Program-made: the position numbers and the translations under genes
The notes under the pieces: model-generated
Databases searched by the model: none
Told to the model about the DNA's origin: nothing
The model's input: the letters and a program-made list of their open reading frames with translations, nothing else
Shown: positions 1 to 64,000 of the stretch, in pieces
Layout of the letters: every line of letters starts with the position of its first letter
Numbering within the stretch: the stretch's first letter is position 1
Assembly (NCBI GenBank): GCA_019912545.1
Contig: JAIOIK010000147.1
Coordinates: 7,747-71,746 of the forward strand
Source of the DNA: Ignavibacteria bacterium
Lineage (GTDB): Bacteria; Bacteroidota; Ignavibacteria; Tepidaquicellales; OLB5
Reading direction: 5' to 3'
Length of the DNA: 64,000 bases

Positions 1-428
1 GAACTCAATTCTATCAAAAAACCAATCAAAAAGTCTCGTCATATTTCGTAAATATGTATAATATAGAGTAGTTTATCAATTCAATAAAAAGGCATAATAT
101 TTCTGCAATGCTGATAATGCCCCTTGGAAATACAATTGCCTGTTTCCCGTTTATTTGAATCAGATTCGATTTTAATTAAAGCATTGCAAAAATTCAAATT
201 TATTTTTAGATTATATTAAATAAAGGTAAAATTTGCTTCTTATTATGAGATGAGAATACATCGTTCATTTTTTTATGCCCTCTTTATATCTGAAAATATT
301 CAATTGTTGTGTTGTTCTATGCTGTCAGGCAGTGATACATGGGGGGTATGAAATGAGACTAACTACTTTTGTTAATTTGGGTGTGCGATATGAATATTTT
401 CAATTGTAAAAATTAAACATTTAATAAA

Positions 429-2240
429 ATGAAAACAAAATTATTAATTTCGTTCATCGCTGTTCTTACCCTGAATTTATCCTTATTGGCCGGTGATAGA
501 GGTCTCTTAAAGTATGACAAGAATGTCAGACAGCAGGATGCATTTGCTGAAAAATCATATATTCCTTACAATGTAAACCCGGAGTCGATCGTATTTGTTG
601 CTCAGCTGGCAGATGGCTTTGAGACAGATAGCTTATCTGTTGGACCTGAGATAAGTACGCTCATAACCGGATTTTATGATTACAAGACAAACGGAGAATC
701 TAATATTTATATACAGGTTAGCCCAACTAATTCGGAAGTAGTTCAGGTGATCGATGTTCAGGCTGATTCACTTGATTTCGCCGGATCAACTACGAGGAGA
801 ACAAAATATTCGTTTACAACTAACGGCGGCCAGTCATGGGATTTCAATGTCGATGTTCCAGAAGTAAGATCCGGATTTGGCGTACTTCATTTAACAAGCA
901 CAGGTGCCGCCGTAATTTCAAATCATAGTACAAATGTCGGTGGAGTATTAGATGCAAATTTGTATGTTGATATTGACGCACTGGCTGGTACTTTTACCGA
1001 ATATGGTCATCCAACTCATAGCCCGTTCGGTATATGGCCTCAGATTGCATTATTGAGCAACGGTAATATTGGGTTAATATCAAGAAGAAATGTATCAACA
1101 ACAGCTCCACCTGAAACACTCTATTATTCATATTGGAATCAAACAGTTTTGAGTACGAGGATTCCGTTATACATCACAGGCACAACATATGCGGGAAATG
1201 TTGGCAGCAATATGCGTTTCCATTTAGCATCAAACGGTGCAGGAAGAGTTACCGCAATAATTGCCCCCGTGAACCAGATAGATACACTTGATAACAGCAT
1301 GATCTTTCAGCGTACATCAATAGATGATGGTGCAAACTGGGGCCCGGTAACACCAGTTTTCAGGCCATATACTGTAAATGGAGATCAGGATACTGTAGCC
1401 TCTGCAGGAGGTTCAGGTTTTATTTACAAAAAAAATTCTGATATGTGGTTTTTAGCTTATCCGATAACAACGGATAATCTGTATGAACAAGCAAGGCTTG
1501 TTGTTACCAGAAGTGACGGCAATACATCTATTGTTGCAACGGCTGCCCAACTTGGCGCTACTGCAAGTTATGCCCAAAGTATGTCTTTTGTATTCAATAT
1601 TGATTTTCCGTCAATGGGATGGTCTGCTGACGGCAGCACGTTGTATTGTGTTTACAGTGTAACAATGCCTGATACTTCGCGCGGTTATAATCAAAGAGAT
1701 ATCTTTTGCAGCTATTCTTTGGATAACGCAGCAACATGGTCAAACCCGATCAGAATTACAAATACGACCGATATTGATGAAACGTATCCATCGGTTTCAT
1801 TCTGGAATCCAGGCACTCCCGGCAATCCATATGAATTGCACATTACATATATGAAAGATCCCGGCGTCGGTCCTTCTTCTTTTGGCGGCTCCGCTCCTGC
1901 TACCAGGAATACGCTGATATACAGAAAAATGGCAGCATTACCGCCAATTGGAATTATTAACAACCAGAATTTACTTAAAGAGTACCGTTTAACGCAGAAT
2001 TATCCGAATCCTTTTAACCCATCAACCAAAATTGAGTATAACATTATCAAATCCGGACTTGTCACGCTCAAAGTATACGATGTACTCGGACGTGAAGTAA
2101 GAACACTTGTTAATGAAGTACAAACCTCAGGTGTTAAAGAAATTGAATTTAATGCGGCTGCTTTGCCTAGCGGCATATATTTTTATACTTTAAGTGCAGG
2201 CGATTTTACAAACACAAAGAAGATGATTCTAATTAAATAA
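429..2240 (+). CDS. Secreted BNR/Asp-box (sialidase-like beta-propeller) repeat protein with T9SS type-A C-terminal sorting domain, paralog 1
   Basis: N-terminal signal peptide (MKTKLLISFIAVLTLNLSLLAG). Asp-box-like motifs TTNGGQSW, SIDDGANW, SLDNAATW. C-terminal tail LTQNYPNPFNPSTKIEY...GIYFYTLSAGDFTNTKKMILIK is typical of T9SS cargo. Confidence 0.75.
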   Translation: MKTKLLISFIAVLTLNLSLLAGDRGLLKYDKNVRQQDAFAEKSYIPYNVNPESIVFVAQLADGFETDSLSVGPEISTLITGFYDYKTNGESNIYIQVSPTNSEVVQVIDVQADSLDFAGSTTRRTKYSFTTNGGQSWDFNVDVPEVRSGFGVLHLTSTGAAVISNHSTNVGGVLDANLYVDIDALAGTFTEYGHPTHSPFGIWPQIALLSNGNIGLISRRNVSTTAPPETLYYSYWNQTVLSTRIPLYITGTTYAGNVGSNMRFHLASNGAGRVTAIIAPVNQIDTLDNSMIFQRTSIDDGANWGPVTPVFRPYTVNGDQDTVASAGGSGFIYKKNSDMWFLAYPITTDNLYEQARLVVTRSDGNTSIVATAAQLGATASYAQSMSFVFNIDFPSMGWSADGSTLYCVYSVTMPDTSRGYNQRDIFCSYSLDNAATWSNPIRITNTTDIDETYPSVSFWNPGTPGNPYELHITYMKDPGVGPSSFGGSAPATRNTLIYRKMAALPPIGIINNQNLLKEYRLTQNYPNPFNPSTKIEYNIIKSGLVTLKVYDVLGREVRTLVNEVQTSGVKEIEFNAAALPSGIYFYTLSAGDFTNTKKMILIK

Positions 2241-2272
2241 ATATCATTTATAAATTAACGAAAGGAATTAAA

Positions 2273-4045
2273 TTGAATAAAATATTTCTTATCTTGTTGC
2301 TCCTCATTTTTAATATTGTAGTGTTTGCCGGTGGTCATCAGGGCCTCAGGGACAAAACACAAGAAAACGGACAGTCAACAATCCTCAACAGGAATGTTAA
2401 CCCAGTTGCTTTTACCCGGGCTGCTGCAATTGATACTTCTTTGAAAGTACCCGGCATGACAACATGGTGGGACTACCAGACAAACGGACAAAACCAGAGA
2501 ATGCTTGTGGTCTTGGGTGATACCGTTATTGTGGCTGTTCAATTTTCAGATTCAACCAATGCACAGATCTCTGCGGGCAGAACTGCACTTTACCAGGTTA
2601 GTTTTGACGGCGGTTTAACATGGCTTACAGATCCTGTTGTTGTTGCACCGCAGCCGCTTGGCGGAGCTTATCCGGATATTTGGCCAGTTGTGCTAAACGG
2701 AACCAGAACTATCACAATTTCCGGAAGGCAGTTTTCATCGGGAAGCAAAGGGTATGCGGGTGTTGATGTTCAGCTCACTGCAGGTTCGGTAACTACTAAT
2801 ATTGTTCCGCAGCCGGGATCTGATTTCTTTTCATGTCTGTTAAGCGGTACAAAAATTGGCGGTGTTTACCAGTCTGGTGATACATTATTTTTCAGAAAGT
2901 ATGATTACTCTACAAACACTTATGATAGCAGGCTGATGCTGGCATTACCAACTGCTGAAATCGATGCAAACGGAAGAAAAGCAATTGCTTCTTCAACCGA
3001 TGGACAGAATGTTTTTGCTATGTGGTATGTTTCAACTGCAGGCGTAGAAAAGCTTGCCGGCAAACTTTCAACTGATGGCGGCAATACTTTTGGCGCAATG
3101 ACAACAGTTATGCCTACAACTTTTGTTGCAAATGGCGATGAAACATCTCCATGGTTCGGTATGGATTTAACTTACAAACCAAATTCAAGCACAGTTGTAG
3201 CAGCATGGTGCACGCAGCCGGTATCAAGCGTTAAAGGATATAAGATCCTTTCATGGTCGCCCGGTGTAAATGGCGGAAATCCTGTTGTTGTTGCTGATCA
3301 CACAAACATGCCTGTACTTGGCGATACTGCCTGGGTATTCAATTCAACTGCCGTAATACAGGTAGGTATGACTTACATTTCACATCCAACACTTGCATAT
3401 TCAGAAGATGGATCGACACTTGCATGTGTATTCTCTTCAGTACAAAAGGATAGTATTGTTTATCCAGCACCTATAACATTACTTTACAATGATGTATATA
3501 TCAGTTATTCTTCAAATGACGGCTCAACGTGGTCGACACCAAAGATGATCTCGAGTTGTACTGTTGATGGTGATGAAATATACCCCGTTCTATCAAAGAC
3601 AGGAAATACAACAGGTAACTTTGGATTGCTCTATTATCTATCAGCATATCCGGGGTCATCAAGCTTTTCACAGACAACTGCACCAGTTTCAAGGACCTAT
3701 CCAATTTACACTAGGGTTAATCCTGTAACAGGAAACACTATTCCTATTGGTATCAATACAATTTCAATTGAAATACCTGAGAGGTTCTCACTGGCTCAGA
3801 ATTATCCCAATCCGTTCAATCCTTCAACTACGATCAGATTCCAGCTTTCGAAAGCTTCAACAGTTAATATCAAGATCTTTGATGTAACAGGCAGAGAGAT
3901 AGAAAGCATCGTTAAGGGAGAAATGGTACAGGCAGGAACCCACGAAGTGAAATTTGATGCATCTAAATTTGCAAGTGGTGTATATTTTTATTCATTAGAA
4001 GCAGATAATTTCAAAGAAACAAAGAAAATGATGCTTGTGAAATAA
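2273..4045 (+). CDS. Secreted BNR/Asp-box repeat protein with T9SS C-terminal sorting domain, paralog 2
   Basis: TTG start and signal peptide. Asp-boxes SFDGGLTW, STDGGNTF, SSNDGSTW. Tail LAQNYPNPFNPSTTIRF...GVYFYSLEADNFKETKKMMLVK. Colinear similarity to the 4254 paralog (GDTVIV, NAQ, GRQF, GVDVQL blocks). Confidence 0.75.
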   Translation: MNKIFLILLLLIFNIVVFAGGHQGLRDKTQENGQSTILNRNVNPVAFTRAAAIDTSLKVPGMTTWWDYQTNGQNQRMLVVLGDTVIVAVQFSDSTNAQISAGRTALYQVSFDGGLTWLTDPVVVAPQPLGGAYPDIWPVVLNGTRTITISGRQFSSGSKGYAGVDVQLTAGSVTTNIVPQPGSDFFSCLLSGTKIGGVYQSGDTLFFRKYDYSTNTYDSRLMLALPTAEIDANGRKAIASSTDGQNVFAMWYVSTAGVEKLAGKLSTDGGNTFGAMTTVMPTTFVANGDETSPWFGMDLTYKPNSSTVVAAWCTQPVSSVKGYKILSWSPGVNGGNPVVVADHTNMPVLGDTAWVFNSTAVIQVGMTYISHPTLAYSEDGSTLACVFSSVQKDSIVYPAPITLLYNDVYISYSSNDGSTWSTPKMISSCTVDGDEIYPVLSKTGNTTGNFGLLYYLSAYPGSSSFSQTTAPVSRTYPIYTRVNPVTGNTIPIGINTISIEIPERFSLAQNYPNPFNPSTTIRFQLSKASTVNIKIFDVTGREIESIVKGEMVQAGTHEVKFDASKFASGVYFYSLEADNFKETKKMMLVK

Positions 4046-4058
4046 GCATGAAAATGAA

Positions 4059-4090
4059 AGGGGCAAATGTAGAGTTTGCCCCTCTTTTTA
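4059..4090 (+). terminator. Rho-independent terminator after BNR paralog 2
   Basis: 9-bp stem AGGGGCAAA (4059-4067) / TTTGCCCCT (4075-4083), followed by CTTTTTA. Confidence 0.6.
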
Positions 4091-4170
4091 TGCATTATCC
4101 ATAGGCCACTTTTTATGTTGTAAATTAAAATGTTTGTATAATAAACACTTAATAATTTCTTAAAATATAC

Positions 4171-4199
4171 TTGACTTCATAAGATATTTCAATTATATT
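4171..4199 (+). promoter_or_regulatory. Candidate sigma70-like promoter for BNR paralog 3
   Basis: TTGACT (4171-4176), 17-nt spacer, TATATT (4194-4199), about 55 nt upstream of the 4254 ATG. It is unknown whether this lineage uses this consensus. Confidence 0.35.
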
Positions 4200-4253
4200 T
4201 ATTTAGAATTATTAAAAAAAACAACAAATATTAACTAAACGAAAGGCAGTGAA

Positions 4254-6026
4254 ATGAAAAGATTGATTCTGTTTGTCGTTGGGGTTTCATTTATCGCAGC
4301 AATGTTCTATAATGTCGATGGACCAAAAAAGTTCAGCAATGCAAAGGAAACAGGAAGTAATGTAATTGATTCAAAAACTTCATCAACATATAGGCCTTCC
4401 GGTGTAGTTGATACTACCGGCAGGGTTTTCGGAATGAATGGTTACTATGACTATGTTACTAATGGAAATAACCTTCACAGGATTTGGGTTAGCGGTGATA
4501 CAGTTATCGTGACATCTGATCAGACTGACTCGGTTAACGCACAACTTTCAACTGCCAGGAAATCATACTATCAATATACTTTTGATAATGGTGTAACCTG
4601 GGGAACAGGCGACGCAGTTTTGGTTAACCCCGATGGAAATGCTTATCCTGATCTACACCCAATGATAGTTAATGGCTCAAGAACTCCTGTTTTAACAGGA
4701 AGACAGTTTGTATCCGGTGCAAGAAGAGGTTATACCGGAGTTGATGTTCAGCTTGGTGCCGGTTCTTTTACAAACACTTTAGTGCCAACAGGTGCAGGAA
4801 GTGATAATTTTGGCTGGCCTGTAAGTGCAACTGAGGTTGCTTGTGCATGGCTTGGCGGCGGTACTGCCGATACTATTTATTTTGCAAAATTTGATGTTAC
4901 TACTAATACTTATGGTGCAGTTACAGTATTATTTACTGGAGTGCCTGCGAACGCAAGGTCTTACACTGCTTCAAATGGAAACGGAAAAATTGCAGTGGGA
5001 TATTGGTTTGCAACGGCACCTACTAAGTTAATTTATAGAGAGTCTACAAACGGTGGTACATCATTTGGTGCTGAAGTAACCGCATTTACCGAAGGGACTG
5101 TTGTTAACGGAACTGCGGTTGCTCCCTGGTTTAACGATGATATGATCTATAGCCCAAGCGGTAATCTTTGCTGGGCTTTCGGAACATTAGAGACAGGCAA
5201 TTTTGGTACTATTCGTGGTTCCAAGCTGATGTTCTATAATCCTGCAGTTAATGGCGGAACTGCTGTTACAATTGCAGATTATCTGAACTACCCTCCGATG
5301 GCAGATACAAATGTATTTGGAAATGCTATTAGAAATACTCAGGTAGGGTTTACTTTTATGTCACATCCAAGCTTGGCTTATTCGTCTGATGGCTCTAGAC
5401 TTTTTGTGGTCTATCATGGAGTTCAGCTTGATACTGTTAACAGTTCAAGTTATAGTGGTGATGGTTCTTACAACTATAACGATATATATGTACAGTATTC
5501 AGATGACAACGGCGCAACATGGAGCGCTCCGCGTAACTTGACAAATACTGCAGATCTTGATGAGATATATCCATCAGTTTCACTTGTCGGCTGCACAACT
5601 TCTGCAATTTCGATCACTTATCAGCTTTCCGAGTGCCCGGGTTGCACAAGCTTTACAAATACAACAACACCAACTTGCCCTGTTTGGCAGATTTACAGGA
5701 AATATAATCCTGAGACAGGTGTAATAATTGGCATAAGTAATGTGTCAAATGAGGTACCAAGCGGATTTTCGTTAAATCAGAATTACCCGAATCCGTTTAA
5801 CCCCAATACAAAGATCAGGTTTTCAGTTCCAAAGGCAAGTAATGTAACACTTCTTGTCTATGATATAACCGGAAAACTTGTAGCTACATTGGCAAATAAT
5901 CAAGCAGTAACTGCCGGAACAAAAGAAGTAGAATTCTCAGCTTCAAATCTTGCAAGCGGAATTTACTTCTATACTTTAAAAGCCGGTGAATTTACTGAAA
6001 CTAAAAAAATGATACTTGTAAAATAA
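4254..6026 (+). CDS. Secreted BNR/Asp-box repeat protein with T9SS C-terminal sorting domain, paralog 3
   Basis: Signal/TM N-terminus. Asp-boxes TFDNGVTW, STNGGTSF, SDDNGATW. Tail LNQNYPNPFNPNTKIRF...GIYFYTLKAGEFTETKKMILVK. Same length (590 aa) as paralog 2. Confidence 0.75.
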   Translation: MKRLILFVVGVSFIAAMFYNVDGPKKFSNAKETGSNVIDSKTSSTYRPSGVVDTTGRVFGMNGYYDYVTNGNNLHRIWVSGDTVIVTSDQTDSVNAQLSTARKSYYQYTFDNGVTWGTGDAVLVNPDGNAYPDLHPMIVNGSRTPVLTGRQFVSGARRGYTGVDVQLGAGSFTNTLVPTGAGSDNFGWPVSATEVACAWLGGGTADTIYFAKFDVTTNTYGAVTVLFTGVPANARSYTASNGNGKIAVGYWFATAPTKLIYRESTNGGTSFGAEVTAFTEGTVVNGTAVAPWFNDDMIYSPSGNLCWAFGTLETGNFGTIRGSKLMFYNPAVNGGTAVTIADYLNYPPMADTNVFGNAIRNTQVGFTFMSHPSLAYSSDGSRLFVVYHGVQLDTVNSSSYSGDGSYNYNDIYVQYSDDNGATWSAPRNLTNTADLDEIYPSVSLVGCTTSAISITYQLSECPGCTSFTNTTTPTCPVWQIYRKYNPETGVIIGISNVSNEVPSGFSLNQNYPNPFNPNTKIRFSVPKASNVTLLVYDITGKLVATLANNQAVTAGTKEVEFSASNLASGIYFYTLKAGEFTETKKMILVK

Positions 6027-6042
6027 TCTTAATTTAGAAGTC

Positions 6043-6077
6043 AGCCCTGGTTAATCTGATTAGCCGGGGCTTTCTTT
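6043..6077 (+). terminator. Probable Rho-independent terminator after BNR paralog 3
   Basis: Stem AGCCCTGG (6043-6050) / CCGGGGCT (6064-6071) with one U-G wobble and a 13-nt loop, then TTCTTT. Confidence 0.45.
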
Positions 6078-6102
6078 GAATAATAAATCGGAGGTAATAT
6101 AA

Positions 6103-9072
6103 ATGAGGCTATTTAACCATTTCTTTTTAGCCCTTCTTCTAATTCTTGCGCTTAAAGTTACGGATTCGTTAAGTTCCGGCCTTGAATTCTATGGCACTAC
6201 CGGAAAAATAACCGGTATAGTCAAAGATGACAAGGGCGAGCTGCTTATCGGAGCCAGGGTTGAAATTGAGGGTACTCAATTCCGCTCAGGAACGGATGAA
6301 AGCGGTCAATATGCAATTTTGAACGTACCCGTTGGCACATATTCAGTTAAATGTTCGTATGTCGGATTTGAATCCCAGATCCAGCAGGATGTAAAAGTAA
6401 GTGCCGATGTGACTTCAGAAATTAATTTTACAATGACACAAGGTGGCGTTGTACTTGATACTACAGTTATTATAGCAAAACGCAAAACCGTGGATAATGG
6501 TAGCGGAAAGATCATCAATTCACAGACAATTGATGAGGGTGGAATCAGGGGAATTGAAAATATTGTTGCAAAAACGAGTGGAATTGTTCAGGATGAAAAA
6601 GGCCAGAATATTAATATCCGCGGCGGCAGAGACGGCGAAACACAAATAATTATTGATGGTATTGTAACAAACAATCCGCTTGATAGAACTTCCACTGCAA
6701 ATGTTTCTAATGGTGCATTGCAGGAGCTTGCTGTCTTAACCGGCGGTTTCAGCGCAGAATATGGAAACGTTCTCAGTGGCGTAATAAACGTTACAACTAA
6801 ATCAGCAACTACAAAATTTTCAGGCGCAGTTGATATGGTATCAGATTTTATTGCTGGTAAAAGATCGCAGGGATACAATATATACAGTGTTAGCTTAGGC
6901 GGACCTGTTATACCTACAAAGAAACTGGCTAAATACTGGAGTGTATTCGGTAATTTTGAAAGACAATATTTCCTGGTTGATCAGCCTGTAAGCACAGATG
7001 TTGCTAAGCTATGGTCTGAGGACGGCATTTTGCCAAATTTCTCAAGAGACGGGTATTCATGGACAGGTAAGACAATTATAAGCATCGATGAAATGACAAA
7101 GGGTAAGATAAAGATAAACCTGACTGCAGGATACAGTGGAAACATCGAAAGATCAAGGCAGTGGGTAGGTTCTTTTGGTCTCTTCAATTCATATATGAAT
7201 CCCAAGATTAGAGATGAGAACCAGCAGGGTTTCTTTAAGATAAACCAATTGTTCGGTTCAAAGACTTTCTATGACCTTCAGGCTTCGTACTTAAGGTCAA
7301 CTTCAACCGGCTCTCCGGGCTTGTTCAGCATGGATGAAAGCTATAAAGGTCTCACTAATGGCTGGACATATCCATGGTATCTGGCAATTGGTGATACAAA
7401 CGTCATCCCGGGTCTTAGCGGTAACGGGAGTTCAATTTCAAATAATGTAAATTATGGTGTATTCAGAAATCCATATGACCTTGCCGGAATATCCGCGTTT
7501 TCCGGTAATATATTCGGAAAAAGGAAAACAGATCAGCTTGCTTTTAATCTGAATTTCACTCACCAGGTGTTAACTAAGAAATTTGGAAACCATGAATTAA
7601 AATTTGGCGGAGAATACAAGCAGTATAAGATCAGGATGTATGATGTAAATCCGCTTTCTTATTCAACAATTAATTACAACAAATATAGTGATTCATCCGG
7701 TTTTGTTGTAAGTACTCCGGTTATATCGGATGATGATGGTAATGCAGCATTCCTGAATGCGTTCGGGTATGACCCGTTTGGTGTCGAGTCCGATGTTGAT
7801 TATTTAGACGCTCAGGGCAATAATGTCACTGAAGGTCCATTGAAACCAAGAGTAGGAGCATTTTATTTTCTTGATAAAATGGAGTTCAGTTATTTTAATA
7901 CAAATATAGGCGTAAGGGTTGACTATCTTGATCCTAATACTACGGTACCTATAGATTACCGGAATTTAAAGGGTTCTGATGGCCAATTTACTTTTGCCGA
8001 TTATAAAAAAGTAGAGAAGACAATAATTGTAAGCCCGAGACTAGGGTTCTCGTTCCCGATAACTGATAAAACTGTTTTCCATGCACAATACGGTAAATTT
8101 GTTCAGCTGCCAGCATTGGAGAATCTTTACACAAATCAAAGGGTACTGCGTGATCTTGCTGATGGCGGTGTAGGATACTTTACGATATTTAATAACCCGC
8201 TGCTTAAGCCTGAAAAGACAACGGCTTATGAATTGGGTGTTAAGCACACTGCGGGGGAATACCTGACATTAGGATTAACTGCATATTACAAAGAGACATC
8301 AGACCTTATCCAGGCAAGGAATATAAAGGCATATGACCTTTCTTACGGCTTCGCAATTTATGATAACGGTGATTTCGGTATTATAAGAGGATTAGATTTC
8401 AGTCTTGACCTCAGAAGGATAAACAGGTTAAGAGCTTCTGTTTCTTATGGACTCGCTTTTGCATCAGGAACAGGTTCGGATATCAACACATTAAGCAATG
8501 TTGCTTATAACGGTGATGAACCGCCGAAACTTCCGAATGCACTTGATTACGATCAGAGGCACACGGGTGCTGTTGAGCTTGATTACAGGTGGGGAACCGA
8601 AGATGTGCCCAAAGGATTCTGGGGCGGGGTACTTTCAAGGCTTGGTATTAATGTATTGTTCAGTTTCAATTCAGGAAGGCCCTATACTCCACAAAACAAT
8701 GCAACAGATCCTTTGGCAGTGGTTTCAGGATTGCAGGGAAACCAGCCAATTGCACCGATCAATTCAGCATATTACCCATGGAATTATAAACTTGATCTGA
8801 AAATAGACAAATCAGTGAAGATATTTGATAAGCTGAATGCTAATATTTATTTATTAGTATTGAATGCTCTGGATCAGGAATTGATAAATGCTGTTTTTGA
8901 AGGTTCAGGTGAACCTGGTTATACGGGATGGCTTGATAGTTTTCCCGGAAAGCAATGGGCTCAGCAGAATGGACCCGAAGCTGTAAGGCTTTATAATATC
9001 AGATCACATGCGATTAACAACTATGGCCCGCCAAGACAAGTAAGGCTCGGACTTAGATTATTTTTTAATTAA
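6103..9072 (+). CDS. TonB-dependent-receptor-type outer-membrane barrel with N-terminal carboxypeptidase-regulatory-like domain and plug
   Basis: Signal peptide. GKITGIVKDDKGELLIGARVEIEGT...GQYAILNVPVGTYSVKCSYVGFES matches the CarboxypepD_reg-like fold signature. Plug-like block INIRGGRDGETQIIIDGI...GGFSAEYGNVLSGVINVTTK. 989 aa with a C-terminal aromatic-rich barrel end (LGLRLFFN). Confidence 0.8.
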   Translation: MRLFNHFFLALLLILALKVTDSLSSGLEFYGTTGKITGIVKDDKGELLIGARVEIEGTQFRSGTDESGQYAILNVPVGTYSVKCSYVGFESQIQQDVKVSADVTSEINFTMTQGGVVLDTTVIIAKRKTVDNGSGKIINSQTIDEGGIRGIENIVAKTSGIVQDEKGQNINIRGGRDGETQIIIDGIVTNNPLDRTSTANVSNGALQELAVLTGGFSAEYGNVLSGVINVTTKSATTKFSGAVDMVSDFIAGKRSQGYNIYSVSLGGPVIPTKKLAKYWSVFGNFERQYFLVDQPVSTDVAKLWSEDGILPNFSRDGYSWTGKTIISIDEMTKGKIKINLTAGYSGNIERSRQWVGSFGLFNSYMNPKIRDENQQGFFKINQLFGSKTFYDLQASYLRSTSTGSPGLFSMDESYKGLTNGWTYPWYLAIGDTNVIPGLSGNGSSISNNVNYGVFRNPYDLAGISAFSGNIFGKRKTDQLAFNLNFTHQVLTKKFGNHELKFGGEYKQYKIRMYDVNPLSYSTINYNKYSDSSGFVVSTPVISDDDGNAAFLNAFGYDPFGVESDVDYLDAQGNNVTEGPLKPRVGAFYFLDKMEFSYFNTNIGVRVDYLDPNTTVPIDYRNLKGSDGQFTFADYKKVEKTIIVSPRLGFSFPITDKTVFHAQYGKFVQLPALENLYTNQRVLRDLADGGVGYFTIFNNPLLKPEKTTAYELGVKHTAGEYLTLGLTAYYKETSDLIQARNIKAYDLSYGFAIYDNGDFGIIRGLDFSLDLRRINRLRASVSYGLAFASGTGSDINTLSNVAYNGDEPPKLPNALDYDQRHTGAVELDYRWGTEDVPKGFWGGVLSRLGINVLFSFNSGRPYTPQNNATDPLAVVSGLQGNQPIAPINSAYYPWNYKLDLKIDKSVKIFDKLNANIYLLVLNALDQELINAVFEGSGEPGYTGWLDSFPGKQWAQQNGPEAVRLYNIRSHAINNYGPPRQVRLGLRLFFN

Positions 9073-9092
9073 ACTCGGGAAATAATTAGACT

Positions 9093-12000
9093 ATGAATAA
9101 ATACGTTAAACATAATAAAATACTTCTTCTGGTACTGGCATTTTTGCTCATTGGAAGTAATTCTTTTGCAGATAAGCCTAAGAACCTTCCTGTGGTAACT
9201 GTGGAAGCCGGTATACAGCAGTTATTTATGCAGGGGAACAATATTAATACTACATTCAGATCTGACGGGATATTTAATTATGACTTTATTACCTTCCCGA
9301 CATCTGATGCAGGTATGATTTGGCCGGTAAGCTCACCATCAAGGAAGACTATCAATTATACTTCCGGGATTTGGGTAGGAGCTAAAATTAACGGGGCGAT
9401 AAAGACGGCTGTAGCTGCATACGCTTCGCATTTTACACCGGGTAATATTCCTGTATTAGGACAAGTCACTCCGCAATCGGTATGTAATGATCCACGTTTC
9501 AGGATCTATTACGTACAATTAACGGACCCTACTTTGACAAGTGGAGGTACCAAGACTAAATTGGCAGGTGGAAGAAACTATACATTTACTTATGATGACT
9601 GGGCAACCTGGCCTACAGATCTTGGCGCTCCGTACGTCGAAGTAAACGGCATTCCCGGTTACCAGCCTTCATTTGATGGTGACAGGCCCGGTATTGGTAA
9701 TAGTGAAGCAAGGCCTGATGAAATTTCATTTATGATTTATCAGGATTTTACAAATTGCACAAACAACATTCACCAGGCACAGATCTCTTTGCCGGGCGGA
9801 ACACTCCCAATGGGAGTTGAAGTTCAACAGTTGGCTTTCCAGTTCAACTCACCCGGTTTAACAGATATGTACTTTGTTAAATGGCATGTTATTAACAGAA
9901 GCAATGATCGCTGGGATAGTACTTACATTTCTGTGTTTGATGATGCAGATGTAGGAAACGGTTCATGCGGTGCTGGTGATGATGCTGTTGGATGCGATAC
10001 TAATAAAAATGTAGCTTTTGTATATAATGCAGATAACAACGATTGTAATTACGGTTCACCACCGCCTGCTATAGGTTACAGGTATTTACAGAGTCCGATA
10101 TTGCAAACAAACAATCCTTCAGATTCTGCTTTCCTTCCATATGATACTTTAATTGGATATGTTAAGTTAGGATTAACAGGATTTAATTACTTCGTAAATG
10201 GTGCACCGGACCCCTGTAACAATGACCCGGATGATTTCAGTGCAGGTTATAATTTAATGAGGGGTATGGATGGATGCGGAAATCCAAGAATTAACCCGAC
10301 TCCTGGCGGAGGACCTACTCTGTTCATGTATCCTGGTAATGCTTGTACCAGGACGGGATGGTTTGATAGTGCTTCACATGACGGAAGATTCCTGCAGAAT
10401 AGCGGTCCATTTACGATGAATTCAAATGATACTCAAACAGTAGTTATTGGATGTTTTGTTGGTATCGGAAGTGATAATTTCCAGAGTGTATGCGTATTAT
10501 TGAATAATGCTGATAGAGTTCAGAGAATATATGACCTTAATTTCCGTTCAATTCCTCTGCCTCCGCCTCCACAGGTGAGCGCAGTAGCAGACGGGAATGG
10601 TGCAGTGACTTTGTATTGGTCAAATCTCTCTGAATCATACAATGAATTTGATAAGATCGATTTAACAGGATTCTGGAAATTCCAGGGTTATGAAATTTAT
10701 CAAATAAAACCAGGTACTGGCGGCGATAATCCGGAAGACAGAAGATTACTGGCTATTTATGATGTAATAGACAGCATTACAACTGTTATGGATTCAGTTG
10801 AGACACTTCAGCCGAATGGTTCAAATGTGTGGGAATTTAAGCCTACTGCATTGGGAACAAATTCAGGTATTTCAAGACACATTGGACTGACTCAAAACGC
10901 TTTTCCTCCCGGTGTCAACAACTTTTTCATCAATGGAACAACATATAAATTTGCTGTTGTTGCGTACGGTGTAAATTTGCGTGGACTACCGCCATACAAG
11001 GTTCTCAAAAATCCTATCGGTTCCCAGGTTATTGAAGTTGTTCCTAATTATCCGACATTAGGCAGTAACTTCATCAACAAATTTGGAGATACCCTGGTAA
11101 CAAACAGGGTTGATAGGGGATTTGTTCCAATTGTACTGGATCCAAAGAAAGTAATATCCGCAAGATATCAGCAGGTCTTTAGTTCAGATTCTACTTTCGG
11201 TCTTGTAAGGATCATTAATAATGCACAGGTAGATACATTGGTGAGAAATGCCACCAATAAATCAATTCTTAATAATGATGCATTTGTCTATGATGGTATA
11301 TTGTTCAAAGCCGATTCAATCACTACACTTAACATGGGTGTTATCAGAGACCCAGGTCCGGGTGCTCAGACTTCAGGCAGGGGCTGGACTTACAGTAATA
11401 GTAATATAAACTTTGCTGGTGTTGATACACTTTCATTTGTAAATTATCCAACCGGTAATTACAAGCCGATGCAAAGCGTATCGATGGGATTGACATGGCC
11501 AACTATTCGTAATTTCAAGAATAATTTCAAGAGCAAAATTGATTATACTTTTATTAAAACATATTCTTTAAAGAAGGTTAAGATTACCTTTGGACAGACT
11601 CAGAAAGCATACAGGTACATGGGTGCAGTTAATAATTCCCCGTACCGTGATTATGTTGATGTCCCGTTCACTGTGGAAATCGACGATCCTCTGGACACAA
11701 ACTCCGCACCAAGACAGGTTAATGTGGCATTCTATGATGGTGATTCTAGTACTACCTGGAATCCCAAAGCACAGCCTGATGGTGGCTTGGAGATGATTTA
11801 CATAATGTATTCAAACTATTCTGCGACACCAAGTACAGCCTACACAACCAGGAACATAAACTTTGCTACTCAGTTTGGTGCAATGGATGTACTGTATGTT
11901 TGGTGGCCAAGGTTATTGAACGGAAGCAGCCCGGCATACCAGAATGGTGATGTAATGACCATTACCCCGTATACCCAGCTCAAATATCAGCAGAGTCCGG

Positions 12001-12392
12001 GTATGATTACAGTTACAGAAGTTTCAACTGTAGCTCCAACTTTAGGAAGTGTTACCATAGCCCAGGAAAGAGGCGAATTAGAAAAAGTAAGGGTTGTGCC
12101 AAATCCGTATTATGGCGGTCATGCACAGGAAACAAGCTCGTTTGATAGGTTTGTTAAGTTCATGAATATGCCAAAACAGGCTACTATTTATCTTTATTCA
12201 TTAAATGGTAATCTTATCAGAATGATCAATAAGAATGATAATAATACATCGATCAATTGGGATCTTCTGAATACAGATAATATACCGATTGCAAGTGGAA
12301 TTTATATTGCGTTCATTGATGCACCCGGTATTGGTACGAAAACTATTAAGCTGGCAATATTTACTCCGGAGGAAAGACTCGATGCGTTCTAA
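9093..12392 (+). CDS. Large secreted/surface protein of unknown function with FN3-like segment and divergent T9SS/FlgD-Ig-like C-terminal tail
   Basis: Signal peptide (KILLLVLAFLLIGSNSFA). FN3-like stretch PPPPQVSAVADGNGAVTLYWSN...FQGYEIYQ. The last ~100 aa, VVPNPYYG...ATIYLYSLNGNLI...ASGIYIAFI...TKTIKLAIF, parallel the canonical tails of the neighbouring cargo proteins. It starts 20 nt after the upstream barrel gene. Confidence 0.7.
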   Translation: MNKYVKHNKILLLVLAFLLIGSNSFADKPKNLPVVTVEAGIQQLFMQGNNINTTFRSDGIFNYDFITFPTSDAGMIWPVSSPSRKTINYTSGIWVGAKINGAIKTAVAAYASHFTPGNIPVLGQVTPQSVCNDPRFRIYYVQLTDPTLTSGGTKTKLAGGRNYTFTYDDWATWPTDLGAPYVEVNGIPGYQPSFDGDRPGIGNSEARPDEISFMIYQDFTNCTNNIHQAQISLPGGTLPMGVEVQQLAFQFNSPGLTDMYFVKWHVINRSNDRWDSTYISVFDDADVGNGSCGAGDDAVGCDTNKNVAFVYNADNNDCNYGSPPPAIGYRYLQSPILQTNNPSDSAFLPYDTLIGYVKLGLTGFNYFVNGAPDPCNNDPDDFSAGYNLMRGMDGCGNPRINPTPGGGPTLFMYPGNACTRTGWFDSASHDGRFLQNSGPFTMNSNDTQTVVIGCFVGIGSDNFQSVCVLLNNADRVQRIYDLNFRSIPLPPPPQVSAVADGNGAVTLYWSNLSESYNEFDKIDLTGFWKFQGYEIYQIKPGTGGDNPEDRRLLAIYDVIDSITTVMDSVETLQPNGSNVWEFKPTALGTNSGISRHIGLTQNAFPPGVNNFFINGTTYKFAVVAYGVNLRGLPPYKVLKNPIGSQVIEVVPNYPTLGSNFINKFGDTLVTNRVDRGFVPIVLDPKKVISARYQQVFSSDSTFGLVRIINNAQVDTLVRNATNKSILNNDAFVYDGILFKADSITTLNMGVIRDPGPGAQTSGRGWTYSNSNINFAGVDTLSFVNYPTGNYKPMQSVSMGLTWPTIRNFKNNFKSKIDYTFIKTYSLKKVKITFGQTQKAYRYMGAVNNSPYRDYVDVPFTVEIDDPLDTNSAPRQVNVAFYDGDSSTTWNPKAQPDGGLEMIYIMYSNYSATPSTAYTTRNINFATQFGAMDVLYVWWPRLLNGSSPAYQNGDVMTITPYTQLKYQQSPGMITVTEVSTVAPTLGSVTIAQERGELEKVRVVPNPYYGGHAQETSSFDRFVKFMNMPKQATIYLYSLNGNLIRMINKNDNNTSINWDLLNTDNIPIASGIYIAFIDAPGIGTKTIKLAIFTPEERLDAF

Positions 12393-12423
12393 ACACTTTT
12401 TTGAAAAACTAAAGGAGCACAAA

Positions 12424-13485
12424 ATGAAATCATATTATAAAATAATTCAAACTGCTAAAATTGCAATAATTGCTTTGTTGCTATGCGGCAGTATAGGCTT
12501 CGCAGGTGACCGTAGCAAATACGGCACATCTGCCGCTCCGGAATTACTGATACCTGTTGGCTCTAAAGGTACTTCATTAAGCGGTTCTATGATATCATCA
12601 ATTACCGGAGTAGATGCAATGTACTGGAATCCTGCCGGGTTATCAATGATGACTAATCAGACAGAAGTACTTGCTTCACACATGAAATATATCGCTGATA
12701 TTGATGTAAACTATGTAGCAGGTGCTGTTAATCTTGGCGGCATGGGAGTTATTGGTGCAAGCTTAAAAACACTTAGCTTCGGCGATGAGCTTGTTACCAC
12801 TCTTGAAAGCCCTGATGGAACCGGTGAAACCTGGTCTCCAACTTATCTGACAACTTCTGTATCATATGCAAGAAAAATGTCAGATAAAATACTCTTTGGA
12901 ACAACTGTCAAGATCATTTATGAACAAATTTCTACTGTTTCTGCAACAGGTTTTGCATTCGATTTTGGTTTGCAATATCTTGCAGGCAAGTCCGGACTTA
13001 AATTCGGAGTTGCATTGAAGAATTTTGGACCATCTATGAGGTTTGATGGTATTGCTCTTGAGCAAAATTACATTCCTGCAGGTAATGTTGGTACTGCAAC
13101 TGAGCCAAGAAGGATAACTTTGCAGGATTTCTCTTTGCCAACTACCCTGGAAATCGGTTTATCATACGATCTCCCGATTGGGAAAAAGAATAACGTTCAG
13201 TTATCAACTACTTTCCAGAATAACAACTTCTCAAGTGATGAGTATAGGGTTGGACTGGAATACAACTATAACAACTATGTATTCCTTAGGGGTGCATATG
13301 CTTTTACACCGGATTATAAAGCTGAAGACGGCCTGATCAAAAAAGATCAGAATCTCTTCGGACCTTCTTTTGGTGTAGGGCTGCAGTATCCATTCGGGAA
13401 TATGAGGTTAGGACTGGATTATGCTTACAGAGTAACCCAGAGGTTTAATGCTAACCAGTGGTTTTCGTTAACTGTGGGCTTCTAA
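12424..13485 (+). CDS. PorV/PorQ-like (FadL-superfamily) outer-membrane beta-barrel protein
   Basis: I place the start at the ATG at 12424, preceded by AAGGAG. The ORF-track start at 12289 overlaps the upstream gene. Signal peptide, then GTSAAPELLIPVGSKGTSLSG...AMYWNPAGLS resembles the N-terminal signature of PorV-family barrels. Ends in WFSLTVGF (terminal Phe). Confidence 0.65.
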   Translation: MKSYYKIIQTAKIAIIALLLCGSIGFAGDRSKYGTSAAPELLIPVGSKGTSLSGSMISSITGVDAMYWNPAGLSMMTNQTEVLASHMKYIADIDVNYVAGAVNLGGMGVIGASLKTLSFGDELVTTLESPDGTGETWSPTYLTTSVSYARKMSDKILFGTTVKIIYEQISTVSATGFAFDFGLQYLAGKSGLKFGVALKNFGPSMRFDGIALEQNYIPAGNVGTATEPRRITLQDFSLPTTLEIGLSYDLPIGKKNNVQLSTTFQNNNFSSDEYRVGLEYNYNNYVFLRGAYAFTPDYKAEDGLIKKDQNLFGPSFGVGLQYPFGNMRLGLDYAYRVTQRFNANQWFSLTVGF

Positions 13486-13513
13486 AATGCAGATCTGATT
13501 GAAACTTTTTTCG

Positions 13514-13551
13514 AAAATGCCATTTACTACTGTAAATGGCATTTTCTTTTT
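13514..13551 (+). terminator. Strong Rho-independent terminator closing the 6103-13485 operon
   Basis: Perfect 14-bp stem AAAATGCCATTTAC / GTAAATGGCATTTT with loop TACT, followed by CTTTTT. Confidence 0.75.
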
Positions 13552-13577
13552 AACCCACTTTTTATAATACTATTCCT

Positions 13578-14939
13578 ATGAGAATCATACGTGTAATAAT
13601 TGTCCTCATTATGTTTCAATCATTGGCCTTTTCAGGCGATGATTTCAATTTTGATTTTGATTATTCAATTTTCAAAGATGAATCAAGTAAAAATTTTGTT
13701 GAGTTCTATTATTCTTTTAATCCGGACAACTTAATATTTATCAAAACAGCAAACGGGTATGAAGCCAGCGGCAAGATCTCAATGACTGTTATTAACAAAA
13801 GCACACAGAAAACTGTAGTTGCCAAAGACTTTAAAGTGCCCATCAGTCTTATTGATACTTCAGGAAGCTTCAAGCATTTTAAGCTGACCGGACAGATTAA
13901 TGTTCTACTTGATACAGGAACTTATGCTGTAAAGGTCAGAGCATCGGATTTTACAGATTCTGTAAAATACGCTGATTTTAATGAAGATATAGTTCTTAAA
14001 GATTTTTCAAAAACACAATTGAGTTTAAGTACTATTCAGTTAAGTACAGGTATTGTCAAATCAGATGACATTAGTAACATCTTTTATAAGAATACACTGG
14101 AGGTCACTCCAAATCCATCAGCTTTATTTGGTTATAATCTCAATAAACTTTACTACTATCTTGAGATATATAATATTAACACTGCAGATCTTGGAAGCAA
14201 GTATTCAGTTGCTGTAACTATTGCAAATCAGGATGGAACTGAAATCAAGTCAGCTAATAGGGAGTACACCGTACAGGCTGATTCAAAGGTAGAATTTGGT
14301 TCAGTTGACATTACCGGATTGCCTTCAAATCGTTACCTGCTGCTTGTTAAACTTTTTGATGAGGAAAACGAAGAAAGACTCAGAGCATTCAAATATTTCT
14401 ATATTTATAACAGTGATTCGAATACGGCAACGGTTAACCTGACAGAACTTGAAAACGAATACCTGCTTAGCGAATACCCTAAGATGAATGAGAAAGATGT
14501 TGAAAAAGAATTTAACAGGGCAATTTATATCATGACTGATGTTCAGAAAGGGCAGTATGAACAGCATAAAACACTTGATGAAAAAAGAATGTTTATGTTC
14601 AAATACTGGAAACTTATCAGCCCGATTCTGACCAAGAAAGAGTATTTCTCCAGGATTGAATACGCGAATAAGAACTTCAGAAGTGATTTTCGTGATGGGT
14701 GGAAGTCAGATAGGGGGAGAGTCTATTCAATTTTCGGCAAATACGATGAAATTGAGAGATTTCCATATGAAGGATCAACGAGGGCTTATGAGATTTGGAC
14801 CTACAATAAGCTTCAGGGAGGTGCTATTTTTGTGTTTATTGATATGAGCGCAGGTTACGGCGATTACCAATTGGTACACTCAACTGCCCAAAATGAGATA
14901 CGTGATGAAGAATGGCAGGAAAAGTTGAAACTGCGTTAA
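13578..14939 (+). CDS. GWxTD domain-containing secreted protein
   Basis: Signal peptide. The C-terminal block FRDGWKSDRGRVYSIFGKYDEIERFPYEGSTRAYEIWTY matches the GWxTD signature (GW-x-[ST]-D-RG...yG.Pd.i...YE.W.Y). Confidence 0.7.
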   Translation: MRIIRVIIVLIMFQSLAFSGDDFNFDFDYSIFKDESSKNFVEFYYSFNPDNLIFIKTANGYEASGKISMTVINKSTQKTVVAKDFKVPISLIDTSGSFKHFKLTGQINVLLDTGTYAVKVRASDFTDSVKYADFNEDIVLKDFSKTQLSLSTIQLSTGIVKSDDISNIFYKNTLEVTPNPSALFGYNLNKLYYYLEIYNINTADLGSKYSVAVTIANQDGTEIKSANREYTVQADSKVEFGSVDITGLPSNRYLLLVKLFDEENEERLRAFKYFYIYNSDSNTATVNLTELENEYLLSEYPKMNEKDVEKEFNRAIYIMTDVQKGQYEQHKTLDEKRMFMFKYWKLISPILTKKEYFSRIEYANKNFRSDFRDGWKSDRGRVYSIFGKYDEIERFPYEGSTRAYEIWTYNKLQGGAIFVFIDMSAGYGDYQLVHSTAQNEIRDEEWQEKLKLR

Positions 14940-14959
14940 TCATTAAATAATCTAACTAT

Positions 14960-14983
14960 GCCGGCTTTGAGCCGGCTTTTTTT
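14960..14983 (+). terminator. Rho-independent terminator after GWxTD gene
   Basis: GCCGGCT TTG AGCCGGC hairpin followed by TTTTTTT. Confidence 0.7.
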
Positions 14984-15057
14984 GTATAAGATTTTATTTA
15001 GGATTTAAACAAAGTAAATTATTATAGATATTTGAAATTAACAATTTAAATTGAATA

Positions 15058-15984
15058 TTGTTTAGATACAGGTACCATATTGTAATTGCTTCGTTTATCC
15101 TATCGGTAATTCTTTGGTTGTCTTTAAATTTAAACCAGACATACGAGATAGAAAAAACCATTCCGATAAAAATTAATATAAACAAACCATTTGCCGTATC
15201 AGGCAATATACCACTGAATCTTGAGGCCAAGTTCAGAGGGAGCGGCTGGAATCTGCTTCGGCTCTTTACGTCGCTCAATTTGCAGTTCAATTACGATCTA
15301 AATACCAGAAAAAAAGATAAATTCATTATTTTAACAAAGGAATATCTTGAAAATAGCCTCGGTCTAAGTGATAATATGGCAATAGTTTCCACATATCCTG
15401 AGACACTATTCGTGAATATTGAAAGTTATGAAGAAAAGTATGTGAAACTAATGCCTAAGATCCTGATCGAGTGTATGGAAGGCTACCAGGTTGTTGGAAA
15501 ACCTATCCTTATACCGGATAGCTTAAAAATAGGTGGTGCAATTGACCTGCTCAGGAATATTAATCATTTGAATTCGAGATCATTTTTCTTTGACGGAGTA
15601 AATGCAGAGATTATCAGAAATATTCCGGTTTCGGATAGTCTATCGAATTTGCTTTGGATGTCACAAAATGAGGTTAAATTGATAGTGAATGTTGAATTGA
15701 CAGCAGAAAAGGAATTCACAGATGTTAATATAAGTGTATCAAATATTCCTTCTGATAAAGACGTCTTGTTGATTCCGCAAACGATTGCAGTGCATTTGAA
15801 GGGTGGAGTAAACCAGCTTTCAAAAGTTGATAATACCAAAATAATTGCAAAAATTGATTTTGAAAAAATATTATCGGATACTACAGGTTCCATTACTCCG
15901 AAGTTTGAGGTTCCGGAAGGCTGCACTGTTATAGCGGCAAAGCCGGAATCAATTCAGTATGTTATAAAGAAGAAAACACAATAA
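15058..15984 (+). CDS. YbbR/CdaR-like domain protein (tentative)
   Basis: Single N-terminal TM (IVIASFILSVILWLSL), then repeated roughly 80-aa beta-rich segments with the pattern ...V.V.G...L.....I...ID.., as in YbbR repeats. TTG start. Assignment is by pattern only. Confidence 0.45.
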   Translation: MFRYRYHIVIASFILSVILWLSLNLNQTYEIEKTIPIKININKPFAVSGNIPLNLEAKFRGSGWNLLRLFTSLNLQFNYDLNTRKKDKFIILTKEYLENSLGLSDNMAIVSTYPETLFVNIESYEEKYVKLMPKILIECMEGYQVVGKPILIPDSLKIGGAIDLLRNINHLNSRSFFFDGVNAEIIRNIPVSDSLSNLLWMSQNEVKLIVNVELTAEKEFTDVNISVSNIPSDKDVLLIPQTIAVHLKGGVNQLSKVDNTKIIAKIDFEKILSDTTGSITPKFEVPEGCTVIAAKPESIQYVIKKKTQ

Positions 15985-15992
15985 CAGATATT

Positions 15993-16769
15993 TTGTCATT
16001 GATAGCAGAAATAAAATTAGAATTACGATCTTTAATTGCAGCGATTAAGACTCTAAGTTTTAAAGAGAGTTTTATTTTCATTTCTGTTGCCATAATAACA
16101 TTTGTTTCGATGTATTATGCTTCTCCGAATTTTTTCAGGAAGATATTTGATACAAGTGATGATAAATTCTATTCATCATTATATTGGTTTTCTGCAGATG
16201 GTGTCTTGATGCTTATTATTCCCTTAATACTTATACCGCTGGTGTTAAAAGGAAAACCTTCTGAATACGGATTCAGGATAGGTGATTATAAGTTCGGACT
16301 GAAATCGAGTTTATTGTTCGTAGCGTTGATGCTGCCTTTCTTATGGATTGCATCGGGATCGAAGAGTTTTGCCAGTACATATCCACAGGGAGGGCCTTTT
16401 GTAAGAGAGAATATAAGTGTTCTTTTATATTATGAGCTTTTTGTGGGATTCTATATGCTTGCATGGGAGTTCTTCTGGCGCGGTTATATGATGTTCGGCC
16501 TGAAACAAAAGTTTGGATTTTATGCAATCTTTATACAGATGATACCGTTCTTTATTTTACACAGGGGAAAGCCGGAAATTGAAACATTTGCATCTATTTT
16601 TGCCGGGCTTATACTCGGTATTCAGGCATGGAGGGCAAACTCGTTTATATACTGTTTTCTTGTGCACTGGTCTGTTATGATCTTTATTGATGTGATATCT
16701 GTTCTAAGATACAGGTCGCAATCATACGGAATTGGTTTTGATGCATTCATGAAACTTTTTACAAATTAA
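15993..16769 (+). CDS. CPBP family intramembrane glutamic endopeptidase (CAAX protease-like)
   Basis: Polytopic membrane protein carrying the WEFFWRGY (EExxxR-type) and FLVHW (H-motif) signatures of the CPBP family. Confidence 0.65.
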   Translation: MSLIAEIKLELRSLIAAIKTLSFKESFIFISVAIITFVSMYYASPNFFRKIFDTSDDKFYSSLYWFSADGVLMLIIPLILIPLVLKGKPSEYGFRIGDYKFGLKSSLLFVALMLPFLWIASGSKSFASTYPQGGPFVRENISVLLYYELFVGFYMLAWEFFWRGYMMFGLKQKFGFYAIFIQMIPFFILHRGKPEIETFASIFAGLILGIQAWRANSFIYCFLVHWSVMIFIDVISVLRYRSQSYGIGFDAFMKLFTN

Positions 16770-16782
16770 TCCGAATAAAATA

Positions 16783-17505
16783 ATGAGACTTTGCATAAAT
16801 ATTGATCATATTGCAACCCTAAGGCAAGCAAGAAGAGAATCAGAGCCTGATCCTGTTATTGCAGCAGGAATTTGTGAATTGGCCGGAGCGGACGGTATCG
16901 TCTGCCATTTGAGGGAAGATAGAAGGCACATAGTTGATAGAGACGTGAAAATACTGAAGGAAACGGTAAAGACAAAACTTGACTTTGAAATGGCGGCTAC
17001 AGATGAAATGGTAAAAATTGCATGTGACCTAAAGCCGTACATGGTTACACTTGTTCCCGAAAAAAGAGAAGAGTTGACAACTGAAGGCGGCCTGAATCTT
17101 ACAGCGGCTGAGTTTAAATTGACGCCTGCAATTGAAAAACTAAAGGAGGACGGTATTAAGGTAAGTTTGTTTATAGAACCGTCTCCTGAAAATGTAGATC
17201 TAGCTTTAGAATACGGCGCAGATATGATAGAGATCCATACAGGCAAGTATGCAAGGCTTCAAAATTCCGTTGAGCTTATCACAGAACTCGAAAAGATCAG
17301 ACAAACTGCATCAATTGCAAAAGGACTTGGAATAGGTGTAAATGCCGGGCACGGTTTGAATTACCGGAACATTACTGCAATAGCCAACATATACGATATC
17401 GATGAAGTAAGTATCGGGCACTCTATAATAGCAAGAGCAGCATTTACGGGACTTGACTCTGCTGTAAGAGAAATGCTGACAATTATCAGAAGAATAAGGC
17501 AATAG
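16783..17505 (+). CDS. pdxJ: Pyridoxine 5-prime-phosphate synthase
   Basis: NIDHIATLRQARR..PDPV, VCHLREDRRHIVDRDV, LVPEKREELTTEGGL and VNAGHGLNY blocks are colinear with E. coli PdxJ. Confidence 0.95.
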   Translation: MRLCINIDHIATLRQARRESEPDPVIAAGICELAGADGIVCHLREDRRHIVDRDVKILKETVKTKLDFEMAATDEMVKIACDLKPYMVTLVPEKREELTTEGGLNLTAAEFKLTPAIEKLKEDGIKVSLFIEPSPENVDLALEYGADMIEIHTGKYARLQNSVELITELEKIRQTASIAKGLGIGVNAGHGLNYRNITAIANIYDIDEVSIGHSIIARAAFTGLDSAVREMLTIIRRIRQ

Positions 17506-18248
17506 TGAAATTCAGCAAAGAATTGATCAACAGGCTTGCTGAAGCAAAAAGTGTCTCGGTTCTAACCGGAGCCGGAGTTTCGGCAGAAAGCGGTGTACCT
17601 ACTTTCAGAGATAAAGGCGGTATTTGGGAGAAATTCAGACCCGAAGACCTCGCTAACTTTGATGCATTTATTAATGATCCAGATTTTGTGTGGAACTGGT
17701 ATCAGCACAGGCGTGAAGTAATGAGGGATGTTAAGCCAAATCCCGGACATTTAGCGCTGGCCGAAATGGAGGAGATGTTCCCCAATTTTACCGTCATCAC
17801 ACAGAATATTGATAATCTGCATTTTCGAGCCGGCAGCAAAAATGTAACCGAGCTTCACGGAAATATCGAGCGGAGTTTCTGCCTGAAGTGCAGGACTTTT
17901 TATAATGAGATCGATGTTACTGAAAAGAAAGTTCTTAGATGTGAAAAATGCGGCGGTTTAATAAGGCCTGATGTTGTATGGTTTGGAGAAATGCTGCCTG
18001 AAAAGGCATTGATGTACGCCGAGGAGTGTGCCGCTGCTTCGGATGTGTTCTTTTCGATCGGAACATCGGCAGAAGTCTACCCTGCTGCTTTAATGCCTTT
18101 AATAGCAAAAAGAGCCGGGGCATATGTAGTGGAGATTAATACAAAACCAACTGTTATGTCGGCGGATCTTGATGAAGTAATTCAGGGAAAAAGCGGTGAA
18201 GTTTTAAGTGAATTAATAAAATTGATTAGAGCAAATAAAAATAATTAA
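17505..18248 (+). CDS. cobB: NAD-dependent protein deacylase (Sir2 family)
   Basis: GAGVSAESGVPTFRD, TQNIDNLH and a CxxC...CxxC zinc ribbon (CLKC...CEKCGG). GTG start overlaps the pdxJ stop. Confidence 0.9.
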   Translation: MKFSKELINRLAEAKSVSVLTGAGVSAESGVPTFRDKGGIWEKFRPEDLANFDAFINDPDFVWNWYQHRREVMRDVKPNPGHLALAEMEEMFPNFTVITQNIDNLHFRAGSKNVTELHGNIERSFCLKCRTFYNEIDVTEKKVLRCEKCGGLIRPDVVWFGEMLPEKALMYAEECAAASDVFFSIGTSAEVYPAALMPLIAKRAGAYVVEINTKPTVMSADLDEVIQGKSGEVLSELIKLIRANKNN

Positions 18249-18254
18249 TTTATA

Positions 18255-18995
18255 TTGGCCTCCGTTCTAAAAGCAAATAGTCTGGTAAAGATATATAATA
18301 AGCGACCTGTTGTTGATGGGGTCTCCATTTCTGTGAAGCAGGGTGAGGTTGTAGGACTGCTTGGACCTAACGGAGCAGGTAAAACAACTACTTTCTATGT
18401 CATTACCGGCATGATTAAACCTAACTCAGGAGAGATCTTACTTGATGGTGAAGATATATCTTCACAGCCAATGTACAAAAGAGCAAGACTGGGAATTGGA
18501 TATCTGCCGCAGGAAGCTTCTATTTTCCAGAAAATGACCGTTTACCAGAATATATATTCAGTTCTTGAGTTTATGCACATGGAAAAATTTGAGAGAGAAG
18601 AAAAGGCAAATGAACTGATGAAAGAATTTGGAATAAGTCACATTTCCGGTAGTAAGGGTTACGTTCTATCGGGAGGTGAAAGAAGGCGCACAGAAATAGC
18701 CCGTGCAATTGCAACAGATCCCAAATTCATACTACTGGATGAGCCCTTTGCCGGTATTGACCCTATTGCCGTAGAGGAAATTATGAAAATTGTTGCCAAG
18801 CTTAAGGAAAAGGGTATTGGTGTGCTTATAACAGATCATAATGTACATGAAACATTATCAATTGTCGATAGGGGCTATATATTAATTGAAGGCAAAATAT
18901 TCCGCCAGGGTTCTTCCGAGGTTCTTGCCGATGATGAAAAAGTACGTAAGCTGTATTTAGGCGAAAGTTTTAAGCTTGATAGGTATCAGCAATGA
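18255..18995 (+). CDS. lptB: LPS export ABC transporter ATP-binding protein
   Basis: GLLGPNGAGKTTTFY, GIGYLPQEASIF, LSGGERRRTEIARA and FILLDEPFAGIDP are colinear with E. coli LptB. Confidence 0.9.
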   Translation: MASVLKANSLVKIYNKRPVVDGVSISVKQGEVVGLLGPNGAGKTTTFYVITGMIKPNSGEILLDGEDISSQPMYKRARLGIGYLPQEASIFQKMTVYQNIYSVLEFMHMEKFEREEKANELMKEFGISHISGSKGYVLSGGERRRTEIARAIATDPKFILLDEPFAGIDPIAVEEIMKIVAKLKEKGIGVLITDHNVHETLSIVDRGYILIEGKIFRQGSSEVLADDEKVRKLYLGESFKLDRYQQ

Positions 18996-19699
18996 AAAAA
19001 GTTATCCTTGCAGTTTCCGCACATCCCGATGATATCGAGTTCTCCTGCGGCGGAACAATGTTTAAATACGAAGAATTGGGATTTGAAATTTATTTCGCAG
19101 TTGCTACTAATGGTGAAAATGGATTTAAGATCGCGCATAAACCCAAGGCTGAGAGAATTAAGATCAGGCATAAAGAACAACTCAAAGCCGCAGGGGTACT
19201 TGGAGTTAAAAAAGTGTTTTTTCTTAATCAAAGAGATTGCCATTTGGAATATACAGAGGGTCTCCGAACTAAACTGGTTAAGATAATCAAAGAAGTTGAA
19301 CCTGATATCATATTCAGTTTTGATCCGGCTAACAAATCGTTTGAAAGCATAAATCTCAATCACCGCGATCACCGGATAATTGCAGAGGCAGTGTTTGATG
19401 CGGTTTTTGCAGCAAGGAACCGTTACGCATACCCGGGAAATCCTCATGCAGTTAGTTTTTTTCACTTCTTCGGGCCGGATAAGCCAAACTATTTTGAGAA
19501 CATTACCAAGTACATAGATTGTAAAATTAAGCTCATTGAAGCCCATAGATCGCAGTTTGATGATTACAATTCGATGGCAAAGTGGGTAAAATTTCATCTT
19601 TCCAGCTATACCAGGAAGTATAAATTCAGCGAAAAATTCAGGATAGTAGAAATAAAGAAACCGTTTGTGATGGAGGATGCCGGTGATAAGAGTAAGTGA
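18992..19699 (+). CDS. PIG-L/LmbE family deacetylase
   Basis: VLAVSAHPDDIEFSCGGT N-terminal signature and a downstream HRDH motif. 4-nt overlap with lptB. Confidence 0.8.
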   Translation: MKKVILAVSAHPDDIEFSCGGTMFKYEELGFEIYFAVATNGENGFKIAHKPKAERIKIRHKEQLKAAGVLGVKKVFFLNQRDCHLEYTEGLRTKLVKIIKEVEPDIIFSFDPANKSFESINLNHRDHRIIAEAVFDAVFAARNRYAYPGNPHAVSFFHFFGPDKPNYFENITKYIDCKIKLIEAHRSQFDDYNSMAKWVKFHLSSYTRKYKFSEKFRIVEIKKPFVMEDAGDKSK

Positions 19700-20057
19700 A
19701 GATGAGTTTCACAGCATGATGGATGATGCCATAGCATCTATCCCGGCACATTTCAAGAAGAAAATTGATAATGTAGCTTTCATTGTTGAGCAGTATCCAA
19801 CAGAAAGTGATATTGAAAAACTGGGACTGCCGAATATTTATTCGCTGCTGGGATTGTACTCAGGAGTCCCATACACATTCAGAAATACTTATTACATGGG
19901 AGTCACACCGGACAGAATCATATTATTTCAGAGAAATATCGAATCACACTGTGATACAATTGATGAGTTAAAAGAAAAGATTCGGGAAGTTGTGATACAT
20001 GAGGTGGCACATTATTTCGGTATGGATGAAGATGAGGTACGGCAGGCAGGTTATTAA
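19677..20057 (+). CDS. Zincin-like metallopeptidase family protein (small, HExxH)
   Basis: C-terminal VIHEVAHYFGMDEDE motif. The start is ambiguous: ATG 19677, GTG 19683 and the in-frame ATG 19716 are all possible. Confidence 0.65.
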   Translation: MPVIRVSEDEFHSMMDDAIASIPAHFKKKIDNVAFIVEQYPTESDIEKLGLPNIYSLLGLYSGVPYTFRNTYYMGVTPDRIILFQRNIESHCDTIDELKEKIREVVIHEVAHYFGMDEDEVRQAGY

Positions 20058-21902
20058 TTATAGCTCTATTTGTGAACCTACTTCAAATACTCTGTCATTT
20101 GGAATGTTGAAGAACTCGGTGACTCTTTGTGAATTCCGGGATAGAAGTACAAACAATTTTTTCCTGAGTCTAATGAACCCATTGCGGTCCTTAACCACAA
20201 GAAGCTCTCTTCCAAGGAAAAACGTTGTTTTCTCGATATTTATCGTTATTCCTTTTGAATTTAGTAAGGCTATTATCTGCTGCATATTCGCATTATCCAT
20301 AAATCCATACGAAGCCATGACCCTGTAGAATCCGTCAGTTGGGTTGGCAATTACTATAGAATCTTCTTCGTTAATATGCGGCACTTTTTTGAATATAATA
20401 CTTAATACGATTATCTGCTTATGAAGAACCCTGTTATGTTTAAGGTTCTTAACAAGTGCAGGCGGAGTACCCTTTGGATTGCTTGACATATATATAGCTG
20501 TACCCGGAGTAGATACAACCCTCACACTCATAACCTCATCTATAAAGTTTTCGATTGGCTGAGTTTCTTCTTCGATCTTCAGCAGAAGTTTCTTCCTGCC
20601 CCAATTCCATGTCGTCATTATGAGGTAAATCATTGCACCTATTACAAGCGGTACCCATCCGCCATGAAGTATCTTTAATAAATTTGCGCCCCAAAAGGCA
20701 AGATCAACCGTTATAAAAAATAATGAAATAAATACTGAGAATATTATAGACCATTTCCAGAGATTTCTCATTGCGACAAAAGCCAGTATAGTTGTAATAA
20801 CCATAGTTGAAGTAACAGCAATGCCATAAGCGGCAGCCAGGTTACCGGAAGTCCTGAAGCTGAATACAAGCCAAATAGTGCCAATAAATAATAGCCAGTT
20901 TAGCTGTGGAATATATATTTGCCCGCGTTCTTCACGCGAGGTGTGAATTATCCTTACCCTGGGCAAATAGCCCAGTTGTATAGCCTGCTGAGTGATTGAA
21001 AACGCGCCGGAGATCAGTGCCTGGGAAGCAATTACAGTAGCAATTGTAGAAATTGCTACCATTGGGTAAAGCGCCCAATCAGGAGCAAGGAAGTAAAATG
21101 GATTTTTAGCAGCAAGCGGATTCTGCAGCATCATCGCCCCTTGCCCGAAATAGTTCAGTACCAGGCAAGGCAACACCATTGTAAACCATGCAATCCTTAT
21201 CGGCTTTGGTCCAAAGTGTCCCATATCGGCATAAAGCGCTTCGCCTCCTGTAACAACCAGGAATACAGATCCTAATATTACAAATCCATGAAACCCATTC
21301 GATAAAAAGAAATGATAGGCATATGCCGGGTTTAATGCCATAATAACTTCAGGGTTCTTAACAATTGCGGCAATTCCTAGTGAGGCTATTGATAAAAACC
21401 AGACGATCATAATAGGTCCGAATATTATACCGACTTTGCCTGTGCCCCTGTGCTGAAAATAAAACAAGAAGAATAATATTACAACCGTTATTGGGATTAC
21501 ATAGTGTTCCAAATGAGGTGTAGCTATTTGCAGTCCTTCAACGGCACTAAGTACAGAAATAGCGGGAGTTATGATCCCATCTCCGTAAAGTAAAGCAGCG
21601 CCAAACAATCCTATGCTGATAATGATGATATAGCTTAAGCCATATTTTTTCGGGCGCACCAATTCCATCAGTGCAAGGATTCCCCCTTCACCTTCGTTAT
21701 CTGCCCTCATTACAATTATCAAGTACTTAACAGAAATGACAATAATAAGAGCCCAGAACACCAATGAAAGTACTCCTAATACGTTATCATGTGTTGGTAA
21801 AACACCATGAGCTGGCGAAAAACACTCCTTAAGCGCGTATAAAGGACTTGTACCGATATCTCCATACACTACTCCTAAAGCCCCTACAGATAGAAACAGC
21901 AA
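20058..21902 (-). CDS. kup: Potassium uptake transporter Kup
   Basis: GVVYGDIGTSPLYALKE signature, 12-TM body and cytoplasmic C-terminal domain. The track start is TTG. There is no in-frame ATG upstream before a stop, so the N-terminus is uncertain. Confidence 0.9.
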   Translation of the reverse strand: MLFLSVGALGVVYGDIGTSPLYALKECFSPAHGVLPTHDNVLGVLSLVFWALIIVISVKYLIIVMRADNEGEGGILALMELVRPKKYGLSYIIIISIGLFGAALLYGDGIITPAISVLSAVEGLQIATPHLEHYVIPITVVILFFLFYFQHRGTGKVGIIFGPIMIVWFLSIASLGIAAIVKNPEVIMALNPAYAYHFFLSNGFHGFVILGSVFLVVTGGEALYADMGHFGPKPIRIAWFTMVLPCLVLNYFGQGAMMLQNPLAAKNPFYFLAPDWALYPMVAISTIATVIASQALISGAFSITQQAIQLGYLPRVRIIHTSREERGQIYIPQLNWLLFIGTIWLVFSFRTSGNLAAAYGIAVTSTMVITTILAFVAMRNLWKWSIIFSVFISLFFITVDLAFWGANLLKILHGGWVPLVIGAMIYLIMTTWNWGRKKLLLKIEEETQPIENFIDEVMSVRVVSTPGTAIYMSSNPKGTPPALVKNLKHNRVLHKQIIVLSIIFKKVPHINEEDSIVIANPTDGFYRVMASYGFMDNANMQQIIALLNSKGITINIEKTTFFLGRELLVVKDRNGFIRLRKKLFVLLSRNSQRVTEFFNIPNDRVFEVGSQIEL

Positions 21903-22185
21903 GTACTTCAGATGCTTATTACTATTATTTGTATCTGTTGGAGAAATATTTGATTGGTTGGTACTTATTCTATTTATAGTCTGATTTTTGCCATTACATA
22001 AATCTATGTGAAGTAGCAGTCTTTAAATTTAATAAAAAGCATATCATTTAGAAACTGCATTATTAGTATCAATATTTCAGTAAAATATCAATAACTATTT
22101 GTATCTTGTATCAATAGTACAATTGGAATAGTTACTCAAAAAATGCACTTTCAATTAAAATTGCTTAAAATTATATTGCCAAATC

Positions 22186-22488
22186 ATGAATAAAATACTA
22201 TTTCAAATCAATTACGATGTTTACCCTGAAAAGAGGGATGATTTTCTTGTGGATGCAAAAGAGCTTGAAAATTACATGAATTCTCATACAAAGCATAATT
22301 ATATGATTGTTGAGGACAAAAACAAAAAGAACAGTTTTTCAGAGGTTTATGTGCTGAATGATGAAGCTGAATTTGAAGGGCTTGAAGACGAAATGGACGA
22401 TACTATCTACGGGTTGACTACCAAAATTTTAGGCGAGTACGTGGTTGACGGTAAAACCAAATACTCCACGCTGTACCAGATCAGCTAA
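22186..22488 (+). CDS. Hypothetical small acidic protein
   Basis: 100-aa ORF in an otherwise empty 700-bp gap. No motif recognised. Confidence 0.4.
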   Translation: MNKILFQINYDVYPEKRDDFLVDAKELENYMNSHTKHNYMIVEDKNKKNSFSEVYVLNDEAEFEGLEDEMDDTIYGLTTKILGEYVVDGKTKYSTLYQIS

Positions 22489-22609
22489 CAATAGTTGCGA
22501 AATTATGGTTTATAAACAGGTATTTATCAATACTTCATATACCTTTATATCTGCACACTTAAGAAATTTAATTTTTGTTAATTTAGCTGTATGAACTGAA
22601 TTAACACTA

Positions 22610-24847
22610 TTGGCACAACTGAAAAAAAATAAACCAAGTTTTAAATCGGATAAAACTGTAAGGTTTTTCCTTGGATTATTGACCGTTATACTTATAACTG
22701 CAATGTTTCCGAAATATGAAACAATTGAAGCTGATTATACTGTAGGGATGGTTTGGAGCAAAGAAGACCTTATTGCTCCTTTTAGCTTTCCCATATACAA
22801 AAGTGAATCCGTTTATGGAAAAGAAGTTGATGAAGCCAAAAACAAAGTTCTTCCCGTATTCAATGTCAATCCGAACAGTACATCTGATCAAAACTGGCTG
22901 GACACACTGAACGTTTTGTTCTCGCAAATTCAAAAGGTTATCGATTATGAATCCGAGTTTGAGAAAGAGAAATCGTTACCTGAAGAAAAGAGAACTACAT
23001 CCGAGCAGATACTCAATAACCTTAAATCAGATCTTCGTGTTTCGTTTACCGAGGCCGAGTGGAACAGCATAACCGGAAATCTGAATAGCCAGCAGGCATT
23101 AGATGCCTTCAGAAAGAAGATCATTCAGTCTTTAAACCAGTTAAATGATAAGAAGATAATCGATATTCCCAAAAGCGGGATAAGTACTGGAAAGATTGCA
23201 TACTTTAAAAATAAAATTGAAGAAACCATTGACGTTAACGATGTAAGAGACGGATTAGAAACAGATAGAATACTCACTAACGATTTTGACAGTTTCTTTA
23301 GGAACCAGGAGCTTGCAAGCGTATCATTGAAGATCGCAAAATCATTTATTTTCCCTGATTTTGTTTATGACAAAAATGAAACTGAAAAGATTCTTTATTC
23401 AGTCACTGAGGCTGTTCCAAAAACATTTGGTCTTGTAAGAGAAAACGAGAGGATAGTAAGTAAGCATGAGCCTATTAATGAAGTAACTAAACTTAAGCTG
23501 GAATCTTACAAAAGAGTGAGGAATGAACAGATAGGCAATACCGATTTCATATTACAGCAGCTTGGACGGTTCCTTTTCGTCGCCTTGATGGTCTTTCTGA
23601 TCGGTATATTTCTGTTTAAAATGAGAAGCCGTGTTTTCGATGATAATTTTAAGCTGATAATCATTGCTTCTGTTATCCTTCTTCAGTGTTTATTTTCTTA
23701 TTTAAGTCTTCAGCTAAAAGTTAATTTCCCTATTGAGTATGTAATTTTTGTCCCGGTAGCAGCAATGCTGCTTACAATAATATTTGATTCAAGACTTGCT
23801 GTTTATATAATTATCATAATTTGCATACTTGTTTCAGCAGTCAGAGGAGGGGATTACGATATCCTGATCCCGAATTTCTGTGCATCAGTGCTGGTTGTTT
23901 ATTCGGTTAGAGATATCAAGAACCGCTCGCAGATATTTGTTTCTATGATATACATTTTTGCGGGGTATTTCGCAGCAATTCTTGCTATAGGGCTTGAGCG
24001 GTATGAAGATGTCGGCATGATGAAATCACAGGTATTTTTTGCTGCCCTTAATTCGCTGCTTTCTCCTATTTTGGCTTACGGTTTATTGATCTTTTATGAG
24101 CGTGTATTCAGAGTAGCAACTGATCTGGTATTTTTAGAACTAAGTGATTTCAACAATCCATTACTAAGAGATCTCTCTTCTAAAGCTCCCGGGACATTCC
24201 ATCATTCAATTATCATGGGAAATCTATCTGAGCAGGCTGCAAAAGAAATAGGCGCTAACCAGATACTTGCCAGGGTTGGATGCTATTATCACGATATTGG
24301 GAAGATACTCAATCCTGATTATTATGTTGAAAATCAAATGGATTCAAATAAGCATGACGATCTTAACCCTTCTTTAAGCGCAAAAATGATAATATCGCAC
24401 GTCAGAAACGGTATTAAACTTGCCGAAAAATACCGATTGCCAAAAGAGATCATCGATTTTATCCCTATGCATCACGGCACTAACCTTGTATCATATTTTT
24501 ATGAAAAAGCCAGGACAGACGATGGCGAAGTAGATACTACGCATGAATATATTTACCGTTACCCGGGTCCAAAACCCCAGACAAAAGAAACAGGAATTGT
24601 TATGCTTGCTGATTCAACTGAGGCGGCAACAAGATCTATCGAAGACCCTACGCCGGCAAAGCTTGAAACCCAGATCAGTGAGATCATCAAAGCCAGATTT
24701 CTTGATGGAGAGCTTGATGAGTGCGACCTGACTTTGAAAGACCTTATTAAGATCAAACAGAGTTTTCTTAAGACTATTGTTGGTATTCATCATCACAGAA
24801 TTAAATATCCCGAAAATATTGAAAGTGAAGAAGAAAATGTCTCCTGA
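22610..24847 (+). CDS. 7TM-receptor HD-domain phosphohydrolase (PgpH/YqfF-like)
   Basis: Extracellular N-domain, 7 TM helices, and a C-terminal HD block (GTFHHS..., YYHDIGK, MHHGT) as in PgpH-type HD-GYP-less hydrolases. Confidence 0.8.
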   Translation: MAQLKKNKPSFKSDKTVRFFLGLLTVILITAMFPKYETIEADYTVGMVWSKEDLIAPFSFPIYKSESVYGKEVDEAKNKVLPVFNVNPNSTSDQNWLDTLNVLFSQIQKVIDYESEFEKEKSLPEEKRTTSEQILNNLKSDLRVSFTEAEWNSITGNLNSQQALDAFRKKIIQSLNQLNDKKIIDIPKSGISTGKIAYFKNKIEETIDVNDVRDGLETDRILTNDFDSFFRNQELASVSLKIAKSFIFPDFVYDKNETEKILYSVTEAVPKTFGLVRENERIVSKHEPINEVTKLKLESYKRVRNEQIGNTDFILQQLGRFLFVALMVFLIGIFLFKMRSRVFDDNFKLIIIASVILLQCLFSYLSLQLKVNFPIEYVIFVPVAAMLLTIIFDSRLAVYIIIIICILVSAVRGGDYDILIPNFCASVLVVYSVRDIKNRSQIFVSMIYIFAGYFAAILAIGLERYEDVGMMKSQVFFAALNSLLSPILAYGLLIFYERVFRVATDLVFLELSDFNNPLLRDLSSKAPGTFHHSIIMGNLSEQAAKEIGANQILARVGCYYHDIGKILNPDYYVENQMDSNKHDDLNPSLSAKMIISHVRNGIKLAEKYRLPKEIIDFIPMHHGTNLVSYFYEKARTDDGEVDTTHEYIYRYPGPKPQTKETGIVMLADSTEAATRSIEDPTPAKLETQISEIIKARFLDGELDECDLTLKDLIKIKQSFLKTIVGIHHHRIKYPENIESEEENVS

Positions 24848-25760
24848 TAATGAAGTTAATGATCAAAAAACTACACAAATAAGATCATTTTTGCTTTATT
24901 TGGAGCTTGAAAAATCGCTTTCTGAAAACACCATAAGATCATACGAATTTGATCTGTATAAATTCAAAGAGTTCGTTAGCTCTCACGGAGTAAATTCGTT
25001 TGAAAATGTTAACGAAGAGCACATCAATAAATTCCTCCTGCAATTAAAGAAAGAAAACCGCGCAGCAACAACTGCAAGGATACTATCTTCACTCAGGCAA
25101 TTCTTCAATCACTTGATCGATAAGCAAAAAACCACTGTAAAGATTAACCCCCTTGAGTTTTTTGATTCGCCAAAGCTGGCAAGGAAGCTTCCGGATGTAC
25201 TCACAGTTCAGGAAATTGACAAAATATTAAATCAGCCGGATGTTAACATTGTGCTTGGTTTACGGGATAAAACCATTCTTGAAGTAATGTATGCATGTGG
25301 ATTAAGAGTAAGTGAAGTGATAGATCTTAAAACATCTAATTTGATCGCTAATGATATGATACTCAGGGTTTTTGGTAAAGGTTCAAAGGAGAGGATAGTA
25401 CCAATCGCCAGATCAACCATTGAATGGATAAATAGTTATCTGGCAAATGCGCGGGTAAGTATTGCAAAACCGTATTCTGAAGATCATTTGTTCCTGAACT
25501 GGAGAGGAAGGAAGCTATCCAGAATGGCAATTTGGGATATTATCAGCAAGTATTCCAAAATGGCAAAGATCGAAAAGAATATTCATCCGCATATATTCAG
25601 GCATTCATTTGCAACGCACTTGCTGGAAGGCGGCGCAGACCTGCGCTCAATTCAGGAAATGCTTGGCCATTCTGATATCAGCACTACACAGATATATACG
25701 CACGTTGATATAACATACCTGAAGGAAGTTCATAAGCAATTCCATCCAAGGGGAAGGTAA
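24837..25760 (+). CDS. xerD: Site-specific tyrosine recombinase XerD/XerC
   Basis: I place the start at the ATG at 24837 (the track start at 24777 lies inside the upstream gene). HPHIFRHSFATHLLEGGADLRSIQEMLGHSDISTTQIYTHV catalytic block, with R...HxxR...Y. Confidence 0.8.
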   Translation: MSPDNEVNDQKTTQIRSFLLYLELEKSLSENTIRSYEFDLYKFKEFVSSHGVNSFENVNEEHINKFLLQLKKENRAATTARILSSLRQFFNHLIDKQKTTVKINPLEFFDSPKLARKLPDVLTVQEIDKILNQPDVNIVLGLRDKTILEVMYACGLRVSEVIDLKTSNLIANDMILRVFGKGSKERIVPIARSTIEWINSYLANARVSIAKPYSEDHLFLNWRGRKLSRMAIWDIISKYSKMAKIEKNIHPHIFRHSFATHLLEGGADLRSIQEMLGHSDISTTQIYTHVDITYLKEVHKQFHPRGR

Positions 25761-25775
25761 TTAACGAATCGAAGT

Positions 25776-27194
25776 TTATGAACCGCTCAGGACTTCATCT
25801 TTAATACTGTATAAATAATTAAGGGCAGCTTCGTAGTTATTCGGAATAATTCCATCAAGTATTGCATCTTCGATCATTCCTTTTAGAATACCAACTTTCC
25901 TTGATGGTTCCAGATCACATATCTTCATGATCTCTTCACCTCTTACAGGTGACTGGAAGTTCCTTATCTTATCGCGCTCTTCAACTTCTTTGACCTTCTG
26001 CTCAACCTTATCGAAGTTCTCAAGGTATTTTTTAACTTTCCCAGGGTCTTTTGATGTAATATCGGCCCTGCAAAGCGTAAAAAGGTCTTCAATATCATCT
26101 CCTGCATCAAATATCAGCCGTCTTATTGCCGAATCGGTGACACTCTCGTTTGCAAGAGCAATCGGCCTCAAATGAAGGCGCACAAGTTTTTCAACATATG
26201 GCAATTTATCAAATGGCAGCCTTAGCTTTGTGAATATTCTTTTCTGCCATCTTGCGCCAACGTCTTCATGCCCGTGGAATGTCCAGCCGGTTCCTTCGAC
26301 GAATTTTTTTGTAGGAGGTTTTGCAATATCATGCATCAAAGCTGCAAATCTCAGCCAAAGTTTGTCTGTTTTCAATGAAATATTATCAACAACCTGCAGT
26401 GTATGATAAAAAACATCTTTGTGATGAAAATCTTTCCTTTGATCAACACCTTCAAGATTATGAACTTCAGGGAAAATGATTTCCATGATACCGGATTTAT
26501 ATAATAGTTTTAATCCAATCGATGGTTTGGGTGAAGACATGATCTTTAACAGCTCATCAGTTATCCGTTCCTGTGATACAACACTTGGCGAATGCCCGTT
26601 CAGTTTAAGCCTTTCCCTCATCCGTTTGAATGCATCAAAAGTATCTCCGGCGATCTCGAATCCCAGCTGGGATGCAAACCTGCAAGCGCGCATCATTCTA
26701 AGCGGGTCGTCATCAAAAGTCGCGGTAGGGTCAAGGGGTGTCCTAAGGACTTTGTCCTTAAGGTCATCAAGTCCGCTAAAAAGGTCAATCACTTCATTCT
26801 CATCGTTGTTTAAAGATACTGCAAGTGCATTAACTGTGAAATCTCTTCTTGAAAGGTCCTCTTTCAGGTCAGCGGGCACAACATCCGGTTTTCGTGAATC
26901 TTTCCTGTAGCTTTCTTTTCTTGCGGAAATAAACTCTATCTTGCTGCCTTCGATCTCCAGCATTGCAGTGCCGAATTTCTTGTAAATTGCCGTGAGCTTT
27001 AGGCCAAATTCTGCCGCAGCCTTATCTGCAAGATCAATAGCGTCACCAATAACTGAAATATCTATATCGGTTTTATTATTGCCAAGGAGCTTATCGCGTA
27101 CATATCCGCCCACAAGATAAGCCTGTATTTTCTCTTTTCTTGCCAGCTCTGCAATCCTGGCTATGATCATGTTTGAGTTTACGAAATCTATCAA
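25776..27194 (-). CDS. CCA-adding tRNA nucleotidyltransferase / poly(A) polymerase family with HD domain
   Basis: YLVGGYVRDKLLG..DIDI head domain, RRDFTVNA, and a C-terminal HD region (HDIAKP). Confidence 0.8.
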   Translation of the reverse strand: MIDFVNSNMIIARIAELARKEKIQAYLVGGYVRDKLLGNNKTDIDISVIGDAIDLADKAAAEFGLKLTAIYKKFGTAMLEIEGSKIEFISARKESYRKDSRKPDVVPADLKEDLSRRDFTVNALAVSLNNDENEVIDLFSGLDDLKDKVLRTPLDPTATFDDDPLRMMRACRFASQLGFEIAGDTFDAFKRMRERLKLNGHSPSVVSQERITDELLKIMSSPKPSIGLKLLYKSGIMEIIFPEVHNLEGVDQRKDFHHKDVFYHTLQVVDNISLKTDKLWLRFAALMHDIAKPPTKKFVEGTGWTFHGHEDVGARWQKRIFTKLRLPFDKLPYVEKLVRLHLRPIALANESVTDSAIRRLIFDAGDDIEDLFTLCRADITSKDPGKVKKYLENFDKVEQKVKEVEERDKIRNFQSPVRGEEIMKICDLEPSRKVGILKGMIEDAILDGIIPNNYEAALNYLYSIKDEVLSGS

Positions 27195-28192
27195 TTTTGA
27201 TGTCCGGAAATTATCCTGATTATTTCATCTGCCGCTTCAACTGCCTCTTTCCCGTCTTCAAGAGAGACCTTCACGGGCTTATTGCCAAGAATACTCTCAA
27301 AAAATGACTCGAGTTCATTCTTAATAGGGTTTGGTTTTTCAGGGCTATCACTGCCTGTATTAGGCTGTTCAAAAATTATTTTCTTGGAATCAGATAGCGG
27401 GAAACTCAAACCTTCGGCCATAGTATCAATATCCGTCAGCCTGAATATTTCAGATTTATTGTTAAGAAAATCTATTGATATATATGCATTATTCTGGAAT
27501 ATTCTCATTTTGCGCATCTTCTTGAGCGATATGCGGCTTGAAGTAAGATTTGCAACACAACCATTCCTGAAAGTGAGCCGTGCATTGGCAATATCAATTG
27601 CATCTGATATTACTGCAACACCATTAGCATCTATTTTTGTAATAGGGGAGCTTACCAGGTGAAGTATTATATCAATATCATGGATCATCAGGTCCTGTAT
27701 AACAGATACATCGGTACCGCGCGGATTAAATTGCGCAAGGCGGTGAGACTCAATAAACATAGGTTTTAAATCAAATCCCGCAAGTGAAGTGAGCGCAGGG
27801 TTAAACCTCTCCACATGCCCAACCTGAATCTTTACAGGGTTAGTTTCTGCCAGTTGGATAAGATCCTGTGCTTCTTCAAGTGAACTTGTTACGGGTTTTT
27901 CTATAAATACATTAATATTTCTTTTTATAGCTTTTTTTGCTATAGAAAAGTGCGTAGTTGTTGGAGTGACAATGATAAGTGTATCTATTTTGTTCAGTAG
28001 ATCTTCAAATGAATTATATTGAGGAAGTCCGTAAAGCTTGTTGACTTCATCTGAATTATTCTTATCAGTATCGTAGATCCCCGCAAACTTATAAGCCGGG
28101 TTATTAACTGATAATTCATTAAGCAGCCTGCAGTGAATTTTGCCTAAATGGCCGCATCCTGCAAGCCCGATTTTTAATATGTTGTTATTCAA
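27191..28192 (-). CDS. Gfo/Idh/MocA family NAD(P)-dependent oxidoreductase
   Basis: N-terminal Rossmann KIGLAGCGHLGKIH and an EKP motif (VFIEKPV). 4-nt overlap with the downstream gene. Confidence 0.8.
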   Translation of the reverse strand: MNNNILKIGLAGCGHLGKIHCRLLNELSVNNPAYKFAGIYDTDKNNSDEVNKLYGLPQYNSFEDLLNKIDTLIIVTPTTTHFSIAKKAIKRNINVFIEKPVTSSLEEAQDLIQLAETNPVKIQVGHVERFNPALTSLAGFDLKPMFIESHRLAQFNPRGTDVSVIQDLMIHDIDIILHLVSSPITKIDANGVAVISDAIDIANARLTFRNGCVANLTSSRISLKKMRKMRIFQNNAYISIDFLNNKSEIFRLTDIDTMAEGLSFPLSDSKKIIFEQPNTGSDSPEKPNPIKNELESFFESILGNKPVKVSLEDGKEAVEAADEIIRIISGHQN

Positions 28193-28199
28193 TTTGTTG

Positions 28200-29081
28200 T
28201 TATGATATATCTATGCTTACACGGTGCATGATAAACACACCAATTAGAGTTATTGCTGAACCGATTATGAAAAAAAGTGAAATATATTCGCCAAGAAAAA
28301 TGATAGAAAACAAAACAGTTAACAAGGGAGAAATGTTTGAAAGGGTTGTAAGCTTACTTACTTGAATATTCTTAAGGGCATAATACCAGATAAAATATGC
28401 AAGATAAGCCACTATAAACGAAAGATAAAAATACCCGATTATGCCTTTATACGTTAAATTGGCAAAAGTCAGGTTCGGGAGATCATAAACAAAAAGCGGA
28501 ATATAAAAGATACTGCCAACAAGAAATATGAAAGTAGAAGCTTTCAAGGCACCGTATTTTTCTATGATATTTTTACCCAGAGTCAAATACATAGAAAACG
28601 TCAAAACAGCAAACAAAAGCAGTACATCACCCGTGAGTACATCGTTATTTACCTGTGTTGCTGTAAAGTTCTCATAAAAAATGAAAACAATTCCTAAAAC
28701 AGTCAGCAGGATCGAAAACAACTTTGATAGCTTAAACTTCTCATACCTTATCAAAACGGCTATAATATAGGCGTAAACTGGATTGAGTGAATAAATTATA
28801 CCCGAGTGAGATGCAAATGATAGCTTAATACCCGATAAAAAGAAAAACTGGTTCAGCGGAATGCAAAGAAGTGATAACAGCAAAAGCCGGGGATAATCTT
28901 TCCTTTCAAACTTAAGATCCTGTTTCCTGATCTTAAGTGTAATAAAGAACAAAATTGCTGCCGTACCAAAACGGAAAAACCCGAAGGAAAGCGGAGAAAT
29001 TTCTGCAACGCTTAACTTTGCAAATATTGGAGTGAAAGTTGCTGCCAGTGTAATAAAGACCAGCAGCATCAGATTCTTCAT
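28200..29081 (-). CDS. DMT superfamily (EamA-like) transporter
   Basis: 293 aa, ten predicted TM helices in two EamA-like halves. Confidence 0.7.
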   Translation of the reverse strand: MKNLMLLVFITLAATFTPIFAKLSVAEISPLSFGFFRFGTAAILFFITLKIRKQDLKFERKDYPRLLLLSLLCIPLNQFFFLSGIKLSFASHSGIIYSLNPVYAYIIAVLIRYEKFKLSKLFSILLTVLGIVFIFYENFTATQVNNDVLTGDVLLLFAVLTFSMYLTLGKNIIEKYGALKASTFIFLVGSIFYIPLFVYDLPNLTFANLTYKGIIGYFYLSFIVAYLAYFIWYYALKNIQVSKLTTLSNISPLLTVLFSIIFLGEYISLFFIIGSAITLIGVFIMHRVSIDIS

Positions 29082-29182
29082 TATTTTTTAGTTGCTTTTG
29101 CTTTCGATTCTTTATTTTTAGCTTTTACTTTGGCTCTTTTTCTTCTGTGCTTAAGGTTTACTTTTTTCAGTGTTTTATTCAT
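29081..29182 (-). CDS. Candidate 33-aa highly basic small ORF (MNKTLKKVNLKHRRKRAKVKAKNKESKAKATKK)
   Basis: Hand translation of the minus strand. Its TAA stop shares one nucleotide with the ATG of the DMT gene (TAATG coupling). It fills the fbaB-DMT gap. It is below the ORF-track length cutoff and has no recognised homology. Confidence 0.25.
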   Translation of the reverse strand: MNKTLKKVNLKHRRKRAKVKAKNKESKAKATKK

Positions 29183-29200
29183 TTGTTATTTTAATTTATG

Positions 29201-30262
29201 TTATGCTATAGTTACATCTTCGCTTAGATATACATCCTGTATTGCGTGAAGCAGCGCAACTCCTTCATTCATAGGTTTCTGGAATGCTTTCCTTCCTGAA
29301 ATCAGTCCCATGCCTCCGGCACGCTTATTAATGACAGCAGTTTTTACCGCTTCTTTAAGATCTGAATCACCCTTACCGGTTGAGGCGCCGCCTGAGTTTA
29401 TCAAGCCGCATCTTCCCATATAACAGTTTGCTACCTGGTAGCGCGTAAGGTCAATCGGATTATCAGAAGAAAGCTTCTCATAAACAAGCTTACTGGTCTT
29501 GCCAAACTTTAATGCATTATACCCGCCATTGTTTTCCGGCAGTTTCTGCTTTATAATATCTGCTTCAATGGTTACACCTAAATGATTAGCCTGGCCTGTG
29601 AGATCAGCCGAAAGATGGTAATCCTTATCTCCTTTTACATTGAATGCTGAATTCCGCAAATAACACCAGAGTATTGTTACCATGCCAAACTCATGCGCAT
29701 ACTGGAATGCCGTAGAGATCTCCTGTATCTGCCTGGCTGATTCATCTGAACCAAAATATATTGTGGCTCCAATTGCTGCTGCTCCAAGATTGTAGGCCTG
29801 TTCAACGCCGGCAAACAAGAGCTGGTCGTATTTATTGGGGTATGAAAGGAACTCATTATGATTGATCTTTACAACAAATGGAATTTTATGAGCATATTTC
29901 CTTGAAACTGACCCAAGTACTCCAAGGGTTGAAGCGACTGCGTTACAATTACCTTCTATGGCAAGTTTTACTATGTTTTCAGGGTCAAAGTAAATCGGAT
30001 TTGGCGAAAATGACGCTCCGGCAGAGTGCTCTATACCCTGATCAACAGGTAATATTGAGAGGTAACCTGTGCCTGCAAGATTACCGCTGTTAAAGATTGC
30101 CTGCATATTCCTTAATACCTGTGAAGAGCGGTCTGAATCTTTCCATATCCTGTCAACAAAATCCGGGCCGGGCAGGTGAAGGCTTTCCTTTGGTATCGTG
30201 CTGCATTTATGTTCAAGCAGGTTTTGGTCTGCTCCCAGTAATTCTTTTATGTTTATAGACAT
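29201..30262 (-). CDS. fbaB: Class I fructose-bisphosphate aldolase (FbaB/DhnA type)
   Basis: Colinear with E. coli FbaB: [53 protein letters not shown]. Confidence 0.9.
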
Positions 30263-30318
30263 CTTAAATAAATCTCCTGTATTATATTCTGTAAATAATT
30301 TTTAATAAAAAAATGTTT

Positions 30319-31278
30319 CTATCCAAATGGCAATTTTATGATCTTACAATCTGACAATTTATCCTCAAACCTGATCTTGTAATCTTTGGTGTAATCTAAA
30401 AAAATTGTTTTTATGAAACCCAGCCCTATATTACCCTGCTTATCAGAATGTGCAGAGCTTGTTACAAATCCGCATTCCTTGCCATCTAAGGTTATCTTCG
30501 CGTCTCCTGTTTTCTTTGTTAGCAGGATCTTTTTCTTGCTGTAAAATCCGATCATATGTTTATTGATCTTGTCATATGCATCCAGCCGGGCAATAACTTC
30601 CTGACCTATATAACAGCCTTTTGTAAAGCTGACGTATTTATTCAAACCGCATTCCAATGGGTTTGTGAGATTAGTCATTTCATTTCCAAACTTCGGGATC
30701 CCATATAATACTCTTTGAGTATCAAAATCTTTTTCGCTGGTCTTGGTCAGCTCATATTTGGCAATTACTTGTTTGGAAAACAACAGCCTTTCCCAGGTTT
30801 CATTTCCTTCGGTTGAAAATATAAAATAGAAGCCTCCAAATGCATCATCATTTTGCGTAATAATCGCATCATGTCCATCATGACTTACTATTTTGAATGC
30901 TCTATGATTAATACTCCGGATGTTTTCACCTAAAACTTCCTTAAAGTATTCAGTAACATTATCTCCATAAAACAGAATTGTTCCGTGAGTTCCTGAGATA
31001 TCTGCAGCCTTGAAATCATCCATGATAGTGTATTTATCCAGATGAGCCATGACGTTAGGGGTATTTTTGAAAGAACATGTGCTGAATACGAAGTCGCCAA
31101 AGTTGTACAAGTGAAGCAGGTCAATAAATCTGCCCTTATCACTTGTCAATATGGTCTTAACTCCACCGTACTTATCAAGAGAATTTACCAGATTAGTTGA
31201 TAAGCGATTGATCAGGTCTAATCGGTCAGCGCCTTCAAACTTCAGGTAATCCTGCGGTAATCTATAAAAATTAAGCAT
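30319..31278 (-). CDS. YgfZ/GcvT-like folate-binding protein
   Basis: The conserved KGCYIGQE motif (TKGCYIGQEVIARL) is characteristic of the YgfZ family. Confidence 0.7.
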   Translation of the reverse strand: MLNFYRLPQDYLKFEGADRLDLINRLSTNLVNSLDKYGGVKTILTSDKGRFIDLLHLYNFGDFVFSTCSFKNTPNVMAHLDKYTIMDDFKAADISGTHGTILFYGDNVTEYFKEVLGENIRSINHRAFKIVSHDGHDAIITQNDDAFGGFYFIFSTEGNETWERLLFSKQVIAKYELTKTSEKDFDTQRVLYGIPKFGNEMTNLTNPLECGLNKYVSFTKGCYIGQEVIARLDAYDKINKHMIGFYSKKKILLTKKTGDAKITLDGKECGFVTSSAHSDKQGNIGLGFIKTIFLDYTKDYKIRFEDKLSDCKIIKLPFG

Positions 31279-31511
31279 TAATTAACAAATATACCTGTTT
31301 ATTAGAAGTTATTCAAAGTAATAATATGTCTTATACCAAGCGGGCTTCCGGGTGGTATGATGAAAATTCAGAGTTTAGTGTACGTAACCGGCATGAAAAC
31401 TTAATTCTAGTTTAGCGAAAATCATTAGTAATTCAATTGAAACTATGACAAAGTTCGATTATTTTTACAAAATCAAAGTAAATTTCAAACGCAATCATTA
31501 CCATCGACTAA

Positions 31512-32429
31512 ATGCTCAAGCAATTCGGACAGGATCTTAAAAAACTACGTGAGTTAAGAGGTATATCTGTTGCAGAAATTTCGGCGGAAAGCAGGATCAA
31601 TCCTAAATTCCTTTACAATATCGAAAACGGCATTTTTGATTTTGTACCTGAAACATATATCCGCTCATTCATAAAGGCGTATGCAAAAGCAATTGATGAA
31701 AATGAAAACCAGATATTGAATGAATATGATAAAGCGAAAGCCGGGTTTTATGCCAAGAGAAAATTCGCTTCAGATGACGCCCCAAAATTAACTGTAGATG
31801 AGAAGCTGCGCATTTCAGTTTTGGATAACGAGAAGGAAAAAGAAAAGGCTGAGGAGCCCGTTTACCAGGAAAGCATAAAAGAGAATAAGCCTGATTACAT
31901 GAAACCCAAAACCCCTTCATATGATTATGACTATGAAAATGACAATAAAAAGAGCAGCATAGTCAGAAAGATCTTACTTGGTGTTTTAATCCTTGCAATC
32001 TGCGCCGGAATATATTTCCTTGTGGATTATCTAAATCATTCGGGTGATAAAAAATCTGACGTTAAGCCAAAATCATTCAATGAAATATCCAGCGAATATG
32101 AAAATAAGATATCCGGCAAGATAGACTCTACAAGAATAAAAGATTCACTCAAGACCCTTGCTGTTGATTCGCTCAGGCTTACAATTAAGGCGCTTAAGGA
32201 TATTAAGATCAAAGTGTATATTGATGACGAGACAAGTGCTATTGATGGAGAAATTGCCGCAAAAGATTCGATCATTGTTTCGGCTAAAAGCCAGTTTCGC
32301 TTTTCTGCCAATGCAAACCAAAGTGTTGAAATATACCTAAACGGAAGATACCTCAGAAAACCCACTTCTACTTCCGGAACATCTATTAAGAACCTCGTTA
32401 TCAACAAAGACGGCATTGTAACTCAATAA
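31512..32429 (+). CDS. RodZ-like helix-turn-helix membrane protein
   Basis: N-terminal XRE-type HTH (LRELRGISVAEISAESRINPKFLYNIENG), a charged linker, a single TM and a C-terminal beta domain. This is the RodZ architecture. Confidence 0.6.
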   Translation: MLKQFGQDLKKLRELRGISVAEISAESRINPKFLYNIENGIFDFVPETYIRSFIKAYAKAIDENENQILNEYDKAKAGFYAKRKFASDDAPKLTVDEKLRISVLDNEKEKEKAEEPVYQESIKENKPDYMKPKTPSYDYDYENDNKKSSIVRKILLGVLILAICAGIYFLVDYLNHSGDKKSDVKPKSFNEISSEYENKISGKIDSTRIKDSLKTLAVDSLRLTIKALKDIKIKVYIDDETSAIDGEIAAKDSIIVSAKSQFRFSANANQSVEIYLNGRYLRKPTSTSGTSIKNLVINKDGIVTQ

Positions 32430-32456
32430 GCTATTGATAATCAAGGATATCAATAA

Positions 32457-34493
<2,037 letters not shown>

Positions 34494-34540
34494 TAAGGAA
34501 AAAACCAGGAAGCAAAAAGAGCAGTGAGATCCTGCAATAG

Positions 34541-34565
34541 AAAAAGGGGCTGACGCCCCTTTTTC
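34541..34565. terminator. Bidirectional terminator between convergent ligA and OMP genes
   Basis: AAAAAGGGGC TGAC GCCCCTTTTT: a GC stem flanked by an A-run and a T-run. Confidence 0.6.
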
Positions 34566-34586
34566 TATATATAATAATTGAATGTA

Positions 34587-35243
34587 CTATTTCATGAAAT
34601 TATAGCTGAAGAGGAAATATATCCCGCCGAATTGTTTTTTCTCGGATGTTGAAATGCTGTTTATGCCTTCACCGAAAAGGCTGAGGTAGTAATACCTTAA
34701 ATTAAAGCTGAATGCTGTTTTGGGGCTTGAAAGATAATCCAAACCAACGCCTGCATAAGCGCCTACTGTATATTTGGCCCTTGCATATTTAAAGCTCGAT
34801 AGGAATGGTTCATTGTAGGGAGTGTAAACTACTGCCGTTGGCGTAACCCCGAAATTCACAAATGGACGCATATTATCTGTTACATCTTCGCGGAACAGGC
34901 GGTATTGCATTCCAATGTTTATAATGGGTATCATAAACAGCCTGTTAACTTTGTAGGGAGTAAGAGAATTTCCGAAAATATCGGTCTGATCGAATTCCCG
35001 ATCATCCTTCGCGCCGGAAAATAATATAGAGGTGGTCAAAGAAATATCTTTGGAAAGATTAAAATATTTCGTCGCGCCAAACCCAAAACCGTTATCTGAA
35101 AAACTTAAGTTCAAAGACCAGTTGTTTACGGATTCCCTTTTTTGTTTTATCTTAAAACCGGATCTCTTAACGGAGTCCTGATTCTGTGAATAGAGAGATG
35201 TTATCCCTATTAATAGAGCTATGATAATTAATTTTATCTTCAT
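34587..35243 (-). CDS. Small outer-membrane beta-barrel protein (unknown family)
   Basis: Signal peptide and alternating amphipathic beta-strand pattern. 218 aa, with an aromatic-rich C-terminus (FSYNFMK). Confidence 0.5.
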   Translation of the reverse strand: MKIKLIIIALLIGITSLYSQNQDSVKRSGFKIKQKRESVNNWSLNLSFSDNGFGFGATKYFNLSKDISLTTSILFSGAKDDREFDQTDIFGNSLTPYKVNRLFMIPIINIGMQYRLFREDVTDNMRPFVNFGVTPTAVVYTPYNEPFLSSFKYARAKYTVGAYAGVGLDYLSSPKTAFSFNLRYYYLSLFGEGINSISTSEKKQFGGIYFLFSYNFMK

Positions 35244-35374
35244 GCTTAATTTTAATGAACTATGTTTTTAAATGCAATACCTATGAGAAGTGCTTTTTTA
35301 CGGGCATTATGCCTGCGGATTTACGTTGTTATAATAGCTATTATTTCATAATTTTGTTAAAAATCAGGAACAAA

Positions 35375-36214
35375 TTGAATTCAGAAATACTAATCAGAAC
35401 AGGCAGCAAAACCTTTAATCTTACCAACACAAAAAAACTATTTTTAATTGCAGGCCCCTGCGTAGTTGAATCAGAAAAACTTGCATTTGAAGTTGCTAAG
35501 AAACTTAAAGACATCACCTTACGTCTTAAAATGCCATTTATTTTTAAAGCATCATATAAAAAGGCAAACCGCACAAGCGGCTCTTCATTCCGCTCAATCG
35601 GCGTTACCGAAGCGCTTGATATACTTGGAAATATCAGGGAAAAATTGAATATTCCGGTAACAACTGACATTCATTCAGAAATTGAGGCAGAGATCGCATC
35701 CGAATATGTTGATATTCTGCAGATACCGGCATTTTTGTGCAGGCAGACTGAGCTTCTTGAAGCAGCAGCAGCAACCGGAAAAATTGTCAATATAAAAAAA
35801 GGGCAGTTCCTTTCCCCGGAAGATATGGTGCATCAGATCAATAAAGTAAAAGCAGCGGGCAATAACCGGATAATGGTCACAGAGCGCGGAGCTACATTTG
35901 GCTATCAAAACCTTGTTGTTGATATGAGGTCACTTGAGATAATGAAAAAGCTTAAATGCCCTGTGATATTTGATGCAACGCATTCTGTACAGATGCCATC
36001 AAAAAATGACGGTGTAACGGGCGGAAATCCGGAGTTTATCGAACCGCTTTCACGCGCTGCGGCTGCAGTTGGCATCAACGGAATATTTATTGAAACACAT
36101 CCCAATCCGGCAAAGGCAATGAGTGATGCCGGCTCAATGCTTCAACTTAGCAAAATGGAACCCCTCCTTAAGCGCCTTATTAAAATTCATGACCTGGTTA
36201 AGAACCACATATAA
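35375..36214 (+). CDS. kdsA: 3-deoxy-8-phosphooctulonate synthase
   Basis: Colinear with E. coli KdsA (FKASYKKANRTS, LQIPAFLCRQTELL, NIKKGQFLSP, VTERG..FGYQNLVVDM, IFDATHS). I favour the TTG at 35375, after AGGA, giving 279 aa. The track start at 35255 adds 40 non-homologous residues. Confidence 0.9.
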   Translation: MNSEILIRTGSKTFNLTNTKKLFLIAGPCVVESEKLAFEVAKKLKDITLRLKMPFIFKASYKKANRTSGSSFRSIGVTEALDILGNIREKLNIPVTTDIHSEIEAEIASEYVDILQIPAFLCRQTELLEAAAATGKIVNIKKGQFLSPEDMVHQINKVKAAGNNRIMVTERGATFGYQNLVVDMRSLEIMKKLKCPVIFDATHSVQMPSKNDGVTGGNPEFIEPLSRAAAAVGINGIFIETHPNPAKAMSDAGSMLQLSKMEPLLKRLIKIHDLVKNHI

Positions 36215-36222
36215 TTAACTGA

Positions 36223-37614
36223 ATGTATAATAAGGTTACTCCCGAATTTATTTCAAAGCTTCAAAGCATCTGCGGAAATGAGCATGTTCTCTTTGATGCG
36301 GAATCCATTTCACTTCATTCCGTAGATGAGACCGAAGATCTTAATTTCCCGCCGGAGGTAATTGTAAAGCCCGGCACAGCGCAGGAGATCTCTGAAATAT
36401 TCAAATTGGCCAATGAGCATAAAGTACCTGTAACTCCGCGCGGCGGCGGTACGGGACTTTCAGGCGGCGCGCTGGCTATTTATGGCGGGGTGTGCCTATC
36501 TATGACGAGATTCAACAGGATAATTGAAATTGATGAGAAGAATTTCCAGGCAGTAGTTCAGCCGGGAGTTATCACACAGGTTTTCCAGGAAGAAGTTGAA
36601 AAGCTTGGATTATTCTACCCGCCGGATCCCGCTTCACGGGGTTCATGTCATCTTGGCGGAAATCTTGCAGAATGTTCAGGAGGACCTAGAGCAGTAAAAT
36701 ACGGCGTTACTAAAGACTATGTGCTCGGACTTGAAGCGGTTCTGCCAACAGGCGAGATAATCAACACTGGCGGAAGAGTACTCAAAAACGTTACAGGTTA
36801 CAACTTGACTCAATTAATAGTTGGAAGCGAAGGCACACTTGCTGTAATTACAAAAATCAATTTCAGGCTTATTCCGCTGCCTAAGCATAAAAAAGTGATC
36901 CTTGCAGCTTTTGGCAGGCTTGAAGATGCAACGGATGCCGTTGCAATGATTTTCCAAAGAGGAATAACACCCTCGGCTATTGAGTTTATGGAAAAAGCCG
37001 CAGTTGAAGCCGCAGAGAAAATGCAGGGTAAGAAATTCCCTAACAGCGATGCTGAAGCGCAGTTGTTCATAGAAGTGGACGGCAATTATCCTGAAATATT
37101 GGATAAAGATATTGAGCTTATTGCCGAAGTTGTTGAGGAGTTTAATGCATTGGATGTTCTCCTTGCCGAAGACGAGCAGAAAGTGCAGGATGTTTGGGCG
37201 CTTAGGCGTGGTATTGGCGAGGCAGTAAAATCAATTTCTGCTTATAAAGAAGAAGATACGGTTGTCCCCAGGGCTAATATGACAAAGCTCGTTAGAGGTG
37301 TAAAGGAAATATCTGCCAAACATGGTATTACAACAATTTGTTACGGCCACTCAGGAGACGGCAATATTCACGTTAACATATTAAAGGATAGGCTTGATGA
37401 TAAATCGTGGGAGGAAAATATTGATACAGCCATCAGGGAGATATTCCAATTGACCGTTTCACTTGGCGGAATGATCTCGGGGGAGCATGGCATTGGGTAT
37501 TCCCAAAAGCCATACTTACCCATAGCCATTGCAGAAGCGGAAATTGAGCTGATGAAGAGGATCAAAAGATCATTCGATCCGAATAATATTTTAAATCCGG
37601 GGAAGATATTTTGA
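36223..37614 (+). CDS. FAD-linked oxidase (GlcD/D-lactate dehydrogenase-like)
   Basis: FAD-binding PCMH-type domain (PVTPRGGGTGLSGGA) and a C-terminal FAD-oxidase_C block (GEHGIG...K..FDP..ILNPGK). Confidence 0.85.
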   Translation: MYNKVTPEFISKLQSICGNEHVLFDAESISLHSVDETEDLNFPPEVIVKPGTAQEISEIFKLANEHKVPVTPRGGGTGLSGGALAIYGGVCLSMTRFNRIIEIDEKNFQAVVQPGVITQVFQEEVEKLGLFYPPDPASRGSCHLGGNLAECSGGPRAVKYGVTKDYVLGLEAVLPTGEIINTGGRVLKNVTGYNLTQLIVGSEGTLAVITKINFRLIPLPKHKKVILAAFGRLEDATDAVAMIFQRGITPSAIEFMEKAAVEAAEKMQGKKFPNSDAEAQLFIEVDGNYPEILDKDIELIAEVVEEFNALDVLLAEDEQKVQDVWALRRGIGEAVKSISAYKEEDTVVPRANMTKLVRGVKEISAKHGITTICYGHSGDGNIHVNILKDRLDDKSWEENIDTAIREIFQLTVSLGGMISGEHGIGYSQKPYLPIAIAEAEIELMKRIKRSFDPNNILNPGKIF

Positions 37615-37668
37615 ATTTGAAGTAGATTTATAAGGATCAAGACCTTTGGCCGGCTCATTTGCACATAG

Positions 37669-38030
37669 AGAAGCAGAGCCGTAGTTAGAAGCAAAGTCAA
37701 AAGCAAAATCAAAACAAAAGACGACACAAAGGCTCAAAGACTCAAAGGCACAAAGAAAAGCAAAAGCAAAGTCGGAGTTAAAAGCAAAGTCAAAAGCAAA
37801 ATCAAAACAAAAGACGACACAAAGGCTCAAAGACTCAAAGGCACAAAGAAAAGCAGAAGCAAAGTCGGAGTTAGAAGCAAAGTCAAAAGCAAAATCAAAA
37901 CAAGAGACGACACAAAGGCTCAAAGACTCAAAGGCACAAAGAAAAGCAAAAGCAAAGTCGGAGTTAAAAGCAAAGTCAAAAGCAAAATCAAAACAAAAGA
38001 CGACACAAAGGCTCAAAGGCAGAAAGAAAA
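37669..38030 (+). repeat. 93-bp direct tandem repeat, about 3.9 copies, purine-rich and almost T-free on the + strand
   Basis: The landmark GCAAAGTCAAAAGCAAAATC recurs at 37691, 37784, 37877 and 37970 (period exactly 93). Copies differ by only a few substitutions. The last copy is truncated. Confidence 0.95.
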
Positions 38031-38076
38031 GTATGATCAAAGCAGAAGCACGCAAGGTATGGGAGACAAGTAAAAT

Positions 38077-38499
38077 TTGAAAATTATGATAAAATCGGAG
38101 ATAAATATACGGGTATTATACGCTCACACTGATAAGATGGGCATAATCAATAATGGCAGATACCTTGAGTATTTTGAAGCAGGAAGGAACACACTGCTCC
38201 GCGGAATAGGCTTTCCGTACACAGAGCTTGAAAAGCTGAATTACGGGCTACCGGTTATTGAGGCGCACGTTAATTATATCTCAACCGGTGCTTATGATGA
38301 TGTAGTTGTGATAAGGTCATTTCTAAAGGCATTACCTACAGTACGTGTGAAGATAGATTATGAACTGAGTGTAAACGAAAAGATCATTGCAACTGGTTAT
38401 ACAATTCATTCATTCATAAATTTAATTACATTGAAACCGGCCCGTCCGCCAAAGGAATTTGTTGAACTGGTTGGTCAAAAATTGGGACCAGAAGACTAA
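38077..38499 (+). CDS. Acyl-CoA thioesterase, 4HBT/YbgC-like hotdog fold
   Basis: IRVLYAHTDKMGIINNGRYLEYFEAGRNTLL matches the YbgC-type catalytic N-terminus. The start is TTG 38077 or ATG 38086. Confidence 0.8.
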   Translation: MKIMIKSEINIRVLYAHTDKMGIINNGRYLEYFEAGRNTLLRGIGFPYTELEKLNYGLPVIEAHVNYISTGAYDDVVVIRSFLKALPTVRVKIDYELSVNEKIIATGYTIHSFINLITLKPARPPKEFVELVGQKLGPED

Positions 38500-38714
38500 T
38501 GACTTCTGAAGAAATGTACAGCGGCCTTGTCTGCCCGGTCGGGAAACATCCCCTTAGTTTAGACGGCGGACATTTGGTTTGCGAAAACTGTGGAGCCTCT
38601 TTCCCAATAAATGACGGGATACCTGAACTGCTGATCGAAGACGCAAGGCTTCCGGAAGGCATAAACAGTATAGCAGATCTGAAATGTATGAAAGAAAAGA
38701 ATTCTAAAAAATGA
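38499..38714 (+). CDS. Trm112/YcaR-family small zinc-ribbon-like protein
   Basis: LVCPVGKHPL...LVCENCGASFPINDGIPELLIEDAR is the family signature. Confidence 0.75.
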   Translation: MTSEEMYSGLVCPVGKHPLSLDGGHLVCENCGASFPINDGIPELLIEDARLPEGINSIADLKCMKEKNSKK

Positions 38715-39592
38715 CACTGAAAGAATTTTACAAAATAAATGGCGGCAAGATAGATAAAGCTATAAAAGATGCTTTAAAGGAAGATCATATTAAAAGTGAT
38801 GCAACTACAAACCTTATGCTAAAAGGCAAAGCGGGAAACAGAAAAATTGGTGCAGCTCTGCTATGCAAAGAAGACTGCATTGTGGCAGGGATAGATGTTT
38901 TTAAAAGTGTTTTTCTTAAGATCGATCCGCATACCAGCTTTAGAACGTTTCATAAAGATGGCGACTGGATAAAAAAGGGAAGTAAAGTCCTTGCCCTTAG
39001 ATCTTCTTGCAGCACTTTGCTGAGGGGTGAGAGGACGGCGCTCAATTTCCTGCAGAGGATGTCCGGAATAGCAACTCTTACAAATTACTTCGTTAAAAGA
39101 CTGAAATATAAGGATGCAAAGTTACTTCATACCCGCAAGACCACTCCCAATTTCAGGATTTTTGAAGCTGCGGCTGTAAAGGCAGGGGGCGGTGATTTCC
39201 ACAGGCTTAGCCTTGCGTCATCAGTCATGATCAAGGATAATCACATACTTGCAGCGGGTTCAGTTGAAAAAGTCTTTGATATTCTCCGGAAGGAAAAAAT
39301 ATCACCAAAATTGAAACAAAAGTTCGAAATAGAAGTAAAAACCTTCAAAGAGCTTATTACAGTTGTAAAATGCGGCAAGGGACTGGTAAGGGTAGTTATG
39401 ATAGATAACTTCAAGCCGGTGGATATTAAGAGGGCCATAACGATTTTAAAAACAAACGGATTTCAGGTCGAAGTATCCGGAGGCATAAACAGGCAGAATT
39501 TCGATAGTTTTCAAAGAAAAGGAATTGATTTCTACTCAATCGGGATGCTGACCCATTCCAACAAATCATGCGATTTTTCCCTGGAATTTTAA
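38711..39592 (+). CDS. nadC: Nicotinate-nucleotide diphosphorylase (carboxylating)
   Basis: ERTALNFLQRMSGIAT, TRKTTP, HR.SL...MIKDNH and EVSGGI blocks. Confidence 0.9.
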   Translation: MTLKEFYKINGGKIDKAIKDALKEDHIKSDATTNLMLKGKAGNRKIGAALLCKEDCIVAGIDVFKSVFLKIDPHTSFRTFHKDGDWIKKGSKVLALRSSCSTLLRGERTALNFLQRMSGIATLTNYFVKRLKYKDAKLLHTRKTTPNFRIFEAAAVKAGGGDFHRLSLASSVMIKDNHILAAGSVEKVFDILRKEKISPKLKQKFEIEVKTFKELITVVKCGKGLVRVVMIDNFKPVDIKRAITILKTNGFQVEVSGGINRQNFDSFQRKGIDFYSIGMLTHSNKSCDFSLEF

Positions 39593-39726
39593 TTTATTTG
39601 ATTTGATTATTATTGATTTTTATTGAAAAATTGCATAAGTTTGGTATAATTACCAATCATAACACGGCATTTTAGAGTTTATAATGCGTTTCAAATAAAA
39701 CTAACTTTTCTAAAGGAGAAAATAAT

Positions 39727-40266
39727 ATGTTAAACAACAACAACTTGAAGCTGGTTCTGGCTTTACTGGTTATGTTCGCAGTGGGCTATGTTTGCAGCTC
39801 TGATAAGGACAAAGATAAAAAGGAAGATAAGAAGGAAGACACGAAGAAAGAGGATACAAAGAAGGAAGATACTAAGAAAGAAGACAAAACTGATACCAAA
39901 GAAAATACATCCAGCGGCAGTGATGAAGCACAGCTCTATTTCTGTGAAGAATACACCGGCGGAAAAGAAGTAGGTAAATCTGATGAATTCATTATCGGGA
40001 AAAACGGCGGATATTTTACATGTATGATCAATTTAAAAGGCACCGGCAAAAAGATCGGCGTTGGCAAACTTGAGCTTAGAATTACAAAGCTTGATGGCGG
40101 CGAAAAGATCATTGCTACTGAAAAATTTGACGTCCAGCCTGATTGGGACTATATCTTCTTTGATAAATTCCATACATTTTACTCAGCAGGAAATTACAAA
40201 GTTACCGCTTTAAAACCTGACGGAACTCCGGTTGCATCAGGTGAAGTGAAAATCTCAATGAGGTAA
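39727..40266 (+). CDS. Lipoprotein with K/E/D-rich repeat linker and C-terminal YFCE domain (unknown function)
   Basis: Lipobox-like AVGYVCSS. The linker reads DKDKDKKEDKKEDTKKEDTKKEDTKKEDKTDTKE. The C-terminal ~115 aa are paralogous to the next ORF. Confidence 0.55.
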   Translation: MLNNNNLKLVLALLVMFAVGYVCSSDKDKDKKEDKKEDTKKEDTKKEDTKKEDKTDTKENTSSGSDEAQLYFCEEYTGGKEVGKSDEFIIGKNGGYFTCMINLKGTGKKIGVGKLELRITKLDGGEKIIATEKFDVQPDWDYIFFDKFHTFYSAGNYKVTALKPDGTPVASGEVKISMR

Positions 40267-40326
40267 TTTGAAATAATTTGGAAATAAAATTGAAGTTAAT
40301 TAATAACTAAAGGTCACCACAAAAAA

Positions 40327-40713
40327 ATGAAAAAACTATTAGCAATTACTTTCATCGCGCTGGCATTTTTGGTATTAAATGAGAAATCAAATTCACAGAC
40401 GCTGTACTTCTGCGAAGGTGTTACAAATGACGGTTACCCGCAGACAGAAAGCAGTGTATTCAATATAGGCAGTGACGGCGGATACGTTTACGTACTTGTA
40501 AGGCTGCCGTATGAAATAGCTTGCCGCTCAGTGAGATTTGAAGTTTACCGCAACGGCGAGTACGATAATACAATATATGTTGATACAGAAAAAAGCTGGG
40601 TATGGTTCTGGAAAAAGATCACATTCTATAATACTGGAAATTTTACTATTTATGCGTATGATTGTTTTGACTACATGCTGACATCAGGAAGCGTAAAGAT
40701 ACAATACAGGTAG
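40327..40713 (+). CDS. Secreted YFCE-domain protein, paralog of 39727 C-terminal domain
   Basis: Signal peptide. Shared blocks LYFCE, G(S/K)(D/N)GGY, F(Y)..GN(F/Y), SG.VKI..R. Confidence 0.55.
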   Translation: MKKLLAITFIALAFLVLNEKSNSQTLYFCEGVTNDGYPQTESSVFNIGSDGGYVYVLVRLPYEIACRSVRFEVYRNGEYDNTIYVDTEKSWVWFWKKITFYNTGNFTIYAYDCFDYMLTSGSVKIQYR

Positions 40714-40737
40714 TCAGTTTTTTGAGGTTTTTTTCAG

Positions 40738-40768
40738 AAAGGGCGGCATTTTTATGCTGCCCTTTCTT
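40738..40768 (+). terminator. Rho-independent terminator after YFCE paralog pair
   Basis: AAAGGGCGGCA / TGCTGCCCTTT 11-bp stem (one G-U) with a 6-nt loop, followed by CTT. Confidence 0.55.
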
Positions 40769-40833
40769 ATGGGCAAAACCTGCCTAACAAGTGGTGTTGT
40801 CACCAACAACAAATTGAGCTATATTTGTAGTGA

Positions 40834-42267
40834 ATGCTTGATAAAATCAAAAGTCTTTCCAAACAGACGCTTATTTACGGTACAAGTACCATTATTGGCA
40901 GATTTCTGAATTTCATCCTCGTCCCTTTCTACACAAATGTCTTCCCGCCATCGGAATACGGTGTTGTCGCCGTCATTTTTGCCTATATAGCATTCCTGAA
41001 TATAGTTTACTCGCTCGGATTTGAAGCCGGGTATTTCCGCTTTGCATCTTCGGTTGAAATTGGCGATGAGAAGCAGAACTTCTCGCACCCGTTTTTTACC
41101 ATTATGCTCAACGCCGCCGTTCTTTCGGGGATAATACTGTTATTTAATGGTACATTTACCGGCATAACAGGAATAAGCAACAACTCAATAATAATTTACG
41201 CTGCTATAATTTTATTTTTCGACGCAATATCTCTTGTGCCTTTTGCATATTTGAGGCTGAAGAACAAAGCTAAAGTATTTGCTTCGATAAAGCTTGTAAA
41301 TATATGCGTTAATGTTGCGCTGAACCTGATATTGATCCTGGTTTACAAAATGGGACTTGAAGCTGTTTTCATCAGTAATCTTGCGGCTTCAATTGTGACT
41401 TTCCTTCTGCTTATGCCAATTGTACTCAAAAATATTTCATTCAGCTTCAACAAGGAGCTTTTCCGTGAACTGCGGAAGTTCTCGCTGCCGTATTTTCCTG
41501 CCGGACTTGCTGCAATAATTGTGCAGGTTATCGGCTATCCGATAATGCAGTATTTAACTGATGTGAAAACCGTTGGTATATATAACGCGAATTATAAGCT
41601 TGGCATATTCATGATGCTGATCGTTTCCATGTTCGAATACGCTTGGCGCCCTTTCTTCCTGAATAATGCAAGGGAGCCGAATGCAAAGCCGCTCTTTGCC
41701 AAAGTGATGACTATCTTTGTCGGAGCAGCATCAGTACTATTTATAATTCTGACGTTCTTTATTGATAATATTGTAATGACTCCGCTGCCTTTCAAAGGGC
41801 ATATTATAGGCGCAAAGTACTGGTCGGGACTCATCATTGTTCCGCTTGTACTGTTTTCTTACTTATTCCTGGGTATATACACAAACCTTATGGCAGGAAT
41901 ATATATCGAAAAGAAAACCCGCTATCTGCCGCTAATCACCGGACTTGGCGCTGTACTGAATATAATTGTGTGCTTTACACTGATACCGGTAACAGGAATA
42001 ATGGGCGGCGCAATTGCTGCGCTTGTGAGTTATATCTCAATGGCAGTGTACATGTTTATTATTGTGCAGAAGTTTTATCCCGTCAAGTATGAAATAACCC
42101 GCCTTGCAGGGATACTGGCAATAGATATCTGTGCAATTGCAATTTTTTATACATTTTTCGGTTCGCTTGGAATTATTTATAAGGTTGTATTGTGCGCACT
42201 GCTCGGCGGTTCAGTAATCTACATCTCCCAGCTCTACAAAGTTAAAATGTTACTGAAGAAAACCTGA
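40834..42267 (+). CDS. MOP-superfamily oligosaccharide/polysaccharide flippase (Wzx-like)
   Basis: 477 aa, about 12-14 TM helices. The N-terminus LIYGTSTIIGRFLNFILVPFYTNVF is typical of polysaccharide biosynthesis/flippase proteins. Confidence 0.65.
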   Translation: MLDKIKSLSKQTLIYGTSTIIGRFLNFILVPFYTNVFPPSEYGVVAVIFAYIAFLNIVYSLGFEAGYFRFASSVEIGDEKQNFSHPFFTIMLNAAVLSGIILLFNGTFTGITGISNNSIIIYAAIILFFDAISLVPFAYLRLKNKAKVFASIKLVNICVNVALNLILILVYKMGLEAVFISNLAASIVTFLLLMPIVLKNISFSFNKELFRELRKFSLPYFPAGLAAIIVQVIGYPIMQYLTDVKTVGIYNANYKLGIFMMLIVSMFEYAWRPFFLNNAREPNAKPLFAKVMTIFVGAASVLFIILTFFIDNIVMTPLPFKGHIIGAKYWSGLIIVPLVLFSYLFLGIYTNLMAGIYIEKKTRYLPLITGLGAVLNIIVCFTLIPVTGIMGGAIAALVSYISMAVYMFIIVQKFYPVKYEITRLAGILAIDICAIAIFYTFFGSLGIIYKVVLCALLGGSVIYISQLYKVKMLLKKT

Positions 42268-42317
42268 TTTTTCGAGATTTTTTCAATCACCAATTCACTA
42301 ACTCATTATCTCACCAT

Positions 42318-43013
42318 TTAGTGGTGGTGGTCGTGATGCTCATGATGAATCTCATCCAGCAGTTCTTTTTTATCCGATTTACTTCCCGCATTAATCGATA
42401 CAATGTATGAAGGTACTCCTATATCGTTGAGTACGCATGGTATTAATACAGAAAAAAGCAGTATTGGCAAAAACAAAAGCGCTTTAATTGATATCGCTTC
42501 AACGCCGTAGGTTATCAGATACATTCCGGCTGCTGTTGAAGAAAGCAAAATATGGAATCCGTGAGTAAAGCGCGAAAGCCTTTTCTTTCTGACTGCATTA
42601 GAAAGCATATAGCCCATAAACGCCCCGCCAATAATAAATGCCCATGAAGTGAGCGGCTCTTCTATTATGCAAACATGGAAATGCATATCGTAGCCGAGTA
42701 TCACGCCGCCTAAGTAAGGGAAAACAATATCGCTTAACGAACATGTGATAGAGGAGGTTAAGATCGCAACCAATATGCCAAGCCATGCGGCTCGCTTGTA
42801 CTTTGCAAGCAATGAGGCCGGAGTGAGCGCAGCGAAAAATAAGTGCGAGATAAAAAATCCCTCAAAAAGGTGTTCGGTTTCGGGTGTCGCATCAGGAAAG
42901 AACGCGATCTTTAACACGGCGATTATCAGCGCAGATACCAATACGGCGCCGGCTGTGAACTTCCAGTGAGTGCTTAATTCGTCTATAAATATATTTTGGT
43001 GAGTGTGGATCAT
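42318..43013 (-). CDS. Polytopic membrane protein with C-terminal His-rich tail (HHEHHDHHH), function unknown
   Basis: About 6 hydrophobic helices. Terminal sequence LLDEIHHEHHDHHH. No family recognised. Confidence 0.5.
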   Translation of the reverse strand: MIHTHQNIFIDELSTHWKFTAGAVLVSALIIAVLKIAFFPDATPETEHLFEGFFISHLFFAALTPASLLAKYKRAAWLGILVAILTSSITCSLSDIVFPYLGGVILGYDMHFHVCIIEEPLTSWAFIIGGAFMGYMLSNAVRKKRLSRFTHGFHILLSSTAAGMYLITYGVEAISIKALLFLPILLFSVLIPCVLNDIGVPSYIVSINAGSKSDKKELLDEIHHEHHDHHH

Positions 43014-43033
43014 TTGCTGGAGGTTACAGGCTG

Positions 43034-43076
43034 TCCCGCAAGCGGGATTTCATCCAGACTTCGTCTGAATTCAACA
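43034..43076 (+). repeat. GC-hairpin element TCCCGC-AA-GCGGGA ATTTCATCC + CAGAC-TTC-GTCTG + GAATTCAACA
   Basis: It shares an exact 17-mer, CAAGCGGGATTTCATCC (43039-43055), with 54665-54681, plus the downstream GA(A)TTCAACA. Confidence 0.7.
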
Positions 43077-43119
43077 GGTCCTGAAGTTTAATTCTTACTT
43101 GCAGCTTGTTACTTGCAAC

Positions 43120-43395
43120 CTACGGAGTATAGTCTATTAGCTTTTCCTTAATTTCTTCTTTACTTATCAGGTTGCCGTCGTTGAGTTCTTTAACAACGCC
43201 CTCAATAACTTCTTTGGCTTTATCTTTTCCGTAATCTTTAATGAATCCGTCATAGTAGCTGTTGCCGGCAAGCGCGCGGTTGATCTCGGTATGCTTATTG
43301 TTTTCATTAAGTTCTGTATAATAAACAACATGATACTTCTCGTTATAGTGCTTATCCTGGTAGATTTCAAACATGATTTTATCGGATTCGAACAT
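43120..43395 (-). CDS. Hypothetical 91-aa protein
   Basis: This ORF fills the gap between the ykgJ-like and membrane genes on the same strand. No motif recognised. Confidence 0.4.
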   Translation of the reverse strand: MFESDKIMFEIYQDKHYNEKYHVVYYTELNENNKHTEINRALAGNSYYDGFIKDYGKDKAKEVIEGVVKELNDGNLISKEEIKEKLIDYTP

Positions 43396-43511
43396 AGATA
43401 GTCCTGAAAATTATTGGAATTTATGGATTTATTAATTGATTAGCTACAAATTTAGCCGAAATGAAGCAATTAGACAAGGGAAAAGGGAATTTTCGACAAG
43501 ACGAAGCAATC

Positions 43512-44120
43512 TCACCTTTCTAAACCGTTTAATTCCCCGGCAATCGCCTCGGCAATTGTCGTACCGTTGACCCCCATTTGGATTTTTGAACCCCCCTGCC
43601 CCCCTTTAATCAAAGGGGGGATTATGTGCTCTTTTTGTGAAAATTCATCCTTCAATTCATCCCATTTCATGCCGATCTCGGTTTGATTTGGAATAAACTT
43701 ATCATCAGTAATCTCATCGCCATCTTTGAAATTCAATTCGCAGGCGTGAACGTTTTGGGGATTCTTATAATCATATATCGGCATGCCAAATCTGCGGCAG
43801 ATGACCGGGCGTGCTTCGCAGATAGTGCACTCGCTTTCGGTACCAAGTGCAGGGCAGGGGAGACCCTCTCCTGTCAAGGAGAGAAGTGATATGTACTCCT
43901 TTGCCTTTTGCTGAAGCTCGTTTTTTCTTGCCTCGGGCAATTGCTTAATATGTTGGCTTATCATCCAGCCGTCAAGCTGTGTTATACGGAAGATCTGCGA
44001 GCAGCATTTTGAGCATCCGCGGCGGCACTGGATCTTTTCGCCGTACATATCCATATTGCGGTCAAACTCGACCTGAATAAGCGAAGTAATATCGTAGAAT
44101 TTCTTTTTGAAATCGGTCAT
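43512..44120 (-). CDS. YkgJ-family cysteine-cluster protein (CxxCxxCC)
   Basis: CRRGCSKCCS motif plus a later CTICEARPVICRRFG. The last ~40 codons run through a G6/C6 palindrome and may not be native. Confidence 0.65.
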   Translation of the reverse strand: MTDFKKKFYDITSLIQVEFDRNMDMYGEKIQCRRGCSKCCSQIFRITQLDGWMISQHIKQLPEARKNELQQKAKEYISLLSLTGEGLPCPALGTESECTICEARPVICRRFGMPIYDYKNPQNVHACELNFKDGDEITDDKFIPNQTEIGMKWDELKDEFSQKEHIIPPLIKGGQGGSKIQMGVNGTTIAEAIAGELNGLER

Positions 44121-44190
44121 TTAATGGAACAAAGTTACCATAATTATATTATAATTCTTATGAAAATTGGAGTAGAACATCCTTCAATAT

Positions 44191-44216
44191 GAACAAGGGG
44201 GCATGCCCCCTTGTTC
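44191..44216. repeat. Perfect 26-nt palindrome GAACAAGGGGGCATGCCCCCTTGTTC (dispersed family, copy 1)
   Basis: Self-complementary by inspection. A related half-copy hairpin CAAGGGGT TACT ACCCCTTG(TTC) lies at 44237-44259. Confidence 0.9.
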
Positions 44217-44348
44217 GGGAAGCTGGTTTGTTAAGCCAAGGGGTTACTACCCCTTGTTCAGAAAACTAATACGAGAATTTTTTTCCTTTAATTTTGGTTT
44301 GAATAAGTACGAAAATTAAGGTAAATTTACGGTTCTAAAAATAAATAA

Positions 44349-45521
44349 TTGAAAAAAACATCTAAATTTAAGTTTTTTGCAGTACTTGTAACGGTTTTTG
44401 GGCTGTTATTCGTGTATACACAGGCTGATTTTGGCCAGGATGCGATGAAATCCACTAAAATTGGTGAGGAATCGCCTGTTGTTAATTCGGAATTACCCAA
44501 GGATACTCCCAAAGGTTACCAGAAAATATCATTCCCGATCGAAGATGTTGAGAGCATTGATGCACAGATAGAAGAATATCTGGTTGATCTTTATCCAATA
44601 ATGAACGATGAAGAGATTTCTGCAATAATAGGATCAAAAGAGATCAGCAAAAAGCTTGTTAATGATACGCTTGGCCATGTTGAGTTTACCCTGAACTTCA
44701 ATGTACCCGAGCATTATTTAGACCCTGCCCCAACAATGCTGTGGGAACTGAACATTCCTGAATTCACTTCACGCATCTACCAGGTATATAATAATGATAC
44801 GATCCTGATAACCGTGTGGCCGAATGTTGTTGGCGCTCCGGGCACAAAAACATATACTGGTTTCTATAATATTTTCAGGCTTCGCAACTGGCCCTCGTGG
44901 AAAGATCCCGAAAGCGACCCTGCAGAACCGGGTACGCCGCCAGGACCGGGAAATCCGCTTGGTTTGTTTGCCGCCCATTACGATGAAAACTCGCTTCGCT
45001 ATTTTCACGGCACAAACAAGAACCATCTGCTTAAGAATGAATACCGCGCACTATCGCATGGCTGCGTAAGGAATGATAACGGAAATATCGATAAGATGAA
45101 GCGCTTCATAGTGAAGAAGATGGTTACCAGCCAGGATATTAGCTGGTGGGCAACAAGCAAGAAATCTATGATGTATAATTTTACCGAAGAAGAGAAACAG
45201 AAATTCCCGGTAAGGATTATATACAAGACTTATGATATAGGAAGTGACAGCTATGGCGATTATATTATTTTCTTCAAAGATGTTTACGGCTATGGAAGAG
45301 GTAACCGCTGGAGCAAGTTTGACAGGGAAGAGCTGATGACATTTTCTACTGCAGAAAACATAGCCGCAGATTATAAGGCAATTCACAAACCAAATCAATT
45401 TCAGCTATCTGATGAAAAATTAATACCAATTATTGAGAGCCTGATCTCGTCTCATAAAGATTATGAGAAATATTATTTTGATGATCTGGCATCGAGCATG
45501 CAATCCGAAACAGGGAAGTAA
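44349..45521 (+). CDS. L,D-transpeptidase (YkuD) family protein
   Basis: Catalytic block YFHGTNKNHLLKNEYRALSHGCVRN (H...SHGC[VI]R). Signal peptide and TTG start. Confidence 0.8.
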   Translation: MKKTSKFKFFAVLVTVFGLLFVYTQADFGQDAMKSTKIGEESPVVNSELPKDTPKGYQKISFPIEDVESIDAQIEEYLVDLYPIMNDEEISAIIGSKEISKKLVNDTLGHVEFTLNFNVPEHYLDPAPTMLWELNIPEFTSRIYQVYNNDTILITVWPNVVGAPGTKTYTGFYNIFRLRNWPSWKDPESDPAEPGTPPGPGNPLGLFAAHYDENSLRYFHGTNKNHLLKNEYRALSHGCVRNDNGNIDKMKRFIVKKMVTSQDISWWATSKKSMMYNFTEEEKQKFPVRIIYKTYDIGSDSYGDYIIFFKDVYGYGRGNRWSKFDREELMTFSTAENIAADYKAIHKPNQFQLSDEKLIPIIESLISSHKDYEKYYFDDLASSMQSETGK

Positions 45522-45548
45522 TCCCTAAAAGAATTCTCCTGGTATTAT

Positions 45549-48500
45549 TTGAAGCAAAACCCCAAAATTGCGGCAGTATTACTGTTTATACTCGCAGGGA
45601 TAGCCTATTCCCAGCCTAAAACATTTAACCCTGGTGATGTAAATTATAAGAAAATAGTAATTTCAGTTGCAGGCGCTGATTCAGTAATCGTGCTTCCGGA
45701 TAAATTCCTGAAATTCGGGACTCTCACATTATATTCCGATTCAACTGAAGTTGACCCTGCAAATTATTCAATAGATTACCGCTATGGCAAAGTCCGGTTA
45801 AAAGATTCATTCGTCAAAGATATAGTCACAAGCGGCAAGCCCGAAAGGCTGCAGCTTATCATTACATATAAAAACTTTCCCTTTGATATTCCCGATTCAT
45901 ATTCCAAATTTGAAATACTGAACAAGCTGGATACTCTTGGAGGCGATACGGTAAAAGTCGCTGAGATTAAATCTGATTTTGTTGAGGATATCTTTGCGGG
46001 TACTGATCTGCAGAAATCGGGAAGTATTTTCCGGGGACTCACAATTGGCAATAACCGCGATCTTACCCTTCAATCGGGATTCCGCCTGCAATTGAACGGA
46101 AAACTCTCAAGCGATATTGAAATTACCGCAGCGTTAACGGATGAGAATACCCCGATACAGCCTGAGGGGAATACACAAAAGCTGCAGGAACTTGATAAAG
46201 TTTTTGTAGAACTGCGCTCAACTAATATTACTGCAACTCTTGGTGATATTGATGTGAATTTTACGGGAAGTGATTATTTCAATTTCAGCAAGAAACTTCA
46301 GGGAGCAAAAGGATTTGCCAATTTCGGGAAGACCGATCTCTTTCTGACGGGGGCGATATCAAGAGGAAGGTTTAATAGCAATAGTTTTAACGGAATTGAC
46401 GGTGTGCAGGGTCCATACAGGCTTGTAGGCGCTGATAACGAAGTTAATATTGTGGTAATTGCGGGAAGCGAAAAAGTTTATCTTGATGGTATTGTGATGA
46501 CAAGGGGAGAGTCAAACGATTATACAATTGATTACTCAAACGGGCAGATAAAATTCTCGAATCGCCGGCTCATTACAAATTCCTCCAGAATAGTAGTTGA
46601 TTTTGAGTATTCCGATAAAAAATATTCAAGAAGCTTTATTGCCGGGCAGACCAAAACGGCTGTATTTAATGAAAGGCTGAAATTATCTTTTTCTTATTTA
46701 AGAGAGCGTGACGACCCGAATAAGCCAATTGATTTCCTGCTTTCAGATACCGATAGAACCATAATATCTCAGGCTGGAGATGATAAATTCAAAGCATCCC
46801 GAAGCGGCGTAGTATTTGTTGGCGCAGATACTTCAGGGAAATCTTTGGGAAGTTATATCCAGCGTGATACTCTGATAAATTCTCAAAGTTTCATAAAATA
46901 TTTATATGCTCCCGGAAACGACAGCGCCTTATACCAGGTCACTTTTTCATTTGTTGGTGCAGGCAAGGGTGATTACAACAGCCTGAGCACAAGCGCATAT
47001 ACATTTGCAGGGATCGCTCAGGGCAGTTACCTGCCGATAGTTTTTTTCCCGCTGCCTGTTGCGTATCAATCAGCAGATATTGGCATGGAGCTGAAGCTTT
47101 CGAAATCCGTTTCGCTGCTTGTAGAGGGCTCGGGCAGTGATTTTGACCGCAACCTGCTATCTGACAAGGATGATTCAGAAAACAAAGGGGGCGCCTTCAG
47201 CGCTTCGTTTTTGTTCAGCCCCAAACAGCTTAAACTTGGCAATTTGAATCTTGGTGATATTGAATTCTTCTTCAGGCAAAAGGTGGTTAACAAGCTATAC
47301 AATGCCGTAGATAGACTTAACCGGATCGAGTACGACCGCATTTGGGATATACAGGACAGCCTGAGGCTGACTGAATCAATAAGCGAGCTTGGCTTAAGGT
47401 TCAACCCGGGGAAATATTTAAGCATTAATACTAACGGCGGAAGGATAAGCCGTGGTGATAAGTTCAATTCAACCCGTGGTTCGGTTGATCTTAAATTTAA
47501 AGGGGATAGCCTTGAGCTGCCTTCTGCAAATTATTATGTAGATTATATTTCAAGCAATGATAAGAACATCGATTATGGAGGAAAATGGATCAGGCAATTC
47601 GGGAATTTAAATTATAAGTTATCACCCTTTACAAATAAGAAGCTAGGAAAGTATAACCTTGTATTTGAATTTGGCGGGGAAGATAAACAGATCCGCTCAC
47701 TGAATTTTGACACTGCAGGTATTGGCAGCTTCCGGTTCTATGAGTTCCGCCCGATGCTTTTGATAAGCGACCTGTTTAAGTTTGATCTTTCTTACCGGTT
47801 CAATTACAGGTACGATGATGTGTATAATCAGGGGAGGCTCGAAAGGCAGTCCAATTCATACACAAGCATAGTTGGATTGAACTTGAAAGACCTCAGCTTT
47901 CTATCTGCCTCGGGGGATGTTACTGTTTACGACAGGAAATATACACCCGTGTTTCAGCAGCAGGGATTTTCGGATTCAAGAACTATCCTCGTTACATCAC
48001 AGAGCAATATCTGGTTTCTTGAGCGAGGTTTGAATGCAAACCTGTTCTATAAAATATCAAGTGAAAGGACTGCTAAGCAGGAAGTCGTTTTCATTGCCGT
48101 TCCCATTGGACAGGGAAATTACAAATACCTGGGCGATCTTAACGGAAACGGGCTGCAGGATGAAAATGAATTTGTGCTTACAAATTATGACGGGGATTAC
48201 ATAAAAATAATACGACCGACTGACCAGTTATTCCCCACAACTGATCTCCAAAGCTCGGTGAACGTGAATATTGTCCCTTCACGCTTTATCACAACTAGCG
48301 GCAATAATGTGATGAATACAATTTTGAGGAATCTTACATTTGATTCTTACCTAAGTGTTGCAGAAAAGAGCAAAGACCCGGTACAGAGGAATATTTATTT
48401 CCTTAAGTTCAGTACATTTCAGAATGATGTTAATACCATTACTGGAGCAGCGACAGTTCAGCAGGATATTGGTATATTTGAAAATAACGATCTCTTTGGC

Positions 48501-49088
48501 ATAAAGCTAAGATTCATCCAGAGAAGGGGATTTAACCAGTTCTTTTCCGGGAATGAGCGCGTACTGCATGTTGAACGTACCGGGCGGTTCAGGTTTTCTT
48601 TTACACAGGATATTGCGCTGATCACGGATTATGTAACCGAAATTGACAGGAATCTTGCTCCCGGAATTCAGATCAGGAATTGGAACATCAACACCGAAGG
48701 AGTAACTTCTGAGCTTGTTTACAAGCCAATAGCATCAATTGAAGCAGGATTTAAGGTTCAGCTAAAAAAGGCAAATGATCTTTTCCCCACACAGCCAACA
48801 AAAGCATCAATTAATGTGCAGACCCTTAGAATGACATACTCATTTTCCGGGAAAGGTACCCTGAGTAGTGAAATTTCAAGGAATGAAGCGATAATAAGCA
48901 CTGACCCGGCATTTGTACCGTTTGATCTTACCAAAGGGCTGGTGATTGGCAAAAGTTATTTCTGGAGTTTGAATTTTGAATACAGGATAAGTAACTTCAT
49001 CCAGGCTACAATAAATTATTACGGCAGAGCTGAAAATAAATCGAGAGTAATCCATACCGGTACTGCGGAAGTAAGAGCGTATTTTTGA
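45549..49088 (+). CDS. 1179-aa predicted outer-membrane beta-barrel protein, unknown family
   Basis: Signal peptide (AAVLLFILAGIAYSQ). Long alternating beta-strand pattern. The C-terminal EVRAYF ends in Phe. Starts 27 nt after the L,D-transpeptidase gene. Confidence 0.6.
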   Translation: MKQNPKIAAVLLFILAGIAYSQPKTFNPGDVNYKKIVISVAGADSVIVLPDKFLKFGTLTLYSDSTEVDPANYSIDYRYGKVRLKDSFVKDIVTSGKPERLQLIITYKNFPFDIPDSYSKFEILNKLDTLGGDTVKVAEIKSDFVEDIFAGTDLQKSGSIFRGLTIGNNRDLTLQSGFRLQLNGKLSSDIEITAALTDENTPIQPEGNTQKLQELDKVFVELRSTNITATLGDIDVNFTGSDYFNFSKKLQGAKGFANFGKTDLFLTGAISRGRFNSNSFNGIDGVQGPYRLVGADNEVNIVVIAGSEKVYLDGIVMTRGESNDYTIDYSNGQIKFSNRRLITNSSRIVVDFEYSDKKYSRSFIAGQTKTAVFNERLKLSFSYLRERDDPNKPIDFLLSDTDRTIISQAGDDKFKASRSGVVFVGADTSGKSLGSYIQRDTLINSQSFIKYLYAPGNDSALYQVTFSFVGAGKGDYNSLSTSAYTFAGIAQGSYLPIVFFPLPVAYQSADIGMELKLSKSVSLLVEGSGSDFDRNLLSDKDDSENKGGAFSASFLFSPKQLKLGNLNLGDIEFFFRQKVVNKLYNAVDRLNRIEYDRIWDIQDSLRLTESISELGLRFNPGKYLSINTNGGRISRGDKFNSTRGSVDLKFKGDSLELPSANYYVDYISSNDKNIDYGGKWIRQFGNLNYKLSPFTNKKLGKYNLVFEFGGEDKQIRSLNFDTAGIGSFRFYEFRPMLLISDLFKFDLSYRFNYRYDDVYNQGRLERQSNSYTSIVGLNLKDLSFLSASGDVTVYDRKYTPVFQQQGFSDSRTILVTSQSNIWFLERGLNANLFYKISSERTAKQEVVFIAVPIGQGNYKYLGDLNGNGLQDENEFVLTNYDGDYIKIIRPTDQLFPTTDLQSSVNVNIVPSRFITTSGNNVMNTILRNLTFDSYLSVAEKSKDPVQRNIYFLKFSTFQNDVNTITGAATVQQDIGIFENNDLFGIKLRFIQRRGFNQFFSGNERVLHVERTGRFRFSFTQDIALITDYVTEIDRNLAPGIQIRNWNINTEGVTSELVYKPIASIEAGFKVQLKKANDLFPTQPTKASINVQTLRMTYSFSGKGTLSSEISRNEAIISTDPAFVPFDLTKGLVIGKSYFWSLNFEYRISNFIQATINYYGRAENKSRVIHTGTAEVRAYF

Positions 49089-49100
49089 TTTCGGAATGCG

Positions 49101-49139
49101 TCCGCCAGTGGGCGGATTTCGTCCAATTTACATCGGACT
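49101..49139 (+). repeat. Related GC-hairpin element TCCGCC-AGTG-GGCGGA TTTCGTCC...GGAC
   Basis: Same layout as 43034, with compensatory stem changes (TCCGCC/GGCGGA versus TCCCGC/GCGGGA) and TTTCGTCC versus TTTCATCC. Confidence 0.5.
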
Positions 49140-49186
49140 CAAGATTTGCGATTGCGGATTTGAAATAAAAGTGATTTGAAAAATTT

Positions 49187-49720
49187 ATGAGAAAGCTTAC
49201 ACACGAAGAAGTAGGGAAAAAGCGGACACCGCTTGAGGTTTTAAAAAGCGTTAAAAGGCATCCTGTTTATGTTATTTGCGATAACATTAGGAGTATCTTT
49301 AATGTAGGTTCTATTTTCAGGACAAGTGATGCTGCGCTTATTGAAAAAATGTATTTGACGGGTTATACTCCATACCCGCCCCGGCCTGAAATTGAAAAAG
49401 TTGCCCTTGGCGCAACTGAGGCCGTACCGTGGGAGTTTGTGAAAGATCCGCTTGATGCCATAAAGAAACTTAAGCAAAAGGGAGTGAAGATCGTGCCTTT
49501 GGAAATCACAGAAAACAGCCGAAGCTATACGGAAATCAGTTCAAATGATTTTCCTATATGTCTTGTGCTTGGCAATGAGTTAACGGGAGTCTCTAATGAA
49601 ATAATTAAACAATCCGATTTCTCGCTTGAAATACCGCAATACGGGTTTAAACATTCAATAAATGTTTCGGTTGCTTACGGAATTGCTGTAATGGAGCTTG
49701 TAAAGGTATTCAGGTTATAG
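49187..49720 (+). CDS. TrmH/SpoU-family RNA 2-prime-O-methyltransferase
   Basis: SpoU motifs NVGSIFRT, LVLGNELTGVS, IPQYGFKHSINVSVAYGIA. Confidence 0.8.
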   Translation: MRKLTHEEVGKKRTPLEVLKSVKRHPVYVICDNIRSIFNVGSIFRTSDAALIEKMYLTGYTPYPPRPEIEKVALGATEAVPWEFVKDPLDAIKKLKQKGVKIVPLEITENSRSYTEISSNDFPICLVLGNELTGVSNEIIKQSDFSLEIPQYGFKHSINVSVAYGIAVMELVKVFRL

Positions 49721-49725
49721 TTCAT

Positions 49726-51294
49726 TTAAGCCGAATAAACTTCTTCGCCGTTCAAATATGTTTTATACACCCTTGCTTTGGAAATATCATCCGATTCCAT
49801 TTCAAAGAGATCATCATCCATGATCACAAAATCCGCAACTTTCCCTTTTGAGATACTTCCTACGGCGTTATCATTATTGTTTGAGTATGCATTATTGATC
49901 GTGTAACATTTAATGCAATCATTTAAAGTTAAGCAAAGCTCCGGAGTGAACGATCCATTTACGATTTTCCGGGTTGCAGCTATTCGCAAATTCTCAAATG
50001 GATCTACTTCAACTATTGGGAAATCGGTGCCAAAATTAATAATCCCGCCGGCTTTAATTATATTGAGATAGTTATGTGTATTCCCAATGAGTGACTCAGG
50101 AAGTTTCCCGTAAACCGTACGCGCATCATACTTTAAGTGCAGGGGTTGAACTGAAGCCATTACACCAAGTTTCCCAAATCTTTCAATATCGCTATCTGAT
50201 ACATGCTGCGCATGTTCTATCCTGTGCCTGAGTTTCTTTGTATTTGGCAGTGATTCATAAAGGTCAAGTACATCCTTCACAGCCAGATCACCTATTGCAT
50301 GAATTATCATCTGCATATTTGCAGAATCAATCTGTTTAGCGAGATCATATACCCTGCCGGAAGTGACCATTTCAGTTTTATAGCCGTTATGATCTCTTCC
50401 CTTATAATTCTGACTGAATAGTGCCGTTTCCGAACCCAGTGCGCCATCCCAAAATGCTTTAAATCCGCTTATTGAAAAGTAATCCTGATCTATTTCTTTT
50501 GTTCTGTTTAAATGATGCTCGAAATTATTGAATTCATCGAACGGGATATAGGAGTTTATCCTTAGCTTCAGCTTATTCTGCATGTACAGTTCAACAAAAA
50601 CATCTAAGTCAACAGGCAGGGTTATATCACTTACCGAGGTGATACCATATGAATGCAGTACATCAATGAATTCTTCTGCTGCCTGAACTTTTCCATGCAT
50701 AGTTGGAACGGGCAAAGCAGAAATAACATTTTCAAGGGCTTTTTCCCGTATAATGCCGTTTGGCTTTCCCTGAACCCTTTGAATTTCCTCACCTGTAAAC
50801 TCATCTAATTTCCCGGAGAGTCCGCTAAGCTCCAGCGCTTTAGTATTGCAGATTGCCGAATGGTAATCATAATTAGTAATGTATAACGGTAGATCAGAAA
50901 AGAGGTCATCTGCTATGTTTTCTGTAGTGCCACCTATCCCATAGCCTGCAAGGACCTTATTCATATCAAGATTGCCGCCAATTATCCATTTTGGGGCATT
51001 CGACTGATTATACTCTTTTACTGCGGACTTAAGTTCCTCAATGCTGTTGATATGAGTGCAATCAAGCAGTCTTCTCATCAAAGAACCCTTAACAAGATGG
51101 AGGTGTCCATCGATAAGACCGGGGATTACAAGTTTTCCTTTAAGATCGATAATCTCACTGTAGGAGTTAGCTTTTGCTTTTGCTTCTGAATCATTTCCAA
51201 CAAGATCAAAGTGGCTGTTATTAACTCCAAAGGCCTCTGAAAATGATCCATCCGCCTGCCAAACTTTTCCGTTTATGAAAAGCAGGCTTTTCAC
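49726..51294 (-). CDS. Amidohydrolase-family metal-dependent hydrolase (Amidohydro_3-like)
   Basis: PGLIDGHLHL metal-binding start, downstream HAIGD and EHAQH motifs, C-terminal GK.ADFV. Confidence 0.8.
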   Translation of the reverse strand: MKSLLFINGKVWQADGSFSEAFGVNNSHFDLVGNDSEAKAKANSYSEIIDLKGKLVIPGLIDGHLHLVKGSLMRRLLDCTHINSIEELKSAVKEYNQSNAPKWIIGGNLDMNKVLAGYGIGGTTENIADDLFSDLPLYITNYDYHSAICNTKALELSGLSGKLDEFTGEEIQRVQGKPNGIIREKALENVISALPVPTMHGKVQAAEEFIDVLHSYGITSVSDITLPVDLDVFVELYMQNKLKLRINSYIPFDEFNNFEHHLNRTKEIDQDYFSISGFKAFWDGALGSETALFSQNYKGRDHNGYKTEMVTSGRVYDLAKQIDSANMQMIIHAIGDLAVKDVLDLYESLPNTKKLRHRIEHAQHVSDSDIERFGKLGVMASVQPLHLKYDARTVYGKLPESLIGNTHNYLNIIKAGGIINFGTDFPIVEVDPFENLRIAATRKIVNGSFTPELCLTLNDCIKCYTINNAYSNNNDNAVGSISKGKVADFVIMDDDLFEMESDDISKARVYKTYLNGEEVYSA

Positions 51295-52289
51295 TTCTCT
51301 TCCTTTAAGTCACGCGTCATCAGGATTTCTGTAGCATGATAAGGATCTTTGCCAAGGAAGAGTACCTTGTAAACCTGTTCAATGATAGGAAGCTCAACGC
51401 CAATTTTTTTAGCAAGCTGGTGAGTGGATTCAGTTGTAGCAACGCCCTCGGCTACCATTTTCATTTCAGCAAGAACCTGTTTTAGCTTTTTTCCTTTGCC
51501 AACTTCTTCACCTACAAAGCGGTTCCTTGAAAGCCTGCTCATGCATGTAACGATCAAATCGCCAATACCTGAGAGCCCTATAAATGTACTTTCATGGGCG
51601 CCAAGTTTCATTCCAAGCCTTGTGATCTCTCTTATTCCTCGCGTCATTATTGCAGCTTTGGTATTATCACCAAATCCGGCGCCGTCAGCAATGCCTGCTG
51701 CAATTGCAATTACATTTTTCAGTGCGCCGCCAAGCTCAACTCCAATTATATCACTGCTTCTGTATGCCCTGAAATATTTATTTGAAAATGCTTTTTGAAC
51801 TATATGGGCGTTCTCTTCATCAACTGAAGCGGCAACAACTGCTGTGGGGATCTTTTTAGCAACCTCTTCTGCATGTGAAGGCCCTGAAAGCACAACAATG
51901 TTCCTTTTGCCGATCTTAGGAAACACATCTTCAAAGATCTGCGAGACAGTCATTAGGCTGTGGTTTTCAATTCCTTTTGATACACTCAGAATTATCCGGT
52001 TAGAAAAATCAATGTTTTTGATTGGTTCAATTGCTCCTCGGATATACTGGGTTGGTGTAGCTACAACAATAATATCTTTACCCTTAACCGCCTCATCAAG
52101 ATCGCTTGTTATATGGATTTTTTCGGGGATCATGACCTTGGGCAGGTAATAAAAATTCTCGCGGAACTCGTCCAAAGTATGGGCATATTCACGGTCATAC
52201 TCCCAAAGGGTAACTTTATTCCTGTTCTGCTGAAGAACTATAGCAAGTGCAGTTCCCCAGCCCCCGGCTCCAAGTATGCATATATTCAT
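51291..52289 (-). CDS. gpsA: NAD(P)H-dependent glycerol-3-phosphate dehydrogenase
   Basis: MNICILGAGGWGTALA Rossmann start at 52289. GPSHAEEV and GALKNVIAIAAG blocks. The track start at 52367 adds 26 residues that read through a palindromic repeat. Confidence 0.9.
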   Translation of the reverse strand: MNICILGAGGWGTALAIVLQQNRNKVTLWEYDREYAHTLDEFRENFYYLPKVMIPEKIHITSDLDEAVKGKDIIVVATPTQYIRGAIEPIKNIDFSNRIILSVSKGIENHSLMTVSQIFEDVFPKIGKRNIVVLSGPSHAEEVAKKIPTAVVAASVDEENAHIVQKAFSNKYFRAYRSSDIIGVELGGALKNVIAIAAGIADGAGFGDNTKAAIMTRGIREITRLGMKLGAHESTFIGLSGIGDLIVTCMSRLSRNRFVGEEVGKGKKLKQVLAEMKMVAEGVATTESTHQLAKKIGVELPIIEQVYKVLFLGKDPYHATEILMTRDLKEEK

Positions 52290-52353
52290 AGATGCAAATT
52301 TATCTATAAATATTAATTTAAAAAATGTTAAATGATAGGGGTCATTGCGCCTT

Positions 52354-52379
52354 GAACAAGGGGGCATGCCCCCGAGTTC
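52354..52379. repeat. GAACAAGGGGGCATGCCCCCGAGTTC palindrome (dispersed family, copy 2)
   Basis: Its first 20 nt are identical to the 44191 copy. It lies between the 527-aa gene stop and the gpsA start. Confidence 0.9.
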
Positions 52380-52415
52380 TTATGAAGGATCGGAAAATTG
52401 AGAACTAAATGTTGT

Positions 52416-53999
52416 TTAAATTGCCCTGCGCAGGGATTTATCCAGTGAGCTGATCTTGCACAGCAGCCAGCCCCTGTTTTCAATGTTTTTGGATTTCTGG
52501 ATCTGCAGCCTTAAGGAAGTAAGATCGGTCTTTGTTCGGCTGTTATGATAGTTTACAAGTTTTATAGCTGCCCTGGTGAAGTTCTCCTGCGCCTGACGCC
52601 TGGAGTCAGAGAGCATTAAGTTCTCTTTTACATATTTTTTATGGGCAAAGGCTGCAGAAAGGGCCGCTTCGTAGTTTTCGGTCTCATAATAGATCTTAAA
52701 ATACATATTGCGAATATCAAGGTGATAGCTGAATTCCTCTGTGTTGATCTTACTGAGGTATTTTAGTGATTCATCATATGCACGGCGCTCAAAATTCAGC
52801 AGAGCATAGCTGTAGCTTATGATCTCTTTTTTCCTGTTCGGGTGCAGCAGCCTTGAGTAATCCTGTATAAACTGTTCCATCCATCCAAGTTCGTTCATCT
52901 TTGCGGATTGAATCAGTATATTCCTGTACAGATCAACCGGAACGTATTTATTGGCTTCAGTTTCAAAATATTTCTTTTCAACAATGATCTTATATATGCT
53001 GAATAGCTCACTATCATAGTAAGTGTCCTGCTTAGCGGAATTCATGTTTTTCGTGATACAATATCCGGCAAGCCTTCCGAATAAAAAGTGATTATCTGTA
53101 AGGCTAAGGCTTTCCTGGTATTTATACAGCGAATTCCGGAGCTGCTTGTAATAGAAATCATTATCAAAATATAAAAATGCTTTCAGGGTATTAAGGTAAA
53201 CTTCAATAATATGACTTCCGATCATTTTATTAGCGCGCATGAATATCTCGAGCCTTTGGAAATCAAAAAGTTTGATAAACTGGTTAATGAACTTCTCGTT
53301 GTATTTAATATTAAAAGTGCGCGAGTATGTAAGCAGGGTATCATTATGCTTAATGGCTTCCAGCATGAAGAAACTTATCAGGTATGTAATGCCGCTTATA
53401 AGCTTGCTTGCTTCAGTGGTAACAAAATTCTTTTTTGTGATCTTATCCTTTATCATGCCAAAATAGAAATCGTCAGTTTTCAGGCGGAAGCGGTTAAGGC
53501 AAAGATCACTATCTATGTATTGCATGGAGTCCAGCAGCCGTGAAGTTTCTTTCATATTCCTATCGAACATCTTTGATGAACCCCTGCCGGCGAGCTCTTC
53601 GATAAGGAAAATCCCTGCATCGGCTGTTTTTCTTTCAAAATGAGTCTGAGCCATGAACTTCTCTGAGAGCTTTTGCAGGTCAAATAACAGGCGGCGCATT
53701 GTGATTTCATTGTATGCCAGCCCCGTGCCGATCTTTTTATGAAGAAATTCTTTTGAAAGCTTTGGATTATCGAAATTCGGGTAAAATTTTATGATATTAT
53801 CATACAGTTTTACAACTTTTTCGCTGCGGTTGAAGTAGGGAGAGAGCAAAAATCTTCTGAATGATTTTAATTCATCTCTTGTAAGGGATTCAAGAATTTC
53901 AAGAAACGCACATTCCAGCACAATTACCAGATTTATTTGAACAATTATAAGCAACTTTGATCTTAGTAACAATACCATAAATAGTCTAATAATATGCAA
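52416..53999 (-). CDS. Large all-alpha (TPR-like) hypothetical protein
   Basis: Long uninterrupted ORF rich in Y/F/K/L helical repeats. A plausible true start is the internal in-frame GTG near 53921 (MLECAFLEILESL...). No catalytic motif recognised. Confidence 0.5.
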   Translation of the reverse strand: MHIIRLFMVLLLRSKLLIIVQINLVIVLECAFLEILESLTRDELKSFRRFLLSPYFNRSEKVVKLYDNIIKFYPNFDNPKLSKEFLHKKIGTGLAYNEITMRRLLFDLQKLSEKFMAQTHFERKTADAGIFLIEELAGRGSSKMFDRNMKETSRLLDSMQYIDSDLCLNRFRLKTDDFYFGMIKDKITKKNFVTTEASKLISGITYLISFFMLEAIKHNDTLLTYSRTFNIKYNEKFINQFIKLFDFQRLEIFMRANKMIGSHIIEVYLNTLKAFLYFDNDFYYKQLRNSLYKYQESLSLTDNHFLFGRLAGYCITKNMNSAKQDTYYDSELFSIYKIIVEKKYFETEANKYVPVDLYRNILIQSAKMNELGWMEQFIQDYSRLLHPNRKKEIISYSYALLNFERRAYDESLKYLSKINTEEFSYHLDIRNMYFKIYYETENYEAALSAAFAHKKYVKENLMLSDSRRQAQENFTRAAIKLVNYHNSRTKTDLTSLRLQIQKSKNIENRGWLLCKISSLDKSLRRAI

Positions 54000-54156
54000 A
54001 AATATGCATAATTTGGCGGGTTAGACCTGATTTAGCAGAAAAATCAAGCAACTTTGTTCATAAATTGTATCAGCAGGGCCATATTTGAATGATTATGTTA
54101 GTGAAGCAGTAATTTAATAAGTCACCCTAAACATTAATTCAAAAGAAAATAAAAAA

Positions 54157-54372
54157 ATGAAAACATTAGTAATAGCAATTGCGCTTACAATCAGTCTTGG
54201 TCTTGGATTTAATTCACTTACAGCAGAAAGCAGCACTCAGCAGGTTCAGATCTCCGATGATGACCATGCAGGCTGGACATACATCAGGGTATTTGAAGAC
54301 GGAGCAATTTGGGTATATGTTATGGATGAAGACGGAATTTTTGTAACAAAATATCTTGAACAGCAGAATTGA
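54157..54372 (+). CDS. Small secreted hypothetical protein (71 aa)
   Basis: Clear signal peptide (MKTLVIAIALTISLGLGFNSLTA). No motif recognised. Confidence 0.4.
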   Translation: MKTLVIAIALTISLGLGFNSLTAESSTQQVQISDDDHAGWTYIRVFEDGAIWVYVMDEDGIFVTKYLEQQN

Positions 54373-54547
54373 ATTAGCAGTTTGATTTTCGGTAATTGAT
54401 ATCACGGATGAGTCTTAAGGTAATTCAGATTACCTGAAGATTAACGGACGCGCCCGAAATAATACCTAGCAAAAATAGGGTCCCTTATTTTGATGCCAAA
54501 GAGCAATGAATGAATAGTCCATTGCTCTTTTCTATGTATTTCAGATT

Positions 54548-54579
54548 ACAAAAGTCTCTAAGACTTTTGTAGTCTTTTT
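54548..54579 (+). repeat. Hairpin ACAAAAGTCT CTA AGACTTTTGT + AGTCTTTTT (terminator-like; repeat family 3, copy 1)
   Basis: Perfect 10-bp stem. It shares the exact 16-mer CTTTTGTAGTCTTTTT and a flanking AAAGTCT..AAG with 59637-59666. Confidence 0.7.
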
Positions 54580-54616
54580 CCCCGCTGTTGGTCTTGTGAC
54601 CAACAGCTTATGTTCT

Positions 54617-54711
54617 TTGTTGGTGATTCCGCTCCACGGGTCAACGACTCGAAGGAGTCGTGGACAAGCGGGATTTCATCCGGCTTGTGCAGGATTCAAC
54701 AACACCAACAA
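54617..54711 (+). repeat. 95-nt nested-hairpin element closed by TTGTTGGTG / CACCAACAA
   Basis: The outer 9-bp stem (54617-25 / 54703-11) encloses ACGACTC GAAG GAGTCGT, ACAAGC...GCTTGT and the shared core CAAGCGGGATTTCATCC. Confidence 0.65.
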
Positions 54712-54903
54712 CGGGATCAAAACCAATTGTCTTGCTTCTGCATGACCTAAGTCATTTTATTCGCTCACATCATGTATTATATTTGAAACAGATCTCCAAC
54801 AATGTTTAACGGTATAATTATGTTTTGTTTTTTTGCAAAAAACATAATATTTAGTTAATAAACTACTAGGCTCTTGCTGAAATATTAACTTTTAATTAAA
54901 ATT

Positions 54904-56394
54904 ATGAAACCCGAAAACTTTAAAATATACAAACCTGAAAGATATTTGATGAAGATAATACTTTTTTTTGTTGTTTTTAGTTCATTTTCAGTACTGAGTA
55001 CTTGGGATTCTTACAGTCAGACAATTACATGGCAAAAAGTTCTGAATAACAATTATGGTGATATTCAAAAAATTCAACAAACAAGAGATCAAGGTTATGT
55101 AGCAGTGGGAAATGAAAGAATTAGTAATCAGAATAAGATTTACTTAGTCAAGTTAGATAAATTTGGTAATGTACTTTGGGCAAGAATAATTGGGATAGGA
55201 GAAAATCAAGGAAATTGGGTTGAACAAACAATTGATGGTGGTTACATTATTGGAGGAGCAACTGATACTAATAGTTTTGATTCATATGCATATCTACAAA
55301 AAACAGATTCTGCAGGAAGTATGCAATGGCAGAAGCTATTCCATAATTCTGATTTGGACCAATGTTACTGTGTAAGGCAAACACCTGATGGGGGATATAT
55401 ACTTTCCTGCAGAACAACTCCTGTAATGGGAAACGTCATTTGGTATATCAAAACAGATTCAACGGGCAATCTGCAATGGCAAAAGATATATTCAAATAGT
55501 TTAAGTGTTCTTATGCGGGAGATCGAAATATTAAATGATGGATATATTGCAGTTGGAACTATGGGTATTGCAGCAAATGCGGATATGTATGTTATGAGGC
55601 TAAATTTATCAGGTGATACAATATGGACAAAGCATTATGGCGGCGCTGAATCTGACGGTGGTAGATCTATTGATTTGATTTCAAATTGCGGTTTTGTTTT
55701 GGCAGGATCTTCCAAATCTTTCAATCTTAACAACAAAGTGCAATCTTATATAGTTAGAATTGATAATTCTGGCAATATAATTTGGCAAAATACATATTCA
55801 AATAACGGTGATGAAGGCTGCTTTTCTATCAGGTTTAAACCAGGTACAGGATATTTATTGGCTGGAGATTCGGATTCATTGAATAACTATAATTTCTTAG
55901 GAAAAGTTCGACTCATAGACACAAATGGAAAAAGATTATATGAAAATTCTTTTACAGGAAGTGATGATGGTTCTTTATTCTTTTCAGGAGGGTTATGCAA
56001 TGATGGCGGTTTCATATTAGGCGGTATGACAACTTTTACGGGTGGGTTCCCTAAGATGTATATTGTTAAAACTGATTCACTCTTACATTCTTCTCCAATT
56101 GGGATAATTAACATAAGTAATCAAACACCAAAGAGTTTTAAGCTATATCAAAATTTCCCTAACCCGTTTAATCCTTCAACGAATATTAATTTTGAAATTC
56201 TTCATAGAACTAAAGCAAGGATTGTAATTTATGATTTGCTGGGAAAGGTCATAGATATTTATGCATTTGAGAATCTTAATCCTGGGAAATATCAAATAAA
56301 TTGGAATGCAATAAAATATTCAAGTGGTATTTATTTTTATACACTAATAGCTCAAAATTATAATGAAACCCGAAAAATGCTGCTTCTGAAATAA
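54904..56394 (+). CDS. T9SS cargo protein with about seven propeller-like G(G)Y/W-x-K repeats
   Basis: Repeats DQGYVAVG, DGGYIIGG, DGGYILSC, NDGYIAVG, NCGFVLAG, GTGYLLAG, DGGFILGG, each followed by a (L/I)(Q)W(Q/T)K motif. Tail LYQNFPNPFNPSTNINF...GIYFYTLIAQNYNETRKMLLLK. Confidence 0.7.
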   Translation: MKPENFKIYKPERYLMKIILFFVVFSSFSVLSTWDSYSQTITWQKVLNNNYGDIQKIQQTRDQGYVAVGNERISNQNKIYLVKLDKFGNVLWARIIGIGENQGNWVEQTIDGGYIIGGATDTNSFDSYAYLQKTDSAGSMQWQKLFHNSDLDQCYCVRQTPDGGYILSCRTTPVMGNVIWYIKTDSTGNLQWQKIYSNSLSVLMREIEILNDGYIAVGTMGIAANADMYVMRLNLSGDTIWTKHYGGAESDGGRSIDLISNCGFVLAGSSKSFNLNNKVQSYIVRIDNSGNIIWQNTYSNNGDEGCFSIRFKPGTGYLLAGDSDSLNNYNFLGKVRLIDTNGKRLYENSFTGSDDGSLFFSGGLCNDGGFILGGMTTFTGGFPKMYIVKTDSLLHSSPIGIINISNQTPKSFKLYQNFPNPFNPSTNINFEILHRTKARIVIYDLLGKVIDIYAFENLNPGKYQINWNAIKYSSGIYFYTLIAQNYNETRKMLLLK

Positions 56395-56433
56395 TAAGCA
56401 TCTTTTACTAACAAAACCCAAAATGGAGGCATT

Positions 56434-59400
56434 ATGAAAACATTATTTTCTTTATTAACAATTCTATTTTTATCATTCTCAAATTATGTTTATTCAGATG
56501 ATGAAGAAAGACATACGAACGAACTTGAGATTGCTAATTGGTCCAGCAGCATCATTCGTGTGGACGTCTATCCTGTCGGTACAGTTTTTAATGGCGATAA
56601 ACTATATAAATTAAGATGTAAGAACCCATATTCTGAAAACTATGATTATATAATTGGAGGTAGCAACCTGAATGTTCCGCCAGAAGCAAAAGCCTCTCTA
56701 AATCATGATGCATCGCAAGGTGGAACTGATATTAACACTGGTGCGATTGGTTATGGAAAGTACAGAATAGACATATATGAAAAGGACGGTAATAACTGGA
56801 ATTACGTTAATTATTGTTTCGCAGATTTTAGTCATTCTAATTATCCTTGGCAAAGTCACCCTTATCTTCAAAATGATATGGCTTTTGAATATAACGGAGA
56901 AGGTGAGATTACTTGTTGGGGATTTCATGATTTGCCTAGTGATAGAACTGTAAAAATATGGGATCAGAGGGATCTTAGTGGAAACCCAAACGCCTATGAA
57001 AACCAGGTAAAAAGTGGTTTCAAAACTTCAAATTCAGAAAATGGAATATGGCTTAACTTTCCATTGGTTGCAACTGATTATGGTGGTGTAAACCATATTA
57101 CACCTGGAGTAGATAACCTGTTCATAGAGGTTCTAAACGGACATACAGCAAATCTAAATTGTTCGAAATCATTTTCGTTGGCTTCTCAAACAATGTTGAA
57201 GATTGTGGGTAATTCTACTAATCAAGGGACAAAATTTTATCTGGGCAGCACAGAAAATAATCCTAATTGCGGCGCATTGTTCACAGCAAGTTCGGGTTCT
57301 CTAATTTGGGTTGGGCAGAATACAGAGTTTATAGCAAGGACCGGAACAATATTAACACTTAATAATCAAAGTAGTGTCAGAATTGATTTAAACAGCAGGC
57401 TGTGGATGAAATCCGGTACTAAACTATGCCTTAATGGTTCTCCCCGGTTTTATGGCCAGGGTTATACAAACGGCGGATTGTTTATACAAGGTATTGTTAG
57501 CCGACTTTGCGGTGATCCGGGAATTAACACACCATTATTTGATGATAGCATCAAAGTCCGTTTGGATACGAATTCAATTCTGGAATTGCCTGATAGTACA
57601 ATTCTAACTTTCAGCGGAAATGAAACTGCACTTTTTTGCGATAGTAGTTCAACTATCAAATTCGGCAAAGGCTCAAAACTTATATTTAAAGATGGAGCAA
57701 GAATAAGTGCAGATAACACAAAATTTGTGAGTTATGATTCGACTGAGTCTTGGGACGGCATTTATATAACCGGTGATAGTTACGATACCTTAAAGAACTG
57801 CACATTTGAAAATGCCGAAAACGGTGTGAATATAGGTAGTTCCGGCTTAAGACCGGGTATCCTGACAACAACTCTGATTACAAACTGTACATTTAATAAC
57901 AGAACAAATACTAAATTCTCAAACCAAGTTTACGTTTACGGCAATAACCCGACCTTAATAAGCGGATGCAATACTGTATCTGATCTTTCTGAAGGCTTTT
58001 CAAACGCTATACTTCTTGAATACTGCGGGGCAGGTTATGTTGTTATTTGCGATAATAACTTTGATAATATTTCATGCGGTATAGCTGCAATACAATCTTC
58101 TCCATATATTGCAAGGAATATTATTGCGTGCCCATCAGGCTCCGGAACAGGTATCTCGCTGGATAACTCAAACGGTACAATTGAATATAATAAGATATAT
58201 AATTTCGAACAGTCAGTTTATTGCCTGTATTCATCGCCATATATGCTTAAAAATACATTAAGCGATGCATCTGAGATGAATCTTTCATTAAATTCTTATT
58301 CAGCCCCGGTTTTGAAGCCTGTAACTGCAGGTTCCATTACGCGCTGGCTTGGAGGTAATAATCTCTTTACAGGAGCACCAAACGGGTCTGCATTTAATTT
58401 TTCAGAGGATTGTGCGCCACTTATGGATTCCGGCTACAATGTCATTTCTGTTAGCGAGGCATATTATATAAGCGCTGAACTATCGGGAGATTTCTATGCA
58501 ACTCTGAATAACTGGTATGATGACCCGCCTGATCCGGATCTATTTGAAACCTCAGGCGGCAGAATAATATATGAACCATACTTTGACGGTACTTCTCTGC
58601 CATCAACAGATTATTTCGAGCTGAATTCTTTGGGCTTTGACTTGTATGACTCTGTTTATGTAAAAGACCTCACTGAAACATCAACAGTTGATTCATACTT
58701 CATGCAGGCATATTTGAAGGAAATGGAAGCAGATTATGCAGATGCAATAGTGAAATATAAATATGTAGTATCAGACTTCAAAACGACATCATATGCACCG
58801 GTATCCATAGCTAGGATATTTGCATGCCTTGAAAAGGCAAATAGCTCTAATAGTGCATTCCAGCAAATTCAGAGTTATTACGCAGGAATTAATTCAGATA
58901 CAGGTAATACTACAACAGTAAGGGAACTTGCAGAGGATTTTATGATAAAATCAAAAGTGAAGCAGGGCATGATAGAAGAAGCAATTAGTGATTACAATGC
59001 GATATATCAGGCAAACACAGGTAACTCAACCGGTGTACATGCACTCCTCAATAAAGCGTGTCTTGAGCATATTCTTTCTTTTGGTGATAATATGTCCAGC
59101 AGTACATCAGGTTATGCGGAACATAAAGGAAAGTTACTTTCCATACTGCTTGGTAAAGAGATAAGAAATAACCATATTTCAATAAATAACACTATACCGG
59201 GTAATTTCAAGCTTTATCAGAACTACCCGAATCCTTTTAATCCTGTTACTTCAATAAAGTACGATATACCGAAAGATAATTTTGTGAATATCAGGATATA
59301 TGACTTGCTCGGCAGGGAAGTATTCTCCTCCGGCGAATTCAAAAAAGCAGGAAGTTATGAAGTTAAGTTTGACGGTACGAACTTTGCTTCAGGTATGTAT

Positions 59401-59460
59401 TTCTACTCGATAGAGACTGGTTCGTTCAGGGAGACGAAGAAGATGGTGTTAATTAAGTGA
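56434..59460 (+). CDS. 1008-aa T9SS cargo protein with right-handed beta-helix-like repeats and an alpha-helical segment
   Basis: Signal peptide. Repeated NCTFEN/NCTFNN/CDNNFDN turns. Helical region MQAYLKEMEADYADAIVKYKYV. Tail LYQNYPNPFNPVTSIKY...GMYFYSIETGSFRETKKMVLIK. Confidence 0.7.
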   Translation: MKTLFSLLTILFLSFSNYVYSDDEERHTNELEIANWSSSIIRVDVYPVGTVFNGDKLYKLRCKNPYSENYDYIIGGSNLNVPPEAKASLNHDASQGGTDINTGAIGYGKYRIDIYEKDGNNWNYVNYCFADFSHSNYPWQSHPYLQNDMAFEYNGEGEITCWGFHDLPSDRTVKIWDQRDLSGNPNAYENQVKSGFKTSNSENGIWLNFPLVATDYGGVNHITPGVDNLFIEVLNGHTANLNCSKSFSLASQTMLKIVGNSTNQGTKFYLGSTENNPNCGALFTASSGSLIWVGQNTEFIARTGTILTLNNQSSVRIDLNSRLWMKSGTKLCLNGSPRFYGQGYTNGGLFIQGIVSRLCGDPGINTPLFDDSIKVRLDTNSILELPDSTILTFSGNETALFCDSSSTIKFGKGSKLIFKDGARISADNTKFVSYDSTESWDGIYITGDSYDTLKNCTFENAENGVNIGSSGLRPGILTTTLITNCTFNNRTNTKFSNQVYVYGNNPTLISGCNTVSDLSEGFSNAILLEYCGAGYVVICDNNFDNISCGIAAIQSSPYIARNIIACPSGSGTGISLDNSNGTIEYNKIYNFEQSVYCLYSSPYMLKNTLSDASEMNLSLNSYSAPVLKPVTAGSITRWLGGNNLFTGAPNGSAFNFSEDCAPLMDSGYNVISVSEAYYISAELSGDFYATLNNWYDDPPDPDLFETSGGRIIYEPYFDGTSLPSTDYFELNSLGFDLYDSVYVKDLTETSTVDSYFMQAYLKEMEADYADAIVKYKYVVSDFKTTSYAPVSIARIFACLEKANSSNSAFQQIQSYYAGINSDTGNTTTVRELAEDFMIKSKVKQGMIEEAISDYNAIYQANTGNSTGVHALLNKACLEHILSFGDNMSSSTSGYAEHKGKLLSILLGKEIRNNHISINNTIPGNFKLYQNYPNPFNPVTSIKYDIPKDNFVNIRIYDLLGREVFSSGEFKKAGSYEVKFDGTNFASGMYFYSIETGSFRETKKMVLIK

Positions 59461-59531
59461 TCCCGCTAAGCAGAAACGCGGGACTGCAAAAATCGCAGAA
59501 AGGTAAAAAGGCAAAAGTAAAAAGTAATTTG

Positions 59532-59567
59532 AAAGCCTGTCTCATTTTTGGACAGGCTTTGTTTTGG
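59532..59567 (+). terminator. Rho-independent terminator after the 1008-aa gene
   Basis: 10-bp stem AAAGCCTGTC / GACAGGCTTT with a 9-nt loop, then GTTTTGG. Confidence 0.65.
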
Positions 59568-59628
59568 TGTCAGGCCTACACAAAGTGCCCTTTCTGGGAG
59601 GACCCGCCTATACGGGCAGGCCTGACAC
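59567..59628 (+). other. 62-nt GC-rich structured element: 11-bp closing stem with two inner mini-hairpins
   Basis: GTGTCAGGCCT (59567-77) pairs perfectly with AGGCCTGACAC (59618-28). Inner hairpins are CCC-TTTCT-GGG and CCCG-CCTATA-CGGG. Confidence 0.6.
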
Positions 59629-59636
59629 GACGGGGT

Positions 59637-59666
59637 AAAGTCTTTTAAGGCTTTTGTAGTCTTTTT
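59637..59666 (+). repeat. AAAGTCTTTTAAGGCTTTTGTAGTCTTTTT (repeat family 3, copy 2)
   Basis: About 28 of 31 positions match 54549-54579, in the same orientation. Confidence 0.7.
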
Positions 59667-59742
59667 GCTATGCAAAAAAAACTTCCGGGCATAAAAAAAG
59701 CGCTCACTTACACATGAACGCCTTTTTAATACTTTTATCTAC

Positions 59743-60444
59743 TTACCGTTTTCGTTTGAATGGGGCTTCGATCTTTATCCATCTTATCTTCCACCACTTT
59801 TCAAACCTGTTCTCTTCGCCGTACATAAGCCTTTTTATATTTGCGCGGTGGTTATAGATTAGAAAAACACAAACTGCCATACTGAAGTATATCAGCGTCT
59901 GGTAGCCGTCAATTTCAACTCCGAAAACGTTTTCCCTGATAAATAAAGTTGATGGAAATGCAAATGCCGCGCTTATTGAACCCAGCGAAACATACCCTGA
60001 AAAAACCAGGACTACAATAAAAATACCAATTGAAATTGTTGCATCAATTGGAGCTACGCTCAGGAGTAATCCGGCAGCTGTATTGATCCCTTTGCCGCCT
60101 TTGAAATTCGCGAATACTGTCCACACATGCCCGATTATTGCAGAAATACCTGCAATGATCTGTATTACCGTAAAATCTGCAAAAGGAGTGCGGTTTTCGA
60201 AAGGAAGCGAACCGTAAAACAATTTCGAGATCAGCAGTGTTGCAATGAATCCTTTGCCAATATCAACTAATTGTACCAGAAGCCCAATTTTCCAGCCGAG
60301 CACACGAAACGCGTTTGTGCTCCCAAGGTTCCTGCTGCCGTGCTTGCGGATATCTATGCGTTTGAACAGCTTACCAAATACCAACGCTGTGGGGAACGAA
60401 CCCACAAGGTAGCTTAAAAAAATTACTATAATTAATGATAACAT
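59743..60444 (-). CDS. plsY: Glycerol-3-phosphate acyltransferase
   Basis: GSFPTALVFGK, HGSRNLGSTNAFRVLG and KGGKG motifs. It has a ~30-aa basic C-terminal extension relative to typical PlsY length. Confidence 0.9.
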   Translation of the reverse strand: MLSLIIVIFLSYLVGSFPTALVFGKLFKRIDIRKHGSRNLGSTNAFRVLGWKIGLLVQLVDIGKGFIATLLISKLFYGSLPFENRTPFADFTVIQIIAGISAIIGHVWTVFANFKGGKGINTAAGLLLSVAPIDATISIGIFIVVLVFSGYVSLGSISAAFAFPSTLFIRENVFGVEIDGYQTLIYFSMAVCVFLIYNHRANIKRLMYGEENRFEKWWKIRWIKIEAPFKRKR

Positions 60445-60448
60445 ATAA

Positions 60449-60700
60449 TTAATTAAAACACTCTATTCTAATAATTTCAGGAATCTCATTCATTAAAGCT
60501 CTTTCAATTCCCGCTCTCAAAGTCATTGGCCTCAAAGGACAGGTATTACATGCCCCAAGCAATTTCAATTCTACAATTCCGCTGTCGCTGATCTTTACAA
60601 GCCTTACATCTCCGCCGTCTATCAAAAGGTATGGCCTTATTTTCTCTAAAACCGCATTTATCCTGTCTTCAATATCCGCGGCAATTTCTGTTACAAGCAT
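60449..60700 (-). CDS. NifU-like (Nfu C-terminal domain) Fe-S cluster protein
   Basis: IRPYLLIDGGDVRLV...GACNTCP motif (CxxC). Confidence 0.85.
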   Translation of the reverse strand: MLVTEIAADIEDRINAVLEKIRPYLLIDGGDVRLVKISDSGIVELKLLGACNTCPLRPMTLRAGIERALMNEIPEIIRIECFN

Positions 60701-60748
60701 AACTGGTGTAAAATAATAAAACTTTATTAAAAAAACATCAACGTAATG

Positions 60749-61585
60749 TCAGATTTCTATTACAGGCAATTTTGGCTGATTATGCTCTTTTTCTTTTACG
60801 TTTTCAGCCAGATTTTTTGCAATTTCATTAAATTGCTTTGATTCCGTGGAATCCGCATCCCTGAGTACAATAGGTTTGCCTTCGTCTCCTCCAAGGCGGA
60901 TATTAGTGTTTAAAGCGATCTCGCCAAGGAAATTTATTCCCAGTTCTTCAGCAAGCTTAGCGCCGCCGCCGGTGCCAAAAATATATTCTTTACTGCCATC
61001 AGGATTATTATAGTAACTCATATTCTCAATTATACCAAGTACAGGCACATTTACTTTTTCATACATCTTCGCGCCTTTGCGCGCATCAATAATTGATATT
61101 TCCTGCGGCGTGGTAACAATAACCGCTCCGCTTAGTGGTATTGATTGAGTCAGTGTTAACTGTATGTCTCCTGTTCCGGGGGGCATATCGTATAAAAGAA
61201 AATCAAGCTCATCCCACTCAACATCGCTCATAAACTGTTTAAGTGCGCTTGCAGCCATGGGACCGCGCCACACAACCGCTTCATTGTTATCCACAAGGAA
61301 ACCAATTGACATTAGCTTCAGTCCGTACTTAACCACTGGGAGCAGCCTGTTTTTTTCATCGATCTTAACCAGCTTTGGCTTCTCATCTCTTACGCCAAGC
61401 ATTGTTGGGATCGAAGGCCCGTAAATATCGGCATCAATCAGCCCTACTTTATACCCTTCTTTAACCAGGGCAATTGCAAGATTAACCGCTACTGTGGATT
61501 TTCCCACTCCGCCCTTGCCTGAGGATATGGCTATTGTACTCTTTACTCCGGGTAAAATACTGTTATTTATGTTTGAATTTTGCAT
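60749..61585 (-). CDS. Mrp/NBP35/ApbC-family Fe-S cluster carrier ATPase
   Basis: IAISSGKGGVGKST deviant Walker A, DADIYGPS, and DMPPGTGD with downstream MSY. Confidence 0.9.
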   Translation of the reverse strand: MQNSNINNSILPGVKSTIAISSGKGGVGKSTVAVNLAIALVKEGYKVGLIDADIYGPSIPTMLGVRDEKPKLVKIDEKNRLLPVVKYGLKLMSIGFLVDNNEAVVWRGPMAASALKQFMSDVEWDELDFLLYDMPPGTGDIQLTLTQSIPLSGAVIVTTPQEISIIDARKGAKMYEKVNVPVLGIIENMSYYNNPDGSKEYIFGTGGGAKLAEELGINFLGEIALNTNIRLGGDEGKPIVLRDADSTESKQFNEIAKNLAENVKEKEHNQPKLPVIEI

Positions 61586-61603
61586 TAATTACAAATATAG
61601 CAA

Positions 61604-61638
61604 TAAAAAAACCTCATTTATAGTAACAAAATGAGGTA
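61604..61638 (-). terminator. Rho-independent terminator (minus strand) after the 152-aa gene
   Basis: On the minus strand, ACCTCATTT / AAATGAGGT 9-bp stem followed by TTTTTTT. Confidence 0.6.
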
Positions 61639-61754
61639 TGAAAAAGTTGTGGATAAATAATAAGCTGGCTTTAAAAGCTTTAGCCACCTGCCTTATGCAG
61701 GCAGGCAAATTACACTAATTACGCGAATTTTCAAGAAATCCGTTCTATTAAGAA

Positions 61755-62213
61755 TTATTTGTCCTTGTCTTCGGATTTTGTATCATTGCAGATATAATCA
61801 TTCACTTTCCACCATGGATCGATGTAATCGCTTGAAGCCTCTGATATTCCTCTTGGCACAACATAATACTTGCCGTATTCTTCGGTGAATTTGAAAACAA
61901 GCAGGTGTGACCATGATTCACCGCTTATGGTTGCAACGCAAATATCTGCTCCTGAATATATGATCTCGAATGTAGTGGGGGAGTAATTGTTTATGCTGTA
62001 TTTGCTGATTTTTAAATTCTTTTTATCAAGCCATTCTTCTGAAATGTATTTGCGCAGTAATTTGGATTTATCAGGCGCATCGCCAACAAAAACGTTCAGT
62101 ATCTCGCTTGTAATTTGTTCCATCTTCTTTGTATTAAGGTCATCAGCTTTTATCGTATTACAAAAAACAAACATAAACATTAAAACAGGTATGATGTATT
62201 TCGTGAATTTCAT
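61755..62213 (-). CDS. Hypothetical secreted protein (152 aa)
   Basis: Signal peptide (IIPVLMFMFVFCNTIKA). No motif recognised. Confidence 0.45.
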   Translation of the reverse strand: MKFTKYIIPVLMFMFVFCNTIKADDLNTKKMEQITSEILNVFVGDAPDKSKLLRKYISEEWLDKKNLKISKYSINNYSPTTFEIIYSGADICVATISGESWSHLLVFKFTEEYGKYYVVPRGISEASSDYIDPWWKVNDYICNDTKSEDKDK

Positions 62214-62240
62214 TTCAAATCCTTTCTCTATTATTACTTG

Positions 62241-62984
62241 TTATGAATTTTTATCTGCAATTATATATTCCATTCTTCCAACCTGCTCTGCATTCAGGAG
62301 GCGGAGCTTATTTGTAAATAAAAGCCCGCATACTTCATCAGAGGTAATCCTTAGCTTGGGATATGAACTAACTTTCATTTCCCATTTCCCATCAATTTTC
62401 TCATGCAATATATCATATACTTCAGCCCTGTCTTCATGGTATTCCAGGAAACATGTTAATATTCTATCCTCACTGCTTTGAACGGGTATGAACCGTACTG
62501 CGCCTTCAAGCTCTTTAGTCAGATCCCTGAATGACAAAACCATTTTTCCCCCGGGCTGCAAAATATCATGGCAATGTTTTAACAAGTTCCTGAGATCACT
62601 CCTATCGGTTAAATGTGTTAAAGTATCCCCCATGCATACGATAAGTTCGGGTTTTAAATTCCCTGTCATATCAAAATCCATTATATCGCCTTCAATTACT
62701 TTTACTTTACCTTTTGAATTTTGTTTCAAAGCATCCAGTAATTGATTGCTAAAATCGATTGATGTCACGTTGAATCCGAGATTTGAAAGAGCGATTGACT
62801 GTATGCCATGCCCTGAGCCAAGATCTAATGCAATTTTATTGCCGCGCGGAGTTATCTGTTTTGAGGCAAAGTATTCTTCAAACGTTTTTACATTATCCTC
62901 AAAATCGCCGGTCATCCACGGGTAAATATAACCTAAATGACTATCGTAATGATGCTTCACTTTATTCATAAAATTGTGAATCAA
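62241..62984 (-). CDS. Class I SAM-dependent methyltransferase
   Basis: Motif I ALDLGSGHGIQS and a post-I acidic residue (SIDFS). 4-nt overlap with the upstream PPIase gene. Confidence 0.8.
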   Translation of the reverse strand: MIHNFMNKVKHHYDSHLGYIYPWMTGDFEDNVKTFEEYFASKQITPRGNKIALDLGSGHGIQSIALSNLGFNVTSIDFSNQLLDALKQNSKGKVKVIEGDIMDFDMTGNLKPELIVCMGDTLTHLTDRSDLRNLLKHCHDILQPGGKMVLSFRDLTKELEGAVRFIPVQSSEDRILTCFLEYHEDRAEVYDILHEKIDGKWEMKVSSYPKLRITSDEVCGLLFTNKLRLLNAEQVGRMEYIIADKNS

Positions 62985-63973
62985 TTTTCCGCTGAAAAGG
63001 TTACTGATTCTATAATATCGCCAATCTGGATCTTATCAACTGCATCGAATCCTTCAATGACATTGCCAAATAGTGTATATTTTGAATCTAAATGCGGCTG
63101 TGGAGAATGTGTAATAAAAAACTGGCTTCCTTCTGTATCTTTTCCGCTTGATGCCATTCCGACTGAATATGCATCAAACGGGAGGTGAGTGATCTCGCTG
63201 CGAATTGAATATGGAGGACCGCCGTACCCGGTGCCGGTTGGATCGCCGCCCTGAATAACGAAATTTGGTACAACCCTGTGGAAAATAGTGTTATTATAAA
63301 AGCCGCTTTCTGCAAGTTTAACGAAGTTCTGCACAGTGAATGGAGCAAAATTCGGCAGCAATTCAATCTTAATAATCCCGCGGCTGGTTTTTATTACTGC
63401 AATTTTTTTATCGCTGAGATTATCAATATAAGTCCAGTCAAAATCTGTTTTATATTTTGCTGCCGTAATTTCGGCGGTATGATCAATCCCTGTAATTGAT
63501 CTCATTGCATCCGCAGAAGCTTTCGCAATATCATAATCCATATGTTTCAGGTTCTTTTTCAGTAAATCGCCTGCGCCGCCGTACTTCATTACGTCCCAGG
63601 CCTGTATATATAATAACATAACATCCTTATCTTTAGGGTGCACAAAAGTGTTATAGTCAAACATCATGATCTGGCATGTTTCATCGCGGTATTGAAGGTA
63701 GATCGAATCCTGAAGCGCGCCCAGGCAAATATCGGTTATGGCGGCGTTTTTTGAAGCTGAGAATTCCGATAGTATAAGACGGATAATATTTTTGTTTTCG
63801 GCATCAAGCTTATCATCAAGCGAAGTCAAGGCTTCAACGAAAGCTTTATAGACTTTTGCAAGATCAGGCGAGCCTATCATGGAGCCATCCTTATTTGGGT
63901 GGATTGCATTATAGCGCATAATATCTGCACTGATAGAATCACGAAGCTCTTTATATACCATAGGCTGCTCCAT
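62981..63973 (-). CDS. Cyclophilin-type peptidyl-prolyl isomerase with N-terminal helical extension
   Basis: FHRVVPNFVIQGGDPTGTGYGGP and GMASSGKDTEGSQFFI blocks. The frame stays open upstream to the window edge, so the true 5-prime end may lie outside the window. Confidence 0.85.
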   Translation of the reverse strand: MEQPMVYKELRDSISADIMRYNAIHPNKDGSMIGSPDLAKVYKAFVEALTSLDDKLDAENKNIIRLILSEFSASKNAAITDICLGALQDSIYLQYRDETCQIMMFDYNTFVHPKDKDVMLLYIQAWDVMKYGGAGDLLKKNLKHMDYDIAKASADAMRSITGIDHTAEITAAKYKTDFDWTYIDNLSDKKIAVIKTSRGIIKIELLPNFAPFTVQNFVKLAESGFYNNTIFHRVVPNFVIQGGDPTGTGYGGPPYSIRSEITHLPFDAYSVGMASSGKDTEGSQFFITHSPQPHLDSKYTLFGNVIEGFDAVDKIQIGDIIESVTFSAEN

Positions 63974-64000
63974 AAATCCGAATGAACTTACAATTGCTGA

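Follow-up and report, generated by a model that had tools for sequence, protein, structure and literature searches.

A TonB-dependent transporter, a large secreted protein and a PorV/PorQ-family outer-membrane barrel are encoded one after the other in the genome of an Ignavibacteria bacterium (genes g1, g2 and g3), and the question raised by this locus is whether the three proteins work together at the cell surface or merely share a transcript. The window referred to below is the whole stretch of DNA analysed, 64,000 nucleotides in length, and all coordinates, collected in Table 1, are positions within it.

Organisation of the locus

The gene anatomy and the operon-like spacing of the triad were observed directly. 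As claimed in a preliminary description of the locus, the three genes lie on one strand, are separated by gaps of only 20 nt (g1-g2) and 31 nt (g2-g3), and have a hairpin on either side. In related loci the two gaps have medians of 34 nt (n=63) and 46 nt (n=66). Translation of g3 starts at the ATG at 12424, with AAAGGAG at 12412-12418 ahead of it; the TTG at 12289 where a mechanical ORF begins is an unlikely start, as that ORF overlaps g2.

The upstream hairpin (6043-6071) is built of 13 pairs, including two G-U pairs, and runs into UUCUUU (-22.6 kcal/mol; z relative to shuffles, -4.6). The downstream one (13513-13546) has a perfectly paired stem of 15 bp and a 4-nt loop, with UUUUU next to it on the 3' side (-21.4 kcal/mol; z relative to shuffles, -11.1); its perfect pairing had been correctly described, and only the length and start given for it, 14 bp from 13514, have to be amended. 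A generic terminator scan of the region found no overall enrichment (9 sites against 6.6 +/- 2.7 expected). Individually, both flanking hairpins lie far beyond the shuffles and each is directly 3' of a stop codon. Among related loci, a local hairpin of -11 kcal/mol or lower is present within 110 nt 3' of g3 in 64/64 cases, and 38 of the 64 combine a T-rich tail with a hairpin of -12 kcal/mol or lower, both counts being without a shuffle control.

Table 1. Features of the triad and of its immediate surroundings; nucleotide positions are those of the window.
Feature	Position (nt)	Strand	Remarks
Three tandem T9SS cargo paralogues, ~600 aa	429-2240, 2273-4045, 4254-6026 (429..6026)	+	BNR/Asp-box sialidase-fold propeller body; canonical type A sorting domain
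5' terminator-like hairpin	6043..6081	+	Ends upstream cargo genes; 5' boundary of triad
g1	6103-9072	+	989 aa; TonB-dependent transporter
g2	9093-12392	+	1099 aa; secreted all-beta protein
g2 signal peptide	9093-9173	+	No lipobox Cys
g2 N-terminal beta-supersandwich domain	9204-10568	+	aa 38-492; invariant Asp/Arg cluster
g2 Ig/FN3-like sandwich	10569-11042	+	aa ~493-650; predicted
g2 further beta domains	11043-12083	+	
g2 PorZ-like T9SS sorting domain	12084-12362	+	aa 998-1090; tail alignment, reciprocal HMM matches with PorZ tails
g2 9-residue extension TPEERLDAF	12363..12389	+	Past normal end of T9SS sorting domain; candidate g3 docking/selection peptide
g3	12424-13485	+	353 aa; PorV/PorQ-family outer-membrane barrel, PorQ-like size
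3' intrinsic-terminator-like hairpin	13513..13551	+	Ends triad transcript
g4	13578..14939	+	453 aa; GWxTD-domain protein; TIGR04514 65.9/28, PF20094 45.8/26.9 bits

The TonB-dependent transporter g1

Besides a signal peptide, g1 carries the carboxypeptidase-regulatory-like N-domain, plug and barrel attributed to it at first, all above their Pfam cut-offs: CarboxypepD_reg at residues 36-112 (nt 6208-6438; 65.9 bits, cut-off 32.3), Plug (PF07715) at residues 136-225 (nt 6508-6777; 30.3 bits, cut-off 23.9) and TonB_dep_Rec_b-barrel (PF00593) at residues 437-914 (nt 7411-8844; 87.6 bits, cut-off 27). Between the N-domain and the plug lies a TonB-box-like motif, LDTTVIIAKR (aa 118-127, nt 6454-6483), whose alternating hydrophobic pattern is kept across 56 orthologues; the plug motifs RGGR..E....DG and GGF.AEYG are also conserved in these 56 proteins. 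Judged by its domains and motifs, g1 is a genuine TonB-dependent transporter, TonB energy coupling itself being inferred, and it belongs to the CarboxypepD_reg + OMP_b-brl_4 class of large TonB-type barrels. The SusC-type identity initially considered for it had to be dropped, the SusC/RagA model TIGR04056 giving no match to g1 even at E <= 1. A SusC/RagA + SusD pair was rejected on that ground and because g2 has no SusD Pfam family, no lipobox and an all-beta model.

PorF (PG0534/Fjoh_0118) was also rejected as an orthologue of g1. Identity between the two is 20%, and only over the N-domain and plug (first 240 residues); these same regions drive the scores of 32-73 bits that the PorF HMM gives to g1 proteins, and a separate ORF near the triad of another locus (L061:13610-15061) reaches 116 bits, above all g1 orthologues. 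PorF of Porphyromonas gingivalis shares with g1 the order of signal peptide, CarboxypepD_reg-like domain, TonB-box region, plug and barrel; it differs in its length, being 160 aa shorter, and no linkage of its gene to those of PorQ or PorZ is known. This TonB-receptor-like barrel has a functional tie to the T9SS and no known role, and its mutant phenotype resembles those of porQ and porZ (PMC5445135, PMC12704123). The three mutants have a common partial-loss phenotype, and import of glycan for A-LPS has been proposed for PorF (PMC12704123).

The PorV/PorQ-family barrel g3

The family membership of g3 was observed over its full length: it scores 172.4 bits against the PorV_fam model NF033709 (cut-off 90), the match spanning all 326 positions of the profile (1-326), and four distant orthologues, from Rhodothermaceae, Eisenbacteria, Marinimicrobia and a Bacteroidota metagenome-assembled genome (MAG), score 128-157 bits. 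g3 is the most conserved of the triad genes and its only PDB sequence match is F. johnsoniae PorV (6h3i_F). PorV, PorQ and PorV2 proper were rejected, all three equivalog thresholds being missed (NF033710 61/250, NF033711 81/220 and NF052325 91/325 bits). The four tested orthologues behave much as g3 does towards these three models. PorQ outscores PorV for g3 and for each of them, and in the orthologues no equivalog scores better than PorQ. On these profile scores, g3 is a distinct PorV/PorQ subfamily.

A FadL/OmpP1/TodX transporter was rejected as well, since Toluene_X/FadL (PF03349) stays below its gathering score (28.8 bits, cut-off 29.7) and covers residues 48-205 only; Porin_4 gives a sub-threshold or borderline match. 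The PorV-like character proposed for g3 is therefore upheld, and the generic FadL identity that would have refuted it is not.

The body of g2

The N-terminal signal-like sequence of g2 is MNKYVKHNKILLLVLAFLLIGSNSFA. A search of Pfam families found none in g2 and none in the bodies of 19 relatives. The AF2 model is all-beta, with a mean pLDDT of 85.6; together with the missing lipobox and Pfam family, this predicted fold sets aside a SusD/SusE-like lipoprotein, an identity that would have undone the proposed surface module. The FN3-like segment reported earlier stands as a predicted beta-sandwich, and has no HMM support. The N-domain was modelled at pLDDT 86.2, and its best structural matches, at TMq 0.34-0.39, are to the N-terminal sandwich found in GH116/GH94/GH149 enzymes. 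With TMq below 0.4 and identity of 7-11% this is a partial fold match, and the modelled domain says nothing firm about the ligand.

The sorting tail of g2 and its C-terminal extension

The g2 tail scores 19.6 bits against the Por_Secre_tail model TIGR04183 (cut-off 23) and has no Pfam match, weak PF18962 matches being found in 4/19 g2 relatives; NCBI annotation gives several relatives as T9SS type A cargo. It aligns with the canonical type A sorting tails of the window, and from alignment and HMM searches its homology to type A sorting domains is evident. Against an HMM built on g2 tails, the PorZ tails of three distant Bacteroidota reach 24-31 bits and the five ordinary cargo tails of the window 9.5-20 bits; only one of ~70 other tails in the loci outscores the PorZ tails. 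In the opposite direction, the tail part of a PorZ HMM matches almost only g2 proteins. Both searches place the g2 tail nearer to those of PorZ than to those of ordinary cargo, a similarity that may reflect just a shared FlgD_ig-like sorting-domain subclass. That g2 is itself PorZ can be rejected: the PorZ model NF052228 gives no match to g2, the PorZ HMM aligns to the tail only, the N-domain is a beta-supersandwich and not a propeller, and no similarity to PorZ propellers was found in the g2 body.

The 9-residue extension is missing from the ordinary cargo of the window in the tail alignment, and AF2 predicts it to be disordered in the g2 monomer (pLDDT below 50 for residues 1094-1099). Where g3 follows (61 g2 genes), the ASGxY motif lies 33.2 +/- 0.7 aa from the C-terminus; in 13 of the 15 genes without g3 the distance is 26-28 aa. 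This correlation of extension length with g3 is an observed one (Fisher p = 3.5e-10, phylogeny not corrected for), and an orphan second g2 copy in locus L004 represents an independent loss of the extension. PorZ itself has no C-terminal extension, so that the one of g2 is no signal for retention in general. The tail first described as degenerate is instead specialised, a length-fixed and conserved PorZ-like variant whose extension tracks g3. The suggestion that g3 is a dedicated anchor for one atypical-tail cargo gains support from both properties, contact between g2 and g3 remaining inferred.

Conservation of the triad

Both flanks could be read for 60 g2-family genes: 48 are accompanied by g1 and g3, 11 by neither, one by g3 only and none by g1 only. 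Inheritance of the triad is all-or-none, and the conserved neighbourhood expected of a functional module is found across several phylum-level lineages of the FCB group, the relatives of Bacteroidota. Carriers include Ignavibacteria, Rhodothermales, Eisenbacteria, Zixibacteria, Marinimicrobia, Kryptonia and KSB1, and among GTDB species genomes there are at least 595 stretches that encode g2. Recurrence in dozens of distant genomes makes the arrangement more than chance. As the loci were gathered via g2, g1-g3 pairs without g2 would be missed. The triad is found once per locus in most loci examined, at the level of the locus only and not genome-wide. Orphan g2 paralogues with ordinary tails, lacking g1 and g3, form tandem arrays, which suggests that the g2 body works as an autonomous surface module.

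These counts bear on the possibility that the genes are co-transcribed without forming any assembly. g2 would then be an ordinary cleaved T9SS cargo, released or LPS-linked, g3 either another general shuttle of the PorV type or a FadL-like channel through which small hydrophobic molecules pass, and g1 independent, the linkage reflecting co-regulation. Such an explanation could draw on the sub-threshold or borderline Toluene_X/FadL and Porin_4 matches of g3, on the g2 relatives annotated simply as type A cargo and on the absence of interaction data. We nevertheless consider it quite unlikely, because co-regulation alone hardly explains the all-or-none pattern over phylum-level distances, the extension is of fixed length only where g3 is present, and g3 is a full-length PorV/PorQ-family member and not a FadL protein.

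The orphan paralogues also bear on an outward role of g1. Oar of Myxococcus, a barrel of the same CarboxypepD_reg + OMP_b-brl_4 class, is needed for secretion of the protease PopC. By analogy, and given that the triad is self-contained and bounded by terminators, g1 might export g2, with g3 taking the g2 tail at the exit, as a miniature self-contained secretion route. This seems to us very improbable: a folded multidomain protein of 1100 aa cannot pass a plugged 22-strand barrel, the T9SS-type sorting domain of g2 and the ordinary T9SS cargo next door imply that the standard route is available, and the orphan paralogues do without g1 and g3.

Genomic neighbourhood

Por_Secre_tail is above its cut-off in all three upstream cargo paralogues. 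The profile of their family matches GH33/BNR sialidase-fold chains (e.g. 4fj6 at E 2.5e-13), and a homologue lies immediately 5' of g1 in 24 of 45 loci, that of Marinimicrobia (L004) included; this sialidase-fold cargo is an accessory, often linked part of the block. On the other side, g4 has a signal peptide and the motif GWKSD (aa 374-378, nt 14697-14711), and a GWxTD gene is found 3' of g3 in 32 of 60 assessable loci, at a median gap of 82 nt. Both frequencies agree with the single cell-surface island in which the block had been placed. Many ordinary T9SS cargo proteins are also encoded beside the triad in its carriers.

In many lineages the triad lies among housekeeping genes, serA being upstream in 12 diverse loci. 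Genes for a lipid A acyltransferase and a heptosyltransferase are downstream in six loci. A PorU-like peptidase gene adjoins the triad in L003, and a PorF-like gene is nearby in L061. Typical nutrient loci, which are multi-copy, share neither the housekeeping synteny nor the single copy per locus of the triad, and both features could indicate a role in envelope biogenesis.

The triad might then be an envelope or T9SS-accessory module, a functional counterpart of P. gingivalis PorF/PorZ/PorQ which supplies or presents glycolipid or glycan for cargo attachment, or serves outer-membrane biogenesis. The identical architecture of PorF and g1, the PorZ-like g2 tail and the preference of g3 and its orthologues for PorQ over PorV would fit such a module, as would the housekeeping synteny, the lipid A and heptosyltransferase neighbours of some lineages, the PorU-like and PorF-like genes of L003 and L061, and the alikeness of porF, porQ and porZ mutants with the glycan import proposed for PorF (PMC12704123). 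We hold it to be unlikely: the PorF HMM prefers the L061 ORF to any g1, the g2 body is unlike PorZ propellers and the NCBIfam PorZ model is silent on it, g3 remains under the PorQ equivalog threshold, and the orphan g2 arrays with ordinary tails suggest an effector-like body.

Comparison with known systems

SusC/SusD (RagA/RagB) resembles the triad in having a TonB-dependent barrel with a CarboxypepD_reg-like N-domain encoded beside a presumed surface partner, with secreted glycosidase-fold proteins encoded nearby. SusD, however, is an alpha-helical lipoprotein, whereas g2 is an all-beta protein of 1099 aa with a T9SS tail and no lipobox, and the triad has an obligatory third gene for a PorV/PorQ-family barrel. 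The PorQ-PorZ (and PorV-PorU) sub-complexes of the T9SS attachment complex likewise combine a barrel of this family with a surface protein carrying a PorZ-type sorting domain, PorQ being thought to collect PorZ from the translocon and keep hold of it (PMC10947112). They differ in that g3 reaches neither the PorQ nor the PorV equivalog threshold, the g2 body has no relation to PorZ propellers, g2 has the extension that PorZ lacks, and the triad operon adds a TonB-dependent transporter.

In PorP/SprF systems (e.g. SprF-SprB) the outer-membrane barrel that anchors a cargo is dedicated to it and encoded immediately after it; PorP-like barrels are described as neighbours, in the genome, of the type B cargo they anchor (work cited in PMC10994853). 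In contrast, g3 scores just 14 bits on the PorP/SprF model TIGR03519, the g2 sorting domain is type A-like and not type B, and no transporter is involved in PorP/SprF. In BamA-BamG-BamH, the FadL-like barrel BamG is packed against BamA and carries surface proteins, a 14-strand FadL-family barrel against a larger one thus serving as a platform for extracellular proteins (PMC12578637). g3 reaches only 25 bits against the BamG cut-off of 250, and the BAM partners are lipoproteins, not T9SS cargo, the function of the complex being protein assembly.

A possible surface uptake assembly

Ordinary T9SS cargo is cleaved by sortase and linked to lipopolysaccharide; PorU is held non-covalently on PorV, and PorZ likewise on PorQ. 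Our best reading is that g2 is exported by the T9SS, moored non-covalently on g3 and the surface partner of g1, all of which is inferred and not shown. Instead of undergoing sortase cleavage and LPS linkage, g2 would be picked up and held by its own barrel g3, the 9-residue extension and the PorZ-like tail giving specificity. Once moored, it would show its all-beta body, with a conserved acidic pocket, beside g1, and may act as a capture or lid subunit passing substrate to g1 for TonB-energised import. The direction of import and the substrate are equally inferred; a glycan or glyco-conjugate fragment would be likeliest, the GH116/GH94/GH149-like g2 N-domain and the sialidase-fold upstream cargo being hints only. 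The result would be a SusC/SusD-like uptake machine in which a T9SS-delivered protein on a PorQ-like barrel replaces the lipoprotein lid, with the upstream sialidase-fold propeller proteins and the downstream GWxTD protein as frequent accessories.

Against an assembly stand the lack of direct evidence for any protein-protein contact and the score of the window's own g2 tail, under the Por_Secre_tail cut-off. Weighing these points, we regard the case for one transcription unit building a single outer-membrane assembly with a surface uptake role as evenly poised. No description of this operon was found, and it looks like a novel variant built from known parts, an undescribed surface uptake machine. 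It is possible, and we put it forward only tentatively, that the trio represents a class of outer-membrane machine which is ancient in the FCB superphylum and has so far gone unrecognised, with docking by a PorZ-type tail and a 9-residue C-terminal peptide. If this is true, these uptake modules would be built to the same design as the PorQ-PorZ(-PorF) part of the T9SS attachment complex, and the operon would provide the first genetic clue to the role of the TonB-like PorF alongside PorQ and PorZ.

Organisation of the locus

Three genes lie on the same strand: g1, coding for a TonB-dependent transporter, g2, coding for a large secreted all-beta protein, and g3, coding for a barrel of the PorV/PorQ family (see table). 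The mechanical ORF of g3 opens at a TTG at position 12289, within g2; starting the gene at its ATG gives intergenic gaps of 20 and 31 nt, as claimed in the preliminary description. The two hairpins which it placed on either side of the trio are also real according to their folding energies and z scores (upstream, -22.6 kcal/mol, z = -4.6; downstream, a perfect stem of 15 bp ahead of a U-run, -21.4 kcal/mol, z = -11.1). Since a scan for consensus terminators showed no enrichment overall, the case depends on these two hairpins taken singly and on their location directly after stop codons. No riboswitch, regulatory RNA or tRNA hinting at a substrate was found in the whole window with Rfam and ARAGORN.

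Coordinates of the features in the window and in related loci (L labels) fetched through g2-family matches
Locus	Feature	Position	Strand	Length	Remarks
Window	Three tandem T9SS cargo paralogues	429-2240, 2273-4045, 4254-6026		~600 aa each	Upstream of g1; canonical tails, BNR/Asp-box sialidase-fold body
Window	Hairpin	6043-6071
Window	g1	6103-9072	+	989 aa
Window	g2	9093-12392	+	1099 aa
Window	g3	start ATG 12424	+	353 aa	Signal peptide; AAAGGAG precedes ATG
Window	Hairpin	13513-13546
Window	g4, GWxTD-domain protein	13578-14939			Downstream of g3; signal peptide, motif GWKSD
Window	YbbR-like protein	15058-15984
Window	CPBP/Rce1-family membrane protease	15993-16769
Window	Large ORF	45549-49088	+	1179 aa	No Pfam family at E <= 1e-5
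Window	Large ORF	52416-53999	-	527 aa	No Pfam family at E <= 1e-5
Window	T9SS cargo	54904-56394		496 aa	Canonical Por_Secre_tail, body otherwise unannotated
Window	T9SS cargo	56434-59460		1008 aa	Adjacent to preceding; canonical Por_Secre_tail, body otherwise unannotated
L003 (Eisenbacteria MAG)	PorU/PorU2-like C25 peptidase with T9SS tail	1-3032			Just upstream of trio
L004 (Marinimicrobia)	Orphan g2	7001-10291
L033	Orphan g2	2482-12741
L036	Orphan g2	2659-9180
L052 (Zixibacteria)	T9SS-tailed propeller protein	11486-14074			Just downstream of trio
L061 (Kryptonia)	T9SS-tailed propeller protein	10468-12714			Just downstream of trio
L061 (Kryptonia MAG)	PorF-like TonB-type barrel	13610-15061			~3 kb downstream of trio

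Conservation of the three-gene unit

When one genome for each GTDB species was scanned with a 19-sequence alignment of g2, at least 595 g2-encoding stretches came to light, the best 79 of which were retrieved as loci. Homologues of about 1100 aa fetched from Ignavibacteria share 59-91% identity with g2, the nearest relative of the window being the Ignavibacteria MAG L006 (91%), and those at 25-36% belong to other Ignavibacteria, Eisenbacteria, Rhodothermaceae, Rubricoccaceae, Zixibacteria, Marinimicrobia and other MAGs. The order TonB-type barrel, g2, PorV-like barrel recurs in Rhodothermaceae, Eisenbacteria, Marinimicrobia and a Bacteroidota MAG. Trio membership was scored by tblastn with the four window proteins, and both flanks could be assessed for 60 g2-family genes: 48 had g1 and g3, 11 had neither, one had g3 alone and none had g1 alone. 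Median gaps across loci were 34 nt (g1-g2) and 46 nt (g2-g3). Downstream of g3, essentially all loci have a stable hairpin, whether or not the next gene is conserved (no shuffle control was made), and the trio is thus a conserved transcription unit. Within it, g3 is the most conserved member and g2 the least. No cultured carrier of the trio was found.

The PorV/PorQ-family barrel

With the PorV/PorQ family model, the g3 protein gave a full-length match (172 bits, cut-off 90); it stayed under the equivalog thresholds of PorV (61/250), PorQ (81/220) and PorV2 (91/325). Its FadL/Toluene_X Pfam score was slightly under the cut-off, and its only sequence relative in the PDB was the PorV of F. johnsoniae. 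The third genes of the Rhodothermaceae, Eisenbacteria, Marinimicrobia and Bacteroidota MAG loci behaved likewise, above the family threshold and below those of the equivalogs.

The secreted protein and its tail

The g2 product starts with a Sec-type signal peptide without lipobox cysteine. Its body had no match in Pfam, NCBIfam or PDB sequence searches, and no Pfam domain was detected in the body of any of 19 relatives. The AlphaFold2 model (73 homologues, mean pLDDT 85.6) is nearly all beta. Foldseek with the full-length model returned loose multidomain matches headed by PorZ (E 7e-8 but TM ~0.1); this search being uninformative, the N-domain (aa 38-492) was modelled separately (pLDDT 86.2). 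The predicted domain is similar to the beta-supersandwich found at the N-terminus of GH116, GH94, GH149 and related enzymes (TMq 0.34-0.39, identity 7-11%), whose catalytic (alpha/alpha)6 domain is missing in g2; such a likeness between a model and known folds is a hint of carbohydrate binding, no more. Most of the family-invariant residues of g2 lie in this domain (D284, D286, G288, D297, D317, R432, G438 and P439) and their conservation suggests a metal- or ligand-binding pocket.

At the C-terminus, the NCBIfam Por_Secre_tail model gave 19.6 bits, under its cut-off of 23. The tail can be aligned with the canonical ones encoded by the three cargo genes upstream; it is set apart from them by an insertion following the PNP motif and, past the usual end of the sorting domain, nine additional terminal residues, TPEERLDAF. 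In the 61 g2 genes with g3 next, 33.2 +/- 0.7 residues separate the ASGxY motif from the C-terminus, compared with 26-28 residues in 13 of the 15 g2-family genes without it. Of the window's five ordinary cargo tails, four have a spacing of 24 residues and the other has no clean ASGxY anchor. The extension is thus associated with g3 (Fisher p = 3.5e-10, uncorrected for phylogeny), with two exceptions, L026 and L070, which have the extension and no adjacent g3. Orphan g2 genes belong mostly to one clade of tandem arrays in Ignavibacteria (L031, L033-L037, L039, L049, L050). An independent case is provided by L004, where the copy with g3 next ends in FQPEERLDVY and the orphan copy in LQPKR. The orphans (those of L033, L036, L004 and others) have no transporter or PorV-like neighbour, often stand in 2-4 tandem copies and have tails that finish 5-6 residues sooner; the g2 body therefore also occurs as ordinary T9SS cargo. 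The monomer model predicts disorder for the last six residues of g2.

The tail correlation, together with the all-or-none pattern of the flanking genes, speaks against the explanation that the three genes are only co-regulated and that their products do not assemble, which we consider improbable.

PorZ and PorU are T9SS proteins that retain their tails and stay on PorQ and PorV, respectively. With an HMM of the g2 tail built without the extension, the PorZ tails of P. gingivalis, T. forsythia and Winogradskyella scored 24-31 bits. The roughly 70 ordinary cargo tails encoded in these loci all scored lower, with a single exception, and the window's own cargo scored 9.5-20 bits. The tail of the L052 propeller protein is the sole non-g2 tail scoring as high. 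In the reverse search, the tail part of the PorZ HMM matched almost exclusively g2-family proteins. PorZ itself has no terminal extension, so that this feature is specific to the g2 family. Orthology of g2 with PorZ or PorU was rejected, as the likeness is confined to the tail and there is no match to NF052228; against the PorU and PorZ tails in the PDB, the g2 profile reached at best E ~0.1.

The transporter and its relation to PorF

In g1, the CarboxypepD_reg, Plug and TonB-dependent receptor barrel domains all score above Pfam thresholds. Alignment of 56 orthologues revealed a conserved TonB-box-like strand between the N-domain and the plug (LDTTVIIAKR in the window), as well as conserved plug motifs. 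The SusC/RagA model did not match g1, and a SusC/SusD identity of g1 and g2 was ruled out by Pfam and NCBIfam searches and by the predicted model of g2.

PorF (PG0534), a TonB-receptor-like component of the T9SS, has an unknown role, and its mutant resembles porQ and porZ mutants (PMC5445135, PMC12704123). In the PorF sequence given in the PMC7323717 supplement, the domains follow one another as they do in g1, but identity is only 20% and limited to the first 240 residues (N-domain and plug only). Moreover, the PorF HMM gave 32-73 bits for g1 orthologues versus 116 bits for the separate PorF-like ORF near the trio in L061. Orthology was rejected on these grounds, and sequence comparison places g1 in a paralogous transporter family, distinct from PorF itself. 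The L061 barrel and the PorU-like peptidase of L003 may connect the trio loosely with genes for T9SS attachment.

Flanking genes

The preliminary description had regarded the trio and its neighbours as one cell-surface island, and this arrangement proved recurrent. Cargo homologues stand directly upstream of g1 in 24 of the 45 loci with enough flank, Marinimicrobia included, so these sialidase-fold proteins may be functional accessories of the trio. A GWxTD gene comes next after g3 in 32 of 60 loci, from several phylum-level lineages, despite the terminator-like hairpin between them. A PDB search with g4 gave no meaningful match, and no literature on GWxTD proteins was found. The core of the island, g1-g3, is strict, and its flanks are facultative.

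In diverse lineages the block sits among housekeeping genes, such as serA (D-3-phosphoglycerate dehydrogenase), found upstream of g1 in 12 loci (L002, L021, L023, L024, L027, L029, L032, L046, L061, L067, L072, L080), and serC, upstream in 4. Downstream, 6 loci (L056, L057, L069, L078, L079, L084) carry genes for a lipid A acyltransferase and a GT9 heptosyltransferase. The window itself is core chromosome, with pdxJ, kup, ligA and a PolyA_pol/HD-domain (CCA-adding-type) nucleotidyltransferase. Such synteny in distant lineages suggests that the trio is a vertically inherited core module. It also favours a role as an accessory of the T9SS or the envelope, analogous to PorF-PorQ-PorZ; the parallel with the PorF trio lends this alternative some support, though as an analogy only, and we regard it as unlikely without dismissing it.

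Other genes were noted around the block. The YbbR-like and CPBP/Rce1-family genes are syntenic with it in 20-22 Ignavibacteria loci, and the protease has a sub-threshold match to the archaeomyxosortase MrtA (92 bits vs 200). The propeller proteins of L052 and L061 partially match the F510_1955 glycosylhydrolase family.

Proposed function and significance

The family memberships, gene order, co-inheritance and tail correlation observed here are best accommodated by a model to which we give about even credence, and in which g2, exported by the T9SS and held on g3, is the capture or lid subunit of g1. After export, g2 would be retained by g3, acting as a private PorQ-like barrel, via its PorZ-type tail and fixed-length terminal peptide. 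It would then serve on the outside of the cell as partner of the TonB-dependent transporter, with substrate fragments often supplied by secreted sialidase-fold proteins. The export route, the physical contacts, the direction of transport and the substrate are all inferred; outward transport through g1, as with Oar, seems very remote. Each element of this capture-subunit model has a precedent. PorZ is retained on PorQ and is thought to be collected by it directly at the translocon (PMC10947112), anchor barrels are reported to be encoded beside their own type B cargo (cited in PMC10994853), and in the Bacteroidota BAM complex a FadL-like barrel set against a larger barrel forms a platform for surface proteins (PMC12578637).

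Every part of the trio is of a known kind. Their combination, in which a PorV/PorQ-family barrel and a tail-bearing surface protein are obligatory genetic partners of a TonB-dependent transporter, was not found described in searches of the literature on PorV, TonB-dependent transporters and the T9SS, Ignavibacteria included. TonB-dependent transporters with surface partners (SusCD, RagAB, BtuBG) and the T9SS are two hallmarks of Bacteroidota-related bacteria that are treated as separate. The operon constitutes a genetic link between them, and hundreds of genomes at the species level carry it, from Ignavibacteria, Rhodothermales, Eisenbacteria, Zixibacteria, Marinimicrobia, Kryptonia and KSB1. 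It gives a functional context to the g2 family of more than 1,500 members, presently without domain annotation, as well as to GWxTD proteins and a distinct subfamily of PorV/PorQ barrels. It also opens a comparative approach to PorF, an unexplained T9SS component, and leads to the prediction that the fixed 9-residue C-terminal peptide of g2 selects its private barrel g3. Our findings suggest that barrels of the PorV/PorQ type are general mooring posts, able to equip other outer-membrane machines with large secreted subunits.

Follow-up and report, generated by a model that had tools for sequence, protein, structure and literature searches.

What is the nearly T-free tandem repeat that fills the spacer between an oxidase and a thioesterase gene in the genome of this uncultured member of the Ignavibacteria, and does it serve the cell? 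In the stretch of 64,000 nucleotides analysed here (the window), we read it as a young, lineage-specific minisatellite in the untranslated spacer between the co-oriented glcD-like oxidase and ybgC-like thioesterase genes, derived from one arm of a decayed cassette (probability about 0.7). The features concerned are the following:

36223..37614, + strand, FAD-linked oxidase, GlcD-like, 463 aa (ORF list; PF01565 and PF02913 on an identical protein)
37591..38055, - strand, antisense ORF of 154 aa, F/C/L-rich, TTG start, judged to be no gene
37615..37670, + strand, unique 5' flank of 56 nt (from the sequence)
37671..38018, + strand, minisatellite, 93 bp x 3.7 (TRF, units in register, pairwise unit differences)
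37671-37763, 37764-37856, 37857-37949 and, partial, 37950-38018, + strand, the array units (aligned in register)
37764..37812, + strand, A-rich hexamer block AAAAGC / AAAGTC / AAAATC / AAAAC, unit 2 as example (TRF periods 6 and 12)
37813..37848, + strand, octamer block GACGACACAAAGGCTCAAAGACTCAAAGGCACAAAG (GRCWCAAA x4), unit 2 as example (TRF periods 8 and 16)
38019..38085, + strand, 3' flank of the array, holding a 15-codon ORF (translation)
38034-38080, + strand, the 15-codon ORF MIKAEARKVWETSKI, ending 5 nt before the thioesterase ATG
38086..38499, + strand, YbgC/4HBT-type acyl-CoA thioesterase, 137 aa (PF13279, PF03061; TIGR00051 E = 5e-18)
38499-38714, Trm112-like gene, overlapping the thioesterase and nadC genes
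38711-39592, nadC, overlapping the Trm112-like gene

The initial annotation had described a 93-bp tandem repeat with few substitutions between its copies, and TRF returns exactly this: an array from 37671 to 38018 with a period of 93, 3.7 copies, 96% matches, 0% indels and a score of 647. Two unit-specific probes (20 and 27 nt) gave four matches each at 93-nt spacing and no others in the 64-kb window, while 0 of 100 shuffles gave any match. Between units 2 and 3 there are 3 differences, each of them A/G, among which are the AAAAGC/AGAAGC and CAAAAGAC/CAAGAGAC pairs already noticed. Unit 1 is divergent at its 5' edge, and unit 4, which is truncated, has one 8-mer missing. Head-to-tail copies of high identity, with a unit in the range of about 10 to 100 bp or more, characterize a minisatellite and are found here. 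The units are contiguous, without the unique spacers that lie between the short repeats of a CRISPR, as had been stated before. Base counts for 37669-38030 are A 198, G 72, C 65 and T 27, and the array is the T-poorest 350-nt stretch of the window (7.4% T on the + strand compared to a mean of 29.8%, sd 4.0).

No inverted repeats of at least 14 nt were detected between 37600 and 38100, and folding of the + strand RNA (z = +0.71) was no better than that of shuffles; the same applies to the other strand (+1.24). Rfam gave no match at gathering score in the whole window and only noise (E = 7.8) at E <= 10 on 37400-38300. A scan for promoters and terminators inside the array yielded nothing, in particular no promoter-terminator pair of its own; the sole nearby promoter candidate on the + strand (38063-38090) overlaps the thioesterase start codon.

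Both flanking genes are what they had been taken for. The oxidase matches TIGR00387 (glcD) with E = 2e-134, which is below the curated cut-off, and ends with the TGA at 37612-37614; the thioesterase belongs to the 4HBT/YbgC type by its family matches. Gene callers place the thioesterase start on same-species contigs at the ATG at 38086, so that the array ends 56-68 nt before it and not about 47 nt as initially given. Oxidase and thioesterase lie on the same strand, and the order oxidase, thioesterase, Trm112, nadC is kept in relatives whose oxidase is 82-92% identical. Three relatives have oxidase and thioesterase directly adjoining or overlapping, and nothing like a terminator is predicted between the two genes here; for these reasons the array is probably located inside a polycistronic transcript, in line with the mRNA location proposed earlier.

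The reading frames of the array can hardly be taken for a gene. Two + frames, 37669-38070 and 37685-38077, run open through it, as annotated without any ATG, GTG or TTG before the ATG at 38034, and stop codons separate both from the oxidase; the third + frame contains one TAA per unit. Open sense frames are to be expected here because T makes up only 7% of the array and every stop codon begins with T. The antisense ORF exists as described; it would lose 62 codons in the shorter variant of the array found in another assembly of the species (L004). Pfam searches with the antisense ORF and both open sense frames gave noise only, none of these ORFs is kept in any of the relatives examined, and the NCBI contig L004 has no called gene in this gap. 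Moreover, sister arrays in relatives have periods of 118, 169 and 212, none divisible by three. A repeat coding for a Lys-rich sense protein (KSKAKSK...) or for the antisense F/C/L-rich peptide, as might be suggested by the open sense frames, the period of 31 codons and the antisense TTG start, is therefore highly improbable, and the earlier judgement that a coding explanation is weak stands. Three further coding candidates were rejected. The 15-codon ORF is not a conserved leader peptide, being absent from L007, L008 and L010. Read-through or frameshifting from the oxidase into the array would meet three in-frame stops (the oxidase TGA and two more) or, in the other open frame, two. An N-terminal extension of the thioesterase is blocked by the in-frame TAA at 38071-38073 and has no start codon.

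Other assemblies of the same species carry the array, too. The MAG contig L004 (GCA_020851695.1, NadC protein identical) contains 1.7 copies compared to 3.7 in the window; its gap measures 285 nt instead of 471 nt, a difference of exactly 2 x 93. The 5' flank 37615..37670 is identical in the same-species contigs L001, L002 and L004 except for one SNP in L004. The copy number may differ between strains, but the 1.7-copy form could also be a collapse in short-read assembly. With respect to the proposed copy-number-variable regulator, the variable copy number is thus consistent with the data (1.7 versus 3.7), whereas a role as regulator found no support. Conversely, tandem copies produced by mis-assembly would be in keeping with the error-proneness of tandem repeats in metagenome assemblies and with the single contig holding 1.7 copies. 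Two same-species Logan assemblies from independent samples, however, break inside the array, from both sides, at an A/G variant site. As this site differs between copies, at least two distinct copies are present in those samples; the copies in the window, moreover, bear distinct substitutions. We consider an artefact very unlikely.

A search for the repeat in related genomes had been suggested; the 93-bp array is absent from every relative examined among those with an oxidase 82-92% identical. Instead, the same site is occupied in very different ways. In L099, L101 and L102 (82-84%) oxidase and thioesterase adjoin each other, with 0-20 nt between the two genes. L008 (92%) and L007 (91%) exhibit a single related T-poor stretch (...CAAAACCAAAGACGAC...). 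In L007, L191, L192 and L194 a gene of the PF13366/TIGR04256 family (GxxExxY, PD-(D/E)XK) lies between oxidase and thioesterase; the encoded proteins are 69-100% identical and lie on the same contigs as the oxidase orthologues. In L007, L191 and L192 inverted repeats of 18-22 nt (CACAGAG/CTCTGTG; CACCACAGAGGACACAGAG ... CTCTGTGGTG) enclose this cassette gene, their arms being 83-94% complementary. L194 has no pairing partner for the left arm directly after the cassette gene; there, right arms with which the left arm (838-881) can pair occur only within a downstream array of mini-hairpins. L100 contains a second GxxExxY-like ORF, recognized by inspection of the sequence, with different inverted repeats. 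Gene-less derivatives with a core of about 87 nt between 18-28 nt inverted repeats also occur in relatives, and L185 has one gene-less hairpin copy in another spacer of this operon. Together, cassettes and gene-less copies form a pattern that fits a mobile family.

Decay and amplification are visible at this site as well. In L008 the 3' end of the cassette gene is still clearly recognizable as a remnant, together with the right inverted repeat. When the 3' flank of the array (38019..38085) was aligned with the gene remnant of L008 and L007, the alignment was convincing for L008 and weak for the window; in this flank, the 3' end of a lost cassette gene may survive as a degraded trace. Tandem arrays have arisen in other lineages: L194 has 169 bp x 3.0 of gene-less hairpin units, and L187 has two arrays (212 bp x 2.0 and 118 bp x 2.1), while in L188, whose oxidase protein is identical to that of L187, the gap is 330 nt shorter. 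These arrays of relatives (118, 169 and 212 bp units) are made of the same blocks. The Logan contigs L186, L190, L195 and L196 end within the gaps at this site.

How the unit of the window relates to the cassette can be followed block by block. A 24-nt segment of unit 1 (37684-37707) has an exact reverse-complement match in L009-L011, and alignment of the hexamer block to the minus strand of the L010, L187 and L189 gaps gave z = 6.2-7.9 in local alignment, a score attained by 0 of 200 shuffles. The hexamer block thus lies on the opposite strand in the 86-87% relatives; consequently the A-rich RNA is not conserved and would be U-rich in the mRNA of those organisms. On the + strand, the unit aligned to L008, L007 and L194 with z = 2.7-3.3 (1-5 of 200 shuffles reached the score). 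The octamer block resembles CACAGAGGRCACAGAG, the left inverted repeat of the GxxExxY cassette in relatives, and the blocks follow in the same order in L194 and L007 (AAAATCAAAA...CCACAGAGGACACAGAG). Judged from position, block order and a modest alignment score, a link between the CACAAAG octamers and the CACAGAG inverted repeat is plausible. The cassette itself is missing: the terminal inverted repeats CACCACAGAGG ... CCTCTGTGGTG are not present around the array, CACAGAGNNCACAGAG does not occur near it within 3 mismatches, and tblastn of the L007 cassette protein against the window (E <= 10) gave no match; neither a PF13366 ORF nor the core was found there.

We propose the following course of events. 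In this clade the spacer is a hot spot in which a small GxxExxY (PF13366) gene bounded by inverted repeats settled, as did gene-less hairpin derivatives, other palindromic elements and simple repeats. Their decay and tandem amplification took place repeatedly, in different lineages. The lineage of the window would have lost the cassette gene and the right, T/G-rich arm, and retained only sequence of the left-arm type, i.e. the A-rich hexamer block and the CACAAAG octamer block. The presence of one arm only would explain why the + strand is almost free of T and why its RNA is unable to fold. Replication slippage or unequal recombination between short internal direct repeats may then have duplicated a 93-bp piece head-to-tail. 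The result would be an unstructured, A-rich, untranslated spacer in a probable polycistronic mRNA that changes its size in 93-nt steps, with a neutral or mild effect on the downstream genes; neutrality is here our default assumption.

Several known systems resemble this array in part. The MIRU-VNTR loci of mycobacteria consist of tandem units of 40-100 bp in operon-internal spacers and are co-transcribed with the flanking genes; relatives lack MIRUs at the homologous site, and the units share some traits with MITEs and differ in number from strain to strain (PMC3184786, PMC12548453). The likeness is a loose one, based on tandem 93-bp units in a spacer between genes that are probably co-transcribed. 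MIRUs, however, are dispersed at about 40-50 loci per genome and their short ORFs overlap the stop and start codons of the neighbours, whereas the array occurs at one locus only (64 kb searched), its unit has no start codon and stop codons separate it from both genes.

Hairpin-bounded ORF cassettes, such as 23S rRNA intervening sequences, and MITE-like gene-less derivatives form another group. The spacer of the relatives, with a PF13366 ORF or an approximately 87-nt core between 18-28 nt inverted repeats, may be likened to these in its sequence features. In contrast, the array of the window is one-armed, without ORF or inverted repeat, and would be a derivative and not such an element itself. 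The literature on GxxExxY, PDDEXK_3, Ignavibacteria tandem repeats or Hfq yielded no account of these cassettes or of the 93-bp repeat.

The hexamer vocabulary is shared with (AAAAGC/AAAGTC)n microsatellites that lie beside GC hairpins in Magnetococcales and other phyla, where tract lengths vary from 20 to 236 nt. Positions 37689-37715 of the window are identical over 27 nt to a Magnetococcales locus (L031), which may be convergence in a low-complexity vocabulary. Unlike the array, elements of the Magnetococcales type occur by the dozen, scattered over each genome, and finish with a terminator-like hairpin and a T-run, and they have neither a 93-bp higher-order unit nor the CACAAAG block. Among GTDB representative genomes a hexamer 20-mer was found at only one Ignavibacteria locus, L047, at the same site; in viral contigs it gave 6 scattered matches, and the unit-specific 20-mer gave 0. 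A general pairing of A-rich hexamer arrays in other phyla with GxxExxY genes was rejected, since a tblastn search of all fetched loci with the L007 protein gave no match and the ORFs near those arrays are unrelated genes.

A functional role of the array would most readily be sought at the RNA level. The initial annotation had proposed a platform for Hfq or S1, and one may think of an A-rich module in the operon mRNA or the 5' UTR of the thioesterase that binds S1, Hfq or another protein and tunes translation or stability by its copy number. CrcZ-type sRNAs are A-rich RNAs that sequester proteins by (ARN)n sites for the distal face of Hfq, and the array is likewise A-rich, unstructured and rich in ARN triplets. 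In the best frame their fraction is 0.54 compared to 0.43 in composition shuffles (0 of 1000 reach this value), i.e. 54% of the triplets. The longest ARN run of 6, however, equals the expectation from composition (shuffle mean 5.9, reached by 55% of the shuffles), and the array differs from CrcZ in having no promoter or terminator of its own, no conserved orientation and no Rfam match. A contribution to translation could be imagined, too. In Bacteroidetes, initiation relies on upstream sequence that is A-rich and little structured (PMC6847099, PMC3155529). Shine-Dalgarno motifs are rare in this genome (6 of 42 upstream regions compared to 10% background), as in Bacteroidetes, and appear to be little used by the organism, so that an A-rich unstructured leader could aid translation of the thioesterase; a copy number that may vary between strains would suit such tuning. 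Against all this, a single related stretch is the most that the closest relatives show, the genes abut in three, and the hexamer block is inverted in others. We therefore regard a functional A-rich module of this kind as unlikely, and the Hfq/S1 proposal is not borne out. CsrA-type GGA sites were dismissed by inspection, as there is one GGA per unit and it lies outside hairpin loops.

Somewhat less likely still is an effect on polarity, in which the spacer of about 470 nt would serve as an entry site for Rho by its regular TC dinucleotides and each unit would lower downstream transcription. It is untranslated and unstructured, each unit contains about 5 TC dinucleotides, and no intrinsic terminator is predicted, but C does not exceed G (65 versus 72) as it would in typical rut sites, and conservation is lacking. 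At the DNA level, four near-identical units might be iteron-like sites, act as a promoter or UP-like element, or bind a nucleoid protein, and each unit carries on its minus strand a TTGACT resembling a -35 hexamer. Yet there is no promoter-like hexamer pair inside the array, relatives do not possess it, and nothing in the surrounding genes points to replication or partition functions; this seems improbable to us. The minisatellite derived from a decayed cassette arm accounts for these observations best.

A broader possibility, which we put forward tentatively, is that Ignavibacteria harbour a family of selfish elements which has apparently not been described, and that the array is what remains of one of them, reduced to a single arm. 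This family would comprise hairpin-bounded mini-cassettes with a GxxExxY PD-(D/E)XK nuclease and gene-less MITE-like derivatives, would colonise operon spacers in the way intervening sequences do in rRNA, and would have purine-rich and pyrimidine-rich arms that readily expand into minisatellites. Conceivably, the A-rich arm might even act as a structure-free leader whose copy number tunes downstream translation in an organism with little use for Shine-Dalgarno sites.

As a regulatory element the array probably matters little, being a local, recent and presumably neutral minisatellite. It accounts for the breaks that short-read assemblies of this species show here, and strains of this Ignavibacteria population could be typed with it as a VNTR marker. 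Of more interest than these uses is the hot spot it marks, a spacer in a conserved operon in which GxxExxY nuclease cassettes and hairpin derivatives repeatedly insert, decay and amplify. GxxExxY/PF13366 proteins are very widespread, with their function listed as unknown (PMC3424549). The well-resolved series found at this one orthologous site, which comprises the empty spacer, the spacer with the gene, its remnant, the hairpin without a gene and finally the tandem array, offers a good starting point for studying the movement of such cassettes and the role of their inverted repeats.

One strong tandem array, as claimed in the initial annotation, occupies the spacer between an upstream gene for a GlcD-like FAD oxidase and a downstream gene for a YbgC/4HBT thioesterase, both of which had been named correctly. 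It extends from 37671 to 38018 with a period of 93, 3.7 copies and a score of 647, the copies showing 96% matches and no indels (Tandem Repeats Finder). Two unit-specific probes each gave exactly 4 matches at 93-nt spacing and none elsewhere in the 64-kb window, and shuffled sequences gave 0 matches to either probe. Aligned in register, units 2 and 3 are distinguished by 3 positions, all of them A/G, while unit 1 is divergent at its 5' edge and unit 4 is truncated, with one 8-mer missing. Nested in the unit are smaller repeats, namely 6- and 12-mers (AAGCAA, AAGCAAAGTCAA) and 8- and 16-mers (GACACAAA), likewise reported by Tandem Repeats Finder; the A-rich 6-mer part is referred to here as the hexamer block and the CACAAAG-type 8-mer part as the octamer block. 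The description of the plus strand as nearly T-free was borne out, too: 37669-38030 contains 27 T in 362 nt, and this content of 7.4% is the lowest of any 350-nt stretch in the window (mean 29.8%, sd 4.0). Downstream of the thioesterase gene, the window continues with overlapping Trm112-like and nadC genes.

Window homologues bearing names were assigned to uncultured Ignavibacteria bacterium. Contigs with an identical oxidase from two Logan assemblies terminate about 100 nt past the gene, within unit 1, both at an A-or-G site differing between the copies, and contigs with an identical nadC begin within the last array unit. Such breaks from both sides are what a real multi-copy repeat causes in short-read assemblies. 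The site is crossed by L004, an NCBI MAG contig of the same species (GCA_020851695.1), which carries 1.7 copies; its spacer gap measures 285 nt, exactly two units less than the 471 nt of the window. The suggested copy-number polymorphism may thus be represented by 1.7 versus 3.7 copies, the shorter form being a genuine allele or else the result of an assembly collapse.

As stated previously, two plus-strand frames are open across the array and lack start codons, and the antisense ORF of 154 aa is present. In the open frames the first start to appear is the ATG at 38034; the third frame has one stop per unit. We agree that a coding role is weak, because no frame is conserved in relatives and no frame has a Pfam match. 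Open sense frames are expected where the DNA lacks T, and the periods of sister arrays are not multiples of three, so that the 31-codon period is a coincidence. The units are contiguous without spacers, which upholds the exclusion of CRISPR. Furthermore, no Rfam family was found at the array, and a scan detected no promoter-like or terminator-like site within it.

The order oxidase, thioesterase, Trm112, nadC is kept in relatives with 82-92% identical oxidase (percentages after contig names give this protein identity), and the oxidase/thioesterase spacer is highly variable among them; the 93-bp array itself is absent. In L099, L101 and L102 (82-84%) oxidase and thioesterase abut or overlap, suggesting that a tight operon is the ground state. 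Other relatives carry a cassette, i.e. a GxxExxY (PD-(D/E)XK) gene bounded by inverted repeats, or microsatellites:

Cassettes and microsatellites in relatives
L007:4413-4951, cassette with a 123-129 aa GxxExxY / PD-(D/E)XK gene
L191:876-1305, cassette with a 123-129 aa GxxExxY / PD-(D/E)XK gene
L192:877-1302, cassette with a 123-129 aa GxxExxY / PD-(D/E)XK gene
L194:838-1290, cassette with a 123-129 aa GxxExxY gene, a left arm without partner directly after the gene
L100:1551-2030, putative second cassette type, GxxExxY-like by sequence look
L107:1669-1724, (AATAATG)n microsatellite directly after the oxidase stop
L107:1933-1986, (ACTTTTA)n microsatellite directly before the thioesterase start

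The GxxExxY gene lies between oxidase and thioesterase in L007 (91%), L191 (86%), L192 (83%) and L194 (87%). Its products match PF13366 (E = 3e-38) and TIGR04256 (E = 1e-40) and are mutual closest homologues with 69-100% identity. In the first three contigs the arms (left CACCACAGAGGACACAGAG, right CTCTGTG..CTCTGTGGTG) are 18-22 nt long, 83-94% complementary and composed of tandem CACAGAG-type 7-8-mers. The left arm of L194 pairs only with right arms in a downstream array of gene-less mini-hairpins (L194:1309-1813, 169 bp x 3.0, AAAATCAAAAGCATAAA before each unit). A single gene-less hairpin of the cassette family is located in a different spacer of the operon, between thioesterase and Trm112, in L185 (3585-3720); in both contigs these hairpins have arms of 27-28 nt around a core of about 87 nt. 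The cassette layout resembles a selfish element inserting into operon spacers, and the occurrence of gene-less hairpins in the L194 array and in a second spacer in L185 suggests MITE-like mobility. L100 (84%) has an apparently different GxxExxY-like gene with 46-nt CGCTGAT/GCAGAT-type inverted repeats, again by sequence look. We found no published description of these cassettes or of the 93-bp repeat.

The closest relative, L008 (92%), has lost the cassette gene and kept an unmistakable 3'-end remnant together with the right inverted repeat. The L098 spacer holds a GC-rich palindromic element, and in L107 (69%) a GC hairpin separates the two heptamer microsatellites. Several relatives have tandem arrays assembled from the same blocks as that of the window. 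The spacer of L187 (2886-3436) contains its own arrays (212 bp x 2.0 and 118 bp x 2.1); that of L188 (2893-3138), with an identical oxidase protein (P0021), is 330 nt shorter, which may be a second within-species copy-number difference at this site or an assembly collapse. The Logan contigs L186, L190, L195 and L196 also end within spacers holding tandem arrays. Just past the beginning of the spacer element, L186 closes with AGATCGGAAGAGCGTCGTGTAGG (2934-2956), which we take to be Illumina adapter sequence, so that this contig end is artefactual rather than genomic.

Strong matches to the hexamer block lie in the gaps of L010, L187 and L189, on the minus strand of these contigs (24-nt exact reverse-complement match; local-alignment z 6.2-7.9, the score being reached by 0/200 shuffles). 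The central stretch of the unit, ATCAAAACAAAAGACGAC, aligns with a single-copy plus-strand stretch in L007 and L008. The octamer block GGCTCAAAGACTCAAAGGCACAAAG occupies the position of the relatives' CACAGAG-type left inverted repeat, and the order of the blocks is that of L194 and L007; the statistical support is only moderate (z = 2.7-3.3). Hexamers flank the inverted repeats of the relatives on the outside, A-rich ones next to the left repeat and T-rich ones next to the right. A search of 37600-38100 in the window gave no inverted repeat of at least 14 nt, and tblastn gave no trace of the cassette protein in the window. In the simplest reading, the window kept and amplified only left-arm material and the relatives with 86-87% identity mostly right-arm material. 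This would explain why T is nearly lacking, why the identity with relatives is to their reverse complement, and why the array does not fold (RNA folding z = +0.71 on the plus and +1.24 on the minus strand).

We therefore regard the array, with a probability of about 0.7, as a minisatellite formed by slippage or recombination in an insertion-prone operon spacer, its source being one arm of a GxxExxY hairpin cassette that has decayed. After decay of the cassette one arm would have been left in the spacer, a 93-bp left-arm piece would have been amplified, and the probably co-transcribed array would shift in length by 93-nt steps, probably with neutral effect. The closest analogue is a mycobacterial MIRU-VNTR locus: these have units of 40-100 bp in operon spacers, are co-transcribed, vary in copy number, are missing at homologous sites of relatives and are somewhat MITE-like (PMC3184786, PMC12548453). 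However, MIRUs are dispersed at many loci and their unit ORF is coupled to the flanking genes. Within the 64-kb window, the array shows neither of these two defining features and is accordingly classed as a plain minisatellite. Its identification as a hairpin cassette or MITE in its own right was rejected, there being no inverted repeat and no ORF.

The regulatory RNA suggested initially, a platform of the Hfq/S1 type, is not supported, since the A-rich strand is not conserved in relatives and no Rfam family applies. At most 6 ARN triplets follow one another without interruption, and composition-matched shuffles give a mean longest run of 5.9; in the best frame, the share of ARN triplets is somewhat elevated (0.54 versus 0.43). 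The lack of conservation of the A-rich strand among relatives is more telling against Hfq than these counts. A dedicated function is not supported, nothing having been found in its favour. A milder role is conceivable, as the array might serve as an A-rich unstructured leader aiding thioesterase translation. In Bacteroidetes, SD motifs are rare and translation initiation depends on upstream sequence that is A-rich and little structured (PMC6847099, PMC3155529). Our organism looks similarly SD-poor, with SD-like motifs in 6 of 42 regions upstream of long ORFs in the window, hardly more than a 10% background (starts crudely set at the first ATG). Because such initiation uses A-rich, low-structure sequence, the array is compatible with efficient thioesterase translation. 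Rho-dependent polarity could also act at this long, untranslated and unstructured spacer, but C does not exceed G in the array.

Some further observations were made on related sequences and on the window. GTDB representative genomes contain the 20-mer AAGCAAAGTCAAAAGCAAAA in 86 stretches (loci L013-L091), many of them non-coding (AAAAGC/AAAGTC/AAAATC)n tracts of 20-236 nt with a GC hairpin immediately after (e.g. L090:906-1200, L064:1600-1900, L031:6440-6480); (AAAAGC)n is a perfect ARN repeat. Magnetococcales have dozens of such tracts per genome, with a terminator-like hairpin and T-run, and one of their loci shares 27 identical nt with the window. Others were found in Acidobacteriota, a Poriferihabitaceae MAG, KSB1 (adjoining CAGAG repeats) and Stenotrophomonas (L068, without GC hairpin). 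The window also has a tandem repeat within coding sequence (39812-39884, ORF 39727-40266; periods 12 and 15), which specifies KDKDKKEDKKEDTKKEDTKKEDTKKEDK close to the N-terminus of a protein of 179 aa whose start resembles a signal peptide. This protein shares an LYFCE(E/G) motif with the product of the next gene (ORF 40327-40713, 128 aa); both genes keep their position in relatives, and neither protein has a Pfam or NCBIfam family. The KDO8P-synthase (DAHP_synth_1) ORF at 35255-36214 gives 319 aa from the first ATG, as in the same-species contigs L001 and L002, while most orthologues of relatives are called at 279-297 aa; translation may in fact begin downstream of 35255. The opening codons of the thioesterase gene (ATGATAAAATC..., 38086-38103) have a degenerate copy, ATGATCAAAGC..., 52 nt upstream at 38034-38051, and the thioesterase start of L008 (2902-2918) has one, ATGATAAAATG..., 34 nt upstream (2868-2884). 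These copies may reflect an insertion-target duplication at the gene start, or chance.

The context of this spacer is of more interest than the array itself, as a single orthologous site presents the full series of states: empty, gene-bearing cassette, remnant, gene-less hairpin and tandem array.
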